From Gemmatimonadales bacterium (lineage in GTDB: Bacteria; Gemmatimonadota; Gemmatimonadetes; Gemmatimonadales; GWC2-71-9): a stretch of DNA of 64,000 bases. How positions within the stretch are numbered: position 1 is the first letter of the stretch; every line of letters starts with the position of its first letter. Of the stretch, positions 1 to 64,000 are shown piece after piece. Location: the NCBI GenBank assembly GCA_039934355.1, contig JBDTMI010000010.1, positions 15,481 through 79,480 on the forward strand. The letters run 5' to 3'. The notes under the pieces are model-generated. The model was not told the DNA's origin. It saw only the letters and a program-made list of their open reading frames with translations, and searched no databases. Both the position numbers and the translations under genes were made by a program.

Positions 1-352
1 CCGCGAGGTTACCCGCCAGGTCGCGATAGAAGCCGTTGGCAAAAATTCGCTCGGCCGACGCTGCGTCCGGCGCGTAGCGGCGAATCAGGCGGTCAAACGT
101 GGTCCGGGCGTCAAGCAGGACTACACTGAGACGGCCCTTGGTCCCCGACTTGACCCTGACTGCCCGGTCCCGCGCGTCGTCTCCGACGCCGAGCGCGTCC
201 TTGAGCCGGAGCGAAGGGTCAAATGTCATGACAAGCGTATGGTGGCCGGCCCGCGCGGAACAGAGTCCCAGCGCGGCGGCCACAGTTGTCTTTCCGACGC
301 CGCCGGCGCCGACCACGACAACCAGTCGCTGATCGAGCGGACCGGGACTCAT
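1..352 (-). CDS. ArsA/GET3-family P-loop ATPase, N-terminal part only (3' end runs off the window)
   Basis: Reverse translation from the ATG at 352-350 gives MSPGPLDQRLVVVVGAGGVGKTTVAAALGL..., the deviant Walker A of ArsA/ParA-type ATPases. The start overlaps the upstream stop in an ATGA (349-352). Confidence 0.75.
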   Translation of the reverse strand, partial: MSPGPLDQRLVVVVGAGGVGKTTVAAALGLCSARAGHHTLVMTFDPSLRLKDALGVGDDARDRAVRVKSGTKGRLSVVLLDARTTFDRLIRRYAPDAASAERIFANGFYRDLAGNLA

Positions 353-1248
353 CCCAGTTCCTCCGTGAGCGCTTCCGTGACGGCCGCGAGCAGCTCGGGA
401 CCCCGATCCAGCGGCAACAGCGGGATTTCCGCGAGTGGACCTTTCCACTGTGCGCGGAGACGAGTGAGTTCACGATCATTCACCTCCCGACGCTGGCGCC
501 AGAGGTCGAGCGTGGCCCGCACCCCCGCCTCGGCTCCCTTGCCGCTGGCAGATCGGGTAGGGAACGGCGGATAGAGAGCGTTCGCAATCACCAGCTCCGG
601 CGGACGCCCGAGCTTCTCACGCAGCAGCGCAATCAACTCGAGTGCTTCCTGGATCGGCATCTCCTCGGCGAGCGCGGCGAGCACCACGCCGCAGCGCCCA
701 GGGTCGGCGATGAAGCGGGCGAGGTCCCTGGCCATCTCGCCGAGTTGACCGCCCCCGATCACGTCGGCAAGGAGGAGCGGGGCGACGAGCATCGATGCGC
801 CATGCCCGGTCGCCGGCGCGTCGAGCACCACGACATCGAACTTCTGGCGATAGTGCCCTTCGACGGTGCGCAGCGCATATCCGAGCACGGCCATCTCCTT
901 CATGCCCGGCGCACCCTGGGCGAAGTGCTGGAAGACTGAGCTGGCGATAACCTTCGAGGCGAGGGCAGCGATCGGAAGCTTTTCGCGCACCAGCCCCTCC
1001 ACGACCGCCTGCGCCTGCAGATTCTGGACGGAAAGCCGGTCACCAGCCTGGAGGATGTCGCCCCCCGACGGCTCGGTACCGAGCAACTGATGCAGGCTCT
1101 CCCGAGGATCGATCTCCAACAGCAGCGTCCGCCGCCCACGCGCTGCCAGGAAACGACCGAGCGCTGCGGCAAGCGTCGTCTTGCCGACACCGCCTTTCCC
1201 GGTTACGACAACCAGTTGTTGTTTGACAAGGCGTTCGAGCAGCTTCAT
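349..1248 (-). CDS. ArsA/GET3-family ATPase (anion-transporting-ATPase-like)
   Basis: 299-aa ORF. It has the N-terminal VVVTGKGGVGKTTLAAALG P-loop, DAPATGH (switch-like) and an ArsA-like overall layout. It contains only one Cys, so there is no metalloid-binding Cys triad. Confidence 0.8.
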   Translation of the reverse strand: MKLLERLVKQQLVVVTGKGGVGKTTLAAALGRFLAARGRRTLLLEIDPRESLHQLLGTEPSGGDILQAGDRLSVQNLQAQAVVEGLVREKLPIAALASKVIASSVFQHFAQGAPGMKEMAVLGYALRTVEGHYRQKFDVVVLDAPATGHGASMLVAPLLLADVIGGGQLGEMARDLARFIADPGRCGVVLAALAEEMPIQEALELIALLREKLGRPPELVIANALYPPFPTRSASGKGAEAGVRATLDLWRQRREVNDRELTRLRAQWKGPLAEIPLLPLDRGPELLAAVTEALTEELG

Positions 1249-1320
1249 GAAGACTCGTGCATGGAAGACGAAGGTGACACTACCACTGCAAGGTGCTGCA
1301 ACGCACGGTGATGTTCAACG

Positions 1321-2979
1321 TTGACCTCCCTGCTTGCGGCGACTCCGGTGGGGTGGATAGCGTTCGGTGTGACAGACACCTTCGACTACATCATCATCGG
1401 TTCAGGATTCGGCGGCAGCGTCTCTGCGATGCGGCTTGCCGAGAAGGGCTATCGTGTGCTCGTGCTGGAGCGCGGCCGCCGCTTCCGCGATGAGGACTTT
1501 GCCAAGAGTACCTGGGACCTGCCCCGCTACCTGTGGGCCCCCATGGTGGGGTGCTACGGCATCCTGCAGATCAGCCCCTTCAGAAACGTCTTCGTGTTGC
1601 ACGGCGCCGGAGTCGGAGGGGGGAGTCTTGGATACGCCAACGTGTTGATGGAGCCGGACGACGCCGCCTTCGATTCGCCCGCATGGCAGAAGCCGGTGGA
1701 ATGGAGGCGCGAACTGCGCCCGCACTACGCCACGGCCAAACGCATGCTGGGAGTCGCCGACAACCCGAAGTTCTGGCCGGCGGATCACCAGTTGAAGCGG
1801 ATCGCGGAGGAACTGGGACGCGGGGAGAGCTTCCGGCCGGTCCCGGTCGGCACGTTCTTCGGTCAGCCGGGCCAGGAGGGTGTGGAAGTCGCCGATCCGT
1901 ACTTCGGCGGCGAGGGGCCGGCGCGACGCGGATGCACCCATTGCGGCGGCTGCATGGTGGGATGTCAGCACAACGCCAAGAACACCCTGCCCAAGAACTA
2001 CCTGCACTTCGCGGAGAGGTGGGGAGCCACCATCGTTCCCGAGGCGACGGTACGGGACATCCGGCCGCTTGCCGGCGTGCAGCAGGACGGGGCGCGCTAC
2101 GAGGTGGAGTACCGCCGCACCACCGGGCTCCTCCGGCGTCGGATGCCACCGATCCGCTCGCGCAACGTCATCGTCTCCGCCGGCACGCTGGGCTCGCTGC
2201 GCCTGCTCTTCCGCTGTCGTGATGTCACCCGATCACTTTCCCGCCTGTCGCCCCGACTGGGCGACATGGTTCGCACCAACAACGAGGCGCTGCTCGGAAG
2301 TGTGGCCCGGGATGCGGCCGTCGATTACTCGAAGGGGATCGCGATCACCTCGATCTTCCGGGCCGATGCAGTCACCACGATCGAGCCGGTGAGGTACCCC
2401 GCCGGGTCCTCGGCGATGCGGCTGCTGGGCGGACCGATGATCGAATCGGGGAGCCTTCTCTCCCGCCTGGGGCAGTCGCTGCTCGATGTCGCGCGGCGAC
2501 CGGGGGAGTTTCTCCGGACCCATGTGCTACCCGGCTGGGCAGAACGGACCACCATCCTGCTGGCGATGCAGTGGGAGGACAATCGCATCCGGCTGCGACC
2601 CGGCCGCAGCATCTTCACCGGATTTCGCCAGGATCTCGTCTCTCAACCGGACGAAGAGGCGACCATTCCGACCAAGATTGCGATCGGTCACGCCGTGACG
2701 CGAACGTTCGCCGAGCGGACCAACGGGATCGCAATGGGTTCGGTAAACGAGGGGCTGTTCGACATCCCGATCACCGCCCACATCCTCGGTGGCTGTCCGA
2801 TGGGCGCGAATGTGGCGGAAAGCGTGATTGACGCGGACTGCCAGGCGCACGGCTACCCCGGACTGTACGTGATCGACGGCTCGATCATGCCAGCCAATCC
2901 AGGGGTGAACCCCAGCCTGACGATCACAGCGCTGGCGGAGTATGCCATGAGCCGGGTCCCGGCGGCCGCCTCACGATAG
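1321..2979 (+). CDS. GMC-family FAD oxidoreductase (cholesterol-oxidase-like)
   Basis: 552-aa ORF. It has the DYIIIGSGFGGSVSAMRLAEKGYRVLVLERG FAD fold and a C-terminal HILGGCPMG...VIDGSIMPANPGVNPSLTI GMC_oxred_C signature. The start is TTG and uncertain. Confidence 0.85.
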   Translation: MTSLLAATPVGWIAFGVTDTFDYIIIGSGFGGSVSAMRLAEKGYRVLVLERGRRFRDEDFAKSTWDLPRYLWAPMVGCYGILQISPFRNVFVLHGAGVGGGSLGYANVLMEPDDAAFDSPAWQKPVEWRRELRPHYATAKRMLGVADNPKFWPADHQLKRIAEELGRGESFRPVPVGTFFGQPGQEGVEVADPYFGGEGPARRGCTHCGGCMVGCQHNAKNTLPKNYLHFAERWGATIVPEATVRDIRPLAGVQQDGARYEVEYRRTTGLLRRRMPPIRSRNVIVSAGTLGSLRLLFRCRDVTRSLSRLSPRLGDMVRTNNEALLGSVARDAAVDYSKGIAITSIFRADAVTTIEPVRYPAGSSAMRLLGGPMIESGSLLSRLGQSLLDVARRPGEFLRTHVLPGWAERTTILLAMQWEDNRIRLRPGRSIFTGFRQDLVSQPDEEATIPTKIAIGHAVTRTFAERTNGIAMGSVNEGLFDIPITAHILGGCPMGANVAESVIDADCQAHGYPGLYVIDGSIMPANPGVNPSLTITALAEYAMSRVPAAASR

Positions 2980-3039
2980 TTGACAGGTTTGGTTCGTGGA
3001 GACCGGTGAATCGGGGCGAGAGTGCCGTATGGTTCCCCC

Positions 3040-4320
3040 TCAGGCGACGCCGCACCACTCCGCCAGCAGCGTCGCCTCGACCTTGATGGCCGTCAGCAAC
3101 TCCGCGATCGGCAGGTATTCGTCCGGCGCATGGGCCAGCTTGATGTCGCCCGCGCCATACATGACGCAGGGCATCCCGCCAAAGACAATGAAGTGCCGCA
3201 TGTCCGCACCGTAGGTGACGCCTACGGTACGCACCTGGGTGCCCGTCACGGCGTGATGTGCCGAGCGGATCGCTTCGCAGATCGGGGCATCCGTCGGGGT
3301 TTCGGCGGCGACAAACTGCCCCCCGAAGTACGTGATGACTGGAGGATGCTCCTTGAGCCAGGGATCCTGTTCCGCCACCGAGAAGATCCGCTCCGCCACG
3401 ACCCGCTTGAACGCCTGCATCTCCTCGCCCGGGAGAAAGCCGATGCGAATCTCCGCATCGAGGCGCTCCGGCACGGTCGAGGCCCAGTTGCCGCAGCGCA
3501 CCACGCCAACGTTGATCGGGACCTTGTTCTCGAAGGCATTGTACAACCGATGGCGCAGCCGGGCGTTGCGGTCCCGCTCGAAGGCCTGCAGGTCGAGAAA
3601 GATCGCCATGAACTTCTCGAGGGCCGAGACCCCTTCATCCCTCGTGGCGGCGTGGGCCGACCGGCCAATGATCGTGAGGCGGAAGACCAGCGATCCTTCG
3701 CAGGCCGTCACCAGCGTCAGCTCGGTCGGTTCCGTCACCAGTACCGCATCCGCACGATAGCCGCGCAGCACCGTGCTGAGCGCGCCGAGGCCGCCGTCCT
3801 CCTCGCCCACCGTCGCGGTCACGGTGACATCTCCCTTGAGGCGTATGCCCGCAGCGGCCAAGGCATCGAGGGCGGTGATATGGGTGACCAGTCCCCCCTT
3901 CATGTCGCAGCTGCCCCGGCCATACACCTTGCCGTCGACCACATTGGCGGCGAACGGGGGCTGACTCCACAGCGCGGGATCGCCCGGAGGCACGGTATCG
4001 ATGTGCGCATTGAGCAGGAGCGAGCGGCCGCCACCGGTTCCCCGACGGCGTCCGGCGACATTCATCCGGCCCTCGTAGCCCTCCTGTTCGCCCACATGCT
4101 CGAGGTACGGCTGGATCTCCGCCGCGGTCGCGGCCCAGCTCTCGACCTCGAGTCCGCGCGCCGCCAGTGCGGCCACGACGGCCGCGCTCATCGGCCCCTC
4201 CGCCCCCGTCACCGACTGCGCCTGCACAAACGTGCGATGCAGCGCGACCGTTGTCTCACGGGCCGCGTCGACGGCATCGCTGATCTTCTTGAGGAGGAGT
4301 GGATCTGGGGGCGTCGGCAT
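3040..4320 (-). CDS. M20-family metallopeptidase (ArgE/DapE/acetylornithine-deacetylase-like)
   Basis: Motifs NAHIDTVPPGD and GRGSCDMKGG are typical of M20. I place the start at MPTPPDPLLLKK (4320). An upstream ATG at 4422 with a GGAG RBS is an alternative. Confidence 0.8.
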   Translation of the reverse strand: MPTPPDPLLLKKISDAVDAARETTVALHRTFVQAQSVTGAEGPMSAAVVAALAARGLEVESWAATAAEIQPYLEHVGEQEGYEGRMNVAGRRRGTGGGRSLLLNAHIDTVPPGDPALWSQPPFAANVVDGKVYGRGSCDMKGGLVTHITALDALAAAGIRLKGDVTVTATVGEEDGGLGALSTVLRGYRADAVLVTEPTELTLVTACEGSLVFRLTIIGRSAHAATRDEGVSALEKFMAIFLDLQAFERDRNARLRHRLYNAFENKVPINVGVVRCGNWASTVPERLDAEIRIGFLPGEEMQAFKRVVAERIFSVAEQDPWLKEHPPVITYFGGQFVAAETPTDAPICEAIRSAHHAVTGTQVRTVGVTYGADMRHFIVFGGMPCVMYGAGDIKLAHAPDEYLPIAELLTAIKVEATLLAEWCGVA

Positions 4321-4473
4321 CTGCAGATCTCGGGAGTGCGTTGAACGAGGGGTCCGCGGGGCGGAACCGGAGGGAAGATAACCCGGGAGGGAATGGCTGG
4401 TATTCGCCCAGCGACCGGCCATCTTTCTCCAGCCTTTTCCTTGCCGGCCGAGCCGGCACAGCCGGGAGACCCC

Positions 4474-5523
4474 ATGCGTGACCTGCTCGACGACTATGCC
4501 GCCCTCACCGCGACCGGCCAGCGCGTCGGGCGCGCCGTCGTGACCAGCGTCTGGGGCTCGGCTCCGCGCCCCGAGGGGGCCTGCATGCTGGCGACGACCG
4601 GTGGCCGGCTGGCGGGCTCGGTCTCCGGCGGCTGCGTCGAGGGAGCGGTCGCCACCGAAATCGCCGACGCGCTCGAGCGGGGCACGCCGAAACTGGTGAC
4701 ATTCGGTGTGAGCGACGAACGCGCGTGGGAGGTGGGCCTCTCCTGTGGCGGCACCATCAAGGTGTTCGTGGAGCCGTCAGTTCGACCAGCGCTCCTGGCC
4801 GCCGCGCGGAGTGATGAAGGCGCGGTGCTGGCGACCGTCATTCAGAGTGCCTCGACCACGATGAGGGTCGGTGACTCTGCCGTCGTTGGGGAGAAGGGGG
4901 CGCCGGATCCCACCACTGATGCTCACTGGCTGGACGACGGCCTGCGGAGTGCGGCGATCGCGGCCCTTGCCCGCGAGGCCAGCGCGACCATCGAGACGGC
5001 CGGCCCGGACGGAACGCCGCTCAGCGTCTTTCTCGAGGTATTCCCCCGCCGTCCGACGCTGGTGATCTTCGGCGCGGTGCACATCGCCGCGGCGCTGGTC
5101 ACCTTCGCGAAAGCGCTGGGCTACTACACCGTGGTCGCGGATGGCCGGGCTGCGTTCCTGACCCGTGAACGCTTTCCCGACGCCCACGAGTTGATCCTGG
5201 CTTGGCCCGCAGAGGCATTCGCCCGCATCGGCCTCGGACCCTCGACCTATGTCTGCCTCCTGTCGCACGATCCCAAGTTCGATGATCCTGCGATGGAGCT
5301 GGCGCTCCGCTCTCCCGCGCGGTACATCGGAGCCATCGGTTCGAAGAAAACCCAGACCGCGCGCCGGGAGCGACTGCGCACCAAGGGATTCTCCGACACT
5401 GACCTGGCCCGGCTGCACGGTCCCATCGGTCTGCCCCTTGGCGGCCGGGCTCCCGCAGAAACCGCGCTGGCGATCATCGCGCAGATGACCCAGGTACGGT
5501 ACCGTGGCGGAGCAGCATCGTAG
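4474..5523 (+). CDS. XdhC/CoxI-family accessory protein
   Basis: MRDLLDDYAAL...AVVTSVWGSAPRPEGACML is the XdhC N-terminal domain. LVIFGAVHIAAALVTFAKALGY is the Rossmann-like C-terminal domain. A GGGAGA RBS lies 4 nt before the ATG at 4474. Confidence 0.8.
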   Translation: MRDLLDDYAALTATGQRVGRAVVTSVWGSAPRPEGACMLATTGGRLAGSVSGGCVEGAVATEIADALERGTPKLVTFGVSDERAWEVGLSCGGTIKVFVEPSVRPALLAAARSDEGAVLATVIQSASTTMRVGDSAVVGEKGAPDPTTDAHWLDDGLRSAAIAALAREASATIETAGPDGTPLSVFLEVFPRRPTLVIFGAVHIAAALVTFAKALGYYTVVADGRAAFLTRERFPDAHELILAWPAEAFARIGLGPSTYVCLLSHDPKFDDPAMELALRSPARYIGAIGSKKTQTARRERLRTKGFSDTDLARLHGPIGLPLGGRAPAETALAIIAQMTQVRYRGGAAS

Positions 5524-5590
5524 CCCGATGATCCCGATCGAGTTCTCCAGCGTGGTTGCGCGTTGACGCGCGGGAAGCCATTCTAGCCCG

Positions 5591-6256
5591 GTGCCAGCAC
5601 CCGCTTCCTCCCGCGATGTCTTCGTCACCGGCGGCACCGGCTTCCTCGGGAGCCGCCTGATCCGCGCGCTGCTTGCTCGCAAGCACCGGGTGCGGGGCCT
5701 GGTGCGTGAGGCATCGGCGGCGCGCCTGCCTGCCGGGGCCGAACCGGTGGTGGGCGATGCCCTGCACGGGCTCTCCTACGCGACCCGGGTGGCGCCGGCG
5801 GATACGCTGGTGCACCTCGTGGGAGTGAGTCATCCGAGCCCGGCCAAGGCGGAGGAGTTTCTGCGGGTCGATCTTGCCTCGGTCGCAGCCGCCGTTCCCG
5901 TCGCGCTGACCGCGGGCATCCGCCACTTCGTCTACGTCAGCGTGGCGCAGCCCGCGCCGGTCATGCAGGCGTACGTCGCCGCCCGGACTCGCGCTGAGTC
6001 GATCATTCGCGAGAGCGGTGTGCCATGTACGATGCTCCGGCCGTGGTACGTTGTCGGCCCGGGGCACTGGTGGCCGCTGGCCCTGCTCCCCGCCTACTGG
6101 ATGGGCGAGTTACTTCCCGGCACCCGCGCCTCCGCGCGACGGCTCGGCATGGTGAGTGTGCAGCAGATGGTACGTGCACTGGTGCACGCCGTCGAACAGC
6201 CCGCCGTGGGCGTCCGCGTGCTCGAGGTCCCCCAGATCAGGAACAGCCCGGCATGA
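5591..6256 (+). CDS. NAD(P)H-binding SDR/NmrA-like protein
   Basis: The N-terminal VFVTGGTGFLGSRLIRALL Rossmann motif is present. The stop overlaps the next start in an ATGA at 6253-6256. Confidence 0.7.
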   Translation: MPAPASSRDVFVTGGTGFLGSRLIRALLARKHRVRGLVREASAARLPAGAEPVVGDALHGLSYATRVAPADTLVHLVGVSHPSPAKAEEFLRVDLASVAAAVPVALTAGIRHFVYVSVAQPAPVMQAYVAARTRAESIIRESGVPCTMLRPWYVVGPGHWWPLALLPAYWMGELLPGTRASARRLGMVSVQQMVRALVHAVEQPAVGVRVLEVPQIRNSPA

Positions 6257-7953
6257 AGCTGCCCGCCGACCGCACGATGATCACCGTTCTGGGCTTCACG
6301 CTGCTGCTCATTGCCACTCCCGTTGTCACCGAAGCGCAGACCAGCGAAGGGCGCGACACGCTCGGGCTTCGGCCGGCGTTCGCGCGCATCGACCGGTTTG
6401 TGGAGCAGGCGATGGCGGCGAGCCGGACGCCCGGCCTCGCGCTCGCGCTCGTTGATCTCCGCGGGCTGCTCACGGTGCGCGCCTACGGTTACGCTGATCT
6501 CGAGCGTCACGTCCCGGTCACGGCCGATACCCGCTTCGAGATTGGTTCCATCTCCAAGTCGTTCACCGCGATCGCCCTCCTGCAGGAGGTCGAGGCCGGC
6601 CGGCTCGATCTCCACCAGCCGGTGCAGCAGTATCTCCCCTGGTTCACGCCCGCGACGCGCTGGCGTCCTGTCACCAGTCACGATCTCCTCACTCACACCG
6701 CCGGACTCCCCGCCGACCGCGACGATATACCCTCCTCGCCGGCGCAGGCGTACGTCGCCCGCGAGCGCACGCTGGGTTCCGCCCCCGGCACTCACTGGGC
6801 CTACTCGAACATCGGCTATCAGGTCCTCGGCGTGCTCCTGGAGACACTGACCGGCAAGCGGCTTCCGGCGGTCATCGAGGAACGGCTGCTCCAGCCACTC
6901 GGCATGACCGCCAGTCAGGCACATTTCACCGATTCCACCCGGCCCTTCATGGCCCGCGGCTACGAGCCGCTGCACGATGACCGACCGGCGCGATCCAGCG
7001 ATCCGCTGGTCCCGGCGCCCTGGATCGAGTATGGCTCGGGCGACGGCAGCATCATCGCCACGGCGCCCGACCTCGGCCGCTACCTCACGATGCTGCTCAA
7101 TCGCGGCCCACTGTTGTCCGACTCGGGCTGGAACCGCATGATGCATCCCGCCGCATCGACCGGCGAAGGGACGCACTATGGTTACGGCCTGTTTCTGGGC
7201 AGCATCGGTGGTCGGCAGGTCTTCTGGCACAGCGGGGGGATGCTGGGGTATACCAGTTTTCTCATCGGTGATCCATCGCAGGGGATCGGAGCCGTGGTGT
7301 TCGTCAATGGACCGGGGTCGGCAGGCGCAGCGGCGCGCTTCGCGCTGCAGGCGCTCGGCGCGGCGATGCGCGACGACTCGCTGCCGATCGTTCCACCGCA
7401 GACATCTCCCATCCATGTCGAGCATGCCGACCAGTACGCCGGCGTCTACCGGATGTTGAGCGGCGACTCGCTGGTTCTGGTGGCGGAGGGCGACAGCCTG
7501 CTGCTCCTGCGGGGAGGCGAGCGCCGCGCCCTCGAGCCGTATGATGACGATGCCTTTCTCGTCCCGGGCAAAGACTTTTCACTCTTTCCGCTGCGCTTCG
7601 CCGGCGATTCCGCCGGCATGACCGAGGCCTGGTACGGCGGCGACTGGTATGCTCGCCAAGGGTACGCCGGGCCGCGCACCTTCACCGTGCCCGCCCGGTG
7701 GAAGGCGTACACTGGCCATTACCGGATCATGCAGCCGTGGGAACCGAGCTTCCGTATCGTGGTGCGCAAGGGGAAGCTGTGGGCCATCACGCCGGATGGC
7801 ACCGAGGAATCCCTTACCGTGCTCCCGGACGGGGAGTATCGTGTCGGCGCGCCACACTCCGCCGAACGGCTGCGTTTCGGGCCGGTCGTCGACGGCCGAG
7901 TGCTGGTCGCCGACTGGTCTGGCATGCGCTACTATCGCTATTTCACGCCCTGA
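6253..7953 (+). CDS. Secreted serine hydrolase, beta-lactamase/D-aminopeptidase fold, with long C-terminal extension
   Basis: The signal peptide is MKLPADRTMITVLGFTLLLIATPVVTEAQ. It has the SxxK motif SISKSF and the YxN motif YSNIGY. The ORF-track N-terminal extension (6025) was trimmed. Confidence 0.8.
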   Translation: MKLPADRTMITVLGFTLLLIATPVVTEAQTSEGRDTLGLRPAFARIDRFVEQAMAASRTPGLALALVDLRGLLTVRAYGYADLERHVPVTADTRFEIGSISKSFTAIALLQEVEAGRLDLHQPVQQYLPWFTPATRWRPVTSHDLLTHTAGLPADRDDIPSSPAQAYVARERTLGSAPGTHWAYSNIGYQVLGVLLETLTGKRLPAVIEERLLQPLGMTASQAHFTDSTRPFMARGYEPLHDDRPARSSDPLVPAPWIEYGSGDGSIIATAPDLGRYLTMLLNRGPLLSDSGWNRMMHPAASTGEGTHYGYGLFLGSIGGRQVFWHSGGMLGYTSFLIGDPSQGIGAVVFVNGPGSAGAAARFALQALGAAMRDDSLPIVPPQTSPIHVEHADQYAGVYRMLSGDSLVLVAEGDSLLLLRGGERRALEPYDDDAFLVPGKDFSLFPLRFAGDSAGMTEAWYGGDWYARQGYAGPRTFTVPARWKAYTGHYRIMQPWEPSFRIVVRKGKLWAITPDGTEESLTVLPDGEYRVGAPHSAERLRFGPVVDGRVLVADWSGMRYYRYFTP

Positions 7954-7982
7954 TTCTGGTTCACCTCCTTCCCTCCGGTCTC

Positions 7983-9629
7983 ATGCGCTTCACCCCGCTC
8001 CTTGCGCTCACCCTGCTCGCACCGCTCGCGTGCGGCGGGCCACGTTACGATGTGATCATCCGGGGTGGCACGGTCTACAATGGCAGCGACAGCGCGGGTG
8101 TCGTCGCCGACGTGGCCATTCAGGGCGACAGCGTCGTTGCTGTGGGCAACCTTGGTTCCGCGCGTGGCCGCCAGGAGCTGGACGCCAGGGGGCTCGCGGT
8201 GGCGCCCGGTTTCATCAACATGCTGAGCTGGGCCAACACGGCGTTGCTGGTGGATGGCAAGTCGCAGAGCGACATCCGTCAGGGCGTGACGCTCGAAATC
8301 TTCGGTGAAGGAGAATCGATGGGCCCGGTGAATCCGGCCATGAGAGCGGAGTGGGAAGCCGCTCAGGGCGACATTCGCTTTCCCGTCAGCTGGACCACGC
8401 TGGCCGGATTTCTCGACACCCTGGTGCACCATGGGGTGTCGCCCAATGTTGCCAGTTTCGTTGGCGCGGCCACGGTGCGACAGTATGTGCTGGGGCACGA
8501 TCCGCGGCAGGCCACCAGGACGGAACTCGCGCAGATGCAGCAACTGGTCGGGGAGGCGATGGCCGACGGGGCGCTTGGCGTCGGCTCCTCCCTGATCTAT
8601 GAGCCGGGCATGTTCGCCACGTCGACCGAGCTGGAATGGCTGGCGCAGGTCGCCGCGGCGCGTGGTGGCATATACATCTCGCATATCCGGAACGAGGACG
8701 ACAGCCTGTTTCAGGCGCTGGATGAGTTCTTCGCGATCGCCGGTGGCGCGGGGGCGCGGGCGGAGATCTACCACCTCAAGACGTCAGGCCCGCGCAACTG
8801 GGGCAAGGAAGATGAGCTGCTGCGGCGGATCGAGGAGGCGCGCGCGAAGGGGCTGAAGGTGACGGCCAACATGTATACCTATCCGGCGAGCGCCACCGGG
8901 CTCGACGCCATCATGCCAGGCTGGGTTCGCGAGGGAGGATTCGCCGCCTGGGCCACGCGCCTGCAGGAGCCCGCCACCCGCCGGCGGCTCAAGCCGGAGG
9001 TGAGCAGCGCGATCAGCAAAGGCGGCGGAGCGGATCATATCCTGCTGGTCGGCTTCAAGAGCGACTCACTCAAGCACTACACCGGCCAGACCCTGGCGCA
9101 GGTGGCCACGACCCGCGGCACCGGTCCGGAAGCAACAGCGATGGACCTGGTGTACCAGGACAACAGCCGGATCGAGTGCGTCTACTTCTCGATGTCAGAG
9201 GACAACGTGCGCAAGCAGATCCAGGTGCCGTGGATCAGCTTCGGCAGCGATGAGGCGAGCGAGGCGCCCGAAGGCGTCTTCCTCAAGTCCAACCCGCACC
9301 CGCGGGCGTACGGCACCTTTGCCCGGCTGCTGGGCAAGTATGTGCGCGACGAAAAGCTGATCCCGCTCGAGCAGGCCATCCACCGGCTCACCCTGCTTCC
9401 CGCCACCAACCTCAGGCTCAAGCGCCGGGGCGCCCTGCGCCCGGGATACTTCGCCGATGTGGTGGTGTTCGACCCCGCGACGATCCAGGACCATGCAACT
9501 TTCGAGAAGCCACATCAGTATGCGACAGGGGTACGCGATGTCTTCGTGAACGGCACCCAGGTGCTCAAGGACGGCGAGCACACCGGCGCGACACCCGGTC
9601 GGGTGGTGCGGGGACCCGGAGCACCGTAG
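7983..9629 (+). CDS. N-acyl-D-amino-acid deacylase (D-aminoacylase) family amidohydrolase, lipoprotein
   Basis: Lipobox LAPLAC is followed by YDVIIRGGTVYNG...VAPGFINMLSW and a C-terminal ADVVVFDP...DVFVNG pattern typical of D-aminoacylases. The ATG is at 7983. Confidence 0.8.
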   Translation: MRFTPLLALTLLAPLACGGPRYDVIIRGGTVYNGSDSAGVVADVAIQGDSVVAVGNLGSARGRQELDARGLAVAPGFINMLSWANTALLVDGKSQSDIRQGVTLEIFGEGESMGPVNPAMRAEWEAAQGDIRFPVSWTTLAGFLDTLVHHGVSPNVASFVGAATVRQYVLGHDPRQATRTELAQMQQLVGEAMADGALGVGSSLIYEPGMFATSTELEWLAQVAAARGGIYISHIRNEDDSLFQALDEFFAIAGGAGARAEIYHLKTSGPRNWGKEDELLRRIEEARAKGLKVTANMYTYPASATGLDAIMPGWVREGGFAAWATRLQEPATRRRLKPEVSSAISKGGGADHILLVGFKSDSLKHYTGQTLAQVATTRGTGPEATAMDLVYQDNSRIECVYFSMSEDNVRKQIQVPWISFGSDEASEAPEGVFLKSNPHPRAYGTFARLLGKYVRDEKLIPLEQAIHRLTLLPATNLRLKRRGALRPGYFADVVVFDPATIQDHATFEKPHQYATGVRDVFVNGTQVLKDGEHTGATPGRVVRGPGAP

Positions 9630-9718
9630 CGCTGCGATGATCCGTCGTGAGTGTCGCAAGGTGCGGCCCTCGCCCGGCCCGGCAGAATTCCATTCATCCC
9701 ATTGCATCGAGGTTACGC

Positions 9719-12238
9719 ATGGATCGGCCAGGACGCACTGCCCTGACCTCGCTCGCCATCGCAGTCCTCCTCGCTTGCGGCGCGCCCCCGACGCCGGCCA
9801 CCGGACCGTCCCCCGCGGCGGTCCCGGGCGCCACCTCGATGGGCGCGCCCGCCGGCACCTCCACCAACCCAGACTCCGCCAAGGCCAAGCCGAAGATCAA
9901 GGCGTTCAAGGATCTGATCACCGATCGGGCCAGGTCCGACTCCGGACTCTTCGTGGTCTACGTGCAGGGCGACTCGACCTTCTTCGAAATCCCCAATGCG
10001 CTGCTGGGCCGGGACATGCTGCTGGTCAGCCGGATTGCGCGGACCGCGACCAAGATCGGCTACGGTGGCGAGGAGACCAATGAGGGAGTGGTCCGCTGGG
10101 AGCGGCAGGGCGACAAGATCCTGCTCCGCACCGTCTCCTATCTCAATGTGGCCGACGATTCGCTGCCGATCGCCCGGGCGGTCGAGGCAGCGAACCTCAC
10201 GCCCATCATCGCCGCGCTCCCGATTGTCGCCTACAGCGGTGACTCGACGGCCACCCTGATCGACATCAGCAAGCTCTACACGGGCGACATTCCGCTGTTC
10301 GGCCTCGACCGCGGCCGGCGCGAGACGTACGTCGTCCGGCGTCTGGATGACAACCGCTCCTACCTGGCCGCGGCGCGCAGTTATCCGCGGAACATCGAGG
10401 TGCGCGCCGTCCTGACCTACGAGGCGGGCAAGCCGCCGTCGAATCAGGAGACTGGCACGATCACACTCGAAATGTCGCATTCGATGATCATCCTCCCCGA
10501 ACATCCGATGCAGGCACGCGTGTGGGATGAACGGGTGGGGTTTTTCCGGATCGACCAGACCGACTACGGCCGCAGCGAGCAACGCGCGGTGGATCGACGC
10601 TACATCACCCGCTGGCGGATGGAACCCAGGGATACCGCCGCCTTCCTCCGGGGCGAACTGACCGAGCCGGTCAAACCGATCGTCTACTACATCGATCCGG
10701 CGACCCCGCTCAAGTGGCGTCCCTACCTCAAGCAGGGCATCGAGGACTGGAACGCGGCCTTCGCCGAGGCGGGATTCAAGAACGCCATCATCGCAAAGGA
10801 CCCGCCGACGGCGGAGGAGGACCCCGAATTCAGCCCGGAGGATGTCCGCTATTCGGTGATCCGCTACTTCCCCTCGGACATCGAAAACGCCTACGGCCCG
10901 AGCGTCGTGGATCCGCGCAGCGGCGAGATTCTCGAATCGGACATCGGCTGGTATCACAACGTGATGAACCTGCTGCGGAACTGGTATCTCATTCAGACCG
11001 CGGCGGTGAATCCTGCGGCCCGCAGCGTCCAGTTTGCCGACAGCACCATGGGCGAGTTGATCCGCTTCGTATCGTCGCATGAGGTGGGTCACACGATCGG
11101 GTTGCCGCACAACATGAAGGCGTCGAGCGCCTATCCGGTCGACAGTCTGCGGAGCCCGAGCTTTACCAGACGGATGAATACGGCGCCATCCATCATGGAC
11201 TATGCCCGGTTCAACTACGTCGCCCAGCCCGGAGACGGCGACGTCTCACTGCATCCCGGCATCGGGATATACGATCACTGGGCGATTCGCTGGGGCTATC
11301 GGCCCATTCCCGCGGCCACCAGCGCCGACGGGGAAAAGCGGATGCTCGACGGCTGGATCCTCGAACACGCCGGCGACTCGCTCTACCGCTTCGGCGACCC
11401 CAGCCAGATCGACCCGACCAGTCAGACCGAGGATCTGGGTGACGATGGCGTAAAGGCCAGCACCTACGGCATCGCCAACCTCAAGCGGATTCTGCCCAAT
11501 CTGTCCACCTGGAGCTTCGAGCCGGGCGAGGACTACAGCCAGCTCAGTGAACTCTACAACCAGGTGATCGGGCAATGGGCCCGGTACATGGGCCATGTCA
11601 CCGCGATCGTGGGCGGGGTGGAGCAGACCCGAAAAGCGCAGGACCAGCCCGGCCCGGTCTACACGATTCTGCCCAGAGCTCGGCAGGTCCAGGCAGTCAA
11701 ATTCCTCGCCGCCCAGGCGTTTGCCACACCGACCTGGATGCTCAATCGGGAGATACTGTCGAGGATCGAACATGCCGGCGCGGTCGACCGGCTCCGCGGC
11801 CGGCAGGTGGGAGTGCTCAACAACCTGCTGGAGCCGCGCCGGATGCAGCGGCTCATTGAATCCGAAGCCGCCATCGGGAAGGATGCCTACACCCTCGCGG
11901 ATCTCTTTGCGGATGCACACGCCGCAGTGTGGAGTGAGCTGACCGAAGCAGGCCCGATCGATGAGTACCGGCGCAACCTGCAGCGCGGCTACCTTGAGCG
12001 GCTGACCTTTCTGATGACACAGGAACTGCCACCCATCCCGCCAGAGTTCGCCCGGTTCATCACAGTGACGAATGTCAACGTCGCCCAGTCGGATATTCGC
12101 GCCTTTGCGCGGGGTGACCTGGAGCGAATCAAGCGGGGCGCCGCGGCCGCCGCGGGCCGCACCCGCGACAGCGCGACCCGGCTGCACCTGCGTGATGTCG
12201 TAGCACGAGTGGAGAAGATATTGGACCCAAAGAACTGA
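9719..12238 (+). CDS. Large zinc-dependent metalloprotease (HExxH...; DUF4953/DUF5117-type), lipoprotein
   Basis: It has the lipobox VLLAC and the zincin motif SSHEVGHTIGLPHN. Length is about 840 aa. The ATG is at 9719. Confidence 0.8.
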   Translation: MDRPGRTALTSLAIAVLLACGAPPTPATGPSPAAVPGATSMGAPAGTSTNPDSAKAKPKIKAFKDLITDRARSDSGLFVVYVQGDSTFFEIPNALLGRDMLLVSRIARTATKIGYGGEETNEGVVRWERQGDKILLRTVSYLNVADDSLPIARAVEAANLTPIIAALPIVAYSGDSTATLIDISKLYTGDIPLFGLDRGRRETYVVRRLDDNRSYLAAARSYPRNIEVRAVLTYEAGKPPSNQETGTITLEMSHSMIILPEHPMQARVWDERVGFFRIDQTDYGRSEQRAVDRRYITRWRMEPRDTAAFLRGELTEPVKPIVYYIDPATPLKWRPYLKQGIEDWNAAFAEAGFKNAIIAKDPPTAEEDPEFSPEDVRYSVIRYFPSDIENAYGPSVVDPRSGEILESDIGWYHNVMNLLRNWYLIQTAAVNPAARSVQFADSTMGELIRFVSSHEVGHTIGLPHNMKASSAYPVDSLRSPSFTRRMNTAPSIMDYARFNYVAQPGDGDVSLHPGIGIYDHWAIRWGYRPIPAATSADGEKRMLDGWILEHAGDSLYRFGDPSQIDPTSQTEDLGDDGVKASTYGIANLKRILPNLSTWSFEPGEDYSQLSELYNQVIGQWARYMGHVTAIVGGVEQTRKAQDQPGPVYTILPRARQVQAVKFLAAQAFATPTWMLNREILSRIEHAGAVDRLRGRQVGVLNNLLEPRRMQRLIESEAAIGKDAYTLADLFADAHAAVWSELTEAGPIDEYRRNLQRGYLERLTFLMTQELPPIPPEFARFITVTNVNVAQSDIRAFARGDLERIKRGAAAAAGRTRDSATRLHLRDVVARVEKILDPKN

Positions 12239-12252
12239 GGACGCCCTGTCGA

Positions 12253-12546
12253 ATGCCCGGATCACTGGCGCTCACCTACCTGGCTCGCGGCGTCTGGATC
12301 TGGGCACTCATTCGCATCGTCGCCGCCGTCGGCGTGAGGATGATGCATACCATCGATTCCGGTGCCCGAAGCGGAACCATGGCGCCGCTGCTGGTCGCCT
12401 CGGCGCTGTGCGTCATCGACTTTCGCCGGCGCCGGGAATCCGTGCTCGTCGCCAATCTTGGCATCGCCCCGATGCTGGCGGTAGCGGTCAGCCTCATTCC
12501 CGTGTTTGTCGGCGAGGCGGTGGTGCGTGGGTTTGACCTCCCCTGA
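12253..12546 (+). CDS. Small hydrophobic membrane protein, function unknown
   Basis: 97-aa ORF with about three hydrophobic segments (VWIWALIRIVAAVGV, LLVASALCVIDF, IAPMLAVAVSLIPVFVG). It starts 14 nt after the protease stop and overlaps the ABC gene. Confidence 0.45.
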   Translation: MPGSLALTYLARGVWIWALIRIVAAVGVRMMHTIDSGARSGTMAPLLVASALCVIDFRRRRESVLVANLGIAPMLAVAVSLIPVFVGEAVVRGFDLP

Positions 12547-13240
12547 ATCCGATGTCCTGCTCGCCGACAGCGTCGGCATGCGCTTCGGCGCGAGGAAGAT
12601 CCTCACCTCGGCGACCCTGCGGGCCCGCGCGGGCGAGGTGAGGGTGCTGTTCGGCCGCAATGGCATTGGCAAGTCGACCCTGCTCCGGATCGCTGCCGGC
12701 CTGACATCGCCGGATACCGGTGTGGTCCACTTCCTCGGCCGGCCCCGCCTGCGGACCTCGCTCGCCTCGCTGGCACGGGAGGGATTGTTCTGGCTGCCGG
12801 ATCACGACCTCTTCTCCCATGCCTTCTCGCTGCGGACCCAGCTCGGCTTCTTTCGTTCCCAGTTTGCCGGTCAAGAGGTCGAGGAGGCGGCGGCGCTGTG
12901 CGGCATCACTTCCCTGCTCGACCAGCACCCCTCGGCGCTCTCCGGTGGCGAACTGCGCCGAGCCGAGCTGGCGGCAGTGTTCGTGCGGGCACCCGTCTGC
13001 CTGCTGGCGGACGAACCGCTGCGTGGAGGGTCGCCGGCCGACGCAGAGGGAATCGGCCAGCTGTTCCGCACCCTCGCAAACCGGGGAGCCGCCGTCGTTG
13101 TCAGCGGACATGAAGTGTCGCTGCTCAGCCTGATGGCGGATCAAGTCACCTGGTGCACGGCGGGCACGACATATGAATTGGGAATCCCGGCGGACGCGGC
13201 ACAGCATGAGCGGTTCCGGGCGGAGTATCTGGGAACCTGA
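12527..13240 (+). CDS. ABC ATP-binding protein, LptB-like
   Basis: It has Walker A GRNGIGKST, signature LSGGELRRAELA, Walker B LLADEP and a C-terminal ...RFRAEYLG resembling LptB ...VKRVYLG. The start (GTG 12527, TTG 12506 or TTG 12536) is uncertain. Confidence 0.7.
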   Translation: MGLTSPESDVLLADSVGMRFGARKILTSATLRARAGEVRVLFGRNGIGKSTLLRIAAGLTSPDTGVVHFLGRPRLRTSLASLAREGLFWLPDHDLFSHAFSLRTQLGFFRSQFAGQEVEEAAALCGITSLLDQHPSALSGGELRRAELAAVFVRAPVCLLADEPLRGGSPADAEGIGQLFRTLANRGAAVVVSGHEVSLLSLMADQVTWCTAGTTYELGIPADAAQHERFRAEYLGT

Positions 13241-13279
13241 ACCCTCAGTGCATCCCGAGTCCGGCACGACACCAGCGAC

Positions 13280-13312
13280 GACGGGCCCCGGAGCACAGCT
13301 CCGGGGCCCGTC
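13280..13312. terminator. Perfect 15-bp stem/3-nt loop hairpin between convergent genes
   Basis: The sequence is gacgggccccggagc-aca-gctccggggcccgtc. It sits between the ABC gene stop (13240, +) and the peroxidase stop (13358, -). There is no clear U-tract. Confidence 0.55.
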
Positions 13313-13357
13313 GCATTCGCCCGTCCAACGGCTACCGTCTCGCGCGCGACGCCTCCC

Positions 13358-14665
13358 CTACCGCGATGCGATCGTCCCCGACTGGGAGTAGCCGTCGCTC
13401 AGTGTCATGAGATACTGCACCACGGCATCTTCCTCATCCGGGGTCAGGCCCAGGTTGCCGAGTTCATCACGATTCACATTCTCTCGTACCTCGGGCGCCG
13501 GCCAGCAGTTCTTGCCCATCTGCGGATTGCGGACCACGGTGCAGCGCGGCAGCACGTCGCGTGTGTTATAGAAGTGCACCACCATCCGCAGCGACTTGAA
13601 GACTCCGTTGTGCATGAACGACTTGGCGCCGCCGGGGACACCGCGCTTATCGAGATTGCGCAGCGTGGGAACCTTCTCCTTGCCCCATTCCCCGGGCTCA
13701 CCACGGAAACCGCCGATGCCGAGATCGAGGAAGCCGGGATTATTGGCGTACTCCGGGTTCGCCGGGTTGGCAGGGACGCCGATGTTGTCGTAGGTGTAGT
13801 CGGTGAGGAGCGCACGCTCACCGGCGTTCGGATGGCACCCCGCGCAGCCGGCCTTGCCGACGAAGAGAGCGAAGCCCAGTGCTTCGCGCGGGGTGAACGT
13901 GGCCGCCCCACGCAACACGGCATCGTGCTTGGAGTCGAACTGATTCACCGCCGGCGACGCCTCGAAGACCGCGATCGACCGGGCAATCCGGTCGTACTCC
14001 TCGTCCACCTGGGCCCGCGCCGCCGGCGTGAGGGGCACGGTCACGTTCTCCTGCTCGCAGAGGGTATTGGTATTCGAGGGAAAAGAAATCCTGGTGATGG
14101 TCGGGCCATAGGCCGCGATGTACAGGTTGGTGTACGCACCTTTCGCGATGCGGTATACCACGCAGGCCCGATCCGGCAATGCCTGCTCGACCGCGTTCAA
14201 AAACGGCGCCTGGGATTGCTCCGCGGCCGGGCTGCCGAGTCGCTCACCGGTGGCCCGTCCATCCCAGAAATTCCCGCCGACGTAGGTGCCGTCGACATCG
14301 TCAAAGAAGAGCACCGGGCTCTGGGTCGCGTAGGCCGCGCTGGGCGGCTTCCGCGTCCCGAAACGCGAGTGCACCGAACCGGGCATCACCGAACCGCCAC
14401 CGTTGACGGCAACGTCAGGGGCGCTGAACCCCCACGCTTCGTCGTGGCAGGAGGCGCAGGACTGATTGCGCAACAGCGAGAGGTTCTGGTCATTGAAGAT
14501 CGCCTGTCCCAACCGGGACACATCGCCCCGCCGGCTGACCGATACCACCGGCGCGGAGGCGGTCCTGCTCCTGCTGGCAGGCGAAATCGGTGAATCGGCA
14601 CAGGCGGAAAGGACGAGACAGAACAACACACCCTGCGGCAGGAAGCGGGCGACCTGGGTACGCAT
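13358..14665 (-). CDS. Di-haem cytochrome c peroxidase (CCP/MauG family), lipoprotein
   Basis: Two CxxCH motifs are present (CASCH, CAGCH). The lipobox is LVLSAC. I prefer the ATG at 14665 with a GGAG RBS over the TTG at 14689. Confidence 0.85.
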   Translation of the reverse strand: MRTQVARFLPQGVLFCLVLSACADSPISPASRSRTASAPVVSVSRRGDVSRLGQAIFNDQNLSLLRNQSCASCHDEAWGFSAPDVAVNGGGSVMPGSVHSRFGTRKPPSAAYATQSPVLFFDDVDGTYVGGNFWDGRATGERLGSPAAEQSQAPFLNAVEQALPDRACVVYRIAKGAYTNLYIAAYGPTITRISFPSNTNTLCEQENVTVPLTPAARAQVDEEYDRIARSIAVFEASPAVNQFDSKHDAVLRGAATFTPREALGFALFVGKAGCAGCHPNAGERALLTDYTYDNIGVPANPANPEYANNPGFLDLGIGGFRGEPGEWGKEKVPTLRNLDKRGVPGGAKSFMHNGVFKSLRMVVHFYNTRDVLPRCTVVRNPQMGKNCWPAPEVRENVNRDELGNLGLTPDEEDAVVQYLMTLSDGYSQSGTIASR

Positions 14666-15020
14666 GAACGGCTCCGGTGAGAGTCTCAAGCGGTGGGCTG
14701 GGGGGGCGGAAGCCCCGATGTCAGGAAAGGCCGGACGATGTGCCTGCAGCTGCCGTATGGTCGGAGCTGCTTGCTTTCATGAATTAGCAAACCGTGCGCC
14801 GCCACTGCGACCGACCGATTTACCTTGCGCATACCACTCAGGTTAATCACCATAAACAATTTAACAACAATGACTTATAGAGTTGTATCGATTCGATACC
14901 CCTCGAAATCCACCGACACTTCGTGCCCAAATACAAATCCGCGCTATTCATGAATTGTTGGGTGTTTGAGTCGAGAAATGTTGCATTTGAGCAACAGTTA
15001 CGAGTTATTCGAAAGTGCTG
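14666..15020. promoter_or_regulatory. Unusually long intergenic region, partly AT-rich, upstream of the peroxidase gene
   Basis: It contains runs such as cataaacaatttaacaacaatgacttatagagttgtatcgattcgata in an otherwise GC-rich window. Palindromes lie at 14776-14785, 14885-14899 and 14947-14956. Confidence 0.4.
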
Positions 15021-15476
15021 TTACTCTGGGTCAAGGAAGGGATCTGCTTCAGGCAGCGGATCGATCACGGCCCGGATACTCGCCTCCCAGCCCGCGGCAT
15101 CCTCTGCCGGACGGAACGACCAGGAGACCTTCGCCTGCCCGGTCCCCGCGCCGATGATCACCCGATCCCCACGGCGACGCACCTCCATGACCTGCGTGCT
15201 GTCCGTAGTGAGGTCGAGCGCGGCCTTGCCGCTCCGGTGGATGAAGACACTCCGCCTCGTGACGATGATTGAAGCGTCCCGTTCCTCCCAGCGCATCATC
15301 TGGGTGGCGCGGGAGTAGTAGGTGTAGCGGAAAACCTGGTTCTCGGCCTGGCGTACGATGTGCTCCGCCGCGAAGCGCCGCACGAGGGCGCGCGGGAGTG
15401 AGCCGGTACCAAAACAAGGCCCGACGATCAGCGCGAGGAGCGCGAGCAGCACCGTCGGCATGAGAAGTTTGCGCAC
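15021..15476 (-). CDS. Exported hypothetical protein
   Basis: 151-aa ORF with signal-like MRKLLMPTVLLALLALIVGPCFG. It lies 14 nt downstream of the antiporter gene on the same strand. I recognise no motif. Confidence 0.5.
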   Translation of the reverse strand: MRKLLMPTVLLALLALIVGPCFGTGSLPRALVRRFAAEHIVRQAENQVFRYTYYSRATQMMRWEERDASIIVTRRSVFIHRSGKAALDLTTDSTQVMEVRRRGDRVIIGAGTGQAKVSWSFRPAEDAAGWEASIRAVIDPLPEADPFLDPE

Positions 15477-15490
15477 AACGCTCCTTCCAT

Positions 15491-17539
15491 TTAAGAGTCC
15501 ATTGGCGCCGTCAGAATCGTCGCAGCCACACGGATCGCGTCGTGACTGCCTGTGAGGGCGATCAGATCTCCGGCCTCGATCCGTTCACCTGCCTCCGGAA
15601 AGGCGATACGGTGATCCCCGCGGGCGAGCGCGATCACGGTCGCCCCGCTGCGACCGCGCAGGTTCAATTCGCCCAGGGTCCGACCGGCGCCTTCGCTCTC
15701 GGCCGTGACCCGAACCGGCGCGAAGTCGCCCAGTCCAGGCAGCATCTGGCGAAGCGGATCCACTTCGATGTGCTCGGCCTGAATCTGTTTGGCCAGCGCG
15801 GCAACGACCAGTTCCGCGCCAGCCTGGAAGTGGCCGAACAGGTCGGCGGCTCGGCGCCAGAAGATGACACCCGTCAGCAGGAGCACCAGCGCCAGAATGA
15901 TCAGGCCGCTGAGCGGGGGCAGGAAGGGCCACGTCACCAGGAGGAGCGGCCCGCCGGTCGCCAGTACCCCCGCCACCTGGATCGCAACGCTGATCATTCG
16001 GCGTGGCGCCCGGCCGTTATCGACCCGCCCCGGCGCGGGCAGGGGAATCGCGACCGCGCCGAGGTCATCGCCCAACGCTCCGGTCACCCGGAGCATGCCG
16101 AGCATGAATGGACTGACTGCGGCCAGCGTGAGGAGGGCGAGCGCCCAGGAGGCGACGTCGAGACCCAGCCCCGACCGAGTCAGCTCATCGACCAGCCCGG
16201 ACCGCAGGGCGGACCCGGCCACGATGAGGCCGGCGATCGCCAGCGCATCGAGGAGGAGCCACCACCCGGCGCGGCGGACACGAGCCCACGGCCGGGCCTG
16301 GTCCGTTTTCTCCCCGAGCGCTTCGACCCAGGCGCCGTACAGTGACGCGACCATCTGCACCCGATGAGGCAGTCGACGATCCACCCAACGCGCCACCGGG
16401 TCTGCGACACGCGCCATCCAGGGCGCGAGGCAAGCGGTCAACACCGAGACGGCGACAGCGACCGCCACAAATGCGGTGGGAACCGCGCCCAGCATGACTC
16501 CCACGCCGGCCAGGATGAACGAGAATTCGCCGATCTGGGACAGCCGCAAGCCGGCCCGGATCGCGGTGGGCAGGCCGCGGCCGGACAGGAAGACGCCAAC
16601 GGATACCGCCACCGGCTTGCCGATCAGCACGACGCCGGCGAGTCCGGCAGCGAGTGGCCACTCGGTGGCGAGCACCCGGATGTCGAGCTGCATCCCGGTT
16701 GCCACGAAGAAAATGGCCGCAAAGACATCGCGGAGCGGAACGAGCGAGTGTTCCACCACGCGCCCCTCGCCCGATTCCGCGACCAGGAGGCCCGCGACGA
16801 AGGCGCCGAGGGCGACGGAGAAACCGGCGGTTCCGGCGAGGTAGGAGAGCCCGAACGCAAATCCGACCATGCTGACCAGCATCGTCTCCCGGTTGCCGAG
16901 CCCGATCACCCAGCGCGCCGCACGGGGGACCAGCGCCAGCCCGATCACCAGCGTCAGTGCGAGCAGGCCCAGCAGGCGTCCGATCACGGTGGCGAGCGCA
17001 GCGCCGGAGAGACCCTCGCCGGAGGCGGCCGCGGTGAGCAACGCGATGATCACCATCGCGGCGAGATCCTCGAACAGCATCAGGCTGAACAGGCTCTCCT
17101 TGAGTTCCCGCTCCACCGGGTGCTCCTCCAGCGCCTTGGCGAGGATCATGGTGCTCGCCACCGCGACCGTGCCCGCGACGAAGAGGCTGGCCAGCGTCGA
17201 CCAGCCGAAGGCGCGCCCCACCCCAAAACCGAGCATCAGCATCAGCCCGATTTCCACCACCGCCGCGAGCCCGGCAGCGGGGCCAGTCCGCGCCAGCCGG
17301 CCGAGCCGGAACTCGAGACCAATGCTGAACATCAGCAGCGTGACGCCGAGCTCGGAGAGCAGATGGATGCTGTGCTCATCGCTCAACCATGTCGGCGTGA
17401 AGCTCGGTCCCACCAGCACACCCGCTACGAGGTACCCTGCCACCACCGGCCAGCGGAGCCGATGAAACAGCAGCGTCGTCGCCCCCGCCGTGACCAGGAC
17501 GATGGCGAGATCGCGGAGGAAGTGTTCGGGAGTGCCCAA
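15491..17539 (-). CDS. CPA2-type cation:proton antiporter (Kef-like) with C-terminal TrkA-C (RCK_C) domain
   Basis: 682 aa, with about 12 hydrophobic helices. The C-terminal ...GRTLGELNLRGRSGATVIALARGDHRIAFPEAGERIEAGDLIAL matches the TrkA_C pattern. Confidence 0.85.
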   Translation of the reverse strand: MGTPEHFLRDLAIVLVTAGATTLLFHRLRWPVVAGYLVAGVLVGPSFTPTWLSDEHSIHLLSELGVTLLMFSIGLEFRLGRLARTGPAAGLAAVVEIGLMLMLGFGVGRAFGWSTLASLFVAGTVAVASTMILAKALEEHPVERELKESLFSLMLFEDLAAMVIIALLTAAASGEGLSGAALATVIGRLLGLLALTLVIGLALVPRAARWVIGLGNRETMLVSMVGFAFGLSYLAGTAGFSVALGAFVAGLLVAESGEGRVVEHSLVPLRDVFAAIFFVATGMQLDIRVLATEWPLAAGLAGVVLIGKPVAVSVGVFLSGRGLPTAIRAGLRLSQIGEFSFILAGVGVMLGAVPTAFVAVAVAVSVLTACLAPWMARVADPVARWVDRRLPHRVQMVASLYGAWVEALGEKTDQARPWARVRRAGWWLLLDALAIAGLIVAGSALRSGLVDELTRSGLGLDVASWALALLTLAAVSPFMLGMLRVTGALGDDLGAVAIPLPAPGRVDNGRAPRRMISVAIQVAGVLATGGPLLLVTWPFLPPLSGLIILALVLLLTGVIFWRRAADLFGHFQAGAELVVAALAKQIQAEHIEVDPLRQMLPGLGDFAPVRVTAESEGAGRTLGELNLRGRSGATVIALARGDHRIAFPEAGERIEAGDLIALTGSHDAIRVAATILTAPMDS

Positions 17540-17598
17540 AGTGAGGCCGAGTGAAATCGGTGTGAAGAAACAGGAGAACGGAGAAAGGCGGCTGTTCT

Positions 17599-18051
17599 CT
17601 ATCTCCGCGCGACGAGAGCCCGCACTTTTCGCACGACCCGCTGCTGGGCCCGGCCGTGTTTCACTGCGACGAAGATGGTGTCATCTCCCGCAATGGTACC
17701 AGCGACGTCAGGCCAGGCGAGTCGGTCGAGGGCGACCGCGACCCGATTCGCTTCTCCCGCCGATGTGTGCAGAACAATGAGCGCGTCGCCGGCAATATCC
17801 ACGGTCAGCACGCCATCGGCGATCCGGTGTTCATCGGGATGTTCGGGCGCCGCGGCAACACGGGTAGCGCGCTGGTAGGCGCCTTCGACCTTGACGAGCT
17901 TGAGACTGGTAATGTCGCGACTGACGGAGCTCTGGGTCACCGCCCACCCCTCGGCACCGAGCGCGTCGGCCAGATCTTCCTGGGTCCGAATGGGGCGGGT
18001 GCTGATCAACTCGAGAATCTTGAGCTGACGCTTCCGCCGATCCCCGCTCAT
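17599..18051 (-). CDS. argR: Arginine repressor ArgR
   Basis: RQLKILELISTRPIRTQEDLADALGAEGWAVTQSSVSRDITSLKLVK is the winged-helix domain. GTIAGDDTIFV is the arginine-binding motif. An ATGA overlap joins it to argH. Confidence 0.85.
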   Translation of the reverse strand: MSGDRRKRQLKILELISTRPIRTQEDLADALGAEGWAVTQSSVSRDITSLKLVKVEGAYQRATRVAAAPEHPDEHRIADGVLTVDIAGDALIVLHTSAGEANRVAVALDRLAWPDVAGTIAGDDTIFVAVKHGRAQQRVVRKVRALVARR

Positions 18052-19472
18052 GCGCGGGAACGCGCTCCGCCCCGACCCGCGAGCCCTTCCATCGCGGCAT
18101 CAAAGCGGCGTTGCTCCCGGCGGGCCCAGGCACGAGAGAGGCGCAGCCGCGCCCGCACCAGCGGGAGTCCGAGATTTCCCAGGCCGCCGCTGCTCTTGCG
18201 TCGGCTGATGATCTCCTCGGTGGACGGATCGCGGGACCAGTCGCCTTCCTTGATCGCTGCGGCGACTTCCCGATAGGCGGAGCGGAAGGCACTCCCTCGC
18301 TCCACCCGGCGCATCACCTCGTCGGTGGCCAGTGGACCGCCGGACAGCATCGTCCGGCCGATCGCCGGCTCCACGCCGAGGCGCGGCACGGCGACGGCCA
18401 GCATCGAGAGCATCCCCTCCAGCCGGTCGACACCCCGCATCAGCGGTTCCTTCAACAGCTGGAAGTCGCGATGATACCCGCTGGCGAGCTTGCTCTTGAT
18501 CTGCAGCACGGTGAAGAGATCTCCTTCGAGCGCAGCGGCCCGGCTGCGGGTCAGCTCGAAGAGATCGGGATTCCGCTTGTGCGGCATGATGCTCGACCCG
18601 GTCGCGAGATCGGCGGGCAGCACCAGGAACCCGCACTCGTCCGAGCTGAAATGGATGACGTCGCTCGACAGCTTGCTCAGTTCGTGGCCCAACTGGCTGC
18701 ACCAGAAGAGCACCATCGCCTCCAGCTTGCCCCGGCCGTTTTGCACCAGCGCGACATTGTGCTCAATCTCGCGGAACCCGAGGGCGCGCGCGGCTACCTC
18801 GCGCTTGATCGGCAGCGGGACACCGTACCCGGCGGCACTCCCCAGCGGCGACCGGTCCACCTTGGCCCAGAGTGCGGGCAGGCATTCGACCGTATCCAGG
18901 AGGCCTTCGGCAAAGGCGGCGGCCCAGAGGCCGGCGGACGATGGCATGGCCCGGCGGGTATGGGTATACCCGGGCCACACGACGCGCTGGTGCTTGTGGG
19001 CAAAGTTGACCAACCCCTCCACCAGATCCAACGCCTCATCCTGGAGCAGCAGCAGGCGGTTCTTGAGATAGAGCCGCAGGTCGAGCGCAATCTGGTCGTT
19101 GCGTGAGCGACCGGTATGCAGGCGCTCACCCACCGGCCCGACCTGCCGGACCAGCCAGTCCTCGACCGCGGTGTGCACATCCTCGTGCTCAGGACCCAGT
19201 CCGAGACGACCCTCATCGACCTCGCGAAGCGCCTGTCGCAGGCCGGTACGCAGCTTGAGATACTCCGCCTCCTTCAGGAGCCGGGAGGCACGCAGTCCCT
19301 CGATGTGTCCCAGGCTCCCCATGATGTCCCACGCAAGCAACCGCGCATCCCACAGCCGGTCTTCGGTGGCGGTGTAGTCCAGCATCTGTCGATCGAGCGC
19401 GTGACTGGACACCCAGAGCGTGGTTGGTGTCGCGGGCGCGGCAACTTCCCGTTTCGGCGGCTTCGGCGTCAT
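18048..19472 (-). CDS. argH: Argininosuccinate lyase
   Basis: It has the fumarate-lyase signature GSSIMPHKRNP, plus RLHTGRSRNDQ and the TH..RAMPS loop. At 474 aa it has no fused GNAT domain. Confidence 0.9.
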   Translation of the reverse strand: MTPKPPKREVAAPATPTTLWVSSHALDRQMLDYTATEDRLWDARLLAWDIMGSLGHIEGLRASRLLKEAEYLKLRTGLRQALREVDEGRLGLGPEHEDVHTAVEDWLVRQVGPVGERLHTGRSRNDQIALDLRLYLKNRLLLLQDEALDLVEGLVNFAHKHQRVVWPGYTHTRRAMPSSAGLWAAAFAEGLLDTVECLPALWAKVDRSPLGSAAGYGVPLPIKREVAARALGFREIEHNVALVQNGRGKLEAMVLFWCSQLGHELSKLSSDVIHFSSDECGFLVLPADLATGSSIMPHKRNPDLFELTRSRAAALEGDLFTVLQIKSKLASGYHRDFQLLKEPLMRGVDRLEGMLSMLAVAVPRLGVEPAIGRTMLSGGPLATDEVMRRVERGSAFRSAYREVAAAIKEGDWSRDPSTEEIISRRKSSGGLGNLGLPLVRARLRLSRAWARREQRRFDAAMEGLAGRGGARSRA

Positions 19473-20545
19473 GTGAGGTAGGCCTGCGCCAGCTGGCGGT
19501 AGAAGGTCCGCGCCTCCGACACTTCCGGAAGATCGACATACTCATCGGGTGTGTGCGAACGGCGGCTGGTCCCCGGCCCGCACTTGATGGCGTCGCGGTC
19601 ACGCAAGAATACCCAATCGGAACAGGTGGGAGAACCAAACGTCTTTGACCCGGGGCGGAGCCGCCGCGCCAGGGCAAGGAGCCGCGAATCGGCCGGTGTC
19701 TCGCACGGGACCAGGCGGTCCGACGTCACCTGGACCTCGACATCCAGCGCCGCCCCGAGCGCCTCGGCGAGCTCCGCGTGGGTCCAATTCGGTGTGCTGC
19801 GGACATCGAGCACCGCGCGCGCCACCGGCGGCGTGACATTCCGGCTCACGCCCCCCTCGAGCATCGTTGGCGTGGCGGTCGCGACGCCAAGGATCGGGTG
19901 CACCCGGTTCCGGAACAGCTCAGGCAGCTTCGCGACGTTGCGGCTCAGTTCGACGATCGCGTTGGTGAAGTCCGGATTGTCCGCCGCATATCCGGCGTGG
20001 CGCTGCAGGCCGCGGGCCACGAGATCCACCATCATCAGGCCGCGCTGCGCTATGGCGATATCGAGGTTGGTCGGCTCTCCCACGACGGCGGCGTCGATGG
20101 CGCCGAGGCGCTCGACGGCGGTGCCCATCGTCGTATTCCTGGTTTCTTCCTCGTAGCCCAGCACGACCAGCAACCGCCCGCGCGCCGGCCCGCCTGATTC
20201 GGCGAGGTCCCGCGCCGCGATGAGCATGCTCGCGACGGAGGCCTTGGCGTCACCGGAACCGCGGCCGTAGAGCCGGTCGTCCTCCAACGTCGGCTCGAAC
20301 ACCGGGCGGGTCCATCCCTCACCCGCCGGGACGGTATCGAGATGGGAGACGAAAGCGAGTGTCGGCCCGGGAGCGGTGCCAGCGACCGCGATGCTGACGG
20401 CCGCGTCGTCCCGCATCACGCTGAGGCCGGCGTGCCTGGCCCACTCTTCCACCCACCGTGCGATCGTCTCCTCGGTGCCACTCACCGAGTGCAGGGAGAC
20501 CAGGTCACGGAGGAGGACAATTTCAGGTCGCGAGGTCCACTCCAA
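19469..20545 (-). CDS. argE: M20 deacylase of the arginine cluster (ArgE-like; acetylornithine or acetylcitrulline deacetylase)
   Basis: M20 motifs SHLDTVP and GRGSGDAKAS are present. It lies between argB and argH with an ATGA overlap to argH. The TTG start overlaps the argB 3' end by 23 nt. Confidence 0.7.
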   Translation of the reverse strand: MEWTSRPEIVLLRDLVSLHSVSGTEETIARWVEEWARHAGLSVMRDDAAVSIAVAGTAPGPTLAFVSHLDTVPAGEGWTRPVFEPTLEDDRLYGRGSGDAKASVASMLIAARDLAESGGPARGRLLVVLGYEEETRNTTMGTAVERLGAIDAAVVGEPTNLDIAIAQRGLMMVDLVARGLQRHAGYAADNPDFTNAIVELSRNVAKLPELFRNRVHPILGVATATPTMLEGGVSRNVTPPVARAVLDVRSTPNWTHAELAEALGAALDVEVQVTSDRLVPCETPADSRLLALARRLRPGSKTFGSPTCSDWVFLRDRDAIKCGPGTSRRSHTPDEYVDLPEVSEARTFYRQLAQAYLT

Positions 20546-21464
20546 GATAGGTCGCCTTCTCCTTTCGCCCGACGATCATGGTGCCGAACCCCGCACCGGT
20601 GAAGACTTCCAGCAGCAATGAATCCGGTGCGCGTCCATCGATGATGTGGGTCCGCTCGACGCCGCCGGTCGCCGCCCGGATGCAGGCCTCGACCTTGGGG
20701 CGCATGCCGCCGGAGAGACTGCCGCTCTCCATGAGGCTCGCGAGATCATCCGGATCGGCGAAGGTGACGAGACTGGAGGCATCGTTCCGGTCTCGCAGCA
20801 CCCCCGGCGCCCCGGTGAGGAAGATCAGCTTCTGTGCCTTCAGGGCGACGGCCAGCGATTCCGCGACGGTGTCGGCGTTGACGTTGTAGACGTTGCCGTC
20901 GCTGTCACCCGCGAGACTCGCCACCACGGGGACGAAGCGCGCATCCAGCAGCGTGATCAGCACCCGCGGATCGGCCCGGACGATGTCGCCCACATGCCCG
21001 TAGTCCACCGTCCGGCTCACGCCGGCATCGTCCGTGACCATGACCGGCGGGCGACGCTGCGCCGTGAGCAGGTCGCCATCCACACCGGAGAGCCCCACCG
21101 CCTGGATATCATGGGCCCGAAGGGCGGACAGCAGGTTCACGTTGAGCGAGCCGGCGTAGACCATCTTGGCCACTTCAAGCGCCGCGTCGTCCGTGACCCG
21201 CCGTCCGGCCACCATCTGCGGCTCGCTGCCGAGGCGACGGGAGAGGGCGCTCGCCTGGGGCCCGCCGCCATGCACGACGACCACCCGGATGCTGAGTGAC
21301 GAGAGCAGCCCGAGCTGGCCGGCCACACGATGGAGCGCCTCAGCGTCGGCGAGGACGTCGCCGCCGAGCTTGACGACGAAGGTGTGATCCCGATAGGCCC
21401 GCACGTAGCGGAGGGCGCCCTTGAGGCCGGCGATGCCTTTGGTGGTGTCGATGGTCATGAACAC
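20523..21464 (-). CDS. argB: Acetylglutamate kinase
   Basis: FVVKLGGDVL, VVVHGGGPQ and NVNADT are AAK-family ArgB motifs. The start is GTG 21464 or ATG 21458. Confidence 0.9.
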   Translation of the reverse strand: MFMTIDTTKGIAGLKGALRYVRAYRDHTFVVKLGGDVLADAEALHRVAGQLGLLSSLSIRVVVVHGGGPQASALSRRLGSEPQMVAGRRVTDDAALEVAKMVYAGSLNVNLLSALRAHDIQAVGLSGVDGDLLTAQRRPPVMVTDDAGVSRTVDYGHVGDIVRADPRVLITLLDARFVPVVASLAGDSDGNVYNVNADTVAESLAVALKAQKLIFLTGAPGVLRDRNDASSLVTFADPDDLASLMESGSLSGGMRPKVEACIRAATGGVERTHIIDGRAPDSLLLEVFTGAGFGTMIVGRKEKATYLGVDLAT

Positions 21465-21484
21465 GGGTTGTTGAATGGTGGAGA

Positions 21485-21528
21485 GCCGACAGCCATCAGC
21501 CGTCAGCCGTCAGCCGTCAGCCGTCAGC
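21485..21528. repeat. 7-bp tandem array: six units of GCCGTCA (+ strand), equal to TGACGGC on the sense strand
   Basis: The units are gccgaca gccatca gccgtca x4 gc. It fills the argF'-argB spacer, abuts the argF' stop codon and ends 20 nt before the argB start. Confidence 0.9.
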
Positions 21529-22544
21529 TACTTCACGCTCAGCAGTTCCAGAAGCAATGCCCGCTGCACGTGCAGCCGGTTCTCCGCTTCATCCACGATG
21601 ACCGACGACGGGCCGTCAAGCACCGCATCGTCGATCTCCACATTGCGCCGCACCGGCAGGCAATGCATCACTGCCGCCTTGCCTCCGCGCGTCGAGCGGA
21701 GGCGCTGCGCCGTGAGGCGCCAGTCGCGCAGGTCGGCGCGCCCGGCCGCTTCCGCCACCGGGTCTCCGAAGTGCTTGAGCGAGCCCCACGACTTCACGTA
21801 GACGACGTCGGCCCCCACCACCGCTTCGTCCGGGTCCGGAATGATGTGCACGAACTCGCCACCCTGCGCCTGCGCGATCTTGCGGATGAGCGCCGTATCC
21901 TCGGGATCGAGTTCGTACCCTTCCGGTCGCGCGATCACGACCTCCATTCCAAGATGCGCCGCGGCCAGCGCCGCACTGGCGGGCACCGCAGTCGGCAGGG
22001 CCTTGGGATGCCAGGCCCACATCAGCACGAATCGCTTCCCCTGTGGCTGGCCGAGCTTCTCCCTCATGGTCAGCGCATCGGCGAGCTGCTGGCAGGGATG
22101 CCGGCGCACCGACTCCATGTTGATCACCGGCTTTTCACAATAGCTGGCGAAGTCGCGCACCACGCGATCCTCTCGAGCCTCGGCCCAGCTCCCGCCGCGG
22201 GGAAACGAGCGGATGCCGACGACGTCGGCATAGCGTCCCAGCACCTGCGCCGCATCCCGGATATGCTCGACCGTTGTTCCGTCCATCACGGCCCCCGGCT
22301 TGGTCTCGAGGGTCCAGCTGCTGCGTCCCGGCTCCAGCACGATTCCGTGGCCCCCATGGAGAAACATGGCGGTCTCGAAGCTGGTCCGGGTGCGCATGCT
22401 CGGATCCAGGAATACCATCGCCATGACCTTGCGCTCGAGGCCGCCGAGGACCTCGCCGCGCTTGATCTTCGCCGCGAGCAGCAGCAGGGCATCGATGTCG
22501 GCGGAGGTCCAGTCCTCGACGGTGATGAAGTCCCGTTTGGTCAT
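21528..22544 (-). CDS. argF: N-acyl-L-ornithine carbamoyltransferase (AOTCase/SOTCase type, argF')
   Basis: It has SMRTRTSFE in place of the OTCase STRTR, HPCQ and HCLP motifs. The N-terminal FITVEDW...AAKIK pattern is typical of acetyl/succinyl-ornithine transcarbamylases. Confidence 0.8.
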   Translation of the reverse strand: MTKRDFITVEDWTSADIDALLLLAAKIKRGEVLGGLERKVMAMVFLDPSMRTRTSFETAMFLHGGHGIVLEPGRSSWTLETKPGAVMDGTTVEHIRDAAQVLGRYADVVGIRSFPRGGSWAEAREDRVVRDFASYCEKPVINMESVRRHPCQQLADALTMREKLGQPQGKRFVLMWAWHPKALPTAVPASAALAAAHLGMEVVIARPEGYELDPEDTALIRKIAQAQGGEFVHIIPDPDEAVVGADVVYVKSWGSLKHFGDPVAEAAGRADLRDWRLTAQRLRSTRGGKAAVMHCLPVRRNVEIDDAVLDGPSSVIVDEAENRLHVQRALLLELLSVK

Positions 22545-23704
22545 GCCAGCACCTCCGCGAGTGCCGCGAGCAGGAGATCGGCCTCCTGGCGCGAAAAGGT
22601 CAGCGGCGGCAGCAGGCGCAGGATCGCCGGGTCCGCCGCCGTGCCGGTGAGGATACGATGCCCGAACAGCGCCCGCTGCACCTCGGCCGCGGGCCGCGCG
22701 AGACGGAGGCCCAGGAGCAGACCTCGGCCCTGCACGTCGATCACCTTCGCCGGGCCGAGCTGCCGCGCGCCGGTGGTGAGGTACGATCCGACGTCACGCA
22801 CATTCGCCAGCAGTCCTTCATCCTCGAGGACATCCAGTGTGGCGAGCGCCGCCGCGCAGGGCACCGGGCCACCGCCGAATGTGCTGCCGAGATCTCCGGT
22901 CGTGATGGTGGCGGTGACCGCGTCGGAGGCGACGACCGCGCCGATCGGCATGCCGGACGCCAGTCCCTTCGCGAAGGTGATGATGTCCGGGACGACGCCG
23001 AAGGTTTCCGCCGCGGTGAAGTGCCCGGTCCGCCCCACGCCGCACTGCACCTCATCGTAGATCAGCACGACGCCGTGCTCGGTGCAGAGCTCCCGGATGC
23101 GGCGCAGAAAGGCCGGATCACACTCCCGGGCACCGGCCATTCCCTGCACCGGCTCAAGAATCACGGCGGCGACCGCGGGATTGATGGCGCGCTCCAGTCC
23201 CTCGAGGCGGTTGAACGGGACCTTGTGACTCAGCGGCATCCCAGCCCGCAACGCGCCCTCCTCATATTTGGCGCCATCTGTCACCGCGAGACAGGCGACG
23301 GTACGACCGTGCCAGCCGCCCTGCAGCGAGACCATCGGCTTGCGCCCGGTATGCTTGCGGGCGAGATGCATGGCGTTCTCGTTCGCTTCCGCGCCGGAAT
23401 TGCAGAAGAAGGCGCGCGACAGCGGCGCGGGACACTGGTCGACGAGGCGCACCGCCAGTCGCTCACGATTGGGGTGCGGCACCGCGGTCGAGTAGAACAG
23501 CAGCCTCGCTGCCTGCTCGGCGACGGCCCGGACGACGGCCGGGTGCGAATGTCCGGTGGAGGAGACGGCGTGTCCTCCGTAGGCGTCCAACCATCGCTCT
23601 CCGGCATCATCAACCAGCCAGGACCCCCGGCCCGAGACCGGCCGCACCGGGAACTGGGCATATACCGGCAGCAATGCGGAGGCTTGCGCAGCGATCTCAG
23701 GCAT
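22541..23704 (-). CDS. argD: Acetylornithine aminotransferase (class-III PLP)
   Basis: It has GGHAVSSTGHSHP, a DEVQCGVGRTG-type motif and TFAKGLASG with the PLP lysine. I prefer the ATG at 23704 (MPEIAAQ), which has a GGAG RBS. Confidence 0.85.
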   Translation of the reverse strand: MPEIAAQASALLPVYAQFPVRPVSGRGSWLVDDAGERWLDAYGGHAVSSTGHSHPAVVRAVAEQAARLLFYSTAVPHPNRERLAVRLVDQCPAPLSRAFFCNSGAEANENAMHLARKHTGRKPMVSLQGGWHGRTVACLAVTDGAKYEEGALRAGMPLSHKVPFNRLEGLERAINPAVAAVILEPVQGMAGARECDPAFLRRIRELCTEHGVVLIYDEVQCGVGRTGHFTAAETFGVVPDIITFAKGLASGMPIGAVVASDAVTATITTGDLGSTFGGGPVPCAAALATLDVLEDEGLLANVRDVGSYLTTGARQLGPAKVIDVQGRGLLLGLRLARPAAEVQRALFGHRILTGTAADPAILRLLPPLTFSRQEADLLLAALAEVLA

Positions 23705-23722
23705 CCGTCGCACTCCAAAGAA

Positions 23723-23764
23723 GCCTTCAGCGTTCAGCATTCAGCCGTCAGCCGTCAGCCGTTA
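23723..23764. repeat. 7-bp tandem array, about six degenerate units of GCCGTCA
   Basis: The units are gccttca gcgttca gcattca gccgtca gccgtca gccgtta. It ends 18 nt upstream of the argD start. Confidence 0.85.
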
Positions 23765-23770
23765 ATTCAG

Positions 23771-23879
23771 GCTGTCATCCTGAGGGAGCGCAGCGACCGA
23801 AGGATCTCTTGGACCCGGAGCCAGACTCAGGGATCGGCTCCGAGACAAAGAGATCCTTCGCTGCGCTCAGGATGACAGC
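23771..23879. repeat. Palindromic intergenic element (GCTGTCATCCTGAG...CGAAGGATCTC and its inverse), REP/MITE-like
   Basis: The left arm is 23771-23808 and the right arm is 23850-23879, the reverse complement of the left arm with an 8-nt indel. A nested stem cggagcc/ggctccg sits in the loop. A second copy lies at 45998-46157. Confidence 0.85.
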
Positions 23880-23966
23880 AAATCCTGATATGTACGTCCC
23901 GCCGTTCTCCCGCCCACCCGCCCAACCGCCTAGCCGCCCAATCGCCACCGTCATCTCGATCCCAAC

Positions 23967-25007
23967 TCAGACCGGAAAGATCCCCCCAAACCCCAGTCCC
24001 GCTGTCTCCGGCAATCCCAGCGCAAGGTTCATCGCCTGGACCGCCTGCCCCCCGGCGCCCTTCACCAGGTTGTCGATGACCACCATCACCTGGGCTTCCC
24101 GCCCGTCAGTGGACTGCGCCACATGGATCAGGGCGTAGTTGGTGCCGACGACGTGCGTGAGCTCGGGGGGCTGATCGACGATCCGCACAAAGGGGCGGTT
24201 CTCATACGCCTTCCGAAAACTGCTGCCGAGGTCGGGGTGGATCGCGGCAGGAAGCCCAAGCTCGACGTGCATCGTCAGGTGAATGCCGCGCACGAATGGA
24301 CCGGAGTGCGTCATCAGTCGCGCGCGTGCGTCCCGTCGGCCGGTCCAGCCGCGCCAGCGCTGCAGGATCTCCGCCTCGTGCCGGTGGCCCAGCACGGAGT
24401 AGGCAAAGAAGTTATTCGCCCGCGCGGGATGGTGCGTCGTCGGCTTGGGGTGCACGCCGCTGCCACTCGAACCGGTGACGGCGAACAGGACCGGTATGAC
24501 ATTGAGGTCGGCCTGCGACAGCGGCCACAGGGCGAGTTGCGCCGCCGTCGCGAAGCAGCCCGGCACGGCGAGCGCCGTCCTGCCAAGCAGACTGGTGCCC
24601 AGCACATCGGCCAGCGCATACGTGAACTGCGGTACCACCTCCGGCGACGGATGGGCACCGTAATACCGACTGTACAGCTCGAGATCGCTGATCCGGAAGT
24701 CGGCCGCAAGATCGAGCACCAGCCGGGGACTGGCCGCCAGGACTTCGCCCGCCACCTTGCCTGACTCGCCATGCTCCAGCGCAAGGAATACCACATCCGC
24801 CTCCTGGGCCGCCTCCGCTGGCGTGGCCCCGGAAAACCGTACATCGGTGAGCAGCGCGAGCGCCGGATGGACCTCGCCGATCGGCACACCCGCCTTGCTC
24901 CGACTGGTCGCCACCAGTCCCGAGACTTCGGGATGCAGGAGCAGGAGGCGGAGCAGCTCGCCACCGGCGTAGCCGGCCGCGCCAATGACGGCGACGCGCA
25001 GAGTCAT
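23967..25007 (-). CDS. argC: N-acetyl-gamma-glutamyl-phosphate reductase
   Basis: MTLRVAVIGAAGYAGGELLRLL is at the N-terminus. The active-site region is VPGCFATA. The ORF-track extension to 25145 was trimmed to the ATG at 25007. Confidence 0.9.
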   Translation of the reverse strand: MTLRVAVIGAAGYAGGELLRLLLLHPEVSGLVATSRSKAGVPIGEVHPALALLTDVRFSGATPAEAAQEADVVFLALEHGESGKVAGEVLAASPRLVLDLAADFRISDLELYSRYYGAHPSPEVVPQFTYALADVLGTSLLGRTALAVPGCFATAAQLALWPLSQADLNVIPVLFAVTGSSGSGVHPKPTTHHPARANNFFAYSVLGHRHEAEILQRWRGWTGRRDARARLMTHSGPFVRGIHLTMHVELGLPAAIHPDLGSSFRKAYENRPFVRIVDQPPELTHVVGTNYALIHVAQSTDGREAQVMVVIDNLVKGAGGQAVQAMNLALGLPETAGLGFGGIFPV

Positions 25008-25041
25008 CCAGTGTCCACGGGGAGCATTCGGGATTCGGTGG

Positions 25042-26139
25042 TCAGCGCGCCGCCGCGACGAGCTGACGACTGTCGGCCGCGGCGACATGCTGGTCCAGGG
25101 CGGCCCGCACAACGGCGACCAGGCCATCGGCATCACGGAGTGCATTGTGGGAGGCGAGACCCAGTTCCTTCCGGATGTAGTCGCGACCGACCTCGTTGTC
25201 GGTGGCGGGACCGGTGAGCACCGTGACCGGCAACTGGAACAGGTCCCGCATCAGCGTGACCGCGCCCCAGCACCCGACCGGATCGGGTGCCGCCATGACA
25301 TAGGCCGCCCCCACCCCGGTCAATTCCACATCCTTGAGGATATCCTGGACGCCATACTCGCCCAGAATGCCGTCGCCCAGCTCCGCGAGAATCACGTCCG
25401 GCCTGGACGCGGCCAGCCGGTTGAAGATGCCCTTGGCGGCCGTGACGGTCAGGCCGGGGCGCGTCGTGGCGATGCCGATGTCATTGAACGTCAGCGCGGC
25501 CACGGCACCGGCATCGAGCATGGAGAGGGCATCACGCATGAGCGATACACCGGTCAGCTTGGACGCCGCGACGCGCAGCCCCGAGCGGGTCAGTCCCCGC
25601 ACGAGTTCCGTCGCCGCGACCGTCTTGCCGGCGTTCATGCAGGTCCCCGCCACATAGACTACCGGAATCTGCTGCTCCAGGCGCTCGGCCACCGGCACGG
25701 CCTGATCGCGGATGTGGGCCGGTCGGCCGACGCGGTCACCCAGCTCGGGAAAGGCGAGGATGGCGCCGAGCACTTCGGCCGCGAACGGCGCACCGTTTTC
25801 TGGTGTCGCCGATGTGCACTTGCCAAGAATGCCGCCGAGGTTCAGCACCTCGATGGTGTCGCCGACGCTGATGGCACTTGGCACCACGCCCGCATAGCCC
25901 CGGAGGGCGCGGCGGTGACCGAGGGTGCCGGCGAGCACATCACCCGCGCGGAGCGCGACCATGCGCCCGGTGCGGTCCTCGACGGTATTGTAGCTCAACT
26001 TGTCATGCAGGATGCGCACGGCGAGCACAAAGCCTTCGGCGGCGATGATCTCGTCGCCCACAATGACTTCACTGGGCAGTTGCGCATTCCGGGTGCTCGA
26101 GGAGATGCGATCGAGACGGATGCGGGTGGTCTTGACCAT
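25042..26139 (-). CDS. Uncharacterised protein with GTxxxxGKT P-loop (DTBS/CobQ/Pta-N/DUF1611-like), embedded in the arg operon
   Basis: 365-aa ORF on the operon strand, with a GGGAGG RBS 6 nt before the ATG. Motifs are VYVAGTCMNAGKTVAATELV and AELGDGILGEYG. The N-terminal ~150 aa show no motif I recognise. Confidence 0.75.
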   Translation of the reverse strand: MVKTTRIRLDRISSSTRNAQLPSEVIVGDEIIAAEGFVLAVRILHDKLSYNTVEDRTGRMVALRAGDVLAGTLGHRRALRGYAGVVPSAISVGDTIEVLNLGGILGKCTSATPENGAPFAAEVLGAILAFPELGDRVGRPAHIRDQAVPVAERLEQQIPVVYVAGTCMNAGKTVAATELVRGLTRSGLRVAASKLTGVSLMRDALSMLDAGAVAALTFNDIGIATTRPGLTVTAAKGIFNRLAASRPDVILAELGDGILGEYGVQDILKDVELTGVGAAYVMAAPDPVGCWGAVTLMRDLFQLPVTVLTGPATDNEVGRDYIRKELGLASHNALRDADGLVAVVRAALDQHVAAADSRQLVAAAR

Positions 26140-26173
26140 GACACCTCCCCTGACTCAAGTTGGGAAGTGCGGG

Positions 26174-26217
26174 GTCAGGAGTGAGGAGGAAAAACGCTTT
26201 TCCTCCTCACTCCTGAC
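26174..26217. other. Perfect 20-bp stem / 4-nt loop hairpin in the argG-to-unknown-gene spacer
   Basis: The sequence is gtcaggagtgaggaggaaaa-acgc-ttttcctcctcactcctgac. No U-tract follows it on the operon (minus) strand. Confidence 0.85.
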
Positions 26218-26227
26218 TCCTCACTCT

Positions 26228-27415
26228 CTACGGCTTTCCGCCAGCAACTTTGTTCGCCAGCAGCTCCGGCACCGCCGATACCCGGCTGAATGCCCGCGCC
26301 TCTGCCCCGCTCCACAGCCGATTTTCCTCGCCGTACGTGGCGACACTGCGATCCATCATTGAAAACGGGCTGCGGGTGCCGACCACATGGAAACGACCGG
26401 AGGCCAGCAGAATTCTGGTCTCACCGCTCACCCGCTGCTGGCTGCTGGTCAACAGCGCCTCGATGTCCCGCAGGGCCGGATCGAAGTAATGCCCCTCGTG
26501 CAGCCGGTCGCCGTAAAACGTGGCGAGCTGGTCCTTCCAAAAAGCCTGCCACTTGGTCAGCACCAGCTTCTCCAACTCGCGATGCGCCGCAATCAGCATC
26601 AGCGCCGCTCCCGCCTCGAACCCGATCCGGCCCTTGATGCCGAGCGCCGTTTCTCCGACGTGAATGCCCCGACCAATGCCATATTGCTCGGCACGGTCAC
26701 CCAAAAGGCGGATGAGTTCGGGGCCCTGCGCGACGGCGCCGTCGAGCTGAACCGGCACACCTTGTTCCCATCCGATCACGAGCTCTTTCGGGGCCGGTGC
26801 GTCCGTCGGCGGATGCAGCAGCTCCGCGGGCGGTCCGGCCCAGGTGTCGTGGGTCCAGCCTCCACCCCACGTGGTGCCCCACAGGCCGCGATTAATGGAA
26901 TAGGCGCCAGCCTTGGGCGGGACCGGCAACGAGCGCTGTTCCAGATAGGTGATGGCCCACTCGCGCTGAATACCTTCGTCCCGGATGGGCGTGATCACCT
27001 CGAGTTCCGGTGCGAGCACCCGAAAGGCGATATCGAACCGCACCTGGTCGTTGCCCGCGCCGGTAGAGCCATGGGCGACGGCCGTCGCCCCGATCTGCCG
27101 CGCCACGTCGATGACGGACAGGGCCTGCTGGGTGCGCTCCGCCGCAACCGAGAGGGGATACACCTGCCCGCGCAGCACGTTGCCGTGGATGAGGAAGCGG
27201 ACGAAGCGATCGAACACCGCCTGACGCGCATCGACGGTGTGGTGCTGGGCCGACCCGACCGCCGCCGCCTGCCGGGCGATCAGCTCGAGCTCGGCGGGTG
27301 TAGACCCGCCGGTATTCACGTAGACGGTGTGGACGGTCCAGCCCCGCTCGGCGAGAAAAGGCACGCACAGGGAGGTATCGAGTCCGCCGGAGAAGGCGAG
27401 GGCGAGAGTCGGCAT
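26228..27415 (-). CDS. argG: Argininosuccinate synthase
   Basis: ALAFSGGLDTS is the PP-loop. GSTGAGNDQVRF is the signature. Confidence 0.9.
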   Translation of the reverse strand: MPTLALAFSGGLDTSLCVPFLAERGWTVHTVYVNTGGSTPAELELIARQAAAVGSAQHHTVDARQAVFDRFVRFLIHGNVLRGQVYPLSVAAERTQQALSVIDVARQIGATAVAHGSTGAGNDQVRFDIAFRVLAPELEVITPIRDEGIQREWAITYLEQRSLPVPPKAGAYSINRGLWGTTWGGGWTHDTWAGPPAELLHPPTDAPAPKELVIGWEQGVPVQLDGAVAQGPELIRLLGDRAEQYGIGRGIHVGETALGIKGRIGFEAGAALMLIAAHRELEKLVLTKWQAFWKDQLATFYGDRLHEGHYFDPALRDIEALLTSSQQRVSGETRILLASGRFHVVGTRSPFSMMDRSVATYGEENRLWSGAEARAFSRVSAVPELLANKVAGGKP

Positions 27416-27433
27416 AAGTCATAAATATGCAAT
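27416..27433 (-). promoter_or_regulatory. Candidate ARG box (ArgR operator) abutting the argG start codon
   Basis: The sense strand ATTGCATATTTATGACTT matches about 14/18 positions of WNTGAATWWWWATTCANW. It is the only AT-rich patch in the argG upstream region. Confidence 0.3.
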
Positions 27434-27570
27434 ATGCGTCTCGAGGCGCAAGGTCGAATCGGTGTTGCCCCATCCAGTCACATCCGATAGACTCTTGCCC
27501 TCCTGCGGGACAGGCCGTTCCGCCGGGAAACCGACACCCTGTGCGGCCGGCGGCCGCCGGCCGGGAGCGC

Positions 27571-27810
27571 ATGACCATGCCAACGGACAATCCCGATTTC
27601 TCCGATGTGAGCGGCGGCAGTTCCTCCTCCGCCGACGCCAAGGCGGGCCGAACCTACACGATCGCCAAGGGCGACAGCCTCTCGAAGATCGCCAAGCATT
27701 TCTACGGCGACGCCAAGCTCTGGCGCAGGATTCATGAGGCCAACGCCGCGACCATCAAGAATCCCGACCTGATCTTTCCCGGCCAGGTTATCACCATCCC
27801 CGATGCCTGA
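27571..27810 (+). CDS. Small LysM-domain protein
   Basis: YTIAKGDSLSKIAKHFYGDAKLWRRIHEANAATIKNPDLIFPGQVITIP is a canonical LysM. I prefer the ATG at 27571. Confidence 0.75.
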   Translation: MTMPTDNPDFSDVSGGSSSSADAKAGRTYTIAKGDSLSKIAKHFYGDAKLWRRIHEANAATIKNPDLIFPGQVITIPDA

Positions 27811-27828
27811 GCCCGGAGGATTCGAACC

Positions 27829-28296
27829 ATGTACTCAACCGCCTACCGCTTCATCCGTCGCAGCACTGTCGCCGCGCTGATCCTCGCGTCCGCCTGCGGC
27901 AAGAAGGCAGCACCCGCACCACCGGAGGCACCGCCCGCCGCCGCGCCGGCGCCGGTCGCGTTCTCCGTCGCCTCGATTGATCTCGGGAAGACGATTGATG
28001 CGAGTCAGAACGTGGCCGCCGCGATGACCACCTTTAGTCCGCGGGATACGATCTACGCCTCGGTGCGCACCGTGGGCACTGGCACCGCCGCCACCGTGGG
28101 CGCGAAGTGGAGTTTCGTCGACGCCGTCGGGAAGGTGATCCCCGTCAACGAGTCCAGCCAGACGATTTCTCCGACCGGACCGGTCGCCACCGAATTCCAT
28201 ATCACGAAGGCCACCGCGTGGCCCAAGGGCACCTATCGGGTCGAGATCACCCTGAACGGCGCCCCGGCGGGGGTGAAGGACTTCACCGTCCAGTAA
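27829..28296 (+). CDS. Lipoprotein, function unknown
   Basis: Lipobox ILASAC is followed by a Pro/Ala-rich linker. A GGAGGA RBS is present. Confidence 0.6.
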   Translation: MYSTAYRFIRRSTVAALILASACGKKAAPAPPEAPPAAAPAPVAFSVASIDLGKTIDASQNVAAAMTTFSPRDTIYASVRTVGTGTAATVGAKWSFVDAVGKVIPVNESSQTISPTGPVATEFHITKATAWPKGTYRVEITLNGAPAGVKDFTVQ

Positions 28297-28302
28297 TCTC
28301 CG

Positions 28303-29394
28303 CTACCACCGTTCGACGATCAGCAGTACGACCTCCGCGAGATGGACCACATCGCGGAGGTCGATCGTTTCGGCCGGTGAATGGGCGTATCGGAGCGGCC
28401 AGCCAATCGCCACGTTGGGCACGCCCCAGGCGGCGAACTCCGATCCGTCGTTCCCGCCGCTCGTCGTGCCATACTGGAGCGGCACCCGGGCCGTCGTGGC
28501 GAGCGCGCGGAGCGAATCCACCAGCGCCGGCGGTGCCGCGTAGCTGTTGTCGTAGGCCCGGATGACGGGCCCCTGTCCCAGTGCGGCGTGGGCATAGTTT
28601 CCGGGATCGAGCGGTGCATCGGAAGACACGAAGGTGTCGATGGCGTGCACCCGGCCCGCGCTGAGCCCCAGCGCGTCCGCCGCGACACTCGCCCCTTCCA
28701 GCCCGATTTCCTCCCGCACACTCCAGACGAACGCGACAGCATGACGGAGCTTTAACGGATCAATGCGGCGGAGGGCCAGCAGCAGCGCGGCGCACCCCAC
28801 CCGATCATCGAACGATCTGCCGGTCGCTCGGGTGCCCGCAAGGCGGACGAACTCCTTCGGCATCGTGACCGTGGCGCCGGGCGCGATGCCGAGCGCCTCG
28901 GTTGCCGCGCGTGAGCCGCTGCCGACATCAACCCGCAATTCTCCCGGCGCACGACGGGTGGCGCCGGAGTCACGGGGGGTGAGCACGCCCGGCACCATGC
29001 CATGACCGGTGTGGACCAGCGCCGGTTCCGCCTCGAACAGCGACGCGAAGAATCCGCCCTCGGCCGCGAGCAGGAGCTGGCCGTCGTCCCGGATCCCGGT
29101 GACCCGGAAGCCGATTTCATCCATGTGGGCGACAAATATCACTAGCGGATCGCCGCTGCCCGCCCGCACCCACAGGTTGCCGGCGGTATCGACGACCGGC
29201 CGAGCCCACGCCGGCAACTGCCGAAGCACCTCCTCCCGCACTGGTCCCTCCCGGCGCGACACGCCATAGGATTCGACCAGCGGTTCGAGGACGCGCTGCG
29301 CCTCCGCGATCGTGGCCGGTCGCTGGGCCTGCAGCAGCGCGGGGGTCAGCAACGCCGCGAGCCAGAGGGGACACCGGCAGATGGTGCGGCTCAT
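28303..29394 (-). CDS. M42-family (TET/FrvX-like) aminopeptidase with signal peptide
   Basis: All M42 metal and catalytic motifs are present: VAHMDEIGF, FDDRVGCA, VREEIGLEGA, HAIDTF, YAHSPAE. The N-terminal LWLAALLTPALLQAQ is signal-like. Confidence 0.8.
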   Translation of the reverse strand: MSRTICRCPLWLAALLTPALLQAQRPATIAEAQRVLEPLVESYGVSRREGPVREEVLRQLPAWARPVVDTAGNLWVRAGSGDPLVIFVAHMDEIGFRVTGIRDDGQLLLAAEGGFFASLFEAEPALVHTGHGMVPGVLTPRDSGATRRAPGELRVDVGSGSRAATEALGIAPGATVTMPKEFVRLAGTRATGRSFDDRVGCAALLLALRRIDPLKLRHAVAFVWSVREEIGLEGASVAADALGLSAGRVHAIDTFVSSDAPLDPGNYAHAALGQGPVIRAYDNSYAAPPALVDSLRALATTARVPLQYGTTSGGNDGSEFAAWGVPNVAIGWPLRYAHSPAETIDLRDVVHLAEVVLLIVERW

Positions 29395-30359
29395 TCGCCC
29401 CCTCCGATCCGGATGACCAGGGCGCGCTCCATGCGCGCCGCCGCAGTCAGCGATACCGTCTCCACCTGGGTACCGCCATAGCGCACGGGCAGGCCCCAGA
29501 GGTCCAGCATGGGCAGGTTCGCCGGGTCGAGTGAGGCGAGGCGACCAGGCGCCGTGCTGTCCCGCTGCGCATCGAGCAGGATGGCATCGGTAAATGGTCC
29601 GAGCGTCCGGGCGATAGTCGACAACCCGCGCCGGGTAAGGTTCTGCTCCACCAGAAACGCGATCACGACCCGGCCCCGCGCGGGATGCGCCTGTCGCCCC
29701 GCCCGGAGCAGTGCGGCGCAGGCGGCCCGCCTCCCGGCCACCGGAGTGGCGAGCAGAGAATCGCCGTAGCGCAGCGGCGCGCGCGCCCGCGTCACCACCG
29801 AAAGCAGCTCGATCCCGAGTCCGGCGGCCTCCGCGCCGGTCGATGCACCGACATCCACGAACGCCTCGTCTACCGTGAAGGGGGACTCGGTAATGGTCCG
29901 TCCCCGGGTGAGATGTATCGAGCGCACTCCCACCACACCCGGTACCGGGCCTTTCCGCCCAGTGATGGTGACGCGCTGTCCCTCGAGCTGTTGGTCGCCG
30001 AGCGGGCCCGCCGCACCCGCCCGGCGCAGGGTGAGGTATCCGTCGGCGCGAATCGCGCCCACCAGAAATCCCGGCTCATCCAGTGGACAGGCGATCAGCG
30101 TGCGCGGTTCTCCTTCACCGAGGGTGAGCACCACATCACCGGCCCGGTCCCGCGCACTGCCGGGAAGGAGCGCGAGCAGCGTGTCGACCAGCGACTGTTC
30201 ATAGCCGCTCACGGCGGGAATCGCGGCGAACCGGGCTGCAAGCGAGTCGAGCGAAGGCACCGGCTGCTGACCGGCGAGGCCGCCCGGCAGCGTTGCCACA
30301 CACAGCAACACCAGGATTCCCATCCACTGCGTGGGTGGGAGAGGGGAACGGGCGCTCAT
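29391..30359 (-). CDS. M42-like paralogue with degenerate active site (pseudo-peptidase), signal peptide
   Basis: It has the same fold pattern, but the motifs read IACPLDEPGF (H to P), PVAGRRAACA (DDR lost), FLVEQN (EE to EQ) and RYGGTQVE (H lost). ATGA overlaps join it to both neighbours. Confidence 0.6.
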   Translation of the reverse strand: MSARSPLPPTQWMGILVLLCVATLPGGLAGQQPVPSLDSLAARFAAIPAVSGYEQSLVDTLLALLPGSARDRAGDVVLTLGEGEPRTLIACPLDEPGFLVGAIRADGYLTLRRAGAAGPLGDQQLEGQRVTITGRKGPVPGVVGVRSIHLTRGRTITESPFTVDEAFVDVGASTGAEAAGLGIELLSVVTRARAPLRYGDSLLATPVAGRRAACAALLRAGRQAHPARGRVVIAFLVEQNLTRRGLSTIARTLGPFTDAILLDAQRDSTAPGRLASLDPANLPMLDLWGLPVRYGGTQVETVSLTAAARMERALVIRIGGGE

Positions 30360-31363
30360 GATGACCGCACCGGTCCCTTCCCCGCCTTCGTGGTCTGCAG
30401 CGCGCCGGCGATCTCGTTGAGGTCCGTCGCAGTGAGGGTCAGCCCTGCGCCACCGATCCAGCCGTCGACCTGGGCCGCGCTCCGCGCGCCAACGATGGCG
30501 CCGGTCATGCCAGGCCAGGCGAGCGTCCATGCGATCGCCACGGCGGACACAGTGGCGGCATGGCGAGCGGCGATGGGACGCAGGGCATCCCGGAAGGCCA
30601 GATTGCGGGTCAGGTTCGGCTCCTGGAATTCGCCGCCACGCGTCCGCCAGTCGTCCGACGCCATGCGCTCGACGCGCTCGCGCGAAAAGCTCTCGGTCAG
30701 GAGGCCGTTCACCATCGGGCTGTAGCCGATCACTCCCGTGCCGTGATGGGCACACCAGGGCAGCAGGTCGGCACCGGCATCCCGCCGCAGCAGGGAGAAC
30801 GGTGGCTGCAGCGAAGCGACATGCATCAACGGCTCGCAGCGCTCGAGCAGGGCCACATCAAAATTCGAGACCGCACCGAAGCGCACCTTTCCTTCCTCGA
30901 CCAGTCGCCGCATCTCGCCCCAGGAATCCTCCACCGGTGTTCCGGTCTGGTCCGGCCAGTGAAACTGATAGAGATCGATGCGCTCGACGCCGAGGCGACG
31001 GAGGCTCGCTTCGCACTCCCGGCGGATTGAGGCGGGGCGGAGGCTGAGCTCCTCGGCGGCCTGACGATTGGCGGGGTCCCAGATGAGACCGCATTTGGTG
31101 AAGACATAGGGGCGGCGCGCAGCCCCGAGTTCCCGGAGCAGGGCGCCCACCACCTCTTCGGAATGACCGTGGCCGTAGACGGCGGCGGTGTCGATCCAGT
31201 TGACCCCGAGCTCAAGCGCGCGGCGCATGGCCGCTAGGGAGTCGGCGTCATCCTGTGGCCCCCAGCCATACGACCACCCGCCTCCGCCCGCCGCCCAGGC
31301 GCCGAAGCCGACGGTCGTAATCTCCAGTCCAGTGGTGCCGAGCGGTCGAGTGGGCAGGGTCAT
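30356..31363 (-). CDS. Aldo/keto reductase
   Basis: LGTTGLEITTVGFGAWA..., IDTAAVYGHGHSEE and later GVIGYSP follow the AKR pattern. Confidence 0.85.
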   Translation of the reverse strand: MTLPTRPLGTTGLEITTVGFGAWAAGGGGWSYGWGPQDDADSLAAMRRALELGVNWIDTAAVYGHGHSEEVVGALLRELGAARRPYVFTKCGLIWDPANRQAAEELSLRPASIRRECEASLRRLGVERIDLYQFHWPDQTGTPVEDSWGEMRRLVEEGKVRFGAVSNFDVALLERCEPLMHVASLQPPFSLLRRDAGADLLPWCAHHGTGVIGYSPMVNGLLTESFSRERVERMASDDWRTRGGEFQEPNLTRNLAFRDALRPIAARHAATVSAVAIAWTLAWPGMTGAIVGARSAAQVDGWIGGAGLTLTATDLNEIAGALQTTKAGKGPVRSS

Positions 31364-31464
31364 GGAGAACTCAAGGAAGAGGGATAGGACCAGGGGAAGT
31401 CAGCGAGCGACGACGACGGCCCGCACGCCGTGACCTTCCGGTGCTGTCTTTCCGGTCAACGGTA

Positions 31465-33756
31465 TTACTCGACCACGATCTCCACCTCGGCTCGCTGCGG
31501 TCCAGCAACGGCACGGACCCGGTGATTCCCCGGCACAAGCGGCCAGCGTGTGGCTGACGTCGGTCGGTCGTCAATGTACCAGTGCACGGTCTGGCCTGCG
31601 GCGCCTCCGGCGGCCCGGAGCGCGATCGTCGCGTAGCGTGCGGCGACACCCGGAGGAATCAGGTACCGGTCACCGTCGACGGGCGAGACAATCGTCAGGC
31701 GCGGTGCGCCGAGCGAGGGGTCCGAGTGGGACAACGCGACGGAGGCAGAGTCATACCGTCGCGGCCGGATGCTGCGTGCAGTCGCCTGTGCGAGGCTCGC
31801 AAGCCCGTCACTGCTGGCGGCCCAGTCGGCAAATTCCACGGGCAGGTGCAGCTCGCCCCCGGTATGCCAGTGACAGCGGGCCGAGGGTTCGGTCCCGGGA
31901 ACGAAATATTCGGTCACACCGGGGCACTCACCGGTGGCGCGCATTCCGGAGACCCGACAGACCGTGACCGGCACCAGCCCGAGATCCGCGGGTCGAGCAA
32001 GGTCCCCGGGCGGATAGCGGTTGGCCGTCAGCAGCACCGCGCGGTGCAGCAGCGGTCCGGCGCCGGTGATGCCGCTGACACCTTCCATGGGCTGGCCGGA
32101 GAAATTCCCTACCCAGACTGCGACGGTGAAGTTGGCGGTGGTGGCCGCCGCCCAGTTGTCGGTGAAATGACGACTCGTGCCAGTCTTGGCCGCGGCCCGA
32201 AAGGGCCAGTCGAAGGGCGTGCTGATGCCGAATCCGGGCACCCGGGCGACGGGATCGGCGAGCACATCCAGCACCAGCGCGGCAGCGCGTGGTGATACGA
32301 CACGGCGGGTCGCGGCGGCGCCCGGTTCATCCGTCAGCGACTGGGTCATGCTCCATTCGCCGCCGTGCGCCAGGGCACGATAGCCATTCGCCAGCTCGAG
32401 CAGCGTCACATCGCCATTGCCGAGCGCGAGGCCCAGCCCGTAGAACTCCGGTGGTCGCGAGAGCGACGCAAAGCCCGCCTGCAGCAGCCCATGGAGCAGC
32501 GAGGCGTAGCCGATGCGATCGGCCAGCTCGACCGCGGGCACATTGTAGCTGCTGGCCAGCGCCTCACGAGCCCGCACCGGACCATGAAATTCCCGATCAT
32601 AGTTGCGCGGATGATAGGGCCCACCGGCCGTCTGATAGGTCTTCGCAACATCGGCAAGCACCGTCGCCGCCGTGATGCCGCGATCGAAGCCCATGGCATA
32701 CAGAAATGGCTTGAGCGCGGAGCCGGGCTGGCGCGCGCTGATGACCATGTCCACCTGCCCAGCAGTGTCGGCCCAGAAATCGGGCGAGCCGACCCAGGCC
32801 AGAATCTCTCCCGAGTGGTTGTCGAGGACCACGACCGCCGCCTGCCGCCCGCCGCGAGTCGCAAGCTGGGCGACCGTCTGCCGGACCTCACTTTCCAGCT
32901 CGGTCTGCAGAGCGAGATCCAGCGTGGTGCGCCAGCTCCCGCTGAGCCGACGACCGCCCTGCTCCGCTTCCTGAAGCAGGTGACTGGTGAAGTGGGGCGC
33001 AAGGAAGGGCCGACCTGCACCGGCCGAGACGACCGGTTCGAGACTGGCCCGCACCACCTCGTCCTCGCTGGCGTAGCCCTGGGCCTGAAGCGCCGCGAGC
33101 CCGACCAGCCGCCGCACACGGGCCGTTGCCGGATCCACCAGCGGATTCTGACTCGAGGGTGCGCGGGCCAGGGCGGCAAGCATCGCCGCCTGGCCGAGGC
33201 TGGCCTGTCCAGCCGACGCGCCGAAGTAGAGCCGCATCGCCGGCGCGACGCCGACGGCGCCCTGTCCCAGCGGGACCCGGTTGAGATACTGCTCGAGGAT
33301 GACGGACTTGGAGAGATGGGCGTCGAGCCGAAGCGCCCAAAGCGATTGGACCAGCTTGTCACTCCAGCCCCGTCCCATGGGGCGAAGCAGTCGGGCGAGC
33401 TGCATCGTGATCGTCGACGCGCCGGAGACGACTCGGCGGGCGCTGAGGTTGTCCCGCGCGGCGCGCGCCACCGCGCGCAGATCGATGCCGTGATGCTGGT
33501 AGAATCGACGGTCCTCCACCGCGACAAAGGCGCGGGGAAGATCGGGATCGAGTGCCGCGAGTGGCACCCATTGGGTCAGGCTGCCATCCCCGGCGCGGGT
33601 ACTTCGAAGCAACACTCCATGGCGGTCGGTGAGCGCCAGACTCTCGGTACGCGCTGGAGCGAGTAGAGCGTCGGGTAACGGCCACCCGATCCAGGCCGCT
33701 GCCATTGCCGCGAGCGTTGCCGCGGTGATCACGAGCCGGCGAAGGAATCGTTTCAT
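31465..33756 (-). CDS. pbpC: Penicillin-binding protein 1C (bifunctional GT51 transglycosylase / transpeptidase)
   Basis: The GT51 motif is EDRRFYQHHGID. The transpeptidase motifs are SALKPF, SYN and KTGTS. It has the C-terminal PBP1C-type domain and starts 9 nt downstream of the A2M gene. Confidence 0.85.
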   Translation of the reverse strand: MKRFLRRLVITAATLAAMAAAWIGWPLPDALLAPARTESLALTDRHGVLLRSTRAGDGSLTQWVPLAALDPDLPRAFVAVEDRRFYQHHGIDLRAVARAARDNLSARRVVSGASTITMQLARLLRPMGRGWSDKLVQSLWALRLDAHLSKSVILEQYLNRVPLGQGAVGVAPAMRLYFGASAGQASLGQAAMLAALARAPSSQNPLVDPATARVRRLVGLAALQAQGYASEDEVVRASLEPVVSAGAGRPFLAPHFTSHLLQEAEQGGRRLSGSWRTTLDLALQTELESEVRQTVAQLATRGGRQAAVVVLDNHSGEILAWVGSPDFWADTAGQVDMVISARQPGSALKPFLYAMGFDRGITAATVLADVAKTYQTAGGPYHPRNYDREFHGPVRAREALASSYNVPAVELADRIGYASLLHGLLQAGFASLSRPPEFYGLGLALGNGDVTLLELANGYRALAHGGEWSMTQSLTDEPGAAATRRVVSPRAAALVLDVLADPVARVPGFGISTPFDWPFRAAAKTGTSRHFTDNWAAATTANFTVAVWVGNFSGQPMEGVSGITGAGPLLHRAVLLTANRYPPGDLARPADLGLVPVTVCRVSGMRATGECPGVTEYFVPGTEPSARCHWHTGGELHLPVEFADWAASSDGLASLAQATARSIRPRRYDSASVALSHSDPSLGAPRLTIVSPVDGDRYLIPPGVAARYATIALRAAGGAAGQTVHWYIDDRPTSATRWPLVPGNHRVRAVAGPQRAEVEIVVE

Positions 33757-33765
33757 GGCTGCCAG

Positions 33766-36700
33766 CTACTTCCCCTCCACTGTGAACACCCCGCCATCAC
33801 TCCGTCCGTACACCGCCGGGTTGTACATCTCCTCCGCATGCGCGGGCGGGCGCACAAACACGCCCGGTGTCGTCGCGCGGGCGATGTAGGTCATCGTGTA
33901 TGTCCCCTGCCAGAGCACCGTGGCCGAGTAGACCACGCGATCGTCCCGGATCTCCTTGTGATCGAACGGTGTCCACCAGCCGCTGTCCCAGCGGCCATAG
34001 AACCAGCGATCGTCGCTCCCACTCGGCTCCTCCGACTCCCCCTCCGCCTGCTCCGGCGTGAGGAAATTCTGCACCTGATCGCGGCCCGGCCCGGGAACGA
34101 GGCTCGCGGTACGCAGGCTCAGGTCCACCGCTTCGAGGCCAGCGGGCAGCGCATCGTCGATCACCACGAATTCCCGGTCCGCCGGCACCGTCACCCGAAG
34201 GCGCACCCGAACCAGCTGGCCTTCCACGACGCTCACGATTGGCGAGTCCTTGTCGTACCGCTCATACCAGCGCTCGAGACGAATACCCTGGTCTTCGGGA
34301 TTGACCGGCCGCTGCTTCGGTACCTCGTTCACCGTGAGGTAGTAGTAGATCGGGCCGCCGGTGCCGTCAGCCGCCAGCGAGAGCCGCAACGCCGCCTGCC
34401 CGTCGCCCGACTTGGCCAGCAATCCGGTAAGCGGGACACTCGAATCCCGCACCGTCAGGCGCGCGGTGAGGGCCGGGGTCCCCATCATGGTGAACAGCGT
34501 CCGTCCTCCACTCTGCACCGTGAAGCTCCGGGCCGCGCCGGCGCGCATCCGCCGGTCGAAACTGGTGAGTGCGGTCACCGCCGCGGCGTAGTCCTGCGTG
34601 TTCCACGGCGAGAGGACGCCAGCCCGGCCCTGCTGCACCAGGGTTTCCACCAGCGGACCGATCAGCGGATTCGCGGAATCCACCGCGAGCGTGGCGCTGA
34701 GGAGGCGCGCGACCGGCCGCACCCGTGACTCGAAGTAGTGGGTCCGGCGCAACGCCACCTCCGGCACCGTCGCCCGCCGACCCTCCACCTTGACCGACTT
34801 CCATGCCGGCTGCAGCAGCGTCCGCGCCGAGCGGAACGCCTTCCGCCGTGCCAGCACTTCGGCCAGCCGCACCCGGTCTTCCCACGCGAGCTGCGCCGCG
34901 TTGCGCAGCAGCTCGTTTTCCGCCGCGATCTCCGGCTTGCCATAGCGGCTGAGGAAATCGGCGGCGGCAACCTGATCCGCCAGTCGGCCTTCCACGCTTT
35001 CGTACCAGCTCGCCACCGGGGCGCGGACCGGCGCCGGATCCTTGAGCTGGGTCCGCAGGTAGTTGGCCAGATGCGCCAGCACGGAATCATTCACCACGAT
35101 GCCGGCGGCTTTTGCCTCCAGCAGCGCCTGGCCGGCGAAGGCCGACAGCCAGGGGGTGGTCCAGTCCTGACTGTCCCAGTAGCCGATACCACCATCCGGC
35201 CGCTGCCGGCGGGTCAACAGCCCAACCGCCGTCTCGATCTCCCGCTTCGGGTTGCCGGGCAGCAGCGTCACACCTTTGAGGCTTTTCTGCGCCTGATAGA
35301 GCGCGAGGATCGGCAACACCGCACTCGACGCCTGCTCCGTGCAGTAGTACGGATAGACTCTCAGCTGCCAGGTCAGCCCCTTGATGAAGCTCAGCGGCGA
35401 GCTGCCCGAGGTGAGCACCAGTCGCGAACGCTCCGGATCGAGTCCCTCCGGCAGCAGCATCTCCGCGGTCGCCGTGTCGGTGAGCACACCGGAGACGGTC
35501 CACGCGCGTGGCCGGAAGGCCGGCTTGATCGCGAGCCGCGACTGCACCGCGTCGGCGTCACCCGCGCCGCTGACGCGAAAGCGGAAGGTGGCGCTGTCAG
35601 CCTGTCCGAGCGGACCGCTGCCCGGCTGACGGAAGTCGAACCGCACCTCGCGACCACGACCCGCTTCGAGGGTCGCCTTTTGTGATGCGGTACTGGTCAG
35701 GTCCGTGCCGGTCGCTTCGGCCCGCACCTGCACCTCGGGTGTGCCGCCCGCACGCTGGTTGACCACGACACCGGCGCGGAAGGTGTCACCCTCACGCAGG
35801 AAGCGCGGCAGCGCGGGCCGCGCCACGAGCGGTCGCGTCACCAGCATCGGCGACTGACCCTTGCCGTAGCGGTCATTCGCCGTCACCGCCACAGCCATGA
35901 TACGGAAGGTCGTGAGATTGTCAGGCAACTTTGCCCGGGCGGTCGCCACGCCGCTGGAATCGGTGACTACGCTGCCGAGGAAGAAGGCGGTCGTCTTGAA
36001 GCGGGAGCGAAGGATGTCGCTCTCACCGGTGCCGCCACCGCCGCCGGGGGCGCGTCCCCCTTTCTCCCCCTCCGGCACCTGCGGCGCCACCGTCGTCAGG
36101 TTGCTGGCGAGCCGGAGGCCCAGTCCGCGCGGGGCGTAGAGCAGATCGATCGGATCGGGCGTCTGATAGCCGGTGAGGGCCAGCACGCCTTCGTCCACCG
36201 CCCACAACGTGACCTCACCGCGCTGGGCCCGGCCGGCCACATCCGTGAGCGAGACCCGGACAGTCGCCGTATCCCCGGGGCGGTACTCCCGGAGCAGCGG
36301 ATTCACCGTCACCGTAAGTCGCTTCACCTCCGGCGTCACGCGCAGCTCGGTGTACCCTACGCGGATGGTCGGGCGACCGGGATCGTCGAGGGCGCCGGGA
36401 GGCGCGCTGCGTCCCCGCGTCACCATCACCGACACAAAGACATTGGGCGCCCACGATTCCTTCACCGGAAACTTGAGCGTCGCGGAACCGGAGGTCACCT
36501 TCATCCGGCGCTGTTCGATCAATCCCTCGCGTTCGACGGTGATCCATGCCTCGGCATCGGTGAACGGGGACGCGACCAGCACCGTCGCGGTGTCGCCCAC
36601 GCTGTAGCGGCTGCGGTCCGGAATGAGATCCATCTTGAACTGGCTCTCGTCGTTCCACGGCACCCAGTCGCTCCCCGTTGCCCAGCGACTCAGACTGGTG

Positions 36701-39528
36701 CTGACCGGGCGCTTCGATTCGTCGGTCGCGGTGAAGGTCAGTTCGTACGTTCCACCCGATGGCGGCGTGAAACGGCAATCGGCAGGGGTGGCGGCGCTCA
36801 CGACGTCACAGTGCGCCAGCGTGTCGGAGACCCATTCGCCATAGACCTCGCTGTAGCCGCCGCGCGAGCGGTGCACCCGGTGCCACTCTTTGCGCACAAT
36901 GGTGCCGCGCACCTTGACGCCCGTCACCCGTCCGCCATCGGGCCGCACCGCGATGACCCCGACGGATGCCGCCGTGCCCGCGGTCCAGAAGTACGACTCC
37001 CCCTGCGGCCTGGCGCCTATATAGAAGGAAGCAGGATGGACGATCACCGACGCGGATGCTCCCGAGGTCTGTCGATTCACGTCGGTCACTCCCGCCTCGA
37101 TCGTCGCTCGGGCCGGCCGACCCTTGACCGGTGCCACGAGGGCGGCCCGAAGGGTGGTCCACCCCTGCGCATCCAGCGTGTCGGTGCCCTGCGCGAGAAT
37201 CTGGGTCTCGTTGCCACCCCGCTCCTCCTCCCACCACCAGCCGTTCTCGCCGAGGTAGAAGCCGTCGGTGCCGGGGATCTCGAGCGACCAGAAGTCCATG
37301 CTGGTCTGCCGGGCGACCCAGGTCACTTCGGCGCGCGCCATCGGGGCGCCGAAGAGGTAGCGCGCCTCGATCCGGGCCCGGATGGAATCGCCGGGGAATC
37401 GGGCCCCGCTGTCGGCCGTGGCCTCGACCAGGAACTCCGGCGGCCGGTACTCCGCCACGCGGTACGACGTCTGGGCGATGTCGAGCCAGGCCGAGTTGCG
37501 GCGCTGCTGCAGCCGGACATCGTAGCTGCCTAACGGCAGATCGGCCGGCAGCGTCAGGCGCTGATCCGAGGTCCCGAAGCTGGAGAGGGCGACGGTGGTT
37601 TCCTTCAGGGTGCCACCATCGCGACCGGCGAAGATCCACTTGAGGCTGTCCCCGCGGGCCGGCACCGTCAGGCTGCCCAGGGTCCCGCTCCGGACGATCG
37701 CCTTGGCGTAGAGCGGCTCGCCGGGACGGTAGATGCCGCGCTCGGTGAAGACCGCCGCCGCGAGCGGAAACCGCTCGGTGCCATACGCCGCCCGCACGCT
37801 GAAGCGCCAGGGACTCAGGTCGGCGTCGTACTGGCTGATGCTGGTGAGTGCGCGATCATTGCCGAGGGCGGCGACGAGATATCCCTCGAGCCCGTTGTGG
37901 GAGTACTCCTCGCTGGTGTCGGGCCGGAAACCGGTGAGCGAGGCCAGCCCCTGACCATCGGTCTTTGCGCTGGCGCGGACCTGACCGTCCATGTCGTAGA
38001 GCGTCACCAGCGCGCCGGCGCGCGGCTTCCCGTCGCTGACGCCCGTCACCCACACTACACCCTCGCTCAGGCCGATCTTCCCGTGCACCGCCAGATCGGT
38101 CACCTGCACGATGGCCCACGGCTGGTTGGCCTGCCATTCCGCCGAGAGCGACGGGCTCGTCACCCGGACGAACTGCAGCAGCGGGCTGCCGGCGCGCTGC
38201 GCATTGTAGAGGGGCAGCTTCGCCCCAAAGATCCGGACCCGGTCGCGGGCCCCGTGCACCGCGACCTTGCGGGTCACACCGCCCCGGGTGATCCGCGTGA
38301 GTGCGCTGTCGTCCTGATTCCACCGGCTGTACTGCAGCGCCGTGGGGATCAGCGCATCCGGGACCGGGGCGATCGTCACCGCCAGCGTATCCACGTTCAC
38401 ATACCTGACCGCAAGCGTCCTGAAGGCGGCGCGTTCCACGGTCATCCGGCCATACTCGTGGTCCACCAGCGGCGCGTAGCCCGTCGTCCGGAACCCGCCG
38501 GCGTTGTTGCCCTGAAGCCGTTGTCCGAAGATGTCGCGCAAGGCCGTATCCGCGATCACCGCATACGCCGTGTGAGGCGTGAGCTGGGTCTCGAGGTACC
38601 AGCTGTCGGACTCTTCGGTGGTATCCGGGACGGTGAATGCCGCCGCCGGCAGGATCGTGAGATGCCGCTGGATCTCGGCTCCCTTCACTGGTGTCGAGAA
38701 GGTGAGTTGCACCCCCCCGGTGGGACAGTTGGTCTCGCCGCTGCAGGTCGCGCTGTCGAACCGGAATGGACCATACGTATTGAAGGCCCAGCGCACGTAG
38801 GGCCGGGTGTTCTCTTCATCGACCACCGACTGGGCGAAGAGCTCGCCGGCACAGTCGAGGGGCAGCGGCTTCTCCGGCACGAGCGTGAGCACCCGGCGGA
38901 GACTGTCGGTGTCCCGATCCCGATCGTACCCACCGGCCTGGTTGTACTGCCACGGATCGTTCTCGTTGATTTCGCGCTGCGCGGAAACCTTGAGGTCCAC
39001 CCGGCCGCTGCGGGCGCACGAAGGCGCCAGTTCGAGATACGCCAGCGTCTTGTACGCACTCCGGTCCACCGCGGAGCTGTAGACCAGGTCAAACGTCGCA
39101 TCGGGCTGAAGAAAGCGGGGCTGTTCGTTCTCGCCCACCGGCAGACCGGCGAGCAGGGTCGGTCCGCTCACGCTGAAGCTGTAGCTGAAGGGCGACGCCA
39201 GCCGGCTCCCGTCCATCGCACTGAAGCTGTTCGCGATCGTGATGGTGTAGCTCTTCCCTGCGGTGAGCGGGCGCGCGGGCCGGAAGCGCAGCGTGACGGG
39301 GTCGCGCCATTCCACCTTGCCCGGCACCGACGGCACGATGCGGAAGATCCCCGCCGGATCCACGCTGTGATCGAGCGAACCGGCCACCGGACGGTCGAAT
39401 GTCACCTGGATCGGCGCGGTGGCCGATCCTTCGCCACTCGGACTCGATGCCAGCACCTGCAACGCCGGTGGTGGCTCGGCGGCAAAGGCGACCACCGCGA
39501 GCACCGCGAATATCCGGGGGGAAAGCAT
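33766..39528 (-). CDS. Bacterial alpha-2-macroglobulin family protein with thioester
   Basis: About 1920 aa. It has the thioester motif YPYYCTEQ and the MG-domain-rich architecture. The start is the ATG at 39528 (MLSPRIFAVLAVVAF) with an AGGAG RBS. There is no lipobox Cys. Confidence 0.9.
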   Translation of the reverse strand: MLSPRIFAVLAVVAFAAEPPPALQVLASSPSGEGSATAPIQVTFDRPVAGSLDHSVDPAGIFRIVPSVPGKVEWRDPVTLRFRPARPLTAGKSYTITIANSFSAMDGSRLASPFSYSFSVSGPTLLAGLPVGENEQPRFLQPDATFDLVYSSAVDRSAYKTLAYLELAPSCARSGRVDLKVSAQREINENDPWQYNQAGGYDRDRDTDSLRRVLTLVPEKPLPLDCAGELFAQSVVDEENTRPYVRWAFNTYGPFRFDSATCSGETNCPTGGVQLTFSTPVKGAEIQRHLTILPAAAFTVPDTTEESDSWYLETQLTPHTAYAVIADTALRDIFGQRLQGNNAGGFRTTGYAPLVDHEYGRMTVERAAFRTLAVRYVNVDTLAVTIAPVPDALIPTALQYSRWNQDDSALTRITRGGVTRKVAVHGARDRVRIFGAKLPLYNAQRAGSPLLQFVRVTSPSLSAEWQANQPWAIVQVTDLAVHGKIGLSEGVVWVTGVSDGKPRAGALVTLYDMDGQVRASAKTDGQGLASLTGFRPDTSEEYSHNGLEGYLVAALGNDRALTSISQYDADLSPWRFSVRAAYGTERFPLAAAVFTERGIYRPGEPLYAKAIVRSGTLGSLTVPARGDSLKWIFAGRDGGTLKETTVALSSFGTSDQRLTLPADLPLGSYDVRLQQRRNSAWLDIAQTSYRVAEYRPPEFLVEATADSGARFPGDSIRARIEARYLFGAPMARAEVTWVARQTSMDFWSLEIPGTDGFYLGENGWWWEEERGGNETQILAQGTDTLDAQGWTTLRAALVAPVKGRPARATIEAGVTDVNRQTSGASASVIVHPASFYIGARPQGESYFWTAGTAASVGVIAVRPDGGRVTGVKVRGTIVRKEWHRVHRSRGGYSEVYGEWVSDTLAHCDVVSAATPADCRFTPPSGGTYELTFTATDESKRPVSTSLSRWATGSDWVPWNDESQFKMDLIPDRSRYSVGDTATVLVASPFTDAEAWITVEREGLIEQRRMKVTSGSATLKFPVKESWAPNVFVSVMVTRGRSAPPGALDDPGRPTIRVGYTELRVTPEVKRLTVTVNPLLREYRPGDTATVRVSLTDVAGRAQRGEVTLWAVDEGVLALTGYQTPDPIDLLYAPRGLGLRLASNLTTVAPQVPEGEKGGRAPGGGGGTGESDILRSRFKTTAFFLGSVVTDSSGVATARAKLPDNLTTFRIMAVAVTANDRYGKGQSPMLVTRPLVARPALPRFLREGDTFRAGVVVNQRAGGTPEVQVRAEATGTDLTSTASQKATLEAGRGREVRFDFRQPGSGPLGQADSATFRFRVSGAGDADAVQSRLAIKPAFRPRAWTVSGVLTDTATAEMLLPEGLDPERSRLVLTSGSSPLSFIKGLTWQLRVYPYYCTEQASSAVLPILALYQAQKSLKGVTLLPGNPKREIETAVGLLTRRQRPDGGIGYWDSQDWTTPWLSAFAGQALLEAKAAGIVVNDSVLAHLANYLRTQLKDPAPVRAPVASWYESVEGRLADQVAAADFLSRYGKPEIAAENELLRNAAQLAWEDRVRLAEVLARRKAFRSARTLLQPAWKSVKVEGRRATVPEVALRRTHYFESRVRPVARLLSATLAVDSANPLIGPLVETLVQQGRAGVLSPWNTQDYAAAVTALTSFDRRMRAGAARSFTVQSGGRTLFTMMGTPALTARLTVRDSSVPLTGLLAKSGDGQAALRLSLAADGTGGPIYYYLTVNEVPKQRPVNPEDQGIRLERWYERYDKDSPIVSVVEGQLVRVRLRVTVPADREFVVIDDALPAGLEAVDLSLRTASLVPGPGRDQVQNFLTPEQAEGESEEPSGSDDRWFYGRWDSGWWTPFDHKEIRDDRVVYSATVLWQGTYTMTYIARATTPGVFVRPPAHAEEMYNPAVYGRSDGGVFTVEGK

Positions 39529-39748
39529 GGGGTACCACTCCTGAAGGGGACTGACCGGGCAGAAGATGACTGCGGCGAGAGCGGCGGTCAATCACCGAGG
39601 GAGCGGCGGTGGGGCGGTCGCGGTGTGGAGGAGAGAGTGGGCGATGGAAGGAATCCGGAGGGGTGCCCGGCGTCACCTCTCGGTGATGCCGGACGGGTCA
39701 GAGTTCACGACAATCCTGTCCGCGACCCCCGAGCCAGCGACAGCAGTG

Positions 39749-41311
<1,563 letters not shown>

Positions 41312-41479
41312 CGTCTGGCACCTCCTGAAAGCCAGACGGCCCGCTCCGGAGGGGAGCAGGCCGTCTGGAAGCATGAATATCCAAGGCTAGCCGCGCCCCT
41401 CGGGACCGGTGGTTCCCCAATTCATATTCGAATTGGCGACGGTGGTGTGAAGGGGACAGCGGAGCGGGTGCATGGCCAA

Positions 41480-42517
41480 CTATAGGCGGGACCCCTGCCC
41501 AACGTCAACGCATGCGGCGCTGCCCGGACCGGCGTGACGTGCCGGCGACTCGCCGGCGTCGCCGGGCGGGGCCGGCGGCGGGTCGGTAGCGGTCACTGTG
41601 CCCACCGCGGCGGCGGCCGCCTTCCCCCTAATGATGAGGACGACGGAAGCCACGATCACCAAAGAGGCGAGAATCGTGCGCGTGCTCAGCGACTCGCCGA
41701 GGATGGCCCAGCCGAGCAGCACCGCCACCATCGGGTTCACATACCCGGCCGTGGCGACCTTGCTGGCCGTTGTCACCGTCAGGAGCCAGGCGAAGCAGGT
41801 GAAGGCGACCAGCGAGCCGAAGACCAGGAGGTAGAGGAACGCGAGCAGCGACTCCGTCGTCAGCGTCGCCGGCGAGAAATGGCGCCAGTCGCCGGTGAGC
41901 AGACTCGCCAGGAGAAGCCAGGCGCCCCCGGCGAGCATTTCCATCCCGGAGGCCTGCGCGATGTTCCTCGGCAGATCGGCGGTGCGGCTCAGGACCGACG
42001 CCAGCGCCCACCCGAAGCTGGAAAAGATGATCAGCCCTGCACCGAGCGGGTTGATGTGTTCCCCCCCGAACTGCCCCGGCATCACCAGCAGCGCCACTCC
42101 CAGAAATCCGAGGAGGATGCCGACGAGGACCAGGCTCGTGGGCCGGGTACCGCCAGGGCGGATCCACTCCAGCAGCGCCGTCCAGACCGAGACCATCGCG
42201 ATCAGCAGGGCGGTCAGCCCGGAGGCCATGAACTGCTCGACGTACACCACGAGCCCGTTCCCGATCAGGAAAAAGAGGGCACCCAGCAGCGCGGCCCAAC
42301 CCCATTGGGCCCAGGTCGGTCTCGTCCCGCCCTTCAGCCTGGCGTAGAGGTACAGCCCGGCGCCCGCAACCAGGAACCGGGCGCCCGCCATCAGGAATGG
42401 CGGGATGGAGCGGATCGCGAAGATGATCGCGAGATAGGTCGAGCCCCAGATCAGGTAGATCGTCGCAAAGGCGAGAATCATCCGGCTCCGGTGGCGGGCC
42501 ACAGCCTCAGGCGTCAT
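41480..42517 (-). CDS. EamA/DMT-family transporter
   Basis: Ten hydrophobic helices form two EamA repeats. The C-terminal tail is Ala/Pro-rich. The start overlaps the Lrp gene stop by 11 nt. Confidence 0.8.
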   Translation of the reverse strand: MTPEAVARHRSRMILAFATIYLIWGSTYLAIIFAIRSIPPFLMAGARFLVAGAGLYLYARLKGGTRPTWAQWGWAALLGALFFLIGNGLVVYVEQFMASGLTALLIAMVSVWTALLEWIRPGGTRPTSLVLVGILLGFLGVALLVMPGQFGGEHINPLGAGLIIFSSFGWALASVLSRTADLPRNIAQASGMEMLAGGAWLLLASLLTGDWRHFSPATLTTESLLAFLYLLVFGSLVAFTCFAWLLTVTTASKVATAGYVNPMVAVLLGWAILGESLSTRTILASLVIVASVVLIIRGKAAAAAVGTVTATDPPPAPPGDAGESPARHAGPGSAACVDVGQGSRL

Positions 42518-42976
42518 GCGCCACCTCCGGTTCCGCTGGCAGCGGCAGCACTGGGCTTTCCTTGGTCGTGCTCAGCACCACGGTGGTACGAGTGCTTCGG
42601 ACGCCCTTGAGCCGGCCAAACCGGTCCCGCAGCAGGCGGCTCAGCGCCTCGGTATCGGCCACCCGCACTTTCACGAGATAGCAGTCTTCGCCGGCGACAT
42701 GATGCACCTCGAGCACCTCGGGAATCCGGGCGAGGGCCGCACCGATGGTACCGGTGCCCACCCGCTCCTCCGACCGTACAAAGACAAAGGCGGTGAGCCC
42801 CAGCCCGACGGCGGCGGGAGCGATCCGGGTGAGGTAGCCGGTGATGACGCCGCGCTGCTCCAGCTTGCGAATGCGGTCGAGAATCGCCGACGGAGCCATC
42901 TCCAGCTGGCGGGCGATATCGGCGTTGGCGATCCGGGCGTTGGCCTGGAGCCGCCGGAGGATGGCGAGGTCGATGG
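42507..42976 (-). CDS. Lrp/AsnC-family transcriptional regulator
   Basis: IDPIDLAILRRLQANARIANADIARQLEMAPSAILDRIRKLEQRGVI is the HTH_AsnC domain. It is followed by a RAM/AsnC_trans_reg domain. The full-length protein needs a CTG start at 42976, 6 nt after GGAGG. Confidence 0.7.
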
Positions 42977-43121
42977 GGTCGATCAGGAGGCACCTCCCCG
43001 TACATGGCGACGATTGTTCGGCAAAGGCAATGATAATCAGACGAATCGTCGGCTGACAAGCATAATCCGCGTTGAAACGTCTGGCTCATCCCCCGTGGGC
43101 CCCGGCCGATACTCAGGTACG

Positions 43122-44468
43122 ATGACTTCTCCCCTGGACGGACCGGCCGCTCGCCCCCACTACCCCCGCCCTGGCGCGGGCCGTCTCCTCGTCATCGAGG
43201 ACGACGCCAACCTGGCACGCCTCTTCGCCGCCGTCCTCGGCGAAGCCGGCCACGCGGTGACGGTCGCCCCGACCCTGGCCTCGGCGCAGAGCCACCTCGC
43301 CGGCGGCGGCTGGGACCTCGTCCTGCTCGACCTGCTGCTGCCCGATGGCGATGGGCGCCAGCTCCTGGAGCAGCTCCGATCGCAGCCCAGCACCAGCACC
43401 CTGCCGGTGTTCATCGTCTCGGCCGGGATCGGACCGCAGGTCCGCGCCGAATGTACCGCACTGGGCGCCGACGCTTATTTCGAAAAGCCGGTTGATTCGG
43501 CGGCGCTCGCCCAGGCCGTTGCCCGCCGGCTGGAGCGGTACGATCAGCAGCAGGCCCAGGCCCGTCGCGATCCGCTCACCGGCCTCCCCAACCGTGCGGC
43601 ATTCCTCGAAGCCTGCGCCGCACTCCGTGCCGGCCACCCCACTGATGTACCGATCAGCGTCGCCGTGCTCGACTTCGATCACTTCCTCTGGGTCCGCGAG
43701 ACCTGGGGTCGCACCTATGCCGACGGCATCCTGCGCCGGGCCGGGGTGCGCCTCTCGGTGCTGCTGAGTCAGGCCGACTGCCTCGCGCGCTGGGACGGCT
43801 CGGACTTCGTCGCGCTGTTCGCCCGCAAGACCCCGGCGGAGGCCGGCGTGGCGCTGCAGTCGGCGCTCGAGAGTCTGCGCGACGTCAATTTCCGCAAGGG
43901 CCAGTCCGAACCGCTGGTGCTGACCTACTCCGCCGGGGTGGCTGGCCTGGAAGCGGGGGGAGACGTCAACGATGCCCTGGCCCAGGCGGACCGGCTCTGC
44001 TACATCGCCAAGTCCTCCGGCCGGGCACGCGTCGTGAGCGAAGCCGTGGCCACCAGCGCGCCGAGCCGTCGGATACTCCTGGCGGAGGATGACCCAAGCA
44101 TCATCACCCTGGTGGGGCGATACCTCCGGCACGATGGCTTCAGCGTCTCGGCCTTTCCCAATGGTCGCACCGCGCTGGCCGCCGCGCCGCTCAGCGGAGC
44201 GTCGCTGCTCATCACCGACATTGAAATGCCGGAACTCGATGGGATCGGGCTCATCCGCGGAATTCGCGAGCATCCCGCGCTACGCCATCTGCCCATCATG
44301 GTCCTGTCCGGGCTGGGCGACGAGAACATGATTGTCCGCGCCATCGAAGCTGGGGCCGACGAATACGTCCTCAAGCCCTTTTCCGCCCGCGAAGTCGCGG
44401 TTCGAGTTCGAAGGCTGCTGCGTCGGCCGGCAGTGGAAGGGACCATGGTGCTGGAAGAAGTGGTGTAG
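43122..44468 (+). CDS. Response regulator REC-GGDEF(degenerate)-REC
   Basis: REC1 has LLVIEDD...LVLLDLLLPDGDG. The GGDEF domain has DPLTGLPNR, but the active-site motif reads DGSDF. REC2 has ILLAEDD...LLITDIEMPELDG...LKPF. Confidence 0.8.
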   Translation: MTSPLDGPAARPHYPRPGAGRLLVIEDDANLARLFAAVLGEAGHAVTVAPTLASAQSHLAGGGWDLVLLDLLLPDGDGRQLLEQLRSQPSTSTLPVFIVSAGIGPQVRAECTALGADAYFEKPVDSAALAQAVARRLERYDQQQAQARRDPLTGLPNRAAFLEACAALRAGHPTDVPISVAVLDFDHFLWVRETWGRTYADGILRRAGVRLSVLLSQADCLARWDGSDFVALFARKTPAEAGVALQSALESLRDVNFRKGQSEPLVLTYSAGVAGLEAGGDVNDALAQADRLCYIAKSSGRARVVSEAVATSAPSRRILLAEDDPSIITLVGRYLRHDGFSVSAFPNGRTALAAAPLSGASLLITDIEMPELDGIGLIRGIREHPALRHLPIMVLSGLGDENMIVRAIEAGADEYVLKPFSAREVAVRVRRLLRRPAVEGTMVLEEVV

Positions 44469-44554
44469 GCGATTGGGCTGTTGGGAGGAGAATGCTGTAC
44501 CATGACGGCCGAAGGCCAATGGCCAACGGCTGCCTCCGCCTGTATTCTCTCCCC

Positions 44555-45877
44555 ATGACGATCACCTATCGCAGGACACTCGGTCTCTTCTCCGGGACCA
44601 TGGCCGTGGTCGGGGGCATCATCGGTTCCGGCATCTTCAACAATCCCGCCATCGTTGCCGCCAGAGTCCATACCCCCGGCCTGACGCTGAGCGCGTGGGT
44701 CCTCGGCGGCGTCATCGCGGTGGCTGGGGCGTTCTGTTTCGGTGAATTGGGTCAGCGACGGCCGAAAGCGGGGGGCGGATACGTCTACATCCGTGAGGCT
44801 CTCGGCGCGCTGCCGGCCTTTCTCTATGCCTGGTCACTGCTCCTGGTGATCGCGACCGGCGCAATCGCGGCGGTGGCGGTCACCTTCGCCAACTACACCC
44901 TGCCGCTGCTCGGCCTCGATGCGCGCTGGGCGCTGCCACTCGCGGCGGGAGCGATTCTCCTCCTCACCGCCGTCAACTACATCGGCATCCGTCCGGGGGC
45001 CATCACCACCAACATCTTCACCCTGCTCAAGCTGCTGGCGCTGGGGTTCCTGATCGTGGCGGGACTGACCGCGACGGGGCTCACGGTGCCGACGGCGGAG
45101 CCGGTGGCGGCGCCGACCAACCCCATCTTCGCGATGGCGGCCGCGTTAGTCCCTGTGCTCTTTGCCTATGGCGGGTGGCAACAGACCAATTTCATCTCCG
45201 AGGAAATGGTCGACGCGGAACGGAATCTGCCGCGGGCGTTGCTGCTGGGCGTCGGGATCGTGGTGCTGGTCTACGTGCTGGCCAACCTCACCTACCTTCG
45301 CGCGCTGGGTGCCGCGGGACTCGCGGCCAGCACGGCCCCCGCTGCGGATGCCATGCGCGCAGTGCTGGGGGAGACTGGCGCCAAGCTCATCGCGCTCGGC
45401 ATTTCGGCGTCGACGTTCGGGTTCCTGAACCTGGTGATCATGGTCTCGCCGAGGGTCTATCAGACCATGGCGGCGGACGGGCTGTTCTTCCCGGCATTTG
45501 CGCGGCTCACCCCGAAGTTCCGTACTCCGGGCACGGCGATCCTGGCGCAGGGCGGCTGGGGCGTGCTCCTGCTCCTCACCGGCACCTATGGGGCGCTGCT
45601 CGACTACGTCGTCTTCTGCGACTGGATCTTCTTCGGGTTGGCGGTAGTGTCGCTCTTCATCCTGCGGAAACGGGACATGGCGACGGGCGTTGTCGATCCG
45701 CCGGGAGCGTTCCGGGTGCCGCTGTGGCCGTGGCCGGCGGTGCTGTTCGTCGCGGCGTCGCTCTATGTCATGGCGGGCTCGGTGCTGTCGAATCCGTTCA
45801 ACGCGCTGTTGGGGAGCGGGATACTGGCGTTAGGGGTACCGGTGTTCCTGTTCTGGCGGGGGCGAGTGGGCGGGTAG
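44555..45877 (+). CDS. APC-family amino-acid permease
   Basis: About 12 TM helices are present. The N-terminal GTMAVVGGIIGSGIF motif is typical of the APC superfamily. Confidence 0.8.
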   Translation: MTITYRRTLGLFSGTMAVVGGIIGSGIFNNPAIVAARVHTPGLTLSAWVLGGVIAVAGAFCFGELGQRRPKAGGGYVYIREALGALPAFLYAWSLLLVIATGAIAAVAVTFANYTLPLLGLDARWALPLAAGAILLLTAVNYIGIRPGAITTNIFTLLKLLALGFLIVAGLTATGLTVPTAEPVAAPTNPIFAMAAALVPVLFAYGGWQQTNFISEEMVDAERNLPRALLLGVGIVVLVYVLANLTYLRALGAAGLAASTAPAADAMRAVLGETGAKLIALGISASTFGFLNLVIMVSPRVYQTMAADGLFFPAFARLTPKFRTPGTAILAQGGWGVLLLLTGTYGALLDYVVFCDWIFFGLAVVSLFILRKRDMATGVVDPPGAFRVPLWPWPAVLFVAASLYVMAGSVLSNPFNALLGSGILALGVPVFLFWRGRVGG

Positions 45878-45997
45878 CGGCGGGCCTCCCTGCCCGCCGT
45901 GGGCGGTTGAGGGCGGCCGAAGCGCCTTAGGAGCGGCGAGGCCGCGACTCGGCGCGAGGGAGGGGCGGTTGGGCGGAAGGGCCAGGTGAATGTAGTG

Positions 45998-46157
45998 GCT
46001 GTCATCCTGAGGGACTCCGAGCGCAGCGAGGGAGGACCGAAGGATCTGCTTCGGACCAGAGCAGATCGTTCGCTGCGCTCAGGATGACAGGAACAACAGC
46101 GAGATTCCTTCGCTGCGCGCACGACAGGCTCTTCGCCCCGTTGATTTTTAGGATGAC
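45998..46157. repeat. Second copy of the GTCATCCTGAG...GAAGGATC palindromic element, opposite orientation, plus an extra solo arm
   Basis: The left arm is 45998-46049 and the right arm is 46061-46090. An additional degenerate arm lies at 46101-46157 (gagattccttcgctgcgcgc...aggatgac). Confidence 0.8.
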
Positions 46158-46164
46158 ACCATTT

Positions 46165-46192
46165 GCTGACGGCTGACGGCTGATGGCTGAAC
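46165..46192. repeat. 7-bp tandem array GCTGACG x about 4 (reverse complement of the arg-operon arrays)
   Basis: The units are gctgacg gctgacg gctgatg gctgaac. It ends 17 or 26 nt upstream of the GNAT start candidates (46210 or 46219). Confidence 0.85.
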
Positions 46193-46218
46193 CCGATATC
46201 CCCTACACGATGCCCCCC

Positions 46219-46752
46219 ATGCCCACGATCCGCCTTGCCACGCCTGACGACGCTGCCGCAATCGCCGAGGTCTACCGACCGGCGGTGCTCGACGCGGCAA
46301 CGACCTTTGAGGAGATCCCGCCCGACGCGGCGGAGTTTGTTCGCCGGATCGAGAGGGTGTTGCAGCGGACGCCGTGGCTGGTGTGGGAGGACGGCAGCGC
46401 CATCTTGGGCTACGCCTATGCGAGCCCGCATCGTGAGCGATCGGCCTATCGCTGGACGGTCGAGACATCGGTCTACGTGGCCCCGGGGCAGCAGCGGCGC
46501 GGGATCGCGCGCGGGCTCTATCTGGAGTTGTTCCGGCGCCTCACGGAGCAGGGGTTCGTCAATGCGCTCGCCGGGGTTCTGCTGCCCAATCCCGGCAGCG
46601 TGGCGCTGCACGAATCGCTGGGGTTCACCCGGGTGGGGATCTACCCGGGGGTGGGCTACAAGCGCGGGGTGTGGTACGACACGGCGTGGTACTCCCGCGG
46701 TCTGGGGCCGCGGGTGGGTGGAGGAGTGGATCCTGGGCTCAGTAGGGCCTAG
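46219..46752 (+). CDS. GNAT N-acetyltransferase (phosphinothricin/MSO acetyltransferase-like)
   Basis: IRLATPDDAAAIAEVY...TFEE.PP, the acetyl-CoA loop QQRRGIARGLY, and LHESLGFTRVG are present. The start could also be 46210 or 46183. Confidence 0.8.
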   Translation: MPTIRLATPDDAAAIAEVYRPAVLDAATTFEEIPPDAAEFVRRIERVLQRTPWLVWEDGSAILGYAYASPHRERSAYRWTVETSVYVAPGQQRRGIARGLYLELFRRLTEQGFVNALAGVLLPNPGSVALHESLGFTRVGIYPGVGYKRGVWYDTAWYSRGLGPRVGGGVDPGLSRA

Positions 46753-46878
46753 CCCGAACATGCCATACCCTTCCTTCGTCGAGCGAGCATGAAACCATAT
46801 TGAGCCTGGCGCACAACTGCGTTTAGTGAATCGCGCGCGATAGTGACGACCTGCGGTTCGATGCAGCGATGGTGCAAG

Positions 46879-47523
46879 TCACGCGATCCTGCAACACCCA
46901 TTGGAGGCGCATGCGACCCAGGGGCCCTTGGGCAGATCTTCGAAGTATTCCCGGACAACATCGATCCCGAGGAGCGAGGTGATTCCCTTACCGGACGGAC
47001 TTGGAGAGCTGGCGCGACCGCAATCGTCTGGTGTTTCCCAATGCGCGGCCTCTTTCGCCGGTGCATCATTGCAGACGTATGCCTGCCGTGCTGGCGTCGT
47101 CCTGGTCGGGCCCACGTAGAACCCCCTCCAGTCATGCGCGGTGGAGGAATAGAGGAAGAAGATGCAGGTGGGCTTCGCGGCCGAAGCACCCACTGCCCAG
47201 GGGCCGTACGGTTTACTCCCGAGATTCCGGAGCACGCCAATCATCTTACCCTTACCAAGATCTCCAACGACCCCCGTGTGAGATCCCTTGAAAGGCACGA
47301 TCTCGATCCGGATTTCTAGGTCGTCTTCCACCACCAGAACCGTCGAATGTGCAGACTCCTTGAGCCCGACGCTCCCCAAAAGCGCTGTGCACGCGGCATA
47401 GGTCGGTACGACAGGGTCGGCCAAACCCCCGTATCCGGAATCGACATCGCCTAGTGAAAGTACAGAGAGGGGGGCTCCAGCAAGTATCACGCTAGCCGCG
47501 AATAGCTCTATTGCGAGGCGCAT
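46879..47523 (-). CDS. Exported hypothetical protein in a lower-GC patch
   Basis: 214-aa ORF with an AGGAGAAAGA RBS before the ATG. It has the signal-like MRLAIELFAASVILAGAPLSVLS and a Cys-rich C-terminus (ACASNGCC). I recognise no family. Confidence 0.5.
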   Translation of the reverse strand: MRLAIELFAASVILAGAPLSVLSLGDVDSGYGGLADPVVPTYAACTALLGSVGLKESAHSTVLVVEDDLEIRIEIVPFKGSHTGVVGDLGKGKMIGVLRNLGSKPYGPWAVGASAAKPTCIFFLYSSTAHDWRGFYVGPTRTTPARQAYVCNDAPAKEAAHWETPDDCGRASSPSPSGKGITSLLGIDVVREYFEDLPKGPWVACASNGCCRIA

Positions 47524-47723
47524 TCTTTCTCCTGGGTTTGATGGTGATCAGCAGCGACGGTTCATTCGGTCCTTGTAAGCGCCGCCTCCACTTCCCGCCA
47601 TCGCCTCGCAGATCCTGTGAGGGAGCGGGCGTCTGCAATTGTCCCGATCCCAACCTTCCATCCGAAGGGGCGAGACTCGGCGCTTCGAGAGCACCTATCT
47701 ACTCGGAGACAATCAACTATTGA

Positions 47724-50700
47724 TCAGTTCCGGTCCCCCCCAGTGGTCAGGCTATCCAGTCCGGCGATGAACCGACTTACCCAAGGCCCGTGATCTACGT
47801 CAGCGGCGAGGGTCTGACGGATCCGTGTCAGTGCCCCCGCCTGGGCGAGGTCCTCGAGGAAGTCCGTGGCTTGGGAAGGCAGGTTAGCGAGCGTCTGCTT
47901 GAGCTCCTCCCTCGCACCAGTTGAATCCCCCGCGAGCATTCGAAGCCGGACTTCCAACCCAACTGCATCCATCGAAACCGTCCCTGGCGTCATGCCGCGC
48001 CTTAATCGCGACAGATCCCTCAACTCCTGCCTTGCTTGGGCCAGGTTGCCGGCCAGGATCGCCGTTTCGGCCCGGCCGATCCCCGAATGGGCCGGGAGTG
48101 GTCCTAACAGGGGGAAACCGACGAACCTCGCCCTTGAGACCGCGGCCGCGACGATCTTTCTGCGGAGGTCTCCTTGGTAACGTGCTTGCGCGATCAAGTT
48201 GATTCGAGAAAGAATGGCACGAATGGAGTCACGCGGGGAGCCAATGGAGGCAAAGACCAGGAGCCGCTGCGAACTGGACTGCATCTCATTCGTCGCAGGC
48301 AAGACGCGCCCTTCATCGTCATGAAGTGGTACTTGCTCGCCGAATCGCGAAGCGAGGTCGGCGGCGAGATACTGACGACCGACAATCAGGGCGATGATGG
48401 CCTGGATCTGGCCATCCCTGTCAGTCGCCGGCCGCAATTCCAGCAGTGAATCGGCGAGCTTCCGCGCATCACCGAAACGGCTCGCCTTTATGAGCAGTCG
48501 AAGCGCCCAGGCTCCGAGCACCAAGCTCTCACCTGTTGCCGAGGCGTCAGAGCGCATCGCATTCACTACTTCGAGGGCACCGGGATCCCCGCCGCCCGGC
48601 GCATTCAATCGCCGGGCAAGTTCAAGAGCCAGTGCCTGCCCGCGACGGGCCTGCGAACTCGTGGGATAGGCTGTCGTCCATCCTGTCGTGATTCGGAGAA
48701 GCATGGCGCGAGAGCGCTCCGTCGCGGCTTCGCGTGTCACCGGGATCCGCCCGCCGTCTTGGATCTCCTCGAACGGAAACGAGATCGTCGCCAAAGTATC
48801 GTTCAAGAGTTCGGGAAAGGCGCCGAATGCCTGACTGGAATCGCTGATCAAGTATCCTTTCCGCAACTGGTTGGACTCGGCAAAGAGCCTGTTCGCCAGT
48901 CGGTCGATAGCGAACCCACCATACGCCACATGCGCCAGCGGAACGATCTCGAGCGCCCGCCGATAGGCACGGATCGCCCCTTCGGAGCTTGACCGGAAGC
49001 GGTATTGCGAAGGGCTCCGCGAGTCCGGGACCACGGCATCGTCCTGCCCTTGGCAATCCCCCAGCCCGAACCAAGCCCGGACATCCAGGCTGTCGCGTGC
49101 AATCAGGCTGGAGAATTCCTGACAGGCCTCAGGGTAGCGGCGATCAGCCAGGGCGTAGAGCGCCTTCGCCAGACTGCGCTGATTCGGGCCGAGCTGACGG
49201 GTGCCCCGTAACGCCACCTCGAGGGGTGGCCGCCACTCGGAAGTGGGATCGCCGGCGAGCTGCCCAACCTGGCCCAGACGGAGGTTGACGAGCGGATACG
49301 AGGGATCGAACCCCAGCGCCTCACGATACTTGTTCCGGGCCGTCGCAAGATCCCACCGCGCGAGTGCGGAGTCCCCAGCCGATGCAGCCTGAAGCGCGTA
49401 GAACGAGGTAGTGAGGACGATCTCGTCCGGCTCCGGGCCAGACCCGATCGATGGCAAGACCAGCGCATAGGCCATTTTCGCAAACTCGACGAACACCCTC
49501 GTCGTGGCAGCACCGTCAGCCGGAATACTCCGGTTCGGAAAGGTCACCTGGCGGTGTTCTGACGACCCCTGTGTCCCCCGCCCCACCGGGTAAATGGCTG
49601 CGCGCACTATCAGGCTGTCGCCCAACAGTTGGATGTCGCCCCAGATGAGGTGCCCTGCTCCGAGATCCCGTGCGATGGCCAGCGCATCGCTAATGGTCTG
49701 CGGCGCAGCCCCTCCCTGCAGCCGTTCAGCGAGGATCGGCGGGTCGACCAGGTGGAAGTCGGGATAGCCCCCGAGCGAATGCGTGATAAGCTGTGCTGAC
49801 TCCGCCCCGGAAATGACGAGAGGGGCGCCACCAGAGAGCTCCCTGAACGGCAACACCACATACCGGTTCGGATCCAATCCGCCCGCCCCCTGCCCCGCCA
49901 CCACCCACCACCCCGTCCCACCCAGCAGCCCCAATACCACCACCGCTGCCGCGCGCAGCGCCCACTTGCGGCGTCGCAGCGGCGCCACCGGCGTCGTGTT
50001 CCGCGGGTCCATCGCTTGGGCCAGCGCATCCGCGAACGCCTGGGCCGTCCCGAACCGCGCCGCCGGCGCCTTGGCCAGCGCCTTCTCGATCACCGCCTCC
50101 AGCGCCGGCGGCAAGTCAGGCCTGACAATGCGGAGTGACGGCGGGCGCTCGTGGATATGCCGGGCCTGCAACGCCCTCGGCGTGGGCCCGGTGAAGGGCG
50201 GTCCGCCCGCAAGCAGCTCATAGAGCACGCACGCCGCCGAGTAGATGTCGCTCCGCCCGTCGATCTGGCGCTCTCCCGCCGCCTGCTCCGGGCTCATATA
50301 AGTCGGCGTCCCCACCGCGAAGCCAGTCGAGGAGAGGGTGTCGCCGCCGGCCCGCTCAATAGCCCGCGCGATACCAAAGTCGGCCACGATGGGCCGGCCA
50401 TCCTGCAGCAGAATGTTTTCCGGCTTGATGTCGCGATGGACGATGTTGGCACGGTGCGCCGCATCGAGCGCCAGCAGGACGATGCGCATCAGGTCGACTG
50501 CGTCCGTCATCGGGAGCTGGCGCTCCCGCTCGATCCGCTGCCGCAGTGTCTCCCCCGTGATGAAGGGCATCACGAAGTAGAGCAGATCGCGCTCCTCCCC
50601 TGCGGCAAGCAGCGGGAGAATGCCGGGGTGGGTGAGCTGGGAGAGAATGGTGATTTCGCGCCGGAATCGTTCACTGCCGAGGATCCGCGCGAGGTGCGGA

Positions 50701-50870
50701 TCGATGACCTTGATGGCAACCATGCGCCCGGTCGGCTCCTCGCGAGCGCGGAAGACCGTGGCGGTCCCCCCCTGCCCGATCTCCTCGAGCACGGCGTATC
50801 GCCCCGCGAGTGCCTCACGGAGTGCAATCAGCAGGTCGTCTGGAATGGGAGCCTCCCCGGGTACCCACAC
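47724..50870 (-). CDS. Membrane Ser/Thr protein kinase with about 700-aa extracytoplasmic TPR-like domain
   Basis: It has Hanks motifs GQGGTATVF, AIK, HRDIKPENILL, DFGIA and SPEQ. One TM segment is present (AAAVVVLGLLGGTGWWVVA). The C-terminal region is helical-repeat. The start is GTG. Confidence 0.85.
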   Translation of the reverse strand: MWVPGEAPIPDDLLIALREALAGRYAVLEEIGQGGTATVFRAREEPTGRMVAIKVIDPHLARILGSERFRREITILSQLTHPGILPLLAAGEERDLLYFVMPFITGETLRQRIERERQLPMTDAVDLMRIVLLALDAAHRANIVHRDIKPENILLQDGRPIVADFGIARAIERAGGDTLSSTGFAVGTPTYMSPEQAAGERQIDGRSDIYSAACVLYELLAGGPPFTGPTPRALQARHIHERPPSLRIVRPDLPPALEAVIEKALAKAPAARFGTAQAFADALAQAMDPRNTTPVAPLRRRKWALRAAAVVVLGLLGGTGWWVVAGQGAGGLDPNRYVVLPFRELSGGAPLVISGAESAQLITHSLGGYPDFHLVDPPILAERLQGGAAPQTISDALAIARDLGAGHLIWGDIQLLGDSLIVRAAIYPVGRGTQGSSEHRQVTFPNRSIPADGAATTRVFVEFAKMAYALVLPSIGSGPEPDEIVLTTSFYALQAASAGDSALARWDLATARNKYREALGFDPSYPLVNLRLGQVGQLAGDPTSEWRPPLEVALRGTRQLGPNQRSLAKALYALADRRYPEACQEFSSLIARDSLDVRAWFGLGDCQGQDDAVVPDSRSPSQYRFRSSSEGAIRAYRRALEIVPLAHVAYGGFAIDRLANRLFAESNQLRKGYLISDSSQAFGAFPELLNDTLATISFPFEEIQDGGRIPVTREAATERSRAMLLRITTGWTTAYPTSSQARRGQALALELARRLNAPGGGDPGALEVVNAMRSDASATGESLVLGAWALRLLIKASRFGDARKLADSLLELRPATDRDGQIQAIIALIVGRQYLAADLASRFGEQVPLHDDEGRVLPATNEMQSSSQRLLVFASIGSPRDSIRAILSRINLIAQARYQGDLRRKIVAAAVSRARFVGFPLLGPLPAHSGIGRAETAILAGNLAQARQELRDLSRLRRGMTPGTVSMDAVGLEVRLRMLAGDSTGAREELKQTLANLPSQATDFLEDLAQAGALTRIRQTLAADVDHGPWVSRFIAGLDSLTTGGDRN

Positions 50871-50927
50871 ATTGTGCAGGCGCCCGGGGAGGAGGGCAAG
50901 AGGCTGTGGCGTGTCCGCTGCGTTAGA

Positions 50928-51698
50928 TCAACTGCCCTTGACCAGATCGATGCTGCCGTTGACCGTCGTGAGGTCCAGCGCCCGGCCCCCGCCCCCGACT
51001 GTCCCCCGCAGCGCATTCGGTTTCATCCGGCCCTGCACCGTGATGGGGAACTCGCTGCCGACCGACCCGTTGACGGTCGACGCCTCGACCGTGAACGCGG
51101 CCTCAGCCGGCAGGGTGACCTTGATTCCGCCATTGACGGTGGTGAGCCGGAGGGTCCCGGTCCAGTCGGCCCGGCCCATTCGCGCCTTGATCGACCCGTT
51201 GACCGTGGTTGCCCTGGCGGTCCCGGCGCCGGAGACCGCAATGTCGCCATTGACGGTGCTGAGGATGGCGTCTCCTGGCAGATCCTCTCCCTCGACATCA
51301 CCGTTGACGTTGGTCCCGACGAACCGCACACCGGCCGGCACCCGCACTTCGAACGCGACCTCGGTGTCATTCTCCTTCATGTCGCCCCGGGTGCCTTCCT
51401 CGCAGGTGCGCGGCTGCGCCGTCCGGCGCGAGGGATACATCGCGCAGATCGTCACTCCGTCGGCATCCTCCTCCATCTTGATCTCCACCACGCGCGGATC
51501 GCCCCGGTCCGCCCGCTTGGTCGCCGTGACCTCCGCCTCGGTGCCACTGGTGCGGGTCGCGTGGATCCGGCCGCTGATGCCCCGGATCTCCAGCGTCTTG
51601 CCACTGGCCAGGGCGGCATGCCAGCGAAAGTCCTGCGCCGCCAGCGGCGCGGCGACGGCCAGGGGGAGAGCCAGGAGCACGAGAGAGGTGAGACGCAT
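50928..51698 (-). CDS. DUF4097-type beta-repeat protein (LiaG-like putative adhesin), secreted
   Basis: A signal peptide is present. The repeats are TVNGDIAV, TVNGSIKA, TVNGGIKV, TVNGSVGS and TVNGSIDL. Confidence 0.7.
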   Translation of the reverse strand: MRLTSLVLLALPLAVAAPLAAQDFRWHAALASGKTLEIRGISGRIHATRTSGTEAEVTATKRADRGDPRVVEIKMEEDADGVTICAMYPSRRTAQPRTCEEGTRGDMKENDTEVAFEVRVPAGVRFVGTNVNGDVEGEDLPGDAILSTVNGDIAVSGAGTARATTVNGSIKARMGRADWTGTLRLTTVNGGIKVTLPAEAAFTVEASTVNGSVGSEFPITVQGRMKPNALRGTVGGGGRALDLTTVNGSIDLVKGS

Positions 51699-51713
51699 GA
51701 CACACTCCAGGGG

Positions 51714-52592
51714 TCAGGGACGAGAGGGCGCTGTGGGCGCGTCGGAACTGCGTGCACCGCGCGCACCACTGCGGCGCAGGGCGACCGTGCCGTCGAACGA
51801 CTCCAGCTCGAGCCGAGCGGTCCCGGTGCCCATGGTGAAGGTCATGCGTTTGCCGGCGGTTATCCCGCCGACGGTCACGGGGAAGTCGGACTCGAAATCC
51901 CCATCATAGGTGGACACGCTCACCGTCGCGTTGATCGCGGGCGCGATCACGGTGACGTCGCCGTCATGAGACGAGAGGTGGTACTCCCCGCCATCGTGAA
52001 TCGTGCCGTCCAGTCGGATGTCCCCGTCCACGGTGCTGGCCTCGACGTTGTGTGACTCGATTTCGTCAAGGAGAATCGCCCCGTCCACCGCGCTGGCCCG
52101 CAGGTCGCCCTTGGCGCCTCGCACCGTGATGGTCCCGTCCACCGTCGCGAGGTTGACGCGGCCCGCGGCATCGGTAAGGACCAGGTTGCCTTCGACCGAT
52201 TGCAGCGAGACGAAGCCCCGTCCGCCATGGATCTCGATCCCGCCCTCCACCGTCTCCACCGACACGCTGCCGCGGGTGCCCGCGATCCGGACGTCGCCGC
52301 TCTGGGTGCGAAGCTGGAGCGCCATCTCGGCCGGCACCGTCAGGCGCCAGGTGACCTCCGCGGGCCCATAACGCGCCTTGCCGTGCAGGCTCAACGTCCC
52401 GTCACTCTGGTCGATATCTATCCTGGTATCGCGATCGTGCTCCGCCTCGATGCGCACGGCGGCACGATCCCAGGTGGTCACCGAGATACCGCCCTCGAAA
52501 CTGGAGAGTTCAAGCCGAGTGCCGGGGCGGACCGAGACCGTGGTATCGGTGCCCTGCAGCAGCATGGCTGTGGCAAGCAGTGCAAGCAACAT
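51714..52592 (-). CDS. DUF4097-type beta-repeat protein, secreted
   Basis: The repeats are VEGGIEI, VEGNLVL, VDGTITV, VDGAILL, VDGDIRL and FDGTVAL. The N-terminus is signal-like. Confidence 0.7.
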   Translation of the reverse strand: MLLALLATAMLLQGTDTTVSVRPGTRLELSSFEGGISVTTWDRAAVRIEAEHDRDTRIDIDQSDGTLSLHGKARYGPAEVTWRLTVPAEMALQLRTQSGDVRIAGTRGSVSVETVEGGIEIHGGRGFVSLQSVEGNLVLTDAAGRVNLATVDGTITVRGAKGDLRASAVDGAILLDEIESHNVEASTVDGDIRLDGTIHDGGEYHLSSHDGDVTVIAPAINATVSVSTYDGDFESDFPVTVGGITAGKRMTFTMGTGTARLELESFDGTVALRRSGARGARSSDAPTAPSRP

Positions 52593-52607
52593 GGGGCTCC
52601 TTGGGAC

Positions 52608-53267
52608 TCAGCTAACGGCGCGGGTCAGCGCCGCAGCGTGGCGTAAGAGGTCGAGCTTGCGCAGTCGGGTCTGGGCCAGATGGCCGTGGAGATAGGTACT
52701 GCCGGAGTCCGTCGCCAGCGCACGCTCGGCCTCGGCGATGGCCCGATCAATCAACTGGAGCTTCTGGGTCACGACGCGGACCGTCGCGCTGTCGAGCCGG
52801 CCCTGGCCCGCCTGGAGCTCCGCCTCGAGCGACCGGATCGCGGCGTCGTAGCCGCGTCCCGCCGCGGTGGTGGCGACCGGGACCACAATCGAGGCACCCG
52901 GCACTTCAGCCACCGTGCCACGACTCGCGCCGTCGCCATTCCCGCGCAACAGCACCGCCACCGCGCCACCGGAGATCACCATCAGGGCAATGCCTGCCGC
53001 CAGCAGTTGCGGCCAGGAGAGCGACGGACGCCGCCGGGCCGGCGTTGCCCCGATGGCCGCGGCAACGCCGGGCCAGAGATCCGCCCGCGGTGGCGCATCA
53101 TCGAGGGCATTGGCCCGGCTGATGACGCGGCGCAGCTCGCCGAGTAGTGCGGTGCACTCGGCGCAACCCTCGAGGTGGGTCGACACTTCCGCCTGCGTGA
53201 GCGGGGCGAGCTCGTCGTCGAGGTAGTCAGAGAGCTGTTCGGTCGATGGATGTGTCATCCGTGTCAT
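52608..53267 (-). CDS. Zinc-binding (ZAS, H-x3-C-x2-C) transmembrane anti-sigma factor
   Basis: It has THLEGCAEC and one TM segment (LLAAGIALMVISGGAVAVLL). A 4-nt overlap joins it to the ECF sigma gene. Confidence 0.75.
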   Translation of the reverse strand: MTRMTHPSTEQLSDYLDDELAPLTQAEVSTHLEGCAECTALLGELRRVISRANALDDAPPRADLWPGVAAAIGATPARRRPSLSWPQLLAAGIALMVISGGAVAVLLRGNGDGASRGTVAEVPGASIVVPVATTAAGRGYDAAIRSLEAELQAGQGRLDSATVRVVTQKLQLIDRAIAEAERALATDSGSTYLHGHLAQTRLRKLDLLRHAAALTRAVS

Positions 53268-53830
53268 CCCAGGGTGCGCCGCAGCGCCATGCGGGCGTAG
53301 TGCAATTGCGACTTGGAAGTGCCGGTCGTGACGCCGAGCAATCCCGCGATCTCCTCGTGACGGTAGCCTTCGACGTCATGGAGGACGAACACCTTCCGCG
53401 CCCCGGCCGGCAGGCGCGCGATGGCGGTCTCGAAATCGAGCCCCATCGCCGGACTGGGGCTCCGAGCCGGCGCATCCAGCCCCGCCGCCGGTTCCTCCAG
53501 AAACCTCTGCCGAAAACGGGTCCGCTCCGAGCGCCGGTTCAGGATGACGTTGACCCCCACCCGGTGCAGCCAGGTTCCGAAGGCCGACTCGCCCCGAAAG
53601 GTGTGCAGCTTCTGCCACGCTCGGACCAGGATCTCCTGAGTGACGTCGTCGTTTTCCTCCCCCAGCATCCGTCGCACGAGGGTGTGGATCCGGTTTACGT
53701 GCCGCCGGTACAGCCGCTCAAAGGCGTGCGCGTCACCGCTTGCGGCCAGGGCCGCATCGACGGCGTCAGCATCCGGGGCTGGTGCGTCGGTCGTGTTCAG
53801 GGTGCGGTACCCGATGGAAGTGGTGATCAT
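53264..53830 (-). CDS. ECF (group 4) RNA polymerase sigma factor
   Basis: Region 2 reads FERLYRRHVNRIHTLVRRML...DVTQEILVRAW. Region 4 reads RKVFVLHDVEGYRHEEIAGLLGVTTGTSKSQLHYAR. Confidence 0.85.
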   Translation of the reverse strand: MITTSIGYRTLNTTDAPAPDADAVDAALAASGDAHAFERLYRRHVNRIHTLVRRMLGEENDDVTQEILVRAWQKLHTFRGESAFGTWLHRVGVNVILNRRSERTRFRQRFLEEPAAGLDAPARSPSPAMGLDFETAIARLPAGARKVFVLHDVEGYRHEEIAGLLGVTTGTSKSQLHYARMALRRTLG

Positions 53831-54018
53831 GCGCGGAGTTGGACATCCGCGAGGGACGCAGGGTTGGAAGAGATTTCCCTCCCGCCCGCCGCTTCCGGCC
53901 CCAGCGTTGGCGGCCGGACGAGCCTCCTGTAAGGAAAGGTTCCGGAACTCATCCCTTCAGGCGGGGAGTCCCGGGGCCGATGATGCCTCCATGACCCCCT
54001 CACCCCGACGGTCGCGCC

Positions 54019-57000
54019 GTGCAGGCAGCACCACTCCCCGCTAACGAGGCGGCCCGGCTCGCGGCGCTGCATCGCTACGCCGTACTGGATACCGCGCCGG
54101 AGGTGGGTTTTGACGACCTGACGGAGCTCGCCGCCACGATCTGCGGTACCCCGATGGCGCTGGTCAGTCTGGTCGATTGTGACCGCCAGTGGTTCAAGTC
54201 ACGCCTGGGCGTAGAAGCGACGGAAACCCCGCGCGATCTCGCGTTTTGTGCCCATACCATCCTGTCCGATGACATCCTTGAAGTCCCGGATGTCTCAACT
54301 GACCCGCGCTTTCATGACAACCCGCTGGCGACGGGCGGGCCTCAGATCCAGTTCTACGCTGGTGCGCCGATGAAAAGCCCGGATGGCCATGCGCTGGGAA
54401 GCCTCTGCGTCATGGACAACGTGGCCCGCACGCTCACCGTCGCCCAGCGTGACTCGCTGAAGCGCCTGGCACGACAGGCGGTGATCCAGCTGGAGTTGCG
54501 CCGCGCCGCCATGGAGCTGGCCGCTTCCGACGAAAAGTCGCGGCTGGTTCTCGCGCAGGTTCCCGCTGGATTCTTCGAGTGCGACGCCGCGGGCCTGTGC
54601 ACCAACGTCAACACCCGCTGGACGGAAATCACGGGATGGTCACGCGAGGAGGCCCTGGGTGCGGGCTGGATCCGGGCGATCCACCCGGAGGACCGAGAGC
54701 GCCTGGTCGACTCGTGGAAGGCCGTCGCCGACTCCGGCCTCGAGTTCAAGATCGAGGCCCGATGGGTTACTCCGGCAGGCCGAGTGCTCTGGATGGGGTC
54801 CAGCGCCCTCGCGCTCCGGGACAACGCCGGTGTGCTGATCGGGTACGTGGGGACCCAGTTCGATATCACCGAGGCTCACCAGGCCCACGAGCTGCTGCAG
54901 CGGGAGCGCTTCTTCCTCGGCGAGACGATCCAGAAGGCGCCAATTGCCATTGCGATGCTGGATACCGAGATGCGCTACCTGGCCTGGAGCGAACAGTGGG
55001 TCATCGAGTATGAACTGGCCGGGCAACCATTGCTGGGCCGGTCGCACTACGAGGTCTTTCCCGATCTCCCCGAGCGGTGGAGGGCGCTGCACCGGCGTGC
55101 CCTCGCGGGCGAGGCGCTCTCGGATGCCCAGGACCACTTTCAGCGGCCCGACGGCAGCAACACCTGGCTGCGCTGGGCCATCCACCCGTGGCGTCAGGTG
55201 GATGGGACGATTGGCGGGGTCGTGATGGTGACGAACATCGTGTCGGACCTGGTCGAGGCCCGCCTGGCCGCGCTTGAGTCGGTGCGCGTCAAGTCCGAGT
55301 TCCTCGCCAGCATGAGCCACGAGATCCGCACCCCCATGAACGGCGTGATCGGCATGACCGGGCTGTTGCTCGATTCGGCCCTGACGCCTGAACAGCGGGA
55401 GACCGCCGAAATGATCGGTGGCTCGGCGGAGGCTCTACTGGGGATCATCAACGACATCCTGGATTTCTCCAAGATCGAGGCCGGCAAGCTGGCCATCGAG
55501 GAGTCACCCTTTGATCTGGGGCAGGCGGTGAACGACGTCGCCGACCTGCTCATCACCAAGGTCCACGAGCACCAGCTCGAATTTGTCATTCGGCACGATC
55601 CTCGATTGCCACGCATGGTGCGGGGCGACGCGGGTCGCCTCCGGCAGATCCTCACCAACATGGTGGCCAACGCGCTCAAGTTCACCACCCGCGGCCATGT
55701 CCTCCTCACCGTCCGGCCCGATGCGGCGGGGGGCGACGGCACCCGGGTGCGGTTCGAGATCAGCGACACCGGGATCGGCATTCCCCAGGAGAAGCTGGAC
55801 ACCATTTTCGAACGATTCATCCAGGCGGACACCTCAACCACGCGGCGCTACGGTGGCACCGGCCTCGGCCTGGCCATCTGCCGCCAGCTGGTCACCCTGA
55901 TGCACGGCGAGATCGGCGTCACCAGCGAGGTCGGGCGCGGCAGCACCTTCTGGTTCAGCATTCCCTTGCCGGCGACCGGGAGCCCGGCGACCGACCACCT
56001 GGCGCCACCGCTCGCACCCGGGAGTCGCGTGCTGGTGGTGGACGACTTCGAGATCACCCGCCGCGTCCTGTGCGAGCACCTCGAACATCTCGGGCTGCAC
56101 GGCGATGGGGTCGCCGACGGCGCCACCGCACTCGACCGGCTGCGCTCGTCCAGGCAGGAGGGCCGACCGTACCTCGCGGCACTCGTCGACGATCGCATGC
56201 CCGGCATGGACGGCGAAACCTTTGCCCGTCGGGTCGCGGCGGATCAACGCCTCGCCGGCCTGCCGATGCTGTTGATCAGCGGCGCCGTCGTCCCCCCCAA
56301 TCTGGCCTGGCTGGCGTCGCTCGGATTCGATGGATTCATCCGCAAACCGGTTCGACTTGATGAGATCGTGAGCGGCTTGCGCCAGTTGCACCAGGGTCAC
56401 CCGATCACGCAGACCATGGCACCGGTCCACGCCGGCGGCAATCCGGTGCCCCAACCGGATTCGATCCCCGCGGGGGACGGGCTCCGGGTGCTCGTCGTGG
56501 ACGACAACAGCGTGAACCAGAAGGTCGCAGCCCGGATGCTGGCCAAGCTGGGCTGCCGGGTGACCGTTGCGGCCGATGGGCGGGAGGCGGTGGACATGGT
56601 GCAGCGTCTGCCACACGCCATGGTTTTCATGGACTGCATGATGCCGGACATGGATGGCTACGAAGCCACCGCGGCGATCCGCGCGCTCGAGGGCCCCGTC
56701 GCCCATACCCCGATCATCGCCATGACGGCCAACGCGATGCAGGGCGACCGGGAACGCTGTCTCGCCGCCGGGATGGATGACTACCTCAGCAAGCCGGTCC
56801 AGCTCGAGCATTTCCGCACCGCCCTGGGCCGCTGGTCAGGGTCGGCACCGGTGATTGCACCGTCTCCCGGTGGTGCTACGCCCCTCGGGCTGCCTCCCGT
56901 CCGCACCCCACCCGTGGACCTCGCGGTGCTTGAGGGGTTCCGTCTGCTGCAGGAGCCCGACGCCCCGGATGTGATCATCGAGTTCATCGACCTGTTCCTC

Positions 57001-57270
57001 GGGGATCTTCCCGATCGGCGGGCCGCAATCACCCGCGCCAGTGACGCGGGCGAGGCCGAGGCCCTGCGCAACGCCGCGCATGCGCTCAAGGGCAGCTCGG
57101 CCTACGTCGGCGCGCACACGCTTTCAGCGTACTGCAAGGCGATCGAAGCCGGCGCACGGAGCGGCGAGATGACGACGTCGGTCCGGGATGCGACGCTGAT
57201 GGAGCAGGAGGCGACGGCGGTGCAGGAGTACCTGCAGGAGTACCGCGTTCATCTGAGGCAGTCCCGATGA
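54019..57270 (+). CDS. Hybrid sensor histidine kinase GAF-PAS-PAS-HisKA-HATPase-REC-REC-HPt
   Basis: [19 protein letters not shown] marks the GAF N-terminus. It has the H-box [14 protein letters not shown], the G-boxes DTGIGI and GGTGLGLAI, two REC domains and an HPt (HALKGSS). The start is GTG. Confidence 0.85.
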
Positions 57271-59798
57271 CCCGACGGGTCCCGCAGCATCGGAACGTGG
57301 GTCGGGGGAGACGGTCGGCTCGCTCCGCTGTCCGGGACGCCGTGCGTCTCGCGCAGATCCTGGCCGATGCGCCCATCGGCATTTTTGAAACCGACGTGAC
57401 CGGCCGCTTTCGTTACGCCAATGCCCACTGGTGCACGCTGACCGGACTCGACCTTGAGCGGGCGCGTGGCGCGGGCTGGATCGCGGTAATCGAGCCGGAG
57501 GATCAGCAGGGCGTGCGGGCGGAGTGGCAGGCCGCCGCCATGGACCGCCGTCCGTTCGTCGCGGAGTTTCGCATTCGGCTGGCCGAGGGGGGATTTCGCT
57601 GGCTGGGCGCGACCGCGCAGGCGGTGGTCGACGGGCTGGGGTGCGTCACCGGATACGTCGGTACCCTGACCGATGTGAGCGATCGCAAGCACGCCGACGC
57701 CGAAGTGTACCGCTACTCGCTCGACGTGGAGGATGCGCGGCAGCGGGTGGAAGAACAGGCCGGACAGCTCGCGGGGCAGACCGAAGAACTCGCCACGGCG
57801 CGAGACGCGGCCCTCGAAGCGGTGCGGATGAAGTCGGCATTCTTCGCGATGATGAGCCACGAGATCCGGACCCCGATGAACGGCGTGATCGGGATGACGG
57901 GCCTGTTACTCGACACCGCGCTCTCCGTCGAGCAGCGGACATACGTCGAGACCGTGCGGGCCTCGGGCGAGGCCCTGCTCACCATCATCAACGACATTCT
58001 CGACTTCTCCAAGATTGAAGCGGGACGGTTCGCACTGGAGGAGGTCGACTTCTCGCTGCGTGAAATGCTGGAGGACACGCTCGATCTGATGGCGGAGACC
58101 GCGAGCGCCAAGAGGGTCGAGCTCGCGGCGTTGGTCGAGCGCACTGTCCCGGACATGGTTCGCGGCGACCCGGCCCGATTGAGGCAGGTGGTGACCAACC
58201 TGGTAAGCAATGCCGTCAAGTTCACCGACCGTGGTGCCGTCACCATCCATGCGTCACTGGTGGGCGGTCCGGACCATGGGCAGCTGGTGCGGTGGGAAGT
58301 CACCGATACCGGCATCGGCCTGACGCCGGAACAGCAGAGCCGGCTCTTCCAGCCATTCTCGCAGGCCGACGATTCCACCACCCGGCGATACGGCGGTACC
58401 GGCCTCGGCCTCGCGATCTGCCGCCAGCTGGTCGAGCTGATGGGCGGAACGATCGGAATCGAAAGTGCCGAGGGCGCTGGAAGCACGTTCTGGTTCACGG
58501 TGAAGCTCACCCCCGGCACCCCGGACGCGGGCGGCGCGATCCTCATCGACCCCGACCTGGCAGGCCTGCGGGCACTGGTGGTGGAAGGTCAGCCGACCCG
58601 GCGGGCCGCGCTGGTGGACCAGCTCGAAGCGTGGGGCTTTGAAGCGACCGGGACCGACGATGCCGCGGAGGGGTTCAACTTCCTGGGCGATGCCGCGGAC
58701 CGGGGCCAGCCATTCCGTATCGCCATCCTCGATGCGTCGCTCGACGAAACCGATGGGCTGGAGCTGGCTCGCGCCATCGCGGAGAGCACCGGGCTTGCCC
58801 GTACCCACGTCCTGCTTCTGGCCGATCTCACCCGCCGTGATGTGCAGCAGGCGGCGCGCGATGCCGGCGCCGCCGGTGTCGTGAACAAGCCGGTGCGACA
58901 CCAGCAACTGCATGATGCCGTACGCGTCGCGCTCGGGTTCGCCGCCTCCGGCCGCGATGAGGTTCAGCACGGGCGGGCGAAGAATGAGGGGCGCCCAGCC
59001 GCAAGAGCGCGCATCCTCCTCGCGGAAGACAATCCCGTCAATCAGAAGGTCGCCATCCGGATGCTGGAGAAGATGGGTCACCGGGTGGACGTCGCCGGCA
59101 ACGGGCTCGAGGCGGTGCGGGCGGCGCGCGACCTGCCCTACGACGTGATCCTGATGGACTGCCAGATGCCCGAAATGGACGGCTACCAGGCGGTGGCGGA
59201 GATCCGGAAGCTCGAGGGCGCCGCCCGACACACGCCGATCATCGCCATGACCGCAAACGCGATGGCGGGCGATCGTGAACGCTGCCTGCAAGCGGGAATG
59301 GACGATTACGTGGCCAAGCCGGTCCGCACCCCGGAACTGATCGCCGCGCTCGCACGCCATCTCGGCGCAACGAACACCGTGGAGGCATCGGCGGCGGTGC
59401 ATGCCGTCGAGACGCCAGCAGTGCCTGTCGAGGTGGATGACGGTATCGACGAGACGATCCTCGGCGAGATCGCCGATTATCTGGGCGACAAGGGGCCATC
59501 GATGGTGCAGGAACTGGTACGGCTGTTCTTCGAGGAGTCGGGGCGGCGGCTGGAGGCGATGCGTGAGGGCGTCACTCAGGCCGACCCGGCACAACTCGCC
59601 CGCGGAGCCCATGCCATGAAAGGTGGCGGCGGCAATCTCGGCGCCATCCGGCTCTCGGCGTACTGCGAAACGCTGGAACGGATGGGCCGTGAGGGATCGA
59701 CGGAGGGTGCGGCGGCGCTCGTGGACCGGGTCGCCGCGGAGGTCAACCGCCTGCGCACCGTCTTCGCCCGTCGGAGCGCCGCGCAGCCGGCGTCTTAG
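57267..59798 (+). CDS. Hybrid sensor histidine kinase PAS-HisKA-HATPase-REC-REC-HPt (paralogue of the preceding gene)
   Basis: It has the H-box [31 protein letters not shown] domains and an HPt (HAMKGGG). An ATGA overlap joins it to the upstream kinase. Confidence 0.85.
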
Positions 59799-60271
59799 GG
59801 CACTCGCGCCACCGGCTTGCTGTAAACCGCGACTCCATAGCGGCACGGCCCCATTCGACAGGCGGTCATGATGATCTTGACCCCGTACGACCCCGCCAGG
59901 GCGGTCGTGACCTTCACGATGGGCACGTTGCCATCGCCACGATCCGAGGCCACCTCCTGCCGGGTCGAACGCGAGAGGACCAGGTCGAGGTTGCCGCAGT
60001 CCTGATCACACACTCCAACGATCGCATAGCTCCGTCCCGCCAGCATCGAGATGGTGACCTGCTCCGACTCATCGACCGAGAGCATCCCCAGCCGTGCGGG
60101 GCCGGTCGGCTGGAATCCCTGGTCTGCCAGCAGGGGAGCCGCCTGCCGCAGCGCGGCTTCCGTCTGGCGATCCCAGTGGTCCCCCTGGGCGGTGAGTGCG
60201 GCGGGCAGCGCGACGAGTGACGCGCAGAGGCCCAGCGACTGGGCGATAGGTGCAAGACGCGGTGGGAGCAT
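59795..60271 (-). CDS. Small secreted hypothetical protein
   Basis: It has the signal peptide [29 protein letters not shown]. It is the last gene of the ABC-2 operon and lies 1 nt after the upstream stop. Confidence 0.5.
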
Positions 60272-60272
60272 C

Positions 60273-61451
60273 TCAGCGCACCTCCCGGCGACGGACCAGG
60301 ATAACCACCAGCCCCAGGGCAAGCCCGATCACAAACAGACCGGGCAGCCACTCGTGCAGGCGCAGGATCGGCGTCAGCGGAATGGTGGGCATGATCCCCT
60401 GCTGCCACTGCACGGTCCAGTCGCCCACCGGCATTTTCAGCGCGACGCTGAGCGCGGTGTCGATGGGCAACGTTGTATTCCAGAACTCGAGGAAGCGATC
60501 GTCGCCCGCGGCGCGCAGCACATCCACGAGATAGTGATCCCCACCGATGAGGCGAATGCTCCTGAGATCCCAGGGTGAGTCAGGCACCAGCAGCCGACTT
60601 TGCGCACTCCCACCGTCACCATCGCGCACCGCGTCCACACAGGCCGCAGGGCGCGACCCGAGACAGCCCACCGTGCGCGGTGCGAAGCCATACACCGCCG
60701 GCCACTCCCAGCCACGGCCGGTCTGATCACGCAGCCAGCTGAGCAGCCAGTAGTCGGTGCGACCGACACCCCATTCCGAGGAGCGCGCCAGATCGTAGCC
60801 GCGCGCGCCAAGCCAGTGGCGCACCCGGGCGCTCGGCGTCCCGAAACGGGCATACCAGGCGCAGGGACCGAAGCTGGACTTGAGTTCGGTGCGCAAATGT
60901 GCCGATGACGAGTTGGGCCGGGCGTAAAACGGCAGGGTGACAAAGGTGAGACAGGTGGAACGGTCGGTGGAGTCGGGAAAGAGAAGTGCGTCGCCGAGTG
61001 GCACCTGTCCCAACGCCTGGGGAGTGCCCGGTGCGCCGGGACTCCCGCGGGGCCAGAGATCGAGGATGACGCCGACCGCGATCTTCGTCGTACCGAGGCC
61101 GAGCTCCTGCCAGATGCTGTCGATTGTGGCGACCAGCCCGGGCCGAGCGATGCGCAGCAGGCTATCGGGACCATCCAGCACCAGCGCAACGCTCGGCAAA
61201 TCCCGCTCCCGTCGGCGCGCCAACTCGGGCTCGAGCCGGTGACGTGATTCCATGAAGTGAAGCTGGAATTCGACTGCCTGCCACTCCGCTGCGAGCGCCC
61301 GGGCGCGGGCCCGTTCGGCCGTCACCGGCGCGAACCAGGCGACGGGCGGGCCGCTCGAGGACGGGTACCCGGATGGCGTGAGGTACACGAACGCGATGAT
61401 GGCGCAGGCCAGCACCGCGGCTCCGATCCAGACGATCAGCCCACGCGCCAT
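60273..61451 (-). CDS. Bitopic/two-TM envelope protein, unknown function
   Basis: It has an N-terminal TM (LIVWIGAAVLACAIIAFVYL) and a C-terminal TM (LPGLFVIGLALGLVVILV) followed by RRREVR. I prefer the ATG at 61451. Confidence 0.55.
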   Translation of the reverse strand: MARGLIVWIGAAVLACAIIAFVYLTPSGYPSSSGPPVAWFAPVTAERARARALAAEWQAVEFQLHFMESRHRLEPELARRRERDLPSVALVLDGPDSLLRIARPGLVATIDSIWQELGLGTTKIAVGVILDLWPRGSPGAPGTPQALGQVPLGDALLFPDSTDRSTCLTFVTLPFYARPNSSSAHLRTELKSSFGPCAWYARFGTPSARVRHWLGARGYDLARSSEWGVGRTDYWLLSWLRDQTGRGWEWPAVYGFAPRTVGCLGSRPAACVDAVRDGDGGSAQSRLLVPDSPWDLRSIRLIGGDHYLVDVLRAAGDDRFLEFWNTTLPIDTALSVALKMPVGDWTVQWQQGIMPTIPLTPILRLHEWLPGLFVIGLALGLVVILVRRREVR

Positions 61452-62530
61452 CTGGAACTCCCGAGGCCGCACAGTCCGAAGATCAGGATCCAGCCCAGAC
61501 CGGCGCTCACCACACCGAATGGCACCGCCACCGGCTCCGGCCGATGGCGAATGACCTGTGTCCACCAACGCTGGATCAGGGAATCGGCCGGCACCGCGGC
61601 CGTCAGGGAAAGGCGTTCGCTCATCGAATGGCCGGTGCTCCCTGTCAGGCGCTGGTACCCCTCCCGCCCGCCGGAGCGGACGGCAAGCTGAATCAGCGTC
61701 TGGCGCGCCCCGAGCGGGAGCGGCGGAGCGAGTGCAGCGAACGGGAGCGTCTGCAGCAGCTCGATGCAGGCGGCATCAGCTCCGTCGAGACAGGCACTTG
61801 CCCCGGCCTTTCCAGCCGCATCATAGAAGTGCGACTGGACCAGGCGCATCAGCAGGCGCCGGTCCTCCGGCGTGCGATACCGGCGCAGCAACGCGCCAGG
61901 CCCGGCATCCAGGTTGAGTGCCGAGCGGCAGCCGTCCACGTCGCCCAGAAAGCAGTCATGCGCGACACTGAATGGCGAGGTGACGAGGGTAGTGTAGACA
62001 TCCGTCAGATCGGTGCTGGTGTCGAGTGCGGGTCTCACCACATCACCGAGCCAGGCGCGCAACGGCGGATCAGGGTCACCGATGCGTGCGGAGCCGATCA
62101 GGAAGCGAGTCAGGAGATCGAGGGGGAGATTCCGCGGGACCTGGTGGCCCCACTGCCCAGCGGCCTCGGTGGACGTCTGACCGGAATCGAGTCCCGCAAT
62201 CCGGTACGGGCGTTCCGCCAGCTCGGCGGCGGCCGTTCCATAGAAGGCATCGAGGACCCGCCAGGCAGAGTCGGCCGCGGCGCGCAGGTAGATGGGCGGA
62301 TTGGTGGCGATGATGCTCAATCCGCCGATGCGCATCGTGTCGAGGCGGACCGGCGCGGGACGGTGAGCCAGGCTGTCCACCAGGTCCGCGACGGCGTTCG
62401 CCTCGCGCCAGAGCGTCGCAAGACTGTCCGCCCGTGCCGTCAGGCGCGCCATCTCCGTCTGTGCCGTCACCAGCCGCGGAAGGCAGAGCAACGCGAGGCA
62501 AAGGCGCCGGGACCAGCGCCGGCTAGACAT
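61436..62530 (-). CDS. Secreted, C-terminally anchored protein, unknown function
   Basis: It has the signal peptide LCLALLCLPRLVTAQ and a C-terminal TM (VVSAGLGWILIFGLCGL). Its C-terminal module resembles that of the next gene. Confidence 0.55.
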   Translation of the reverse strand: MSSRRWSRRLCLALLCLPRLVTAQTEMARLTARADSLATLWREANAVADLVDSLAHRPAPVRLDTMRIGGLSIIATNPPIYLRAAADSAWRVLDAFYGTAAAELAERPYRIAGLDSGQTSTEAAGQWGHQVPRNLPLDLLTRFLIGSARIGDPDPPLRAWLGDVVRPALDTSTDLTDVYTTLVTSPFSVAHDCFLGDVDGCRSALNLDAGPGALLRRYRTPEDRRLLMRLVQSHFYDAAGKAGASACLDGADAACIELLQTLPFAALAPPLPLGARQTLIQLAVRSGGREGYQRLTGSTGHSMSERLSLTAAVPADSLIQRWWTQVIRHRPEPVAVPFGVVSAGLGWILIFGLCGLGSSRWRVG

Positions 62531-63179
62531 CGAACAGCATCCAGCGGCCGTTGAACACCGCGAAGGGACCGGCCCAGCCGATGAAGATCGTCTGCAGCCG
62601 GTTCACCATGTCGAGCTCGACGTTGGCGACACTGGCGACGACCTGCAGGACGATGAGCGCCGCGATCAGGCTCAGGATGAAGCCGGCGGTGCGCGCGGTC
62701 CCGCCCGATACCGCGAAGATCACCGCGAAGGCGATCAGCAGGGCGAGCGCGAAACGGATGGTCAGTGCGACGGGATAGGCGTGGATCCCCGCAGGCGGCG
62801 TGACGGTCGCGGTGGCCAGCAGCGCGCCGATGAGCAGCGCGACGAGCGGCACGCAGAGCAGGACGACGCCAGCGCCGAAACGATAGAAGGCGTAGCGCCA
62901 GCGCGGAATCGGAAGCGAGAGCGCGTGCACATGCCGTCCCCGATGATCGGGGGCCCACGCCGCCATCGCCACCAGAAGTCCAAGGGTGGCCGCGAGGATC
63001 GGATAGAGCGCACCCCACGACCCCACTCGGCCAAGAAATTCCGCCGGGGGGACGGGGAATCGGTCCACCGAAGCGGTGCCCCGCACCGAGAGCACCGGCA
63101 GGGTGAATGCCGCCACCGAGCCCAGGGCAATCACCAGGCGCGACCACTTCCATTGGCCCCACAGCATCACGCGGAACAT
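62523..63179 (-). CDS. Polytopic membrane protein, probable ABC-2-type permease partner
   Basis: About six hydrophobic helices are present. It lies 2 nt after the ABC ATPase stop and overlaps the next gene by 8 nt. Confidence 0.55.
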   Translation of the reverse strand: MFRVMLWGQWKWSRLVIALGSVAAFTLPVLSVRGTASVDRFPVPPAEFLGRVGSWGALYPILAATLGLLVAMAAWAPDHRGRHVHALSLPIPRWRYAFYRFGAGVVLLCVPLVALLIGALLATATVTPPAGIHAYPVALTIRFALALLIAFAVIFAVSGGTARTAGFILSLIAALIVLQVVASVANVELDMVNRLQTIFIGWAGPFAVFNGRWMLFDV

Positions 63180-63181
63180 GC

Positions 63182-64000
63182 TCACCTCGTCTGACCGATG
63201 CGGAAGGCACGGAGCAGCGCGATGAATCCGTCCTCCAGGTCGAGATCGGTTTCCATCAGGACCGTGGCGCCGAGCGCGGCGATCGAGCCCGTCATGGGCG
63301 GCTCCCATGCGCGGACCGTCCACGTCTCCATCCCGGGCGCCGACACCTCCCGGCTGAGGAGCGTCGCCGGCGCAGGAGGCGTCGCACCGGCCGGAAGCCC
63401 ACTCAACTGCAGGCGCTTGACCCCTCGCTTCAATTGAAGGAGCGGCTCCTGCACCAGGAGATGTCCATTGTCCATCACCCCGATCCAGTCACAGATCCGT
63501 TCCAGCTCGTGAACCAGGTGGGTGGAGATGAAGACCGTTGCATCGCCCTGCGCCACGAATTCCAGCAGCGCGGAGAGGATGTCGCGCCGCGCGACGGGGT
63601 CGAGGCCATCGGTCGGCTCATCGAGGACCAGGAGCTCCGGGCGTTGCGCCAGCGCGAGGAGCATCATCGTCTTGGCCTTCTGCCCCTTCGACTGCTTGCC
63701 GAACAGCCGGTGCCGGTCGAGGTCAAACTGCCCGAGCAGCGATTCCGCCAGAGACCAGTCCCAGCCCGGATAGAAGGCGGCCTGGAATTGCAGTAGCTCC
63801 TGGACGGTGAGGGTGCCATCGAGGTGCGGCTGTTCAGGCACGTAGCCTACCCGGGCCAGGATCTCCGGCGCCCGTGCCGGCATCGGTTGACCCAGCAGGG
63901 TGATGGTCCCCGCCCGAGCGCGCAGCAGTCCGAGCAGCAGCCGGATCGTGGTGGTCTTGCCCGAACCATTGGCGCCGAGGAATCCGTAGATGGCGCCGGT
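63182..64000 (-). CDS. ABC transporter ATP-binding protein (ABC-2/DrrA-like), N-terminus off the window
   Basis: Reverse translation gives ...GAIYGFLGANGSGKTTTIRLLLG (Walker A), LSKGQKAK (signature-like) and LLVLDEPTDGLDP (Walker B), plus an extra C-terminal domain. Confidence 0.85.
   Translation of the reverse strand, partial: TGAIYGFLGANGSGKTTTIRLLLGLLRARAGTITLLGQPMPARAPEILARVGYVPEQPHLDGTLTVQELLQFQAAFYPGWDWSLAESLLGQFDLDRHRLFGKQSKGQKAKTMMLLALAQRPELLVLDEPTDGLDPVARRDILSALLEFVAQGDATVFISTHLVHELERICDWIGVMDNGHLLVQEPLLQLKRGVKRLQLSGLPAGATPPAPATLLSREVSAPGMETWTVRAWEPPMTGSIAALGATVLMETDLDLEDGFIALLRAFRIGQTR

Follow-up and report, generated by a model that had tools for sequence, protein, structure and literature searches.

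Three heptamer arrays and their gene neighbourhoods

Three short arrays of the heptamer GCTGACG stand close upstream of start codons in a 64,000-nt stretch of DNA, here called the window (contig C10), from a soil-type bacterium of the Gemmatimonadales with a genome of 4.06 Mb and 66.9% GC. The question that they raise is whether such arrays act on the gene that follows or whether their placement belongs to a more widely dispersed repeat. The arrays themselves are real: reading of the sequence and TRF both place them where an earlier note on this DNA had put them, and the sense strand of the next gene reads GCTGACG at all three, as that note had said. The gene names also hold, namely ArgB, argF', an ArgD-type transaminase, ArgC and a GNAT protein of the ArsN1b/PPT type.

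Array 1 (21484..21528, minus strand) has a period of 7, 6.4 copies and 92% matches by TRF, and reads on the minus (sense) strand as four GCTGACG units together with GCTGATG and GCTGTCG (+GCT). It occupies the whole spacer between argF', encoding N-acetylornithine carbamoyltransferase (21528..22544, minus strand; NF003384, 406.7 bits against a cut-off of 288), and argB, encoding acetylglutamate kinase (20523..21464, minus strand; TIGR00761, 220.7 bits). The argF' stop overlaps the array, whose first G also closes the TAG codon (21528-21530). Array 2 (23722..23762, minus strand, 5.9 copies by TRF) is a mosaic of the units TAACGG, CTGACGG, CTGACGG, CTGAATG, CTGAACG and CTGAAGG, and ends 18 nt 5' of the ATG (23704) of the argD-type acetylornithine transaminase gene (22541..23704, minus strand) and 5-6 nt 5' of a GGAG. 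Array 3 (46165..46190, plus strand, 3.7 copies by TRF) consists of two GCTGACG units, GCTGATG and GCTGAAC upstream of a GNAT acetyltransferase gene (ArsN1b/phosphinothricin-acetyltransferase-like; 46210..46752, plus strand; NF040504, 200.6 bits, slightly below the cut-off of 210), and ends 18 or 27 nt from two candidate ATGs (46210 and 46219). An ATG within array 3 (46183) makes the GNAT ORF look longer than it is.

End-to-start distances of 17-26 nt had been given for these arrays. Their closeness to the starts stands, at about 18-28 nt, but the 20 nt given for argB needs correction. Relatives' ArgB alignments begin at residue 3, which corresponds to an ATG at 21458, and by this comparison the true argB start is likely to be that ATG and not the GTG at 21464; the gap between array 1 and the start is then ~26-28 nt.

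None of the three arrays has an inverted partner arm. The predicted fold of the array 1 spacer is not unusual against shuffled sequences (z = -1.19), neither a hairpin nor a T-run of an intrinsic terminator was found at any of the three arrays, and Rfam covariance models at the gathering score gave 0 matches in the whole 64,000-nt window.

Other repeats share the spacers of arrays 2 and 3, each of which lies 3' of a ~100-nt GTCATCCTGAG palindrome. One copy of this dispersed element (TGTCATCCTGAG...CTCAGGATGACA; 23774..23876, no strand assigned) sits immediately 5' of array 2 when read along the gene, and a second (46001..46088, no strand assigned) is 5' of array 3, with an extra partial arm at ~46100-46157. 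The arms of the element read TGTCATCCTGAG...GAAGGATC and GATCCTTC...CTCAGGATGACA. The genome holds 20 full copies and 156 half-site matches, and 8 of 170 CTGA-core arrays (described below) lie within 25 nt of a copy. The same palindrome occupies the argF'-argB spacer in several other species (L017, L035, L047 and L061). The stop-proximal repeat of the array 2 spacer is a G-rich octamer array (sense TTGGGCGG-type; 23910..23946, minus strand), ~20 nt past the argC stop, and a second G-rich octamer array (GGGCGGTT type) lies in the array 3 spacer at ~45960-45985, ~90 nt past a permease stop. Genome-wide, GGGCGGTT-type octamers in the G-rich orientation lie near stops (median -1 nt), and those in the C-rich orientation lie near starts.

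A genome-wide family of intergenic heptamers

The three arrays have many counterparts in the genome. Two or more GCTGACG units occur at 141 loci in a loose scan, and period-7 chains of at least three units built on the CTGA core number 170 genome-wide, against 0-31 chains for control cores and 0 for six unrelated permutations of the CTGA core; a reversed-pattern control gave 0 matches in 41 genomes. All but three of these CTGA-core arrays (167/170) lie outside genes. Period 7 is itself over-represented, with 539 arrays by TRF, 73% of which fall in non-coding DNA, which makes up 9.7% of the genome, whereas arrays of periods 6, 9 and 12 are just 4-6% intergenic. Counting all families, the genome holds ~600 intergenic 7/8-nt arrays, and about 15-22% of the gaps of at least 20 nt between genes contain one. 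In both its tandem units and its concentration of period 7 in non-coding DNA, the family agrees with heptanucleotide intergenic repeats of the LSSR/STRR type.

The main unit families are GCTGAAC, GCTGACG, GAGGAGT, GCTGAAT, GGCCAAC and the octamer GGGCGGTT, and many arrays combine related units in phase, as mosaics. Within mosaics, the unit types seemed at first to follow a fixed sequence (CCAACGG, CTGACGG, then CTGAAYG), a rule that was dropped when counter-examples were found. Contig ends hold 25 of the 170 CTGA arrays, including the longest, of 7-11 units (e.g., C28:1-55, C75:1-74, C115:1-56 and C61:1-36); the repeats break the assembly, and copy numbers are therefore underestimates.

Arm polarity and hairpin architecture

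An inverted partner lies within 200 nt of 73 of the 170 CTGA arrays (43%), and in 72 of these 73 the arms follow a single order, (NNTCAGC)n...spacer...(GCTGANN)n. Where both arms have at least three units, the TCAGC-first order prevails by 25:0. The opposite order would fold equally well, so the polarity is real. Arm order is likewise fixed within each unit family (48 pairs), every family having its own stop-proximal and start-proximal orientation. Candidate universal rules for the composition of the first arm (G-rich, purine-rich or stop-free) were considered, and none fits all families; a G-rich-first order is seen in 31 of 43 pairs.

Where the sense strand reads TCAGC, the arm begins close behind the stop codon, at a median offset of 7-12 nt (KS p<0.001). 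Arms that read GCTGA on the sense strand end a median of 37-48 nt before the start codon, with a range of 6 to >100 nt, distances that are approximate because gene starts, like the non-coding fraction, were predicted with our own codon-usage gene caller. Within their spacers, the GCTGA-sense arms are placed no differently from uniform (KS p=0.11). The fixed distance to the start that the earlier note had read from three cases thus dissolves in the genome-wide sample, with its median of 37 nt, its range of 6 to >100 nt and its uniform-like placement.

In co-directional gaps, 53 CTGA arrays are GCTGA-on-sense and 40 are the complement, a difference that is not significant, and the GCTGA arm faces the nearest gene boundary of either kind, starts by 49:15 and stops by 54:24. 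The orientation is therefore not specific to starts, as had been supposed. Close to starts it is nevertheless non-random: arrays within 30 nt of a start are GCTGA-on-sense by 22:2, and single arms by 12:0. The genome-wide census that the earlier note had called for accordingly bears out part of its proposal of a non-random cis module, namely the biased orientation near starts, but gives neither a fixed distance nor an orientation reserved for starts, since the arms face stops as well. The three-of-three orientation in the window is a true regularity, but one of element geometry and not of start codons.

Paired elements form strong predicted hairpins, with a median length of 93 nt, a median dG of -42.5 kcal/mol and a z-score of -6.1. 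Those read as examples elsewhere in the genome have no T-run. The interiors between arms are varied and include terminator-like hairpins and palindromic elements. Unit-by-unit mirror symmetry between the arms, the expected mark of templated copying or of strict selection for pairing, is absent (25 observed vs 25.5 expected, p=0.72), which indicates that selection for perfect pairing is weak. The paired-arm hairpins are most likely transcript 3'-end or intercistronic structures that would serve in termination, 3' protection or RNase III processing. Such a role is not directly applicable to the three arrays in the window, as they are unpaired and the fold of the array 1 spacer is ordinary.

Turnover among relatives

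Three consecutive GCTGACG units occur in only 6 of 41 related genomes, five of them congeneric. The argF'-argB junction was compared across 76 species, of which 37 have no array, 34 have period-7/8 arrays and 5 have other palindromes. Of the 37 array-free junctions, stop and start codons overlap in 8, and a spacer of 14-40 nt separates the genes in 19. The 34 array-bearing junctions draw on a wide variety of units and include 16 with inverted arms; in this survey the arrays often start on the stop codon itself. Judged from these alignments, the idea that argB requires an array is not supported, with 37 of 76 junctions array-free and 8 of those having overlapping codons.

The three closest species (L001, L002 and L003) are at about 83% DNA identity. 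At the argF'-argB junction, six units in the window compare with two in L001, a GCTGAAC/GCTGACG mosaic in L002 and a GGGGAAC hairpin in L003. Perfect units at this junction number 6, 2 and 3 across species, a between-species variation that fits slippage and thereby agrees with the earlier description of the 7-bp unit as slippage-prone. In L002 and L003, the ArgF' reading frame enters the heptamer array, which supplies the last residues and the stop codon. The array upstream of argD is retained in position and orientation in the same two species, between flanks of about 83% identity, in the form of a CCAACGG/CTGACGG/CTGAACG mosaic whose end lies ~8 nt short of the SD. The array 3 locus (window 44519-46752 compared) is not syntenic in four congeners (L081-L084), which have no orthologous site. 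In these congeners, a convergent gene is found instead, after a short repeat-free gap; in the window, the spacer upstream of the GNAT gene is 305 nt long, filled with repeats, and adjoins a permease-like gene. Exact-flank scans of metagenome contigs returned no strain variants of the locus.

A slippage-prone 7-nt unit whose copy number varies between species is also what would be expected of contingency (phase-variation) loci, in which changes in unit number switch or tune the expression of a neighbour, and the 25 arrays at contig ends could reflect length heterogeneity, or simply repeats that cannot be assembled. We consider this explanation improbable for the arrays described here. Their neighbours are housekeeping genes of all kinds, here those of arginine biosynthesis, the arrays are neither inside reading frames nor between promoter boxes, and ~600 arrays per genome far exceeds any known contingency set.

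Possible cassette-like elements

The strict arm order (72:1, and 25:0 for the longer pairs) and the family-specific polarity are as expected of terminal inverted repeats, and the arms could accordingly be the ends of insertion cassettes, i.e., of a mobile or formerly mobile IVS-like hairpin element that would at times carry a small gene, with single arms as footprints or half-elements. One locus outside the window could represent such a cassette. A gene for a PF05635 protein (23S rRNA intervening-sequence protein; G000:C1:57841-58207) lies between two arms (57815-58376), a GTTCAGC arm that begins 4 nt past the upstream stop and a seven-unit GCTGAAY arm that ends 13 nt before the next ATG, and in sequence these arms appear to behave like the ends of an inserted cassette. 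The varied interiors between arms elsewhere, and an argF'-argB junction that is filled or empty depending on the species, are in line with the same explanation. However, neither a link to a transposase nor target duplications nor a conserved interior could be found for the arrays, one of the three PF05635 genes has no arms, and the arms are mosaics that differ in unit order. Orthologous arrays also gain and lose units in place, which fits slippage and not transposition. On balance, an origin of the three arrays as solo terminal repeats seems unlikely.

Of the other PF05635 copies, the second (C24) has a AATCGCCC octamer arm on its start side and the third (C34) is the one without arms. Two weak matches to the Y1 transposase family PF01797 (G000:C113:331-549 and C59:5989-6222; 29 and 24 bits, cut-off 23) are possible RAYT-like genes.

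A broader version of this explanation treats the polar arms as terminal repeats of widespread, undescribed hairpin cassettes, related to rRNA intervening sequences, processed as double-stranded RNA and punctuating operons, whose solo arms beside start codons, such as the three in the window, would have become 5'-leaders by co-option. The 72:1 arm order and the 22:2 bias close to starts would both follow from it as well, and we regard it as a somewhat more doubtful proposal than the cassette origin itself.

Promoter and translation signals

The earlier note had proposed an internal promoter with CTGACG as its -35 box for the downstream gene. CTGACG matches TTGACA at 4 of 6 positions, and some genes in this genome seem to be leaderless, with TAnnnT at -12. 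Yet a sigma-70 scan came up empty at all three arrays, and TAnnnT lies 16-18 nt beyond the last unit in 0 of 78 start-pointing arrays. Array density is 0.64 per kb in convergent gaps, 0.41 in co-directional gaps and 0.25 in divergent gaps (chi-square p=0.0045). A promoter or leader element would be expected to show the opposite trend; the arrays are rarest in divergent gaps, which hold promoters only. Array 1, moreover, is internal to an operon, and in homologous operons the genes often overlap. An internal promoter is thus largely refuted in silico and would be a very improbable explanation for the arrays.

Across 1773 upstream regions, TAnnnT peaks at -15 to -12 before the predicted starts in ~110 genes, which suggests leaderless mRNAs in this genome, and GGAG peaks at -12 to -9 in ~257 genes; many genes have neither GGAG nor TAnnnT. 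A special mode of translation behind the arrays, also raised earlier, finds no support in the frequency of SD-like sequences, which is like that of other genes (21% of genes behind arrays vs 30%, p=0.24).

A more serious alternative is a 5'-UTR or intercistronic RNA element after the model of the Beggiatoa TAACTGA repeats, in which (GCUGACG)n would be a platform to which a post-transcriptional regulator binds, or a standby site for ribosomes, in control of the downstream gene. Several observations point this way: the GCTGA-on-sense orientation of arrays within 30 nt of a start (22:2; singles 12:0), the retention of the argD-upstream array in L002 and L003, where it ends ~8 nt before the SD, the lack of an SD-like sequence between array 1 and argB, and a CTGA core with stops in three frames that is common to TAACTGA, itself found in forward orientation upstream of starts in Cand. 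Maribeggiatoa (PMC4679880). The remaining evidence is harder to reconcile with such an element. The arms face stops too (54:24) and are densest in convergent gaps, their distances to starts are broad (6 to >100 nt) and uniform-like, and the downstream SD frequency is not unusual. Furthermore, 35 of 41 relatives lack (GCTGACG)3, one in two orthologous junctions is array-free, and no candidate binding protein was found. We therefore hold a dedicated leader role to be a minority possibility, with a probability as low as that of a cassette origin.

Relation to known repeat systems

The REP and BIME sequences of enterobacteria are dispersed intergenic hairpin repeats at gene 3' ends or between cistrons and are thought to stabilise the upstream mRNA; an individual REP is one ~35-nt palindrome and is associated with RAYT transposases. 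The repeats described here are similarly dispersed, intergenic and hairpin-forming, but they are tandem 7-nt arrays, and the only candidates for RAYT-like genes are the two weak Y1 transposase matches.

A closer likeness is to the intergenic heptamers described by Rehm et al. in 2015 (PMC4692102), with the units GGGAATC in Xanthomonas and GGGGAYT in Nostoc. These are ~90% intergenic, typically comprise 3-6 units, and often form inverted pairs whose arms keep a fixed order, one orientation lying within 50 bp past stops on the sense strand and the complement upstream of ORFs; they are under-represented between divergent genes, and no function has been established for them (PMC4692102). The present family shares the inverted pairs (73 of 170), the proximity to stops (7-12 nt) and the depletion in divergent gaps. 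It differs in that GCTGACG has no G3-4 tract, its longest run being GG and only across unit junctions; in the absence of G-runs, the G-quadruplex idea of Rehm et al. cannot apply to these units. Further differences are the slightly C-rich rather than G-rich stop-proximal arm of the CTGA family, the many unrelated unit families within one genome, and the phylum, Gemmatimonadota.

The second close parallel is the set of TAACTGA direct repeats of marine Beggiatoaceae, some cyanobacteria and Bacteroidetes described by MacGregor in 2015 (PMC4679880). They comprise 2-6 copies with mosaic variants, point forward toward a nearby start, and in some cases overlap the upstream stop; in Cand. Maribeggiatoa, most sets end one to a few nucleotides before the start, and only one inverted repeat is present (PMC4679880). 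The CTGA core, stops in three frames, mosaics, near-start forward orientation and stop overlap (array 1) recur in the present family. Its units (GCTGACG, GCTGATG, GCTGAAC and GCTGAAT), however, have only the CTGA core in common with TAACTGA, and in contrast to Cand. Maribeggiatoa the median distance to the start is 37 nt, 43% of arrays have inverted partners and stops are faced as often as starts. This mixed start/stop pattern resembles that of Microcystis in the TAACTGA paper (PMC4679880).

A third parallel is the class of long simple sequence repeats (LSSR, 5-11 nt) surveyed by Mrazek, Guo and Shah in 2007, which, as summarised in PMC4679880, are intergenic, sporadic across lineages and proposed to originate by slippage, heptanucleotides being the commonest class. 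Polarity, hairpin architecture and Gemmatimonadota are not part of the survey as it is summarised there. A full-text literature search found no published description of such arrays in Gemmatimonadota. The arrays are a lineage-specific unit of a known class of repeats, that of Xanthomonas, Nostoc and Beggiatoaceae.

Origin and significance of the arrays

Taken together, these observations suggest that the three arrays are probably unpaired GCTGA-type arms of a lineage-specific, slippage-prone family of heptamer microsatellites of the LSSR/STRR kind. We likewise think it reasonably likely that they are ordinary members of this family and not a purpose-built promoter or start-site module. The family would have colonised non-coding spacers across the Gemmatimonadales genome, with (NNTCAGC)n arms settling just past stop codons and (GCTGANN)n arms across the spacer, nearer the following gene; elements with both arms would fold into long hairpins of ~93 nt and ~-42 kcal/mol. 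Growth of an array may continue until it reaches sequence that is under selection. On one side, that bound would be the upstream stop codon, which the array can even supply (array 1), and on the other it would be the translation-initiation region of the next gene (arrays 2 and 3). Growth bounded by the initiation region would account for gaps of 18-28 nt in front of the start codons without any start-site module. For argB, argD and the GNAT gene, the lone arms found in the window are probably of little or no specific consequence.

Two sets of facts bear on this interpretation from opposite sides. The positional rule observed here matches that of the published Xanthomonas and Nostoc heptamers (PMC4692102), which speaks for arrays as spacer filler, whereas the 22:2 orientation near starts and the retention of the argD array would also fit a role in the 5'-UTR. 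Slippage alone explains neither the fixed arm order nor the period of seven.

In practical terms, such arrays break assemblies and can mislead gene calling into spurious start codons and spurious C-terminal extensions. More broadly, this class of repeats is still without an explanation for its 7-nt period and for its strict arm polarity at gene ends, and the genome studied here gives clean numbers for both.

Follow-up and report, generated by a model that had tools for sequence, protein, structure and literature searches.

The closest described relative of the system considered here comes from Steroidobacter, where GapMind 2026 predicted that the hypothetical protein ACG33_RS14135 (UniProt A0A127FCT3) is an alternative N-succinylglutamate synthase, an assignment that is a prediction only (bioRxiv 10.1101/2024.10.14.618325). 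According to the same preprint, members of its family are found 'virtually always' in arg operons and never together with ArgA homologues, the ArgF' encoded beside them carries Ala, Pro, Ser, or Val at position 92, and the protein remotely resembles DgcN, with 7XRJ as its top PDB match (bioRxiv 10.1101/2024.10.14.618325). DgcN, the DUF1611 protein of PDB entry 7XRJ, is an acetyl-CoA:D-glutamate N-acetyltransferase according to Yu et al. 2023, as cited in that preprint; a preliminary description of the DNA studied here had named DgcN as a DUF1611 glutamate N-acetyltransferase, in agreement with this citation. In Bacteroidetes, the N-succinylglutamate synthase ArgA2 (the GNAT protein BT3761) adjoins argG in a succinyl-type operon (PMC9026213). 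Whole phyla that abound in soil and sediment, among them Gemmatimonadota and many Acidobacteriota, Myxococcota, and Elusimicrobiota, have no assigned first enzyme for arginine synthesis, and as a consequence genome-based auxotrophy predictions call such organisms arginine-deficient.

We analysed a stretch of 64,000 nucleotides from a Gemmatimonadales bacterium (contig JBDTMI010000010.1; hereafter the window), which contains an operon with the gene order argG-X-argC-argD-argF'-argB-argE-argH-argR. We regard gene X, with moderate confidence, as a predicted candidate for an N-succinyl-L-glutamate synthase, that is, an alternative ArgA. The features of the operon, in the direction of transcription, are:

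27418..27452, minus strand: putative promoter and ArgR operator 5' of argG, CTTGCGC followed by GCATATTGCATATTTATGA
26228..27415, minus strand: argG (argininosuccinate synthase), gene 1 of the operon; Pfam and NCBIfam
26144..26150, minus strand: ribosome-binding site GGGGAGG of X, 4 nt upstream of the ATG; read from the sequence
25042..26139, minus strand: gene X, 365 aa, ATG start; open reading frame and translation
23967..25007, minus strand: argC; TIGR01850 at 319 bits, above the cut-off, start codon read from the sequence
22541..23740, minus strand: argD (N-acylornithine aminotransferase); Pfam and NCBIfam
21528..22544, minus strand: argF' (N-acylornithine carbamoyltransferase), with Val at position 92; NF003384 at 406 bits
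20523..21464, minus strand: argB (N-acylglutamate kinase), 313 aa; TIGR00761 at 221 bits
19469..20545, minus strand: argE-like M20 deacylase, predicted N-acylcitrulline hydrolase; Pfam and NCBIfam
18048..19472, minus strand: argH (argininosuccinate lyase); Pfam and NCBIfam
17599..18051, minus strand: argR (arginine repressor), last gene of the operon; Arg_repressor and Arg_repressor_C domains

The 365-aa reading frame between argG and argC and its ribosome-binding site are thus where the preliminary description had placed them. X is a real gene, with more than 2,300 homologues, and its GC3 of 0.82 is similar to that of the adjoining genes. The operon is likely to be co-regulated, judging from the operator-like palindrome kept 5' of argG and the presence of argR within the operon itself: of the 46 related loci listed, most have CTTGCGC followed by the motif TGCATAnnTATGCA at the same position, and argR follows argH in 17 related loci as well. 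A strong hairpin between argG and X was considered as an attenuator and rejected, since most relatives have a spacer of less than 25 nt or overlapping genes at this point.

By Pfam and NCBIfam, the operon covers steps 2-8 of arginine synthesis together with ArgR. The preliminary description had stated that neither ArgA nor ArgJ is encoded in it, and this was borne out: no ArgA, ArgJ, or NAGS-type GNAT was detected by Pfam and NCBIfam either within the operon or in a set of 43 further genes predicted in the window, which does not include the large ORF 33766-39591. The sole GNAT among the scanned genes (46177-46752) was rejected as a hidden ArgA, as it is of the ArsN1b/phosphinothricin-acetyltransferase type. 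The ArgB of the window consists of the AA_kinase domain alone, without a fused acetyltransferase domain (Pfam), and neither X nor any of 61 homologues matched a GNAT (Acetyltransf_*) or ArgJ domain in Pfam or NCBIfam. Across 88 related loci we found no additional conserved gene that would fill the first-step gap, and no GNAT or ArgJ-like gene family recurred within their flanks of +/-10 kb. One locus, L093, has a 157-aa GNAT directly upstream of argG-X-argC that resembles short NAGS (NF005840, E 2e-19) and the NAGS domain of ArgH(A) (NF008964, E 3.6e-11). X and an ArgA-like protein can therefore coexist.

To characterize the architecture of X, we combined an AlphaFold model (pLDDT 97, two domains), Foldseek and HMM searches, and an alignment of 61 diverse homologues with identities down to 27%. 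The following parts of the protein can be located on the DNA:

25735..26139, minus strand: N-terminal all-beta domain, residues ~1-135; secondary structure of the model, strands across residues 4-129
25045..25677, minus strand: C-terminal SIMIBI-class P-loop domain, residues ~155-365; Foldseek and weak HMM matches
25621..25647, minus strand: Walker A, G165-T-C-M-N-A-G-K172-T173 (GT-x4-GKT); aligns with the BioD P-loop
25558..25560, minus strand: Lys194 of the motif K-L-T-G, invariant in the 61 homologues
25369..25383, minus strand: Walker-B-like E253-L-G-D-G, where a beta strand ends (residues 249-257 of the model)

The model strands bear out the N-terminal beta-rich domain (~150 aa) that the preliminary description had noticed, and the two motifs it had singled out, the GT-x4-GKT P-loop and a later acidic and glycine-rich segment, correspond to VYVAGTCMNAGKTVAATELVRGL (residues 161-183) and AELGDGILGEYG (residues 252-263), respectively. 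With its Walker A motif, Walker-B acidic residue, and alpha/beta fold, the modelled C-terminal domain is a SIMIBI-class P-loop NTPase fold. Foldseek gave 145 PDB matches at E<=1e-3, led by BioD, FtsY/Ffh, MeaB, and HypB, which concern this domain; BioD was the best (3of5, E 3e-6), and the DUF1611 structure 2obn ranked 41st (E 7.7e-5). HMM matches of this domain to DUF1611_C, CbiA, MobB, and BioD were weak, so that the kinship with BioD, CobQ, MobB, and DUF1611 proposed at the outset stands at a weak HMM level only. PDB sequence searches with X, with a profile of the 61 sequences, or with a profile of 31 PF07755-positive members returned P-loop-level matches or none. The N-terminal domain had no Pfam match and, searched alone with Foldseek against the PDB, no significant match (best E 0.2, LexA C-domain-like). 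Assignment of X to a well-characterised unrelated function had been named beforehand as grounds for abandoning the proposal; profile and fold searches assigned none.

Both domains have positions conserved across the 61 homologues. G171, K172, and E253 are invariant, as is Lys194, and T173 and G255 are at least 90% conserved. In a profile alignment with M. tuberculosis BioD (3fgn_A), Lys194 is matched to the Lys in the 'CKP' motif of that enzyme, a residue that we take to be BioD Lys37, and the E253-L-G-D-G motif is presumably analogous to the E-G-A-G-G motif of BioD. Conserved positions of the N-terminal domain are S14, E54, G74, R76, P87, G103, and G106, and we propose that this domain binds the acceptor, glutamate, or acts as a cap.

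The X family is unannotated and large (more than 2,300 matches, falling into 1,378 clusters at 50% identity with E<=1e-3 and 814 clusters at E<=1e-10). Of the related loci gathered with a 5-sequence X alignment, 80/80 have X as the gene immediately 5' of argC; they come from Gemmatimonadota, Myxococcota, Acidobacteriota, and Planctomycetota. Linkage persists among more distant homologues (29-44% identity), for which five of the six contexts probed were arg clusters. Of five homologues with 29-36% identity, four occur in rearranged clusters (argH-X; carAB-argG-argF-X-argC-argB; argG-X-argH-argE; argG-X-argF), and a homologue with 43-44% identity, from a MAG labelled Woesearchaeota, is arg-linked as well. 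The exception is an archaeal subfamily (32% identity) that has no arg cluster around it; its neighbours are an AstE/AspA-like deacylase and a RimK-family glutamate ligase. The linkage of homologues to arg genes, which the preliminary description had set as a test of its proposal, thus held across phyla and across rearrangements of gene order. In addition, X occurs fused to ArgB in a protein of 673 aa that is identical on four independent contigs from four samples; its X part is 38% identical (E 1e-50) and is joined to a kinase of the ArgB type (E 3e-39; TIGR00761, E 8e-37). This fusion mirrors the pairing of kinase and synthase in classical and bifunctional ArgA, and together with the X-argC adjacency it points to the start of the pathway. 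A putative X-ArgC fusion (P0250, 687 aa) was discarded as an artefact of a frameshift or of gene calling; it contains long stretches that are out of frame and of low complexity.

The neighbours of X bear on which acyl group the pathway carries. The best PDB match of the window ArgF' is the E92V mutant 3l06, aligned at V92 of the query, and Val at this position predicts N-succinylornithine as the substrate. Over 69 loci, position 92 is Val in 63, Ile in two, Pro in two, and Ala in one, with one poorly aligned OTCase, and is never Glu; in L093 it is Thr. In another locus, L083, the deacylase is of the AstE family (succinylglutamate desuccinylase) and is fused to ArgH, and the cluster has no M20 ArgE. 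Residue 92 of ArgF' and the AstE-type deacylases of some clusters point to N-succinyl rather than N-acetyl intermediates.

Taken together, these data moderately favour a model in which X is a non-orthologous replacement of ArgA that N-acylates L-glutamate, most probably to N-succinyl-L-glutamate. X would carry out the first committed step of arginine synthesis, the N-acylation of L-glutamate, and ArgB, ArgC, ArgD, the succinylornithine-type ArgF', ArgE, ArgG, and ArgH of the same operon would carry the product on to arginine. Within X, the P-loop domain would hold the nucleotide-diphosphate part of succinyl-CoA via K172/T173, K194, and E253, and the all-beta N-terminal domain (R76, E54, S14) would close over the site and position glutamate. 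This acyl-CoA mechanism is proposed by analogy with DgcN. What the analysis observed is the gene, its fold and conservation, its place in the operon, the fusion with ArgB, and the succinyl-type signatures of the neighbours; the activity, the acyl donor, and the roles of the residues are inferred. Candidate acyl donors are succinyl-CoA or ATP plus succinate, and the NTP-type set of K172/T173, E253, and K194 is no less suited to ATP chemistry than to CoA binding.

The second of these donors defines a different enzyme. X could be an ATP-dependent amide ligase that phosphorylates the succinate released by ArgE, whereupon the alpha-amino group of glutamate attacks the acyl-phosphate to give N-succinylglutamate, ADP, and Pi; we consider this possible, but distinctly less likely than acyl transfer from CoA. 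The phosphoryl-transfer set G171/K172/T173, K194, and E253 is invariant or nearly so in the 61 homologues, the profile alignment with M. tuberculosis BioD matches both GT-x4-GKT and the Lys of K-L/P-x-TG, BioD (E 3e-6) beats DUF1611 (E 7.7e-5) as a fold match, and no transferase model reaches as many family members as the bioD, cobB/cobQ, and mobB models do. The BioD-like clade (BioD, CobB/CobQ, CTP synthase, PurA) has ATP-dependent C-N bond formation as a shared trait. Yet the sequence similarity to BioD spans only ~50 residues, we know of no ligase of the BioD-like P-loop fold that acylates an amino acid, and the sole characterised relative acting on glutamate, the DUF1611 protein DgcN, reportedly uses acetyl-CoA, as the preprint cites it. 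It is similarly doubtful that X founds a new enzyme type, in which a BioD-like P-loop ATPase with a previously unseen beta domain works through a succinyl-phosphate intermediate. If the ligase did exist, succinate released by the deacylase would be recycled without CoA, and arginine synthesis would start without an acyl-CoA transferase in Gemmatimonadota, many Acidobacteriota, Myxococcota, Elusimicrobiota, and others.

Alternatively, X might not be the synthase but an accessory or regulatory NTPase of the pathway, for example a metallochaperone for ArgE or a protein that regulates ArgB/ArgC or helps to assemble them, with the first-step enzyme encoded elsewhere. Many SIMIBI/G3E proteins, UreG and MobB included, are accessory; MeaB, HypB, and the SRP GTPases are among the fold matches of X, and of the NCBIfam models, mobB has the largest number of matches in the family (39/61). 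The fusion with ArgB would fit a regulatory domain equally well, a NAGS-like GNAT adjoins the operon in L093, and the search for ArgA and ArgJ covered the window and related loci rather than whole genomes. What makes this role unlikely is that X is kept in the L083 cluster, which has no M20 ArgE, and that its second domain, large and highly conserved, has the conserved Arg, Glu, and Ser that a substrate site typically shows. The only invariant residues are G171, K172, K194, and E253, with no conserved Cys/His metal-binding motif among the 61 homologues, and on this ground a metallochaperone was rejected as the main reading. Moreover, the family described in the preprint never occurs alongside ArgA homologues, and Steroidobacter, which has no recognisable ArgA, grows in minimal medium (bioRxiv 10.1101/2024.10.14.618325). 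Still less probable, to the point of being improbable, is another reaction near arginine or N-acyl-amino-acid metabolism, such as acylation of a different intermediate, salvage, or transacylation. The breadth of the family (814 clusters at E<=1e-10) and the 32%-identical archaeal homologue, which sits outside arg clusters beside an AstE/AspA-like deacylase and a RimK-family ligase, would be consistent with such a role; against it, the operon genes account for all other pathway steps, and both the X-ArgB fusion and the X-argC adjacency indicate the pathway start.

The reading of X as the first enzyme, a non-GNAT N-acyl-glutamate synthase as suggested in the preliminary description, is therefore supported by arg linkage, the ArgB fusion, and succinyl-type neighbours. 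It is not new, as the same role was already predicted in the GapMind 2026 preprint; this locus adds corroboration through the fusions of X with ArgB and of AstE with ArgH, synteny that is conserved throughout, and a residue-level model. If X is the first enzyme, a family of well over 1,000 clusters, all annotated 'hypothetical', would gain a function, enzymology would gain an N-acyltransferase or ligase that combines a P-loop scaffold and a new beta domain, and the N-succinyl route to arginine would extend far wider than Bacteroidetes.

How does X compare with the systems described so far? X and ACG33_RS14135 look like members of the same family, likened here by their properties rather than by sequence alignment: both are hypothetical proteins of arg clusters with a remote resemblance to DUF1611/DgcN, and both accompany an ArgF' with a residue other than Glu at position 92 (A/P/S/V/I/T). 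They differ in that Steroidobacter lacks ArgE, whereas the window operon has an M20 ArgE, and in that the top PDB match of ACG33_RS14135 is 7XRJ, whereas X finds BioD and SRP GTPases before DUF1611 (2obn, rank 41).

With DUF1611/DgcN (PF07755), X shares the C-terminal P-loop domain with GT-x4-GKT, and glutamate as the presumed acceptor. The match of X to PF07755 (20.8 bits, E 2.8e-4) is under the gathering score of 25 and covers residues 155-213 only; PF07755 is matched by 16/61 diverse homologues at E<=0.01, and many X-family members carry a precomputed PF07755 match. The JCSG structure 2OBN (DUF1611) is likewise a weak fold match (E 7.7e-5). The N-terminal domain of X is all-beta and has no PDB match, unlike that of DUF1611, which is presumably Rossmann-like. 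By Pfam score and N-terminal domain, X would fall outside DUF1611, with remote homology to it. Since X is under the DUF1611 threshold and has no DUF1611-type N-terminal domain, the DgcN analogy is one of the P-loop domain alone, and the NCBIfam families listed for X and for its homologues include no acetyltransferase model. The proposed reaction also differs from that of DgcN in using L- rather than D-glutamate, succinyl rather than acetyl groups, and in serving biosynthesis rather than catabolism.

X resembles the BioD clade (with CobB/CobQ and the Pta N-terminal domain) in GT-x4-GKT, in the Lys after strand 2, and in the acidic residue ending the Walker-B strand, but differs from BioD in its extra 150-aa beta domain and in its arginine rather than biotin context; it scores 13.5 bits against TIGR00347 (BioD), with a cut-off of 83.3, and the PDB profile match is confined to profile positions 145-193. 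Finally, the known first-step enzymes (ArgA with AAK and GNAT domains, ArgA/B, S-NAGS, ArgH(A), ArgJ, and ArgA2) occupy the pathway position proposed for X. Unlike the classical enzymes, X has neither a GNAT nor an ArgJ domain and its fold is unrelated to theirs, yet the joining of kinase and synthase in ArgA and ArgA/B has its parallel in the X-ArgB fusion.

The 365-aa protein X is encoded by a genuine gene (25042-26139, minus strand). The ORF begins with ATG, carries GGGGAGG 4 nt upstream of the start, and has a GC3 of 0.82, equal to that of neighbouring genes. Residues 161-183 and 252-263 hold the two motifs quoted in the preliminary description. The flanking minus-strand genes were identified with Pfam and NCBIfam:

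26228-27415, minus strand, argG (Pfam/NCBIfam)
23967-25007, minus strand, argC (Pfam/NCBIfam)
22541-23740, minus strand, argD (Pfam/NCBIfam)
21528-22544, minus strand, argF', N-acylornithine carbamoyltransferase (NF003384, 406 bits, above cut-off)
20523-21464, minus strand, argB (313 aa, kinase domain only)
19469-20545, minus strand, argE, M20 type (Pfam/NCBIfam)
18048-19472, minus strand, argH (Pfam/NCBIfam)
17599-18051, minus strand, argR (Pfam/NCBIfam)

The earlier observation that this operon lacks ArgA and ArgJ was borne out: no ArgA, ArgJ or NAGS-type GNAT was found by Pfam/NCBIfam in the operon or among 43 other window genes, a scan that left aside a 1,941-aa ORF (33766-39591). The sole GNAT among the scanned genes (46177-46752) is ArsN1b/phosphinothricin-acetyltransferase-like. 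Directly downstream of the 1,941-aa ORF lies a gene for a PBP1C-type penicillin-binding protein (Transgly, Transpeptidase, BiPBP_C; the pair spans 31465-39591, minus strand), an arrangement that we take to resemble bacterial alpha-2-macroglobulin/PbpC operons.

Upstream of argG is an operator-like palindrome, TGCATAnnTATGCA (27418-27452, minus strand), preceded by CTTGCGC and often found in tandem as TGCATATTTATGCAtTATGCA; together these are probably an ArgR box plus promoter. The palindrome occupies the same position in related loci L001-L051. In the majority of the 46 that are listed it touches the start codon of argG or runs into it, which suggests that argG transcripts are very short or leaderless. 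The argG-X spacer contains a near-perfect 20-bp stem-loop (26166-26225; dG -54 kcal/mol, z -7.3), and the ribosome-binding site of X is predicted to pair within a second stem. Because the spacer is under 25 nt, or the genes overlap, in most relatives, the stem-loop is not conserved and looks like a lineage-specific insertion. Two stretches carry copies of a REP/MITE-like inverted element (GTCATCCTGAG...CTCAGGATGAC): 23774-23876, within the 226-nt argC-argD spacer, and 46001-46088, upstream of the gene for the GNAT.

X belongs to no curated family, and profile and fold searches, including Foldseek on an AlphaFold model, assigned it to none. Pfam gives X a single match, over residues 155-213, to the C-terminal P-loop domain of DUF1611; at 20.8 bits it falls short of the cut-off of 25, and an NCBIfam scan gave no meaningful match. 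One search returned more than 2,300 homologues, every one named 'hypothetical', and when the scan was made exhaustive, 1,378 clusters (50% identity) reached E<=1e-3. The named members are spread over Gemmatimonadota, Acidobacteriota, Myxococcota, Planctomycetota, Elusimicrobiota, Chloroflexota, Eisenbacteria and Pseudomonadota, and also include two MAGs labelled archaea. Across 61 full-length homologues (27-55% identity), G171, K172, K194 and E253 are invariant, and conservation reaches 90% or more at S14, E54, G74, R76, P87, T173, D203, D220, T226 and D286.

The AlphaFold model, of very high confidence (pLDDT 97.1, pTM 0.93), combines an alpha/beta P-loop domain (160-365) with an all-beta N-terminal domain (strands over residues 4-129), the region already described as beta-rich. 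Foldseek matches in the PDB are confined to the C-domain: BioD (E 3e-6), FtsY/Ffh, MeaB and HypB, with the DUF1611 structure 2obn at rank 41 (E 7.7e-5). The N-domain modelled alone (pLDDT 96) retrieved nothing significant from the PDB (best E 0.2). In a PDB-sequence profile search, the GT-x4-GKT motif aligns with the P-loop of M. tuberculosis BioD, placing K194 opposite the 'CKP' lysine that follows it. The proposed P-loop kinship holds as far as weak matches of family members to mobB, bioD, cobB/cobQ, CbiA and DUF1611 models, the DUF1611 match of X itself staying below the Pfam threshold. Judged from the Foldseek, profile and HMM matches, X is a SIMIBI-class P-loop protein near BioD/DUF1611, with a new N-terminal domain.

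A locus scan with one genome per species confirmed 588 loci, and in all of the best 80 (55-93% identity) X lies immediately upstream of argC. The commonest order among these is argG-X-argC-argD-argF'-argB-argE-argH; in Myxococcota it is X-argC-(argD)-argB-argE...argG-argH. The only other gene family recurring inside these operons is argR, and no GNAT/ArgJ-like family recurs at related loci. Some 780 nt are inserted between argD and argF' in L029 (~13270-14055) and L034 (~13305-14084), with no convincing ORF in either. At 29-36% identity, homologues are still arg-linked, in changed orders:

L081: argH-X
L083: carA-carB-argG-argF-X-argC-argB-[AstE/AspA deacylase fused to ArgH]-argD
L085: argG-X-argH-argE-...-argF-carAB
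L088: argG-X-argF

The exception is an archaeal homologue (32% identity; L095:7984-10923, also L096) in a ribosomal-protein neighbourhood without arg genes. Its neighbours are a gene for an AstE/AspA-like deacylase and, in convergent orientation, one for a RimK-family ATP-grasp glutamate ligase; it may act in a different N-acyl-amino-acid pathway.

A fusion of X to an ArgB-type kinase, P0219, points to step 1. Its X part is 38% identical to X (E 1e-50), and its kinase part matches the window ArgB (E 3e-39) and TIGR00761 (E 8e-37). The 673-aa ORF (L089:7860-9881) is solitary, outside any arg operon, with an arginase-family gene divergent upstream. An assembly artefact was ruled out, since the identical protein occurs on four contigs from four samples (L089-L092). 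Classical ArgA and bifunctional ArgA/B are kinase-synthase fusions too. The pathway neighbours of ArgB are the first-step synthase and ArgC; as ArgC is accounted for, the fusion would place X at step 1.

The acyl group is indicated by ArgF'. According to Shi et al. 2007, cited by the preprint bioRxiv 10.1101/2024.10.14.618325, the enzyme becomes specific for N-succinylornithine when Glu92 is replaced with A, P, S or V. The window ArgF' has Val at this position, and its best match is 3l06, a Xanthomonas N-acetylornithine carbamoyltransferase that carries the E92V mutation. Over 69 loci, one of them (L085) a poorly aligned classical OTCase, residue 92 is V in 63, I in 2, P in 2, A in 1 and never Glu; in L093 it is Thr. 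By the published mutant data, V92 predicts N-succinylornithine specificity, so the label that NF003384 would give, N-acetylornithine carbamoyltransferase, is probably wrong about substrate. The X-containing cluster of L083 has no M20 ArgE and in its place a 735-aa fusion of an AstE/AspA-family (succinylglutamate desuccinylase-like) deacylase to argininosuccinate lyase (L083:10869-13076), plausibly an N-succinylcitrulline desuccinylase. Residue 92 and this AstE-type domain both indicate succinylated intermediates.

Strong comparative evidence favours the earlier proposal of X as a first-step candidate, with catalysis itself predicted, and its homologues proved arg-linked elsewhere. X is probably the enzyme that makes N-succinyl-L-glutamate, the first step of arginine synthesis: succinyl-CoA would bind the P-loop domain, by analogy with the DUF1611 enzyme DgcN, and the new beta domain would provide the glutamate site. 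A caveat is L093, a MAG labelled Woesearchaeota, where a 157-aa GNAT (7193-7666), like short NAGS and the ArgH(A) NAGS domain, directly precedes a full operon (argG-X-argC-argD-argF'-argB-argE-argH), the only such pairing among 96 loci. The main rival would keep the pathway role and make X a succinate-glutamate ligase using BioD-type ATP chemistry; the full conservation of the Walker A Lys/Thr, BioD-like Lys and Walker-B Glu makes it a serious alternative, if a distinctly less probable one. Still less likely is an accessory or regulatory NTPase role for X, which is kept where M20 ArgE is absent and has no conserved metal motif. Least likely, and by our estimate improbable, is that X catalyses some other, as yet unrecognised step in the metabolism of arginine or of N-acyl amino acids.

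The first-step hypothesis for proteins of this kind is already published as a prediction and is not new. The GapMind-2026 preprint (bioRxiv 10.1101/2024.10.14.618325) concerns the hypothetical Steroidobacter denitrificans protein ACG33_RS14135 (UniProt A0A127FCT3), whose homologues it describes as 'virtually always' within arg operons and never alongside ArgA homologues; it reports weak Foldseek resemblance to DgcN (PDB 7XRJ) and, for 90% of the adjoining ArgF' proteins, A, P, S or V as residue 92. X agrees with that family in every property tested and therefore very probably belongs to it, as judged from described properties rather than sequence alignment. For Bacteroidetes, PMC9026213 attributes this step to an unrelated GNAT, ArgA2/BT3761.
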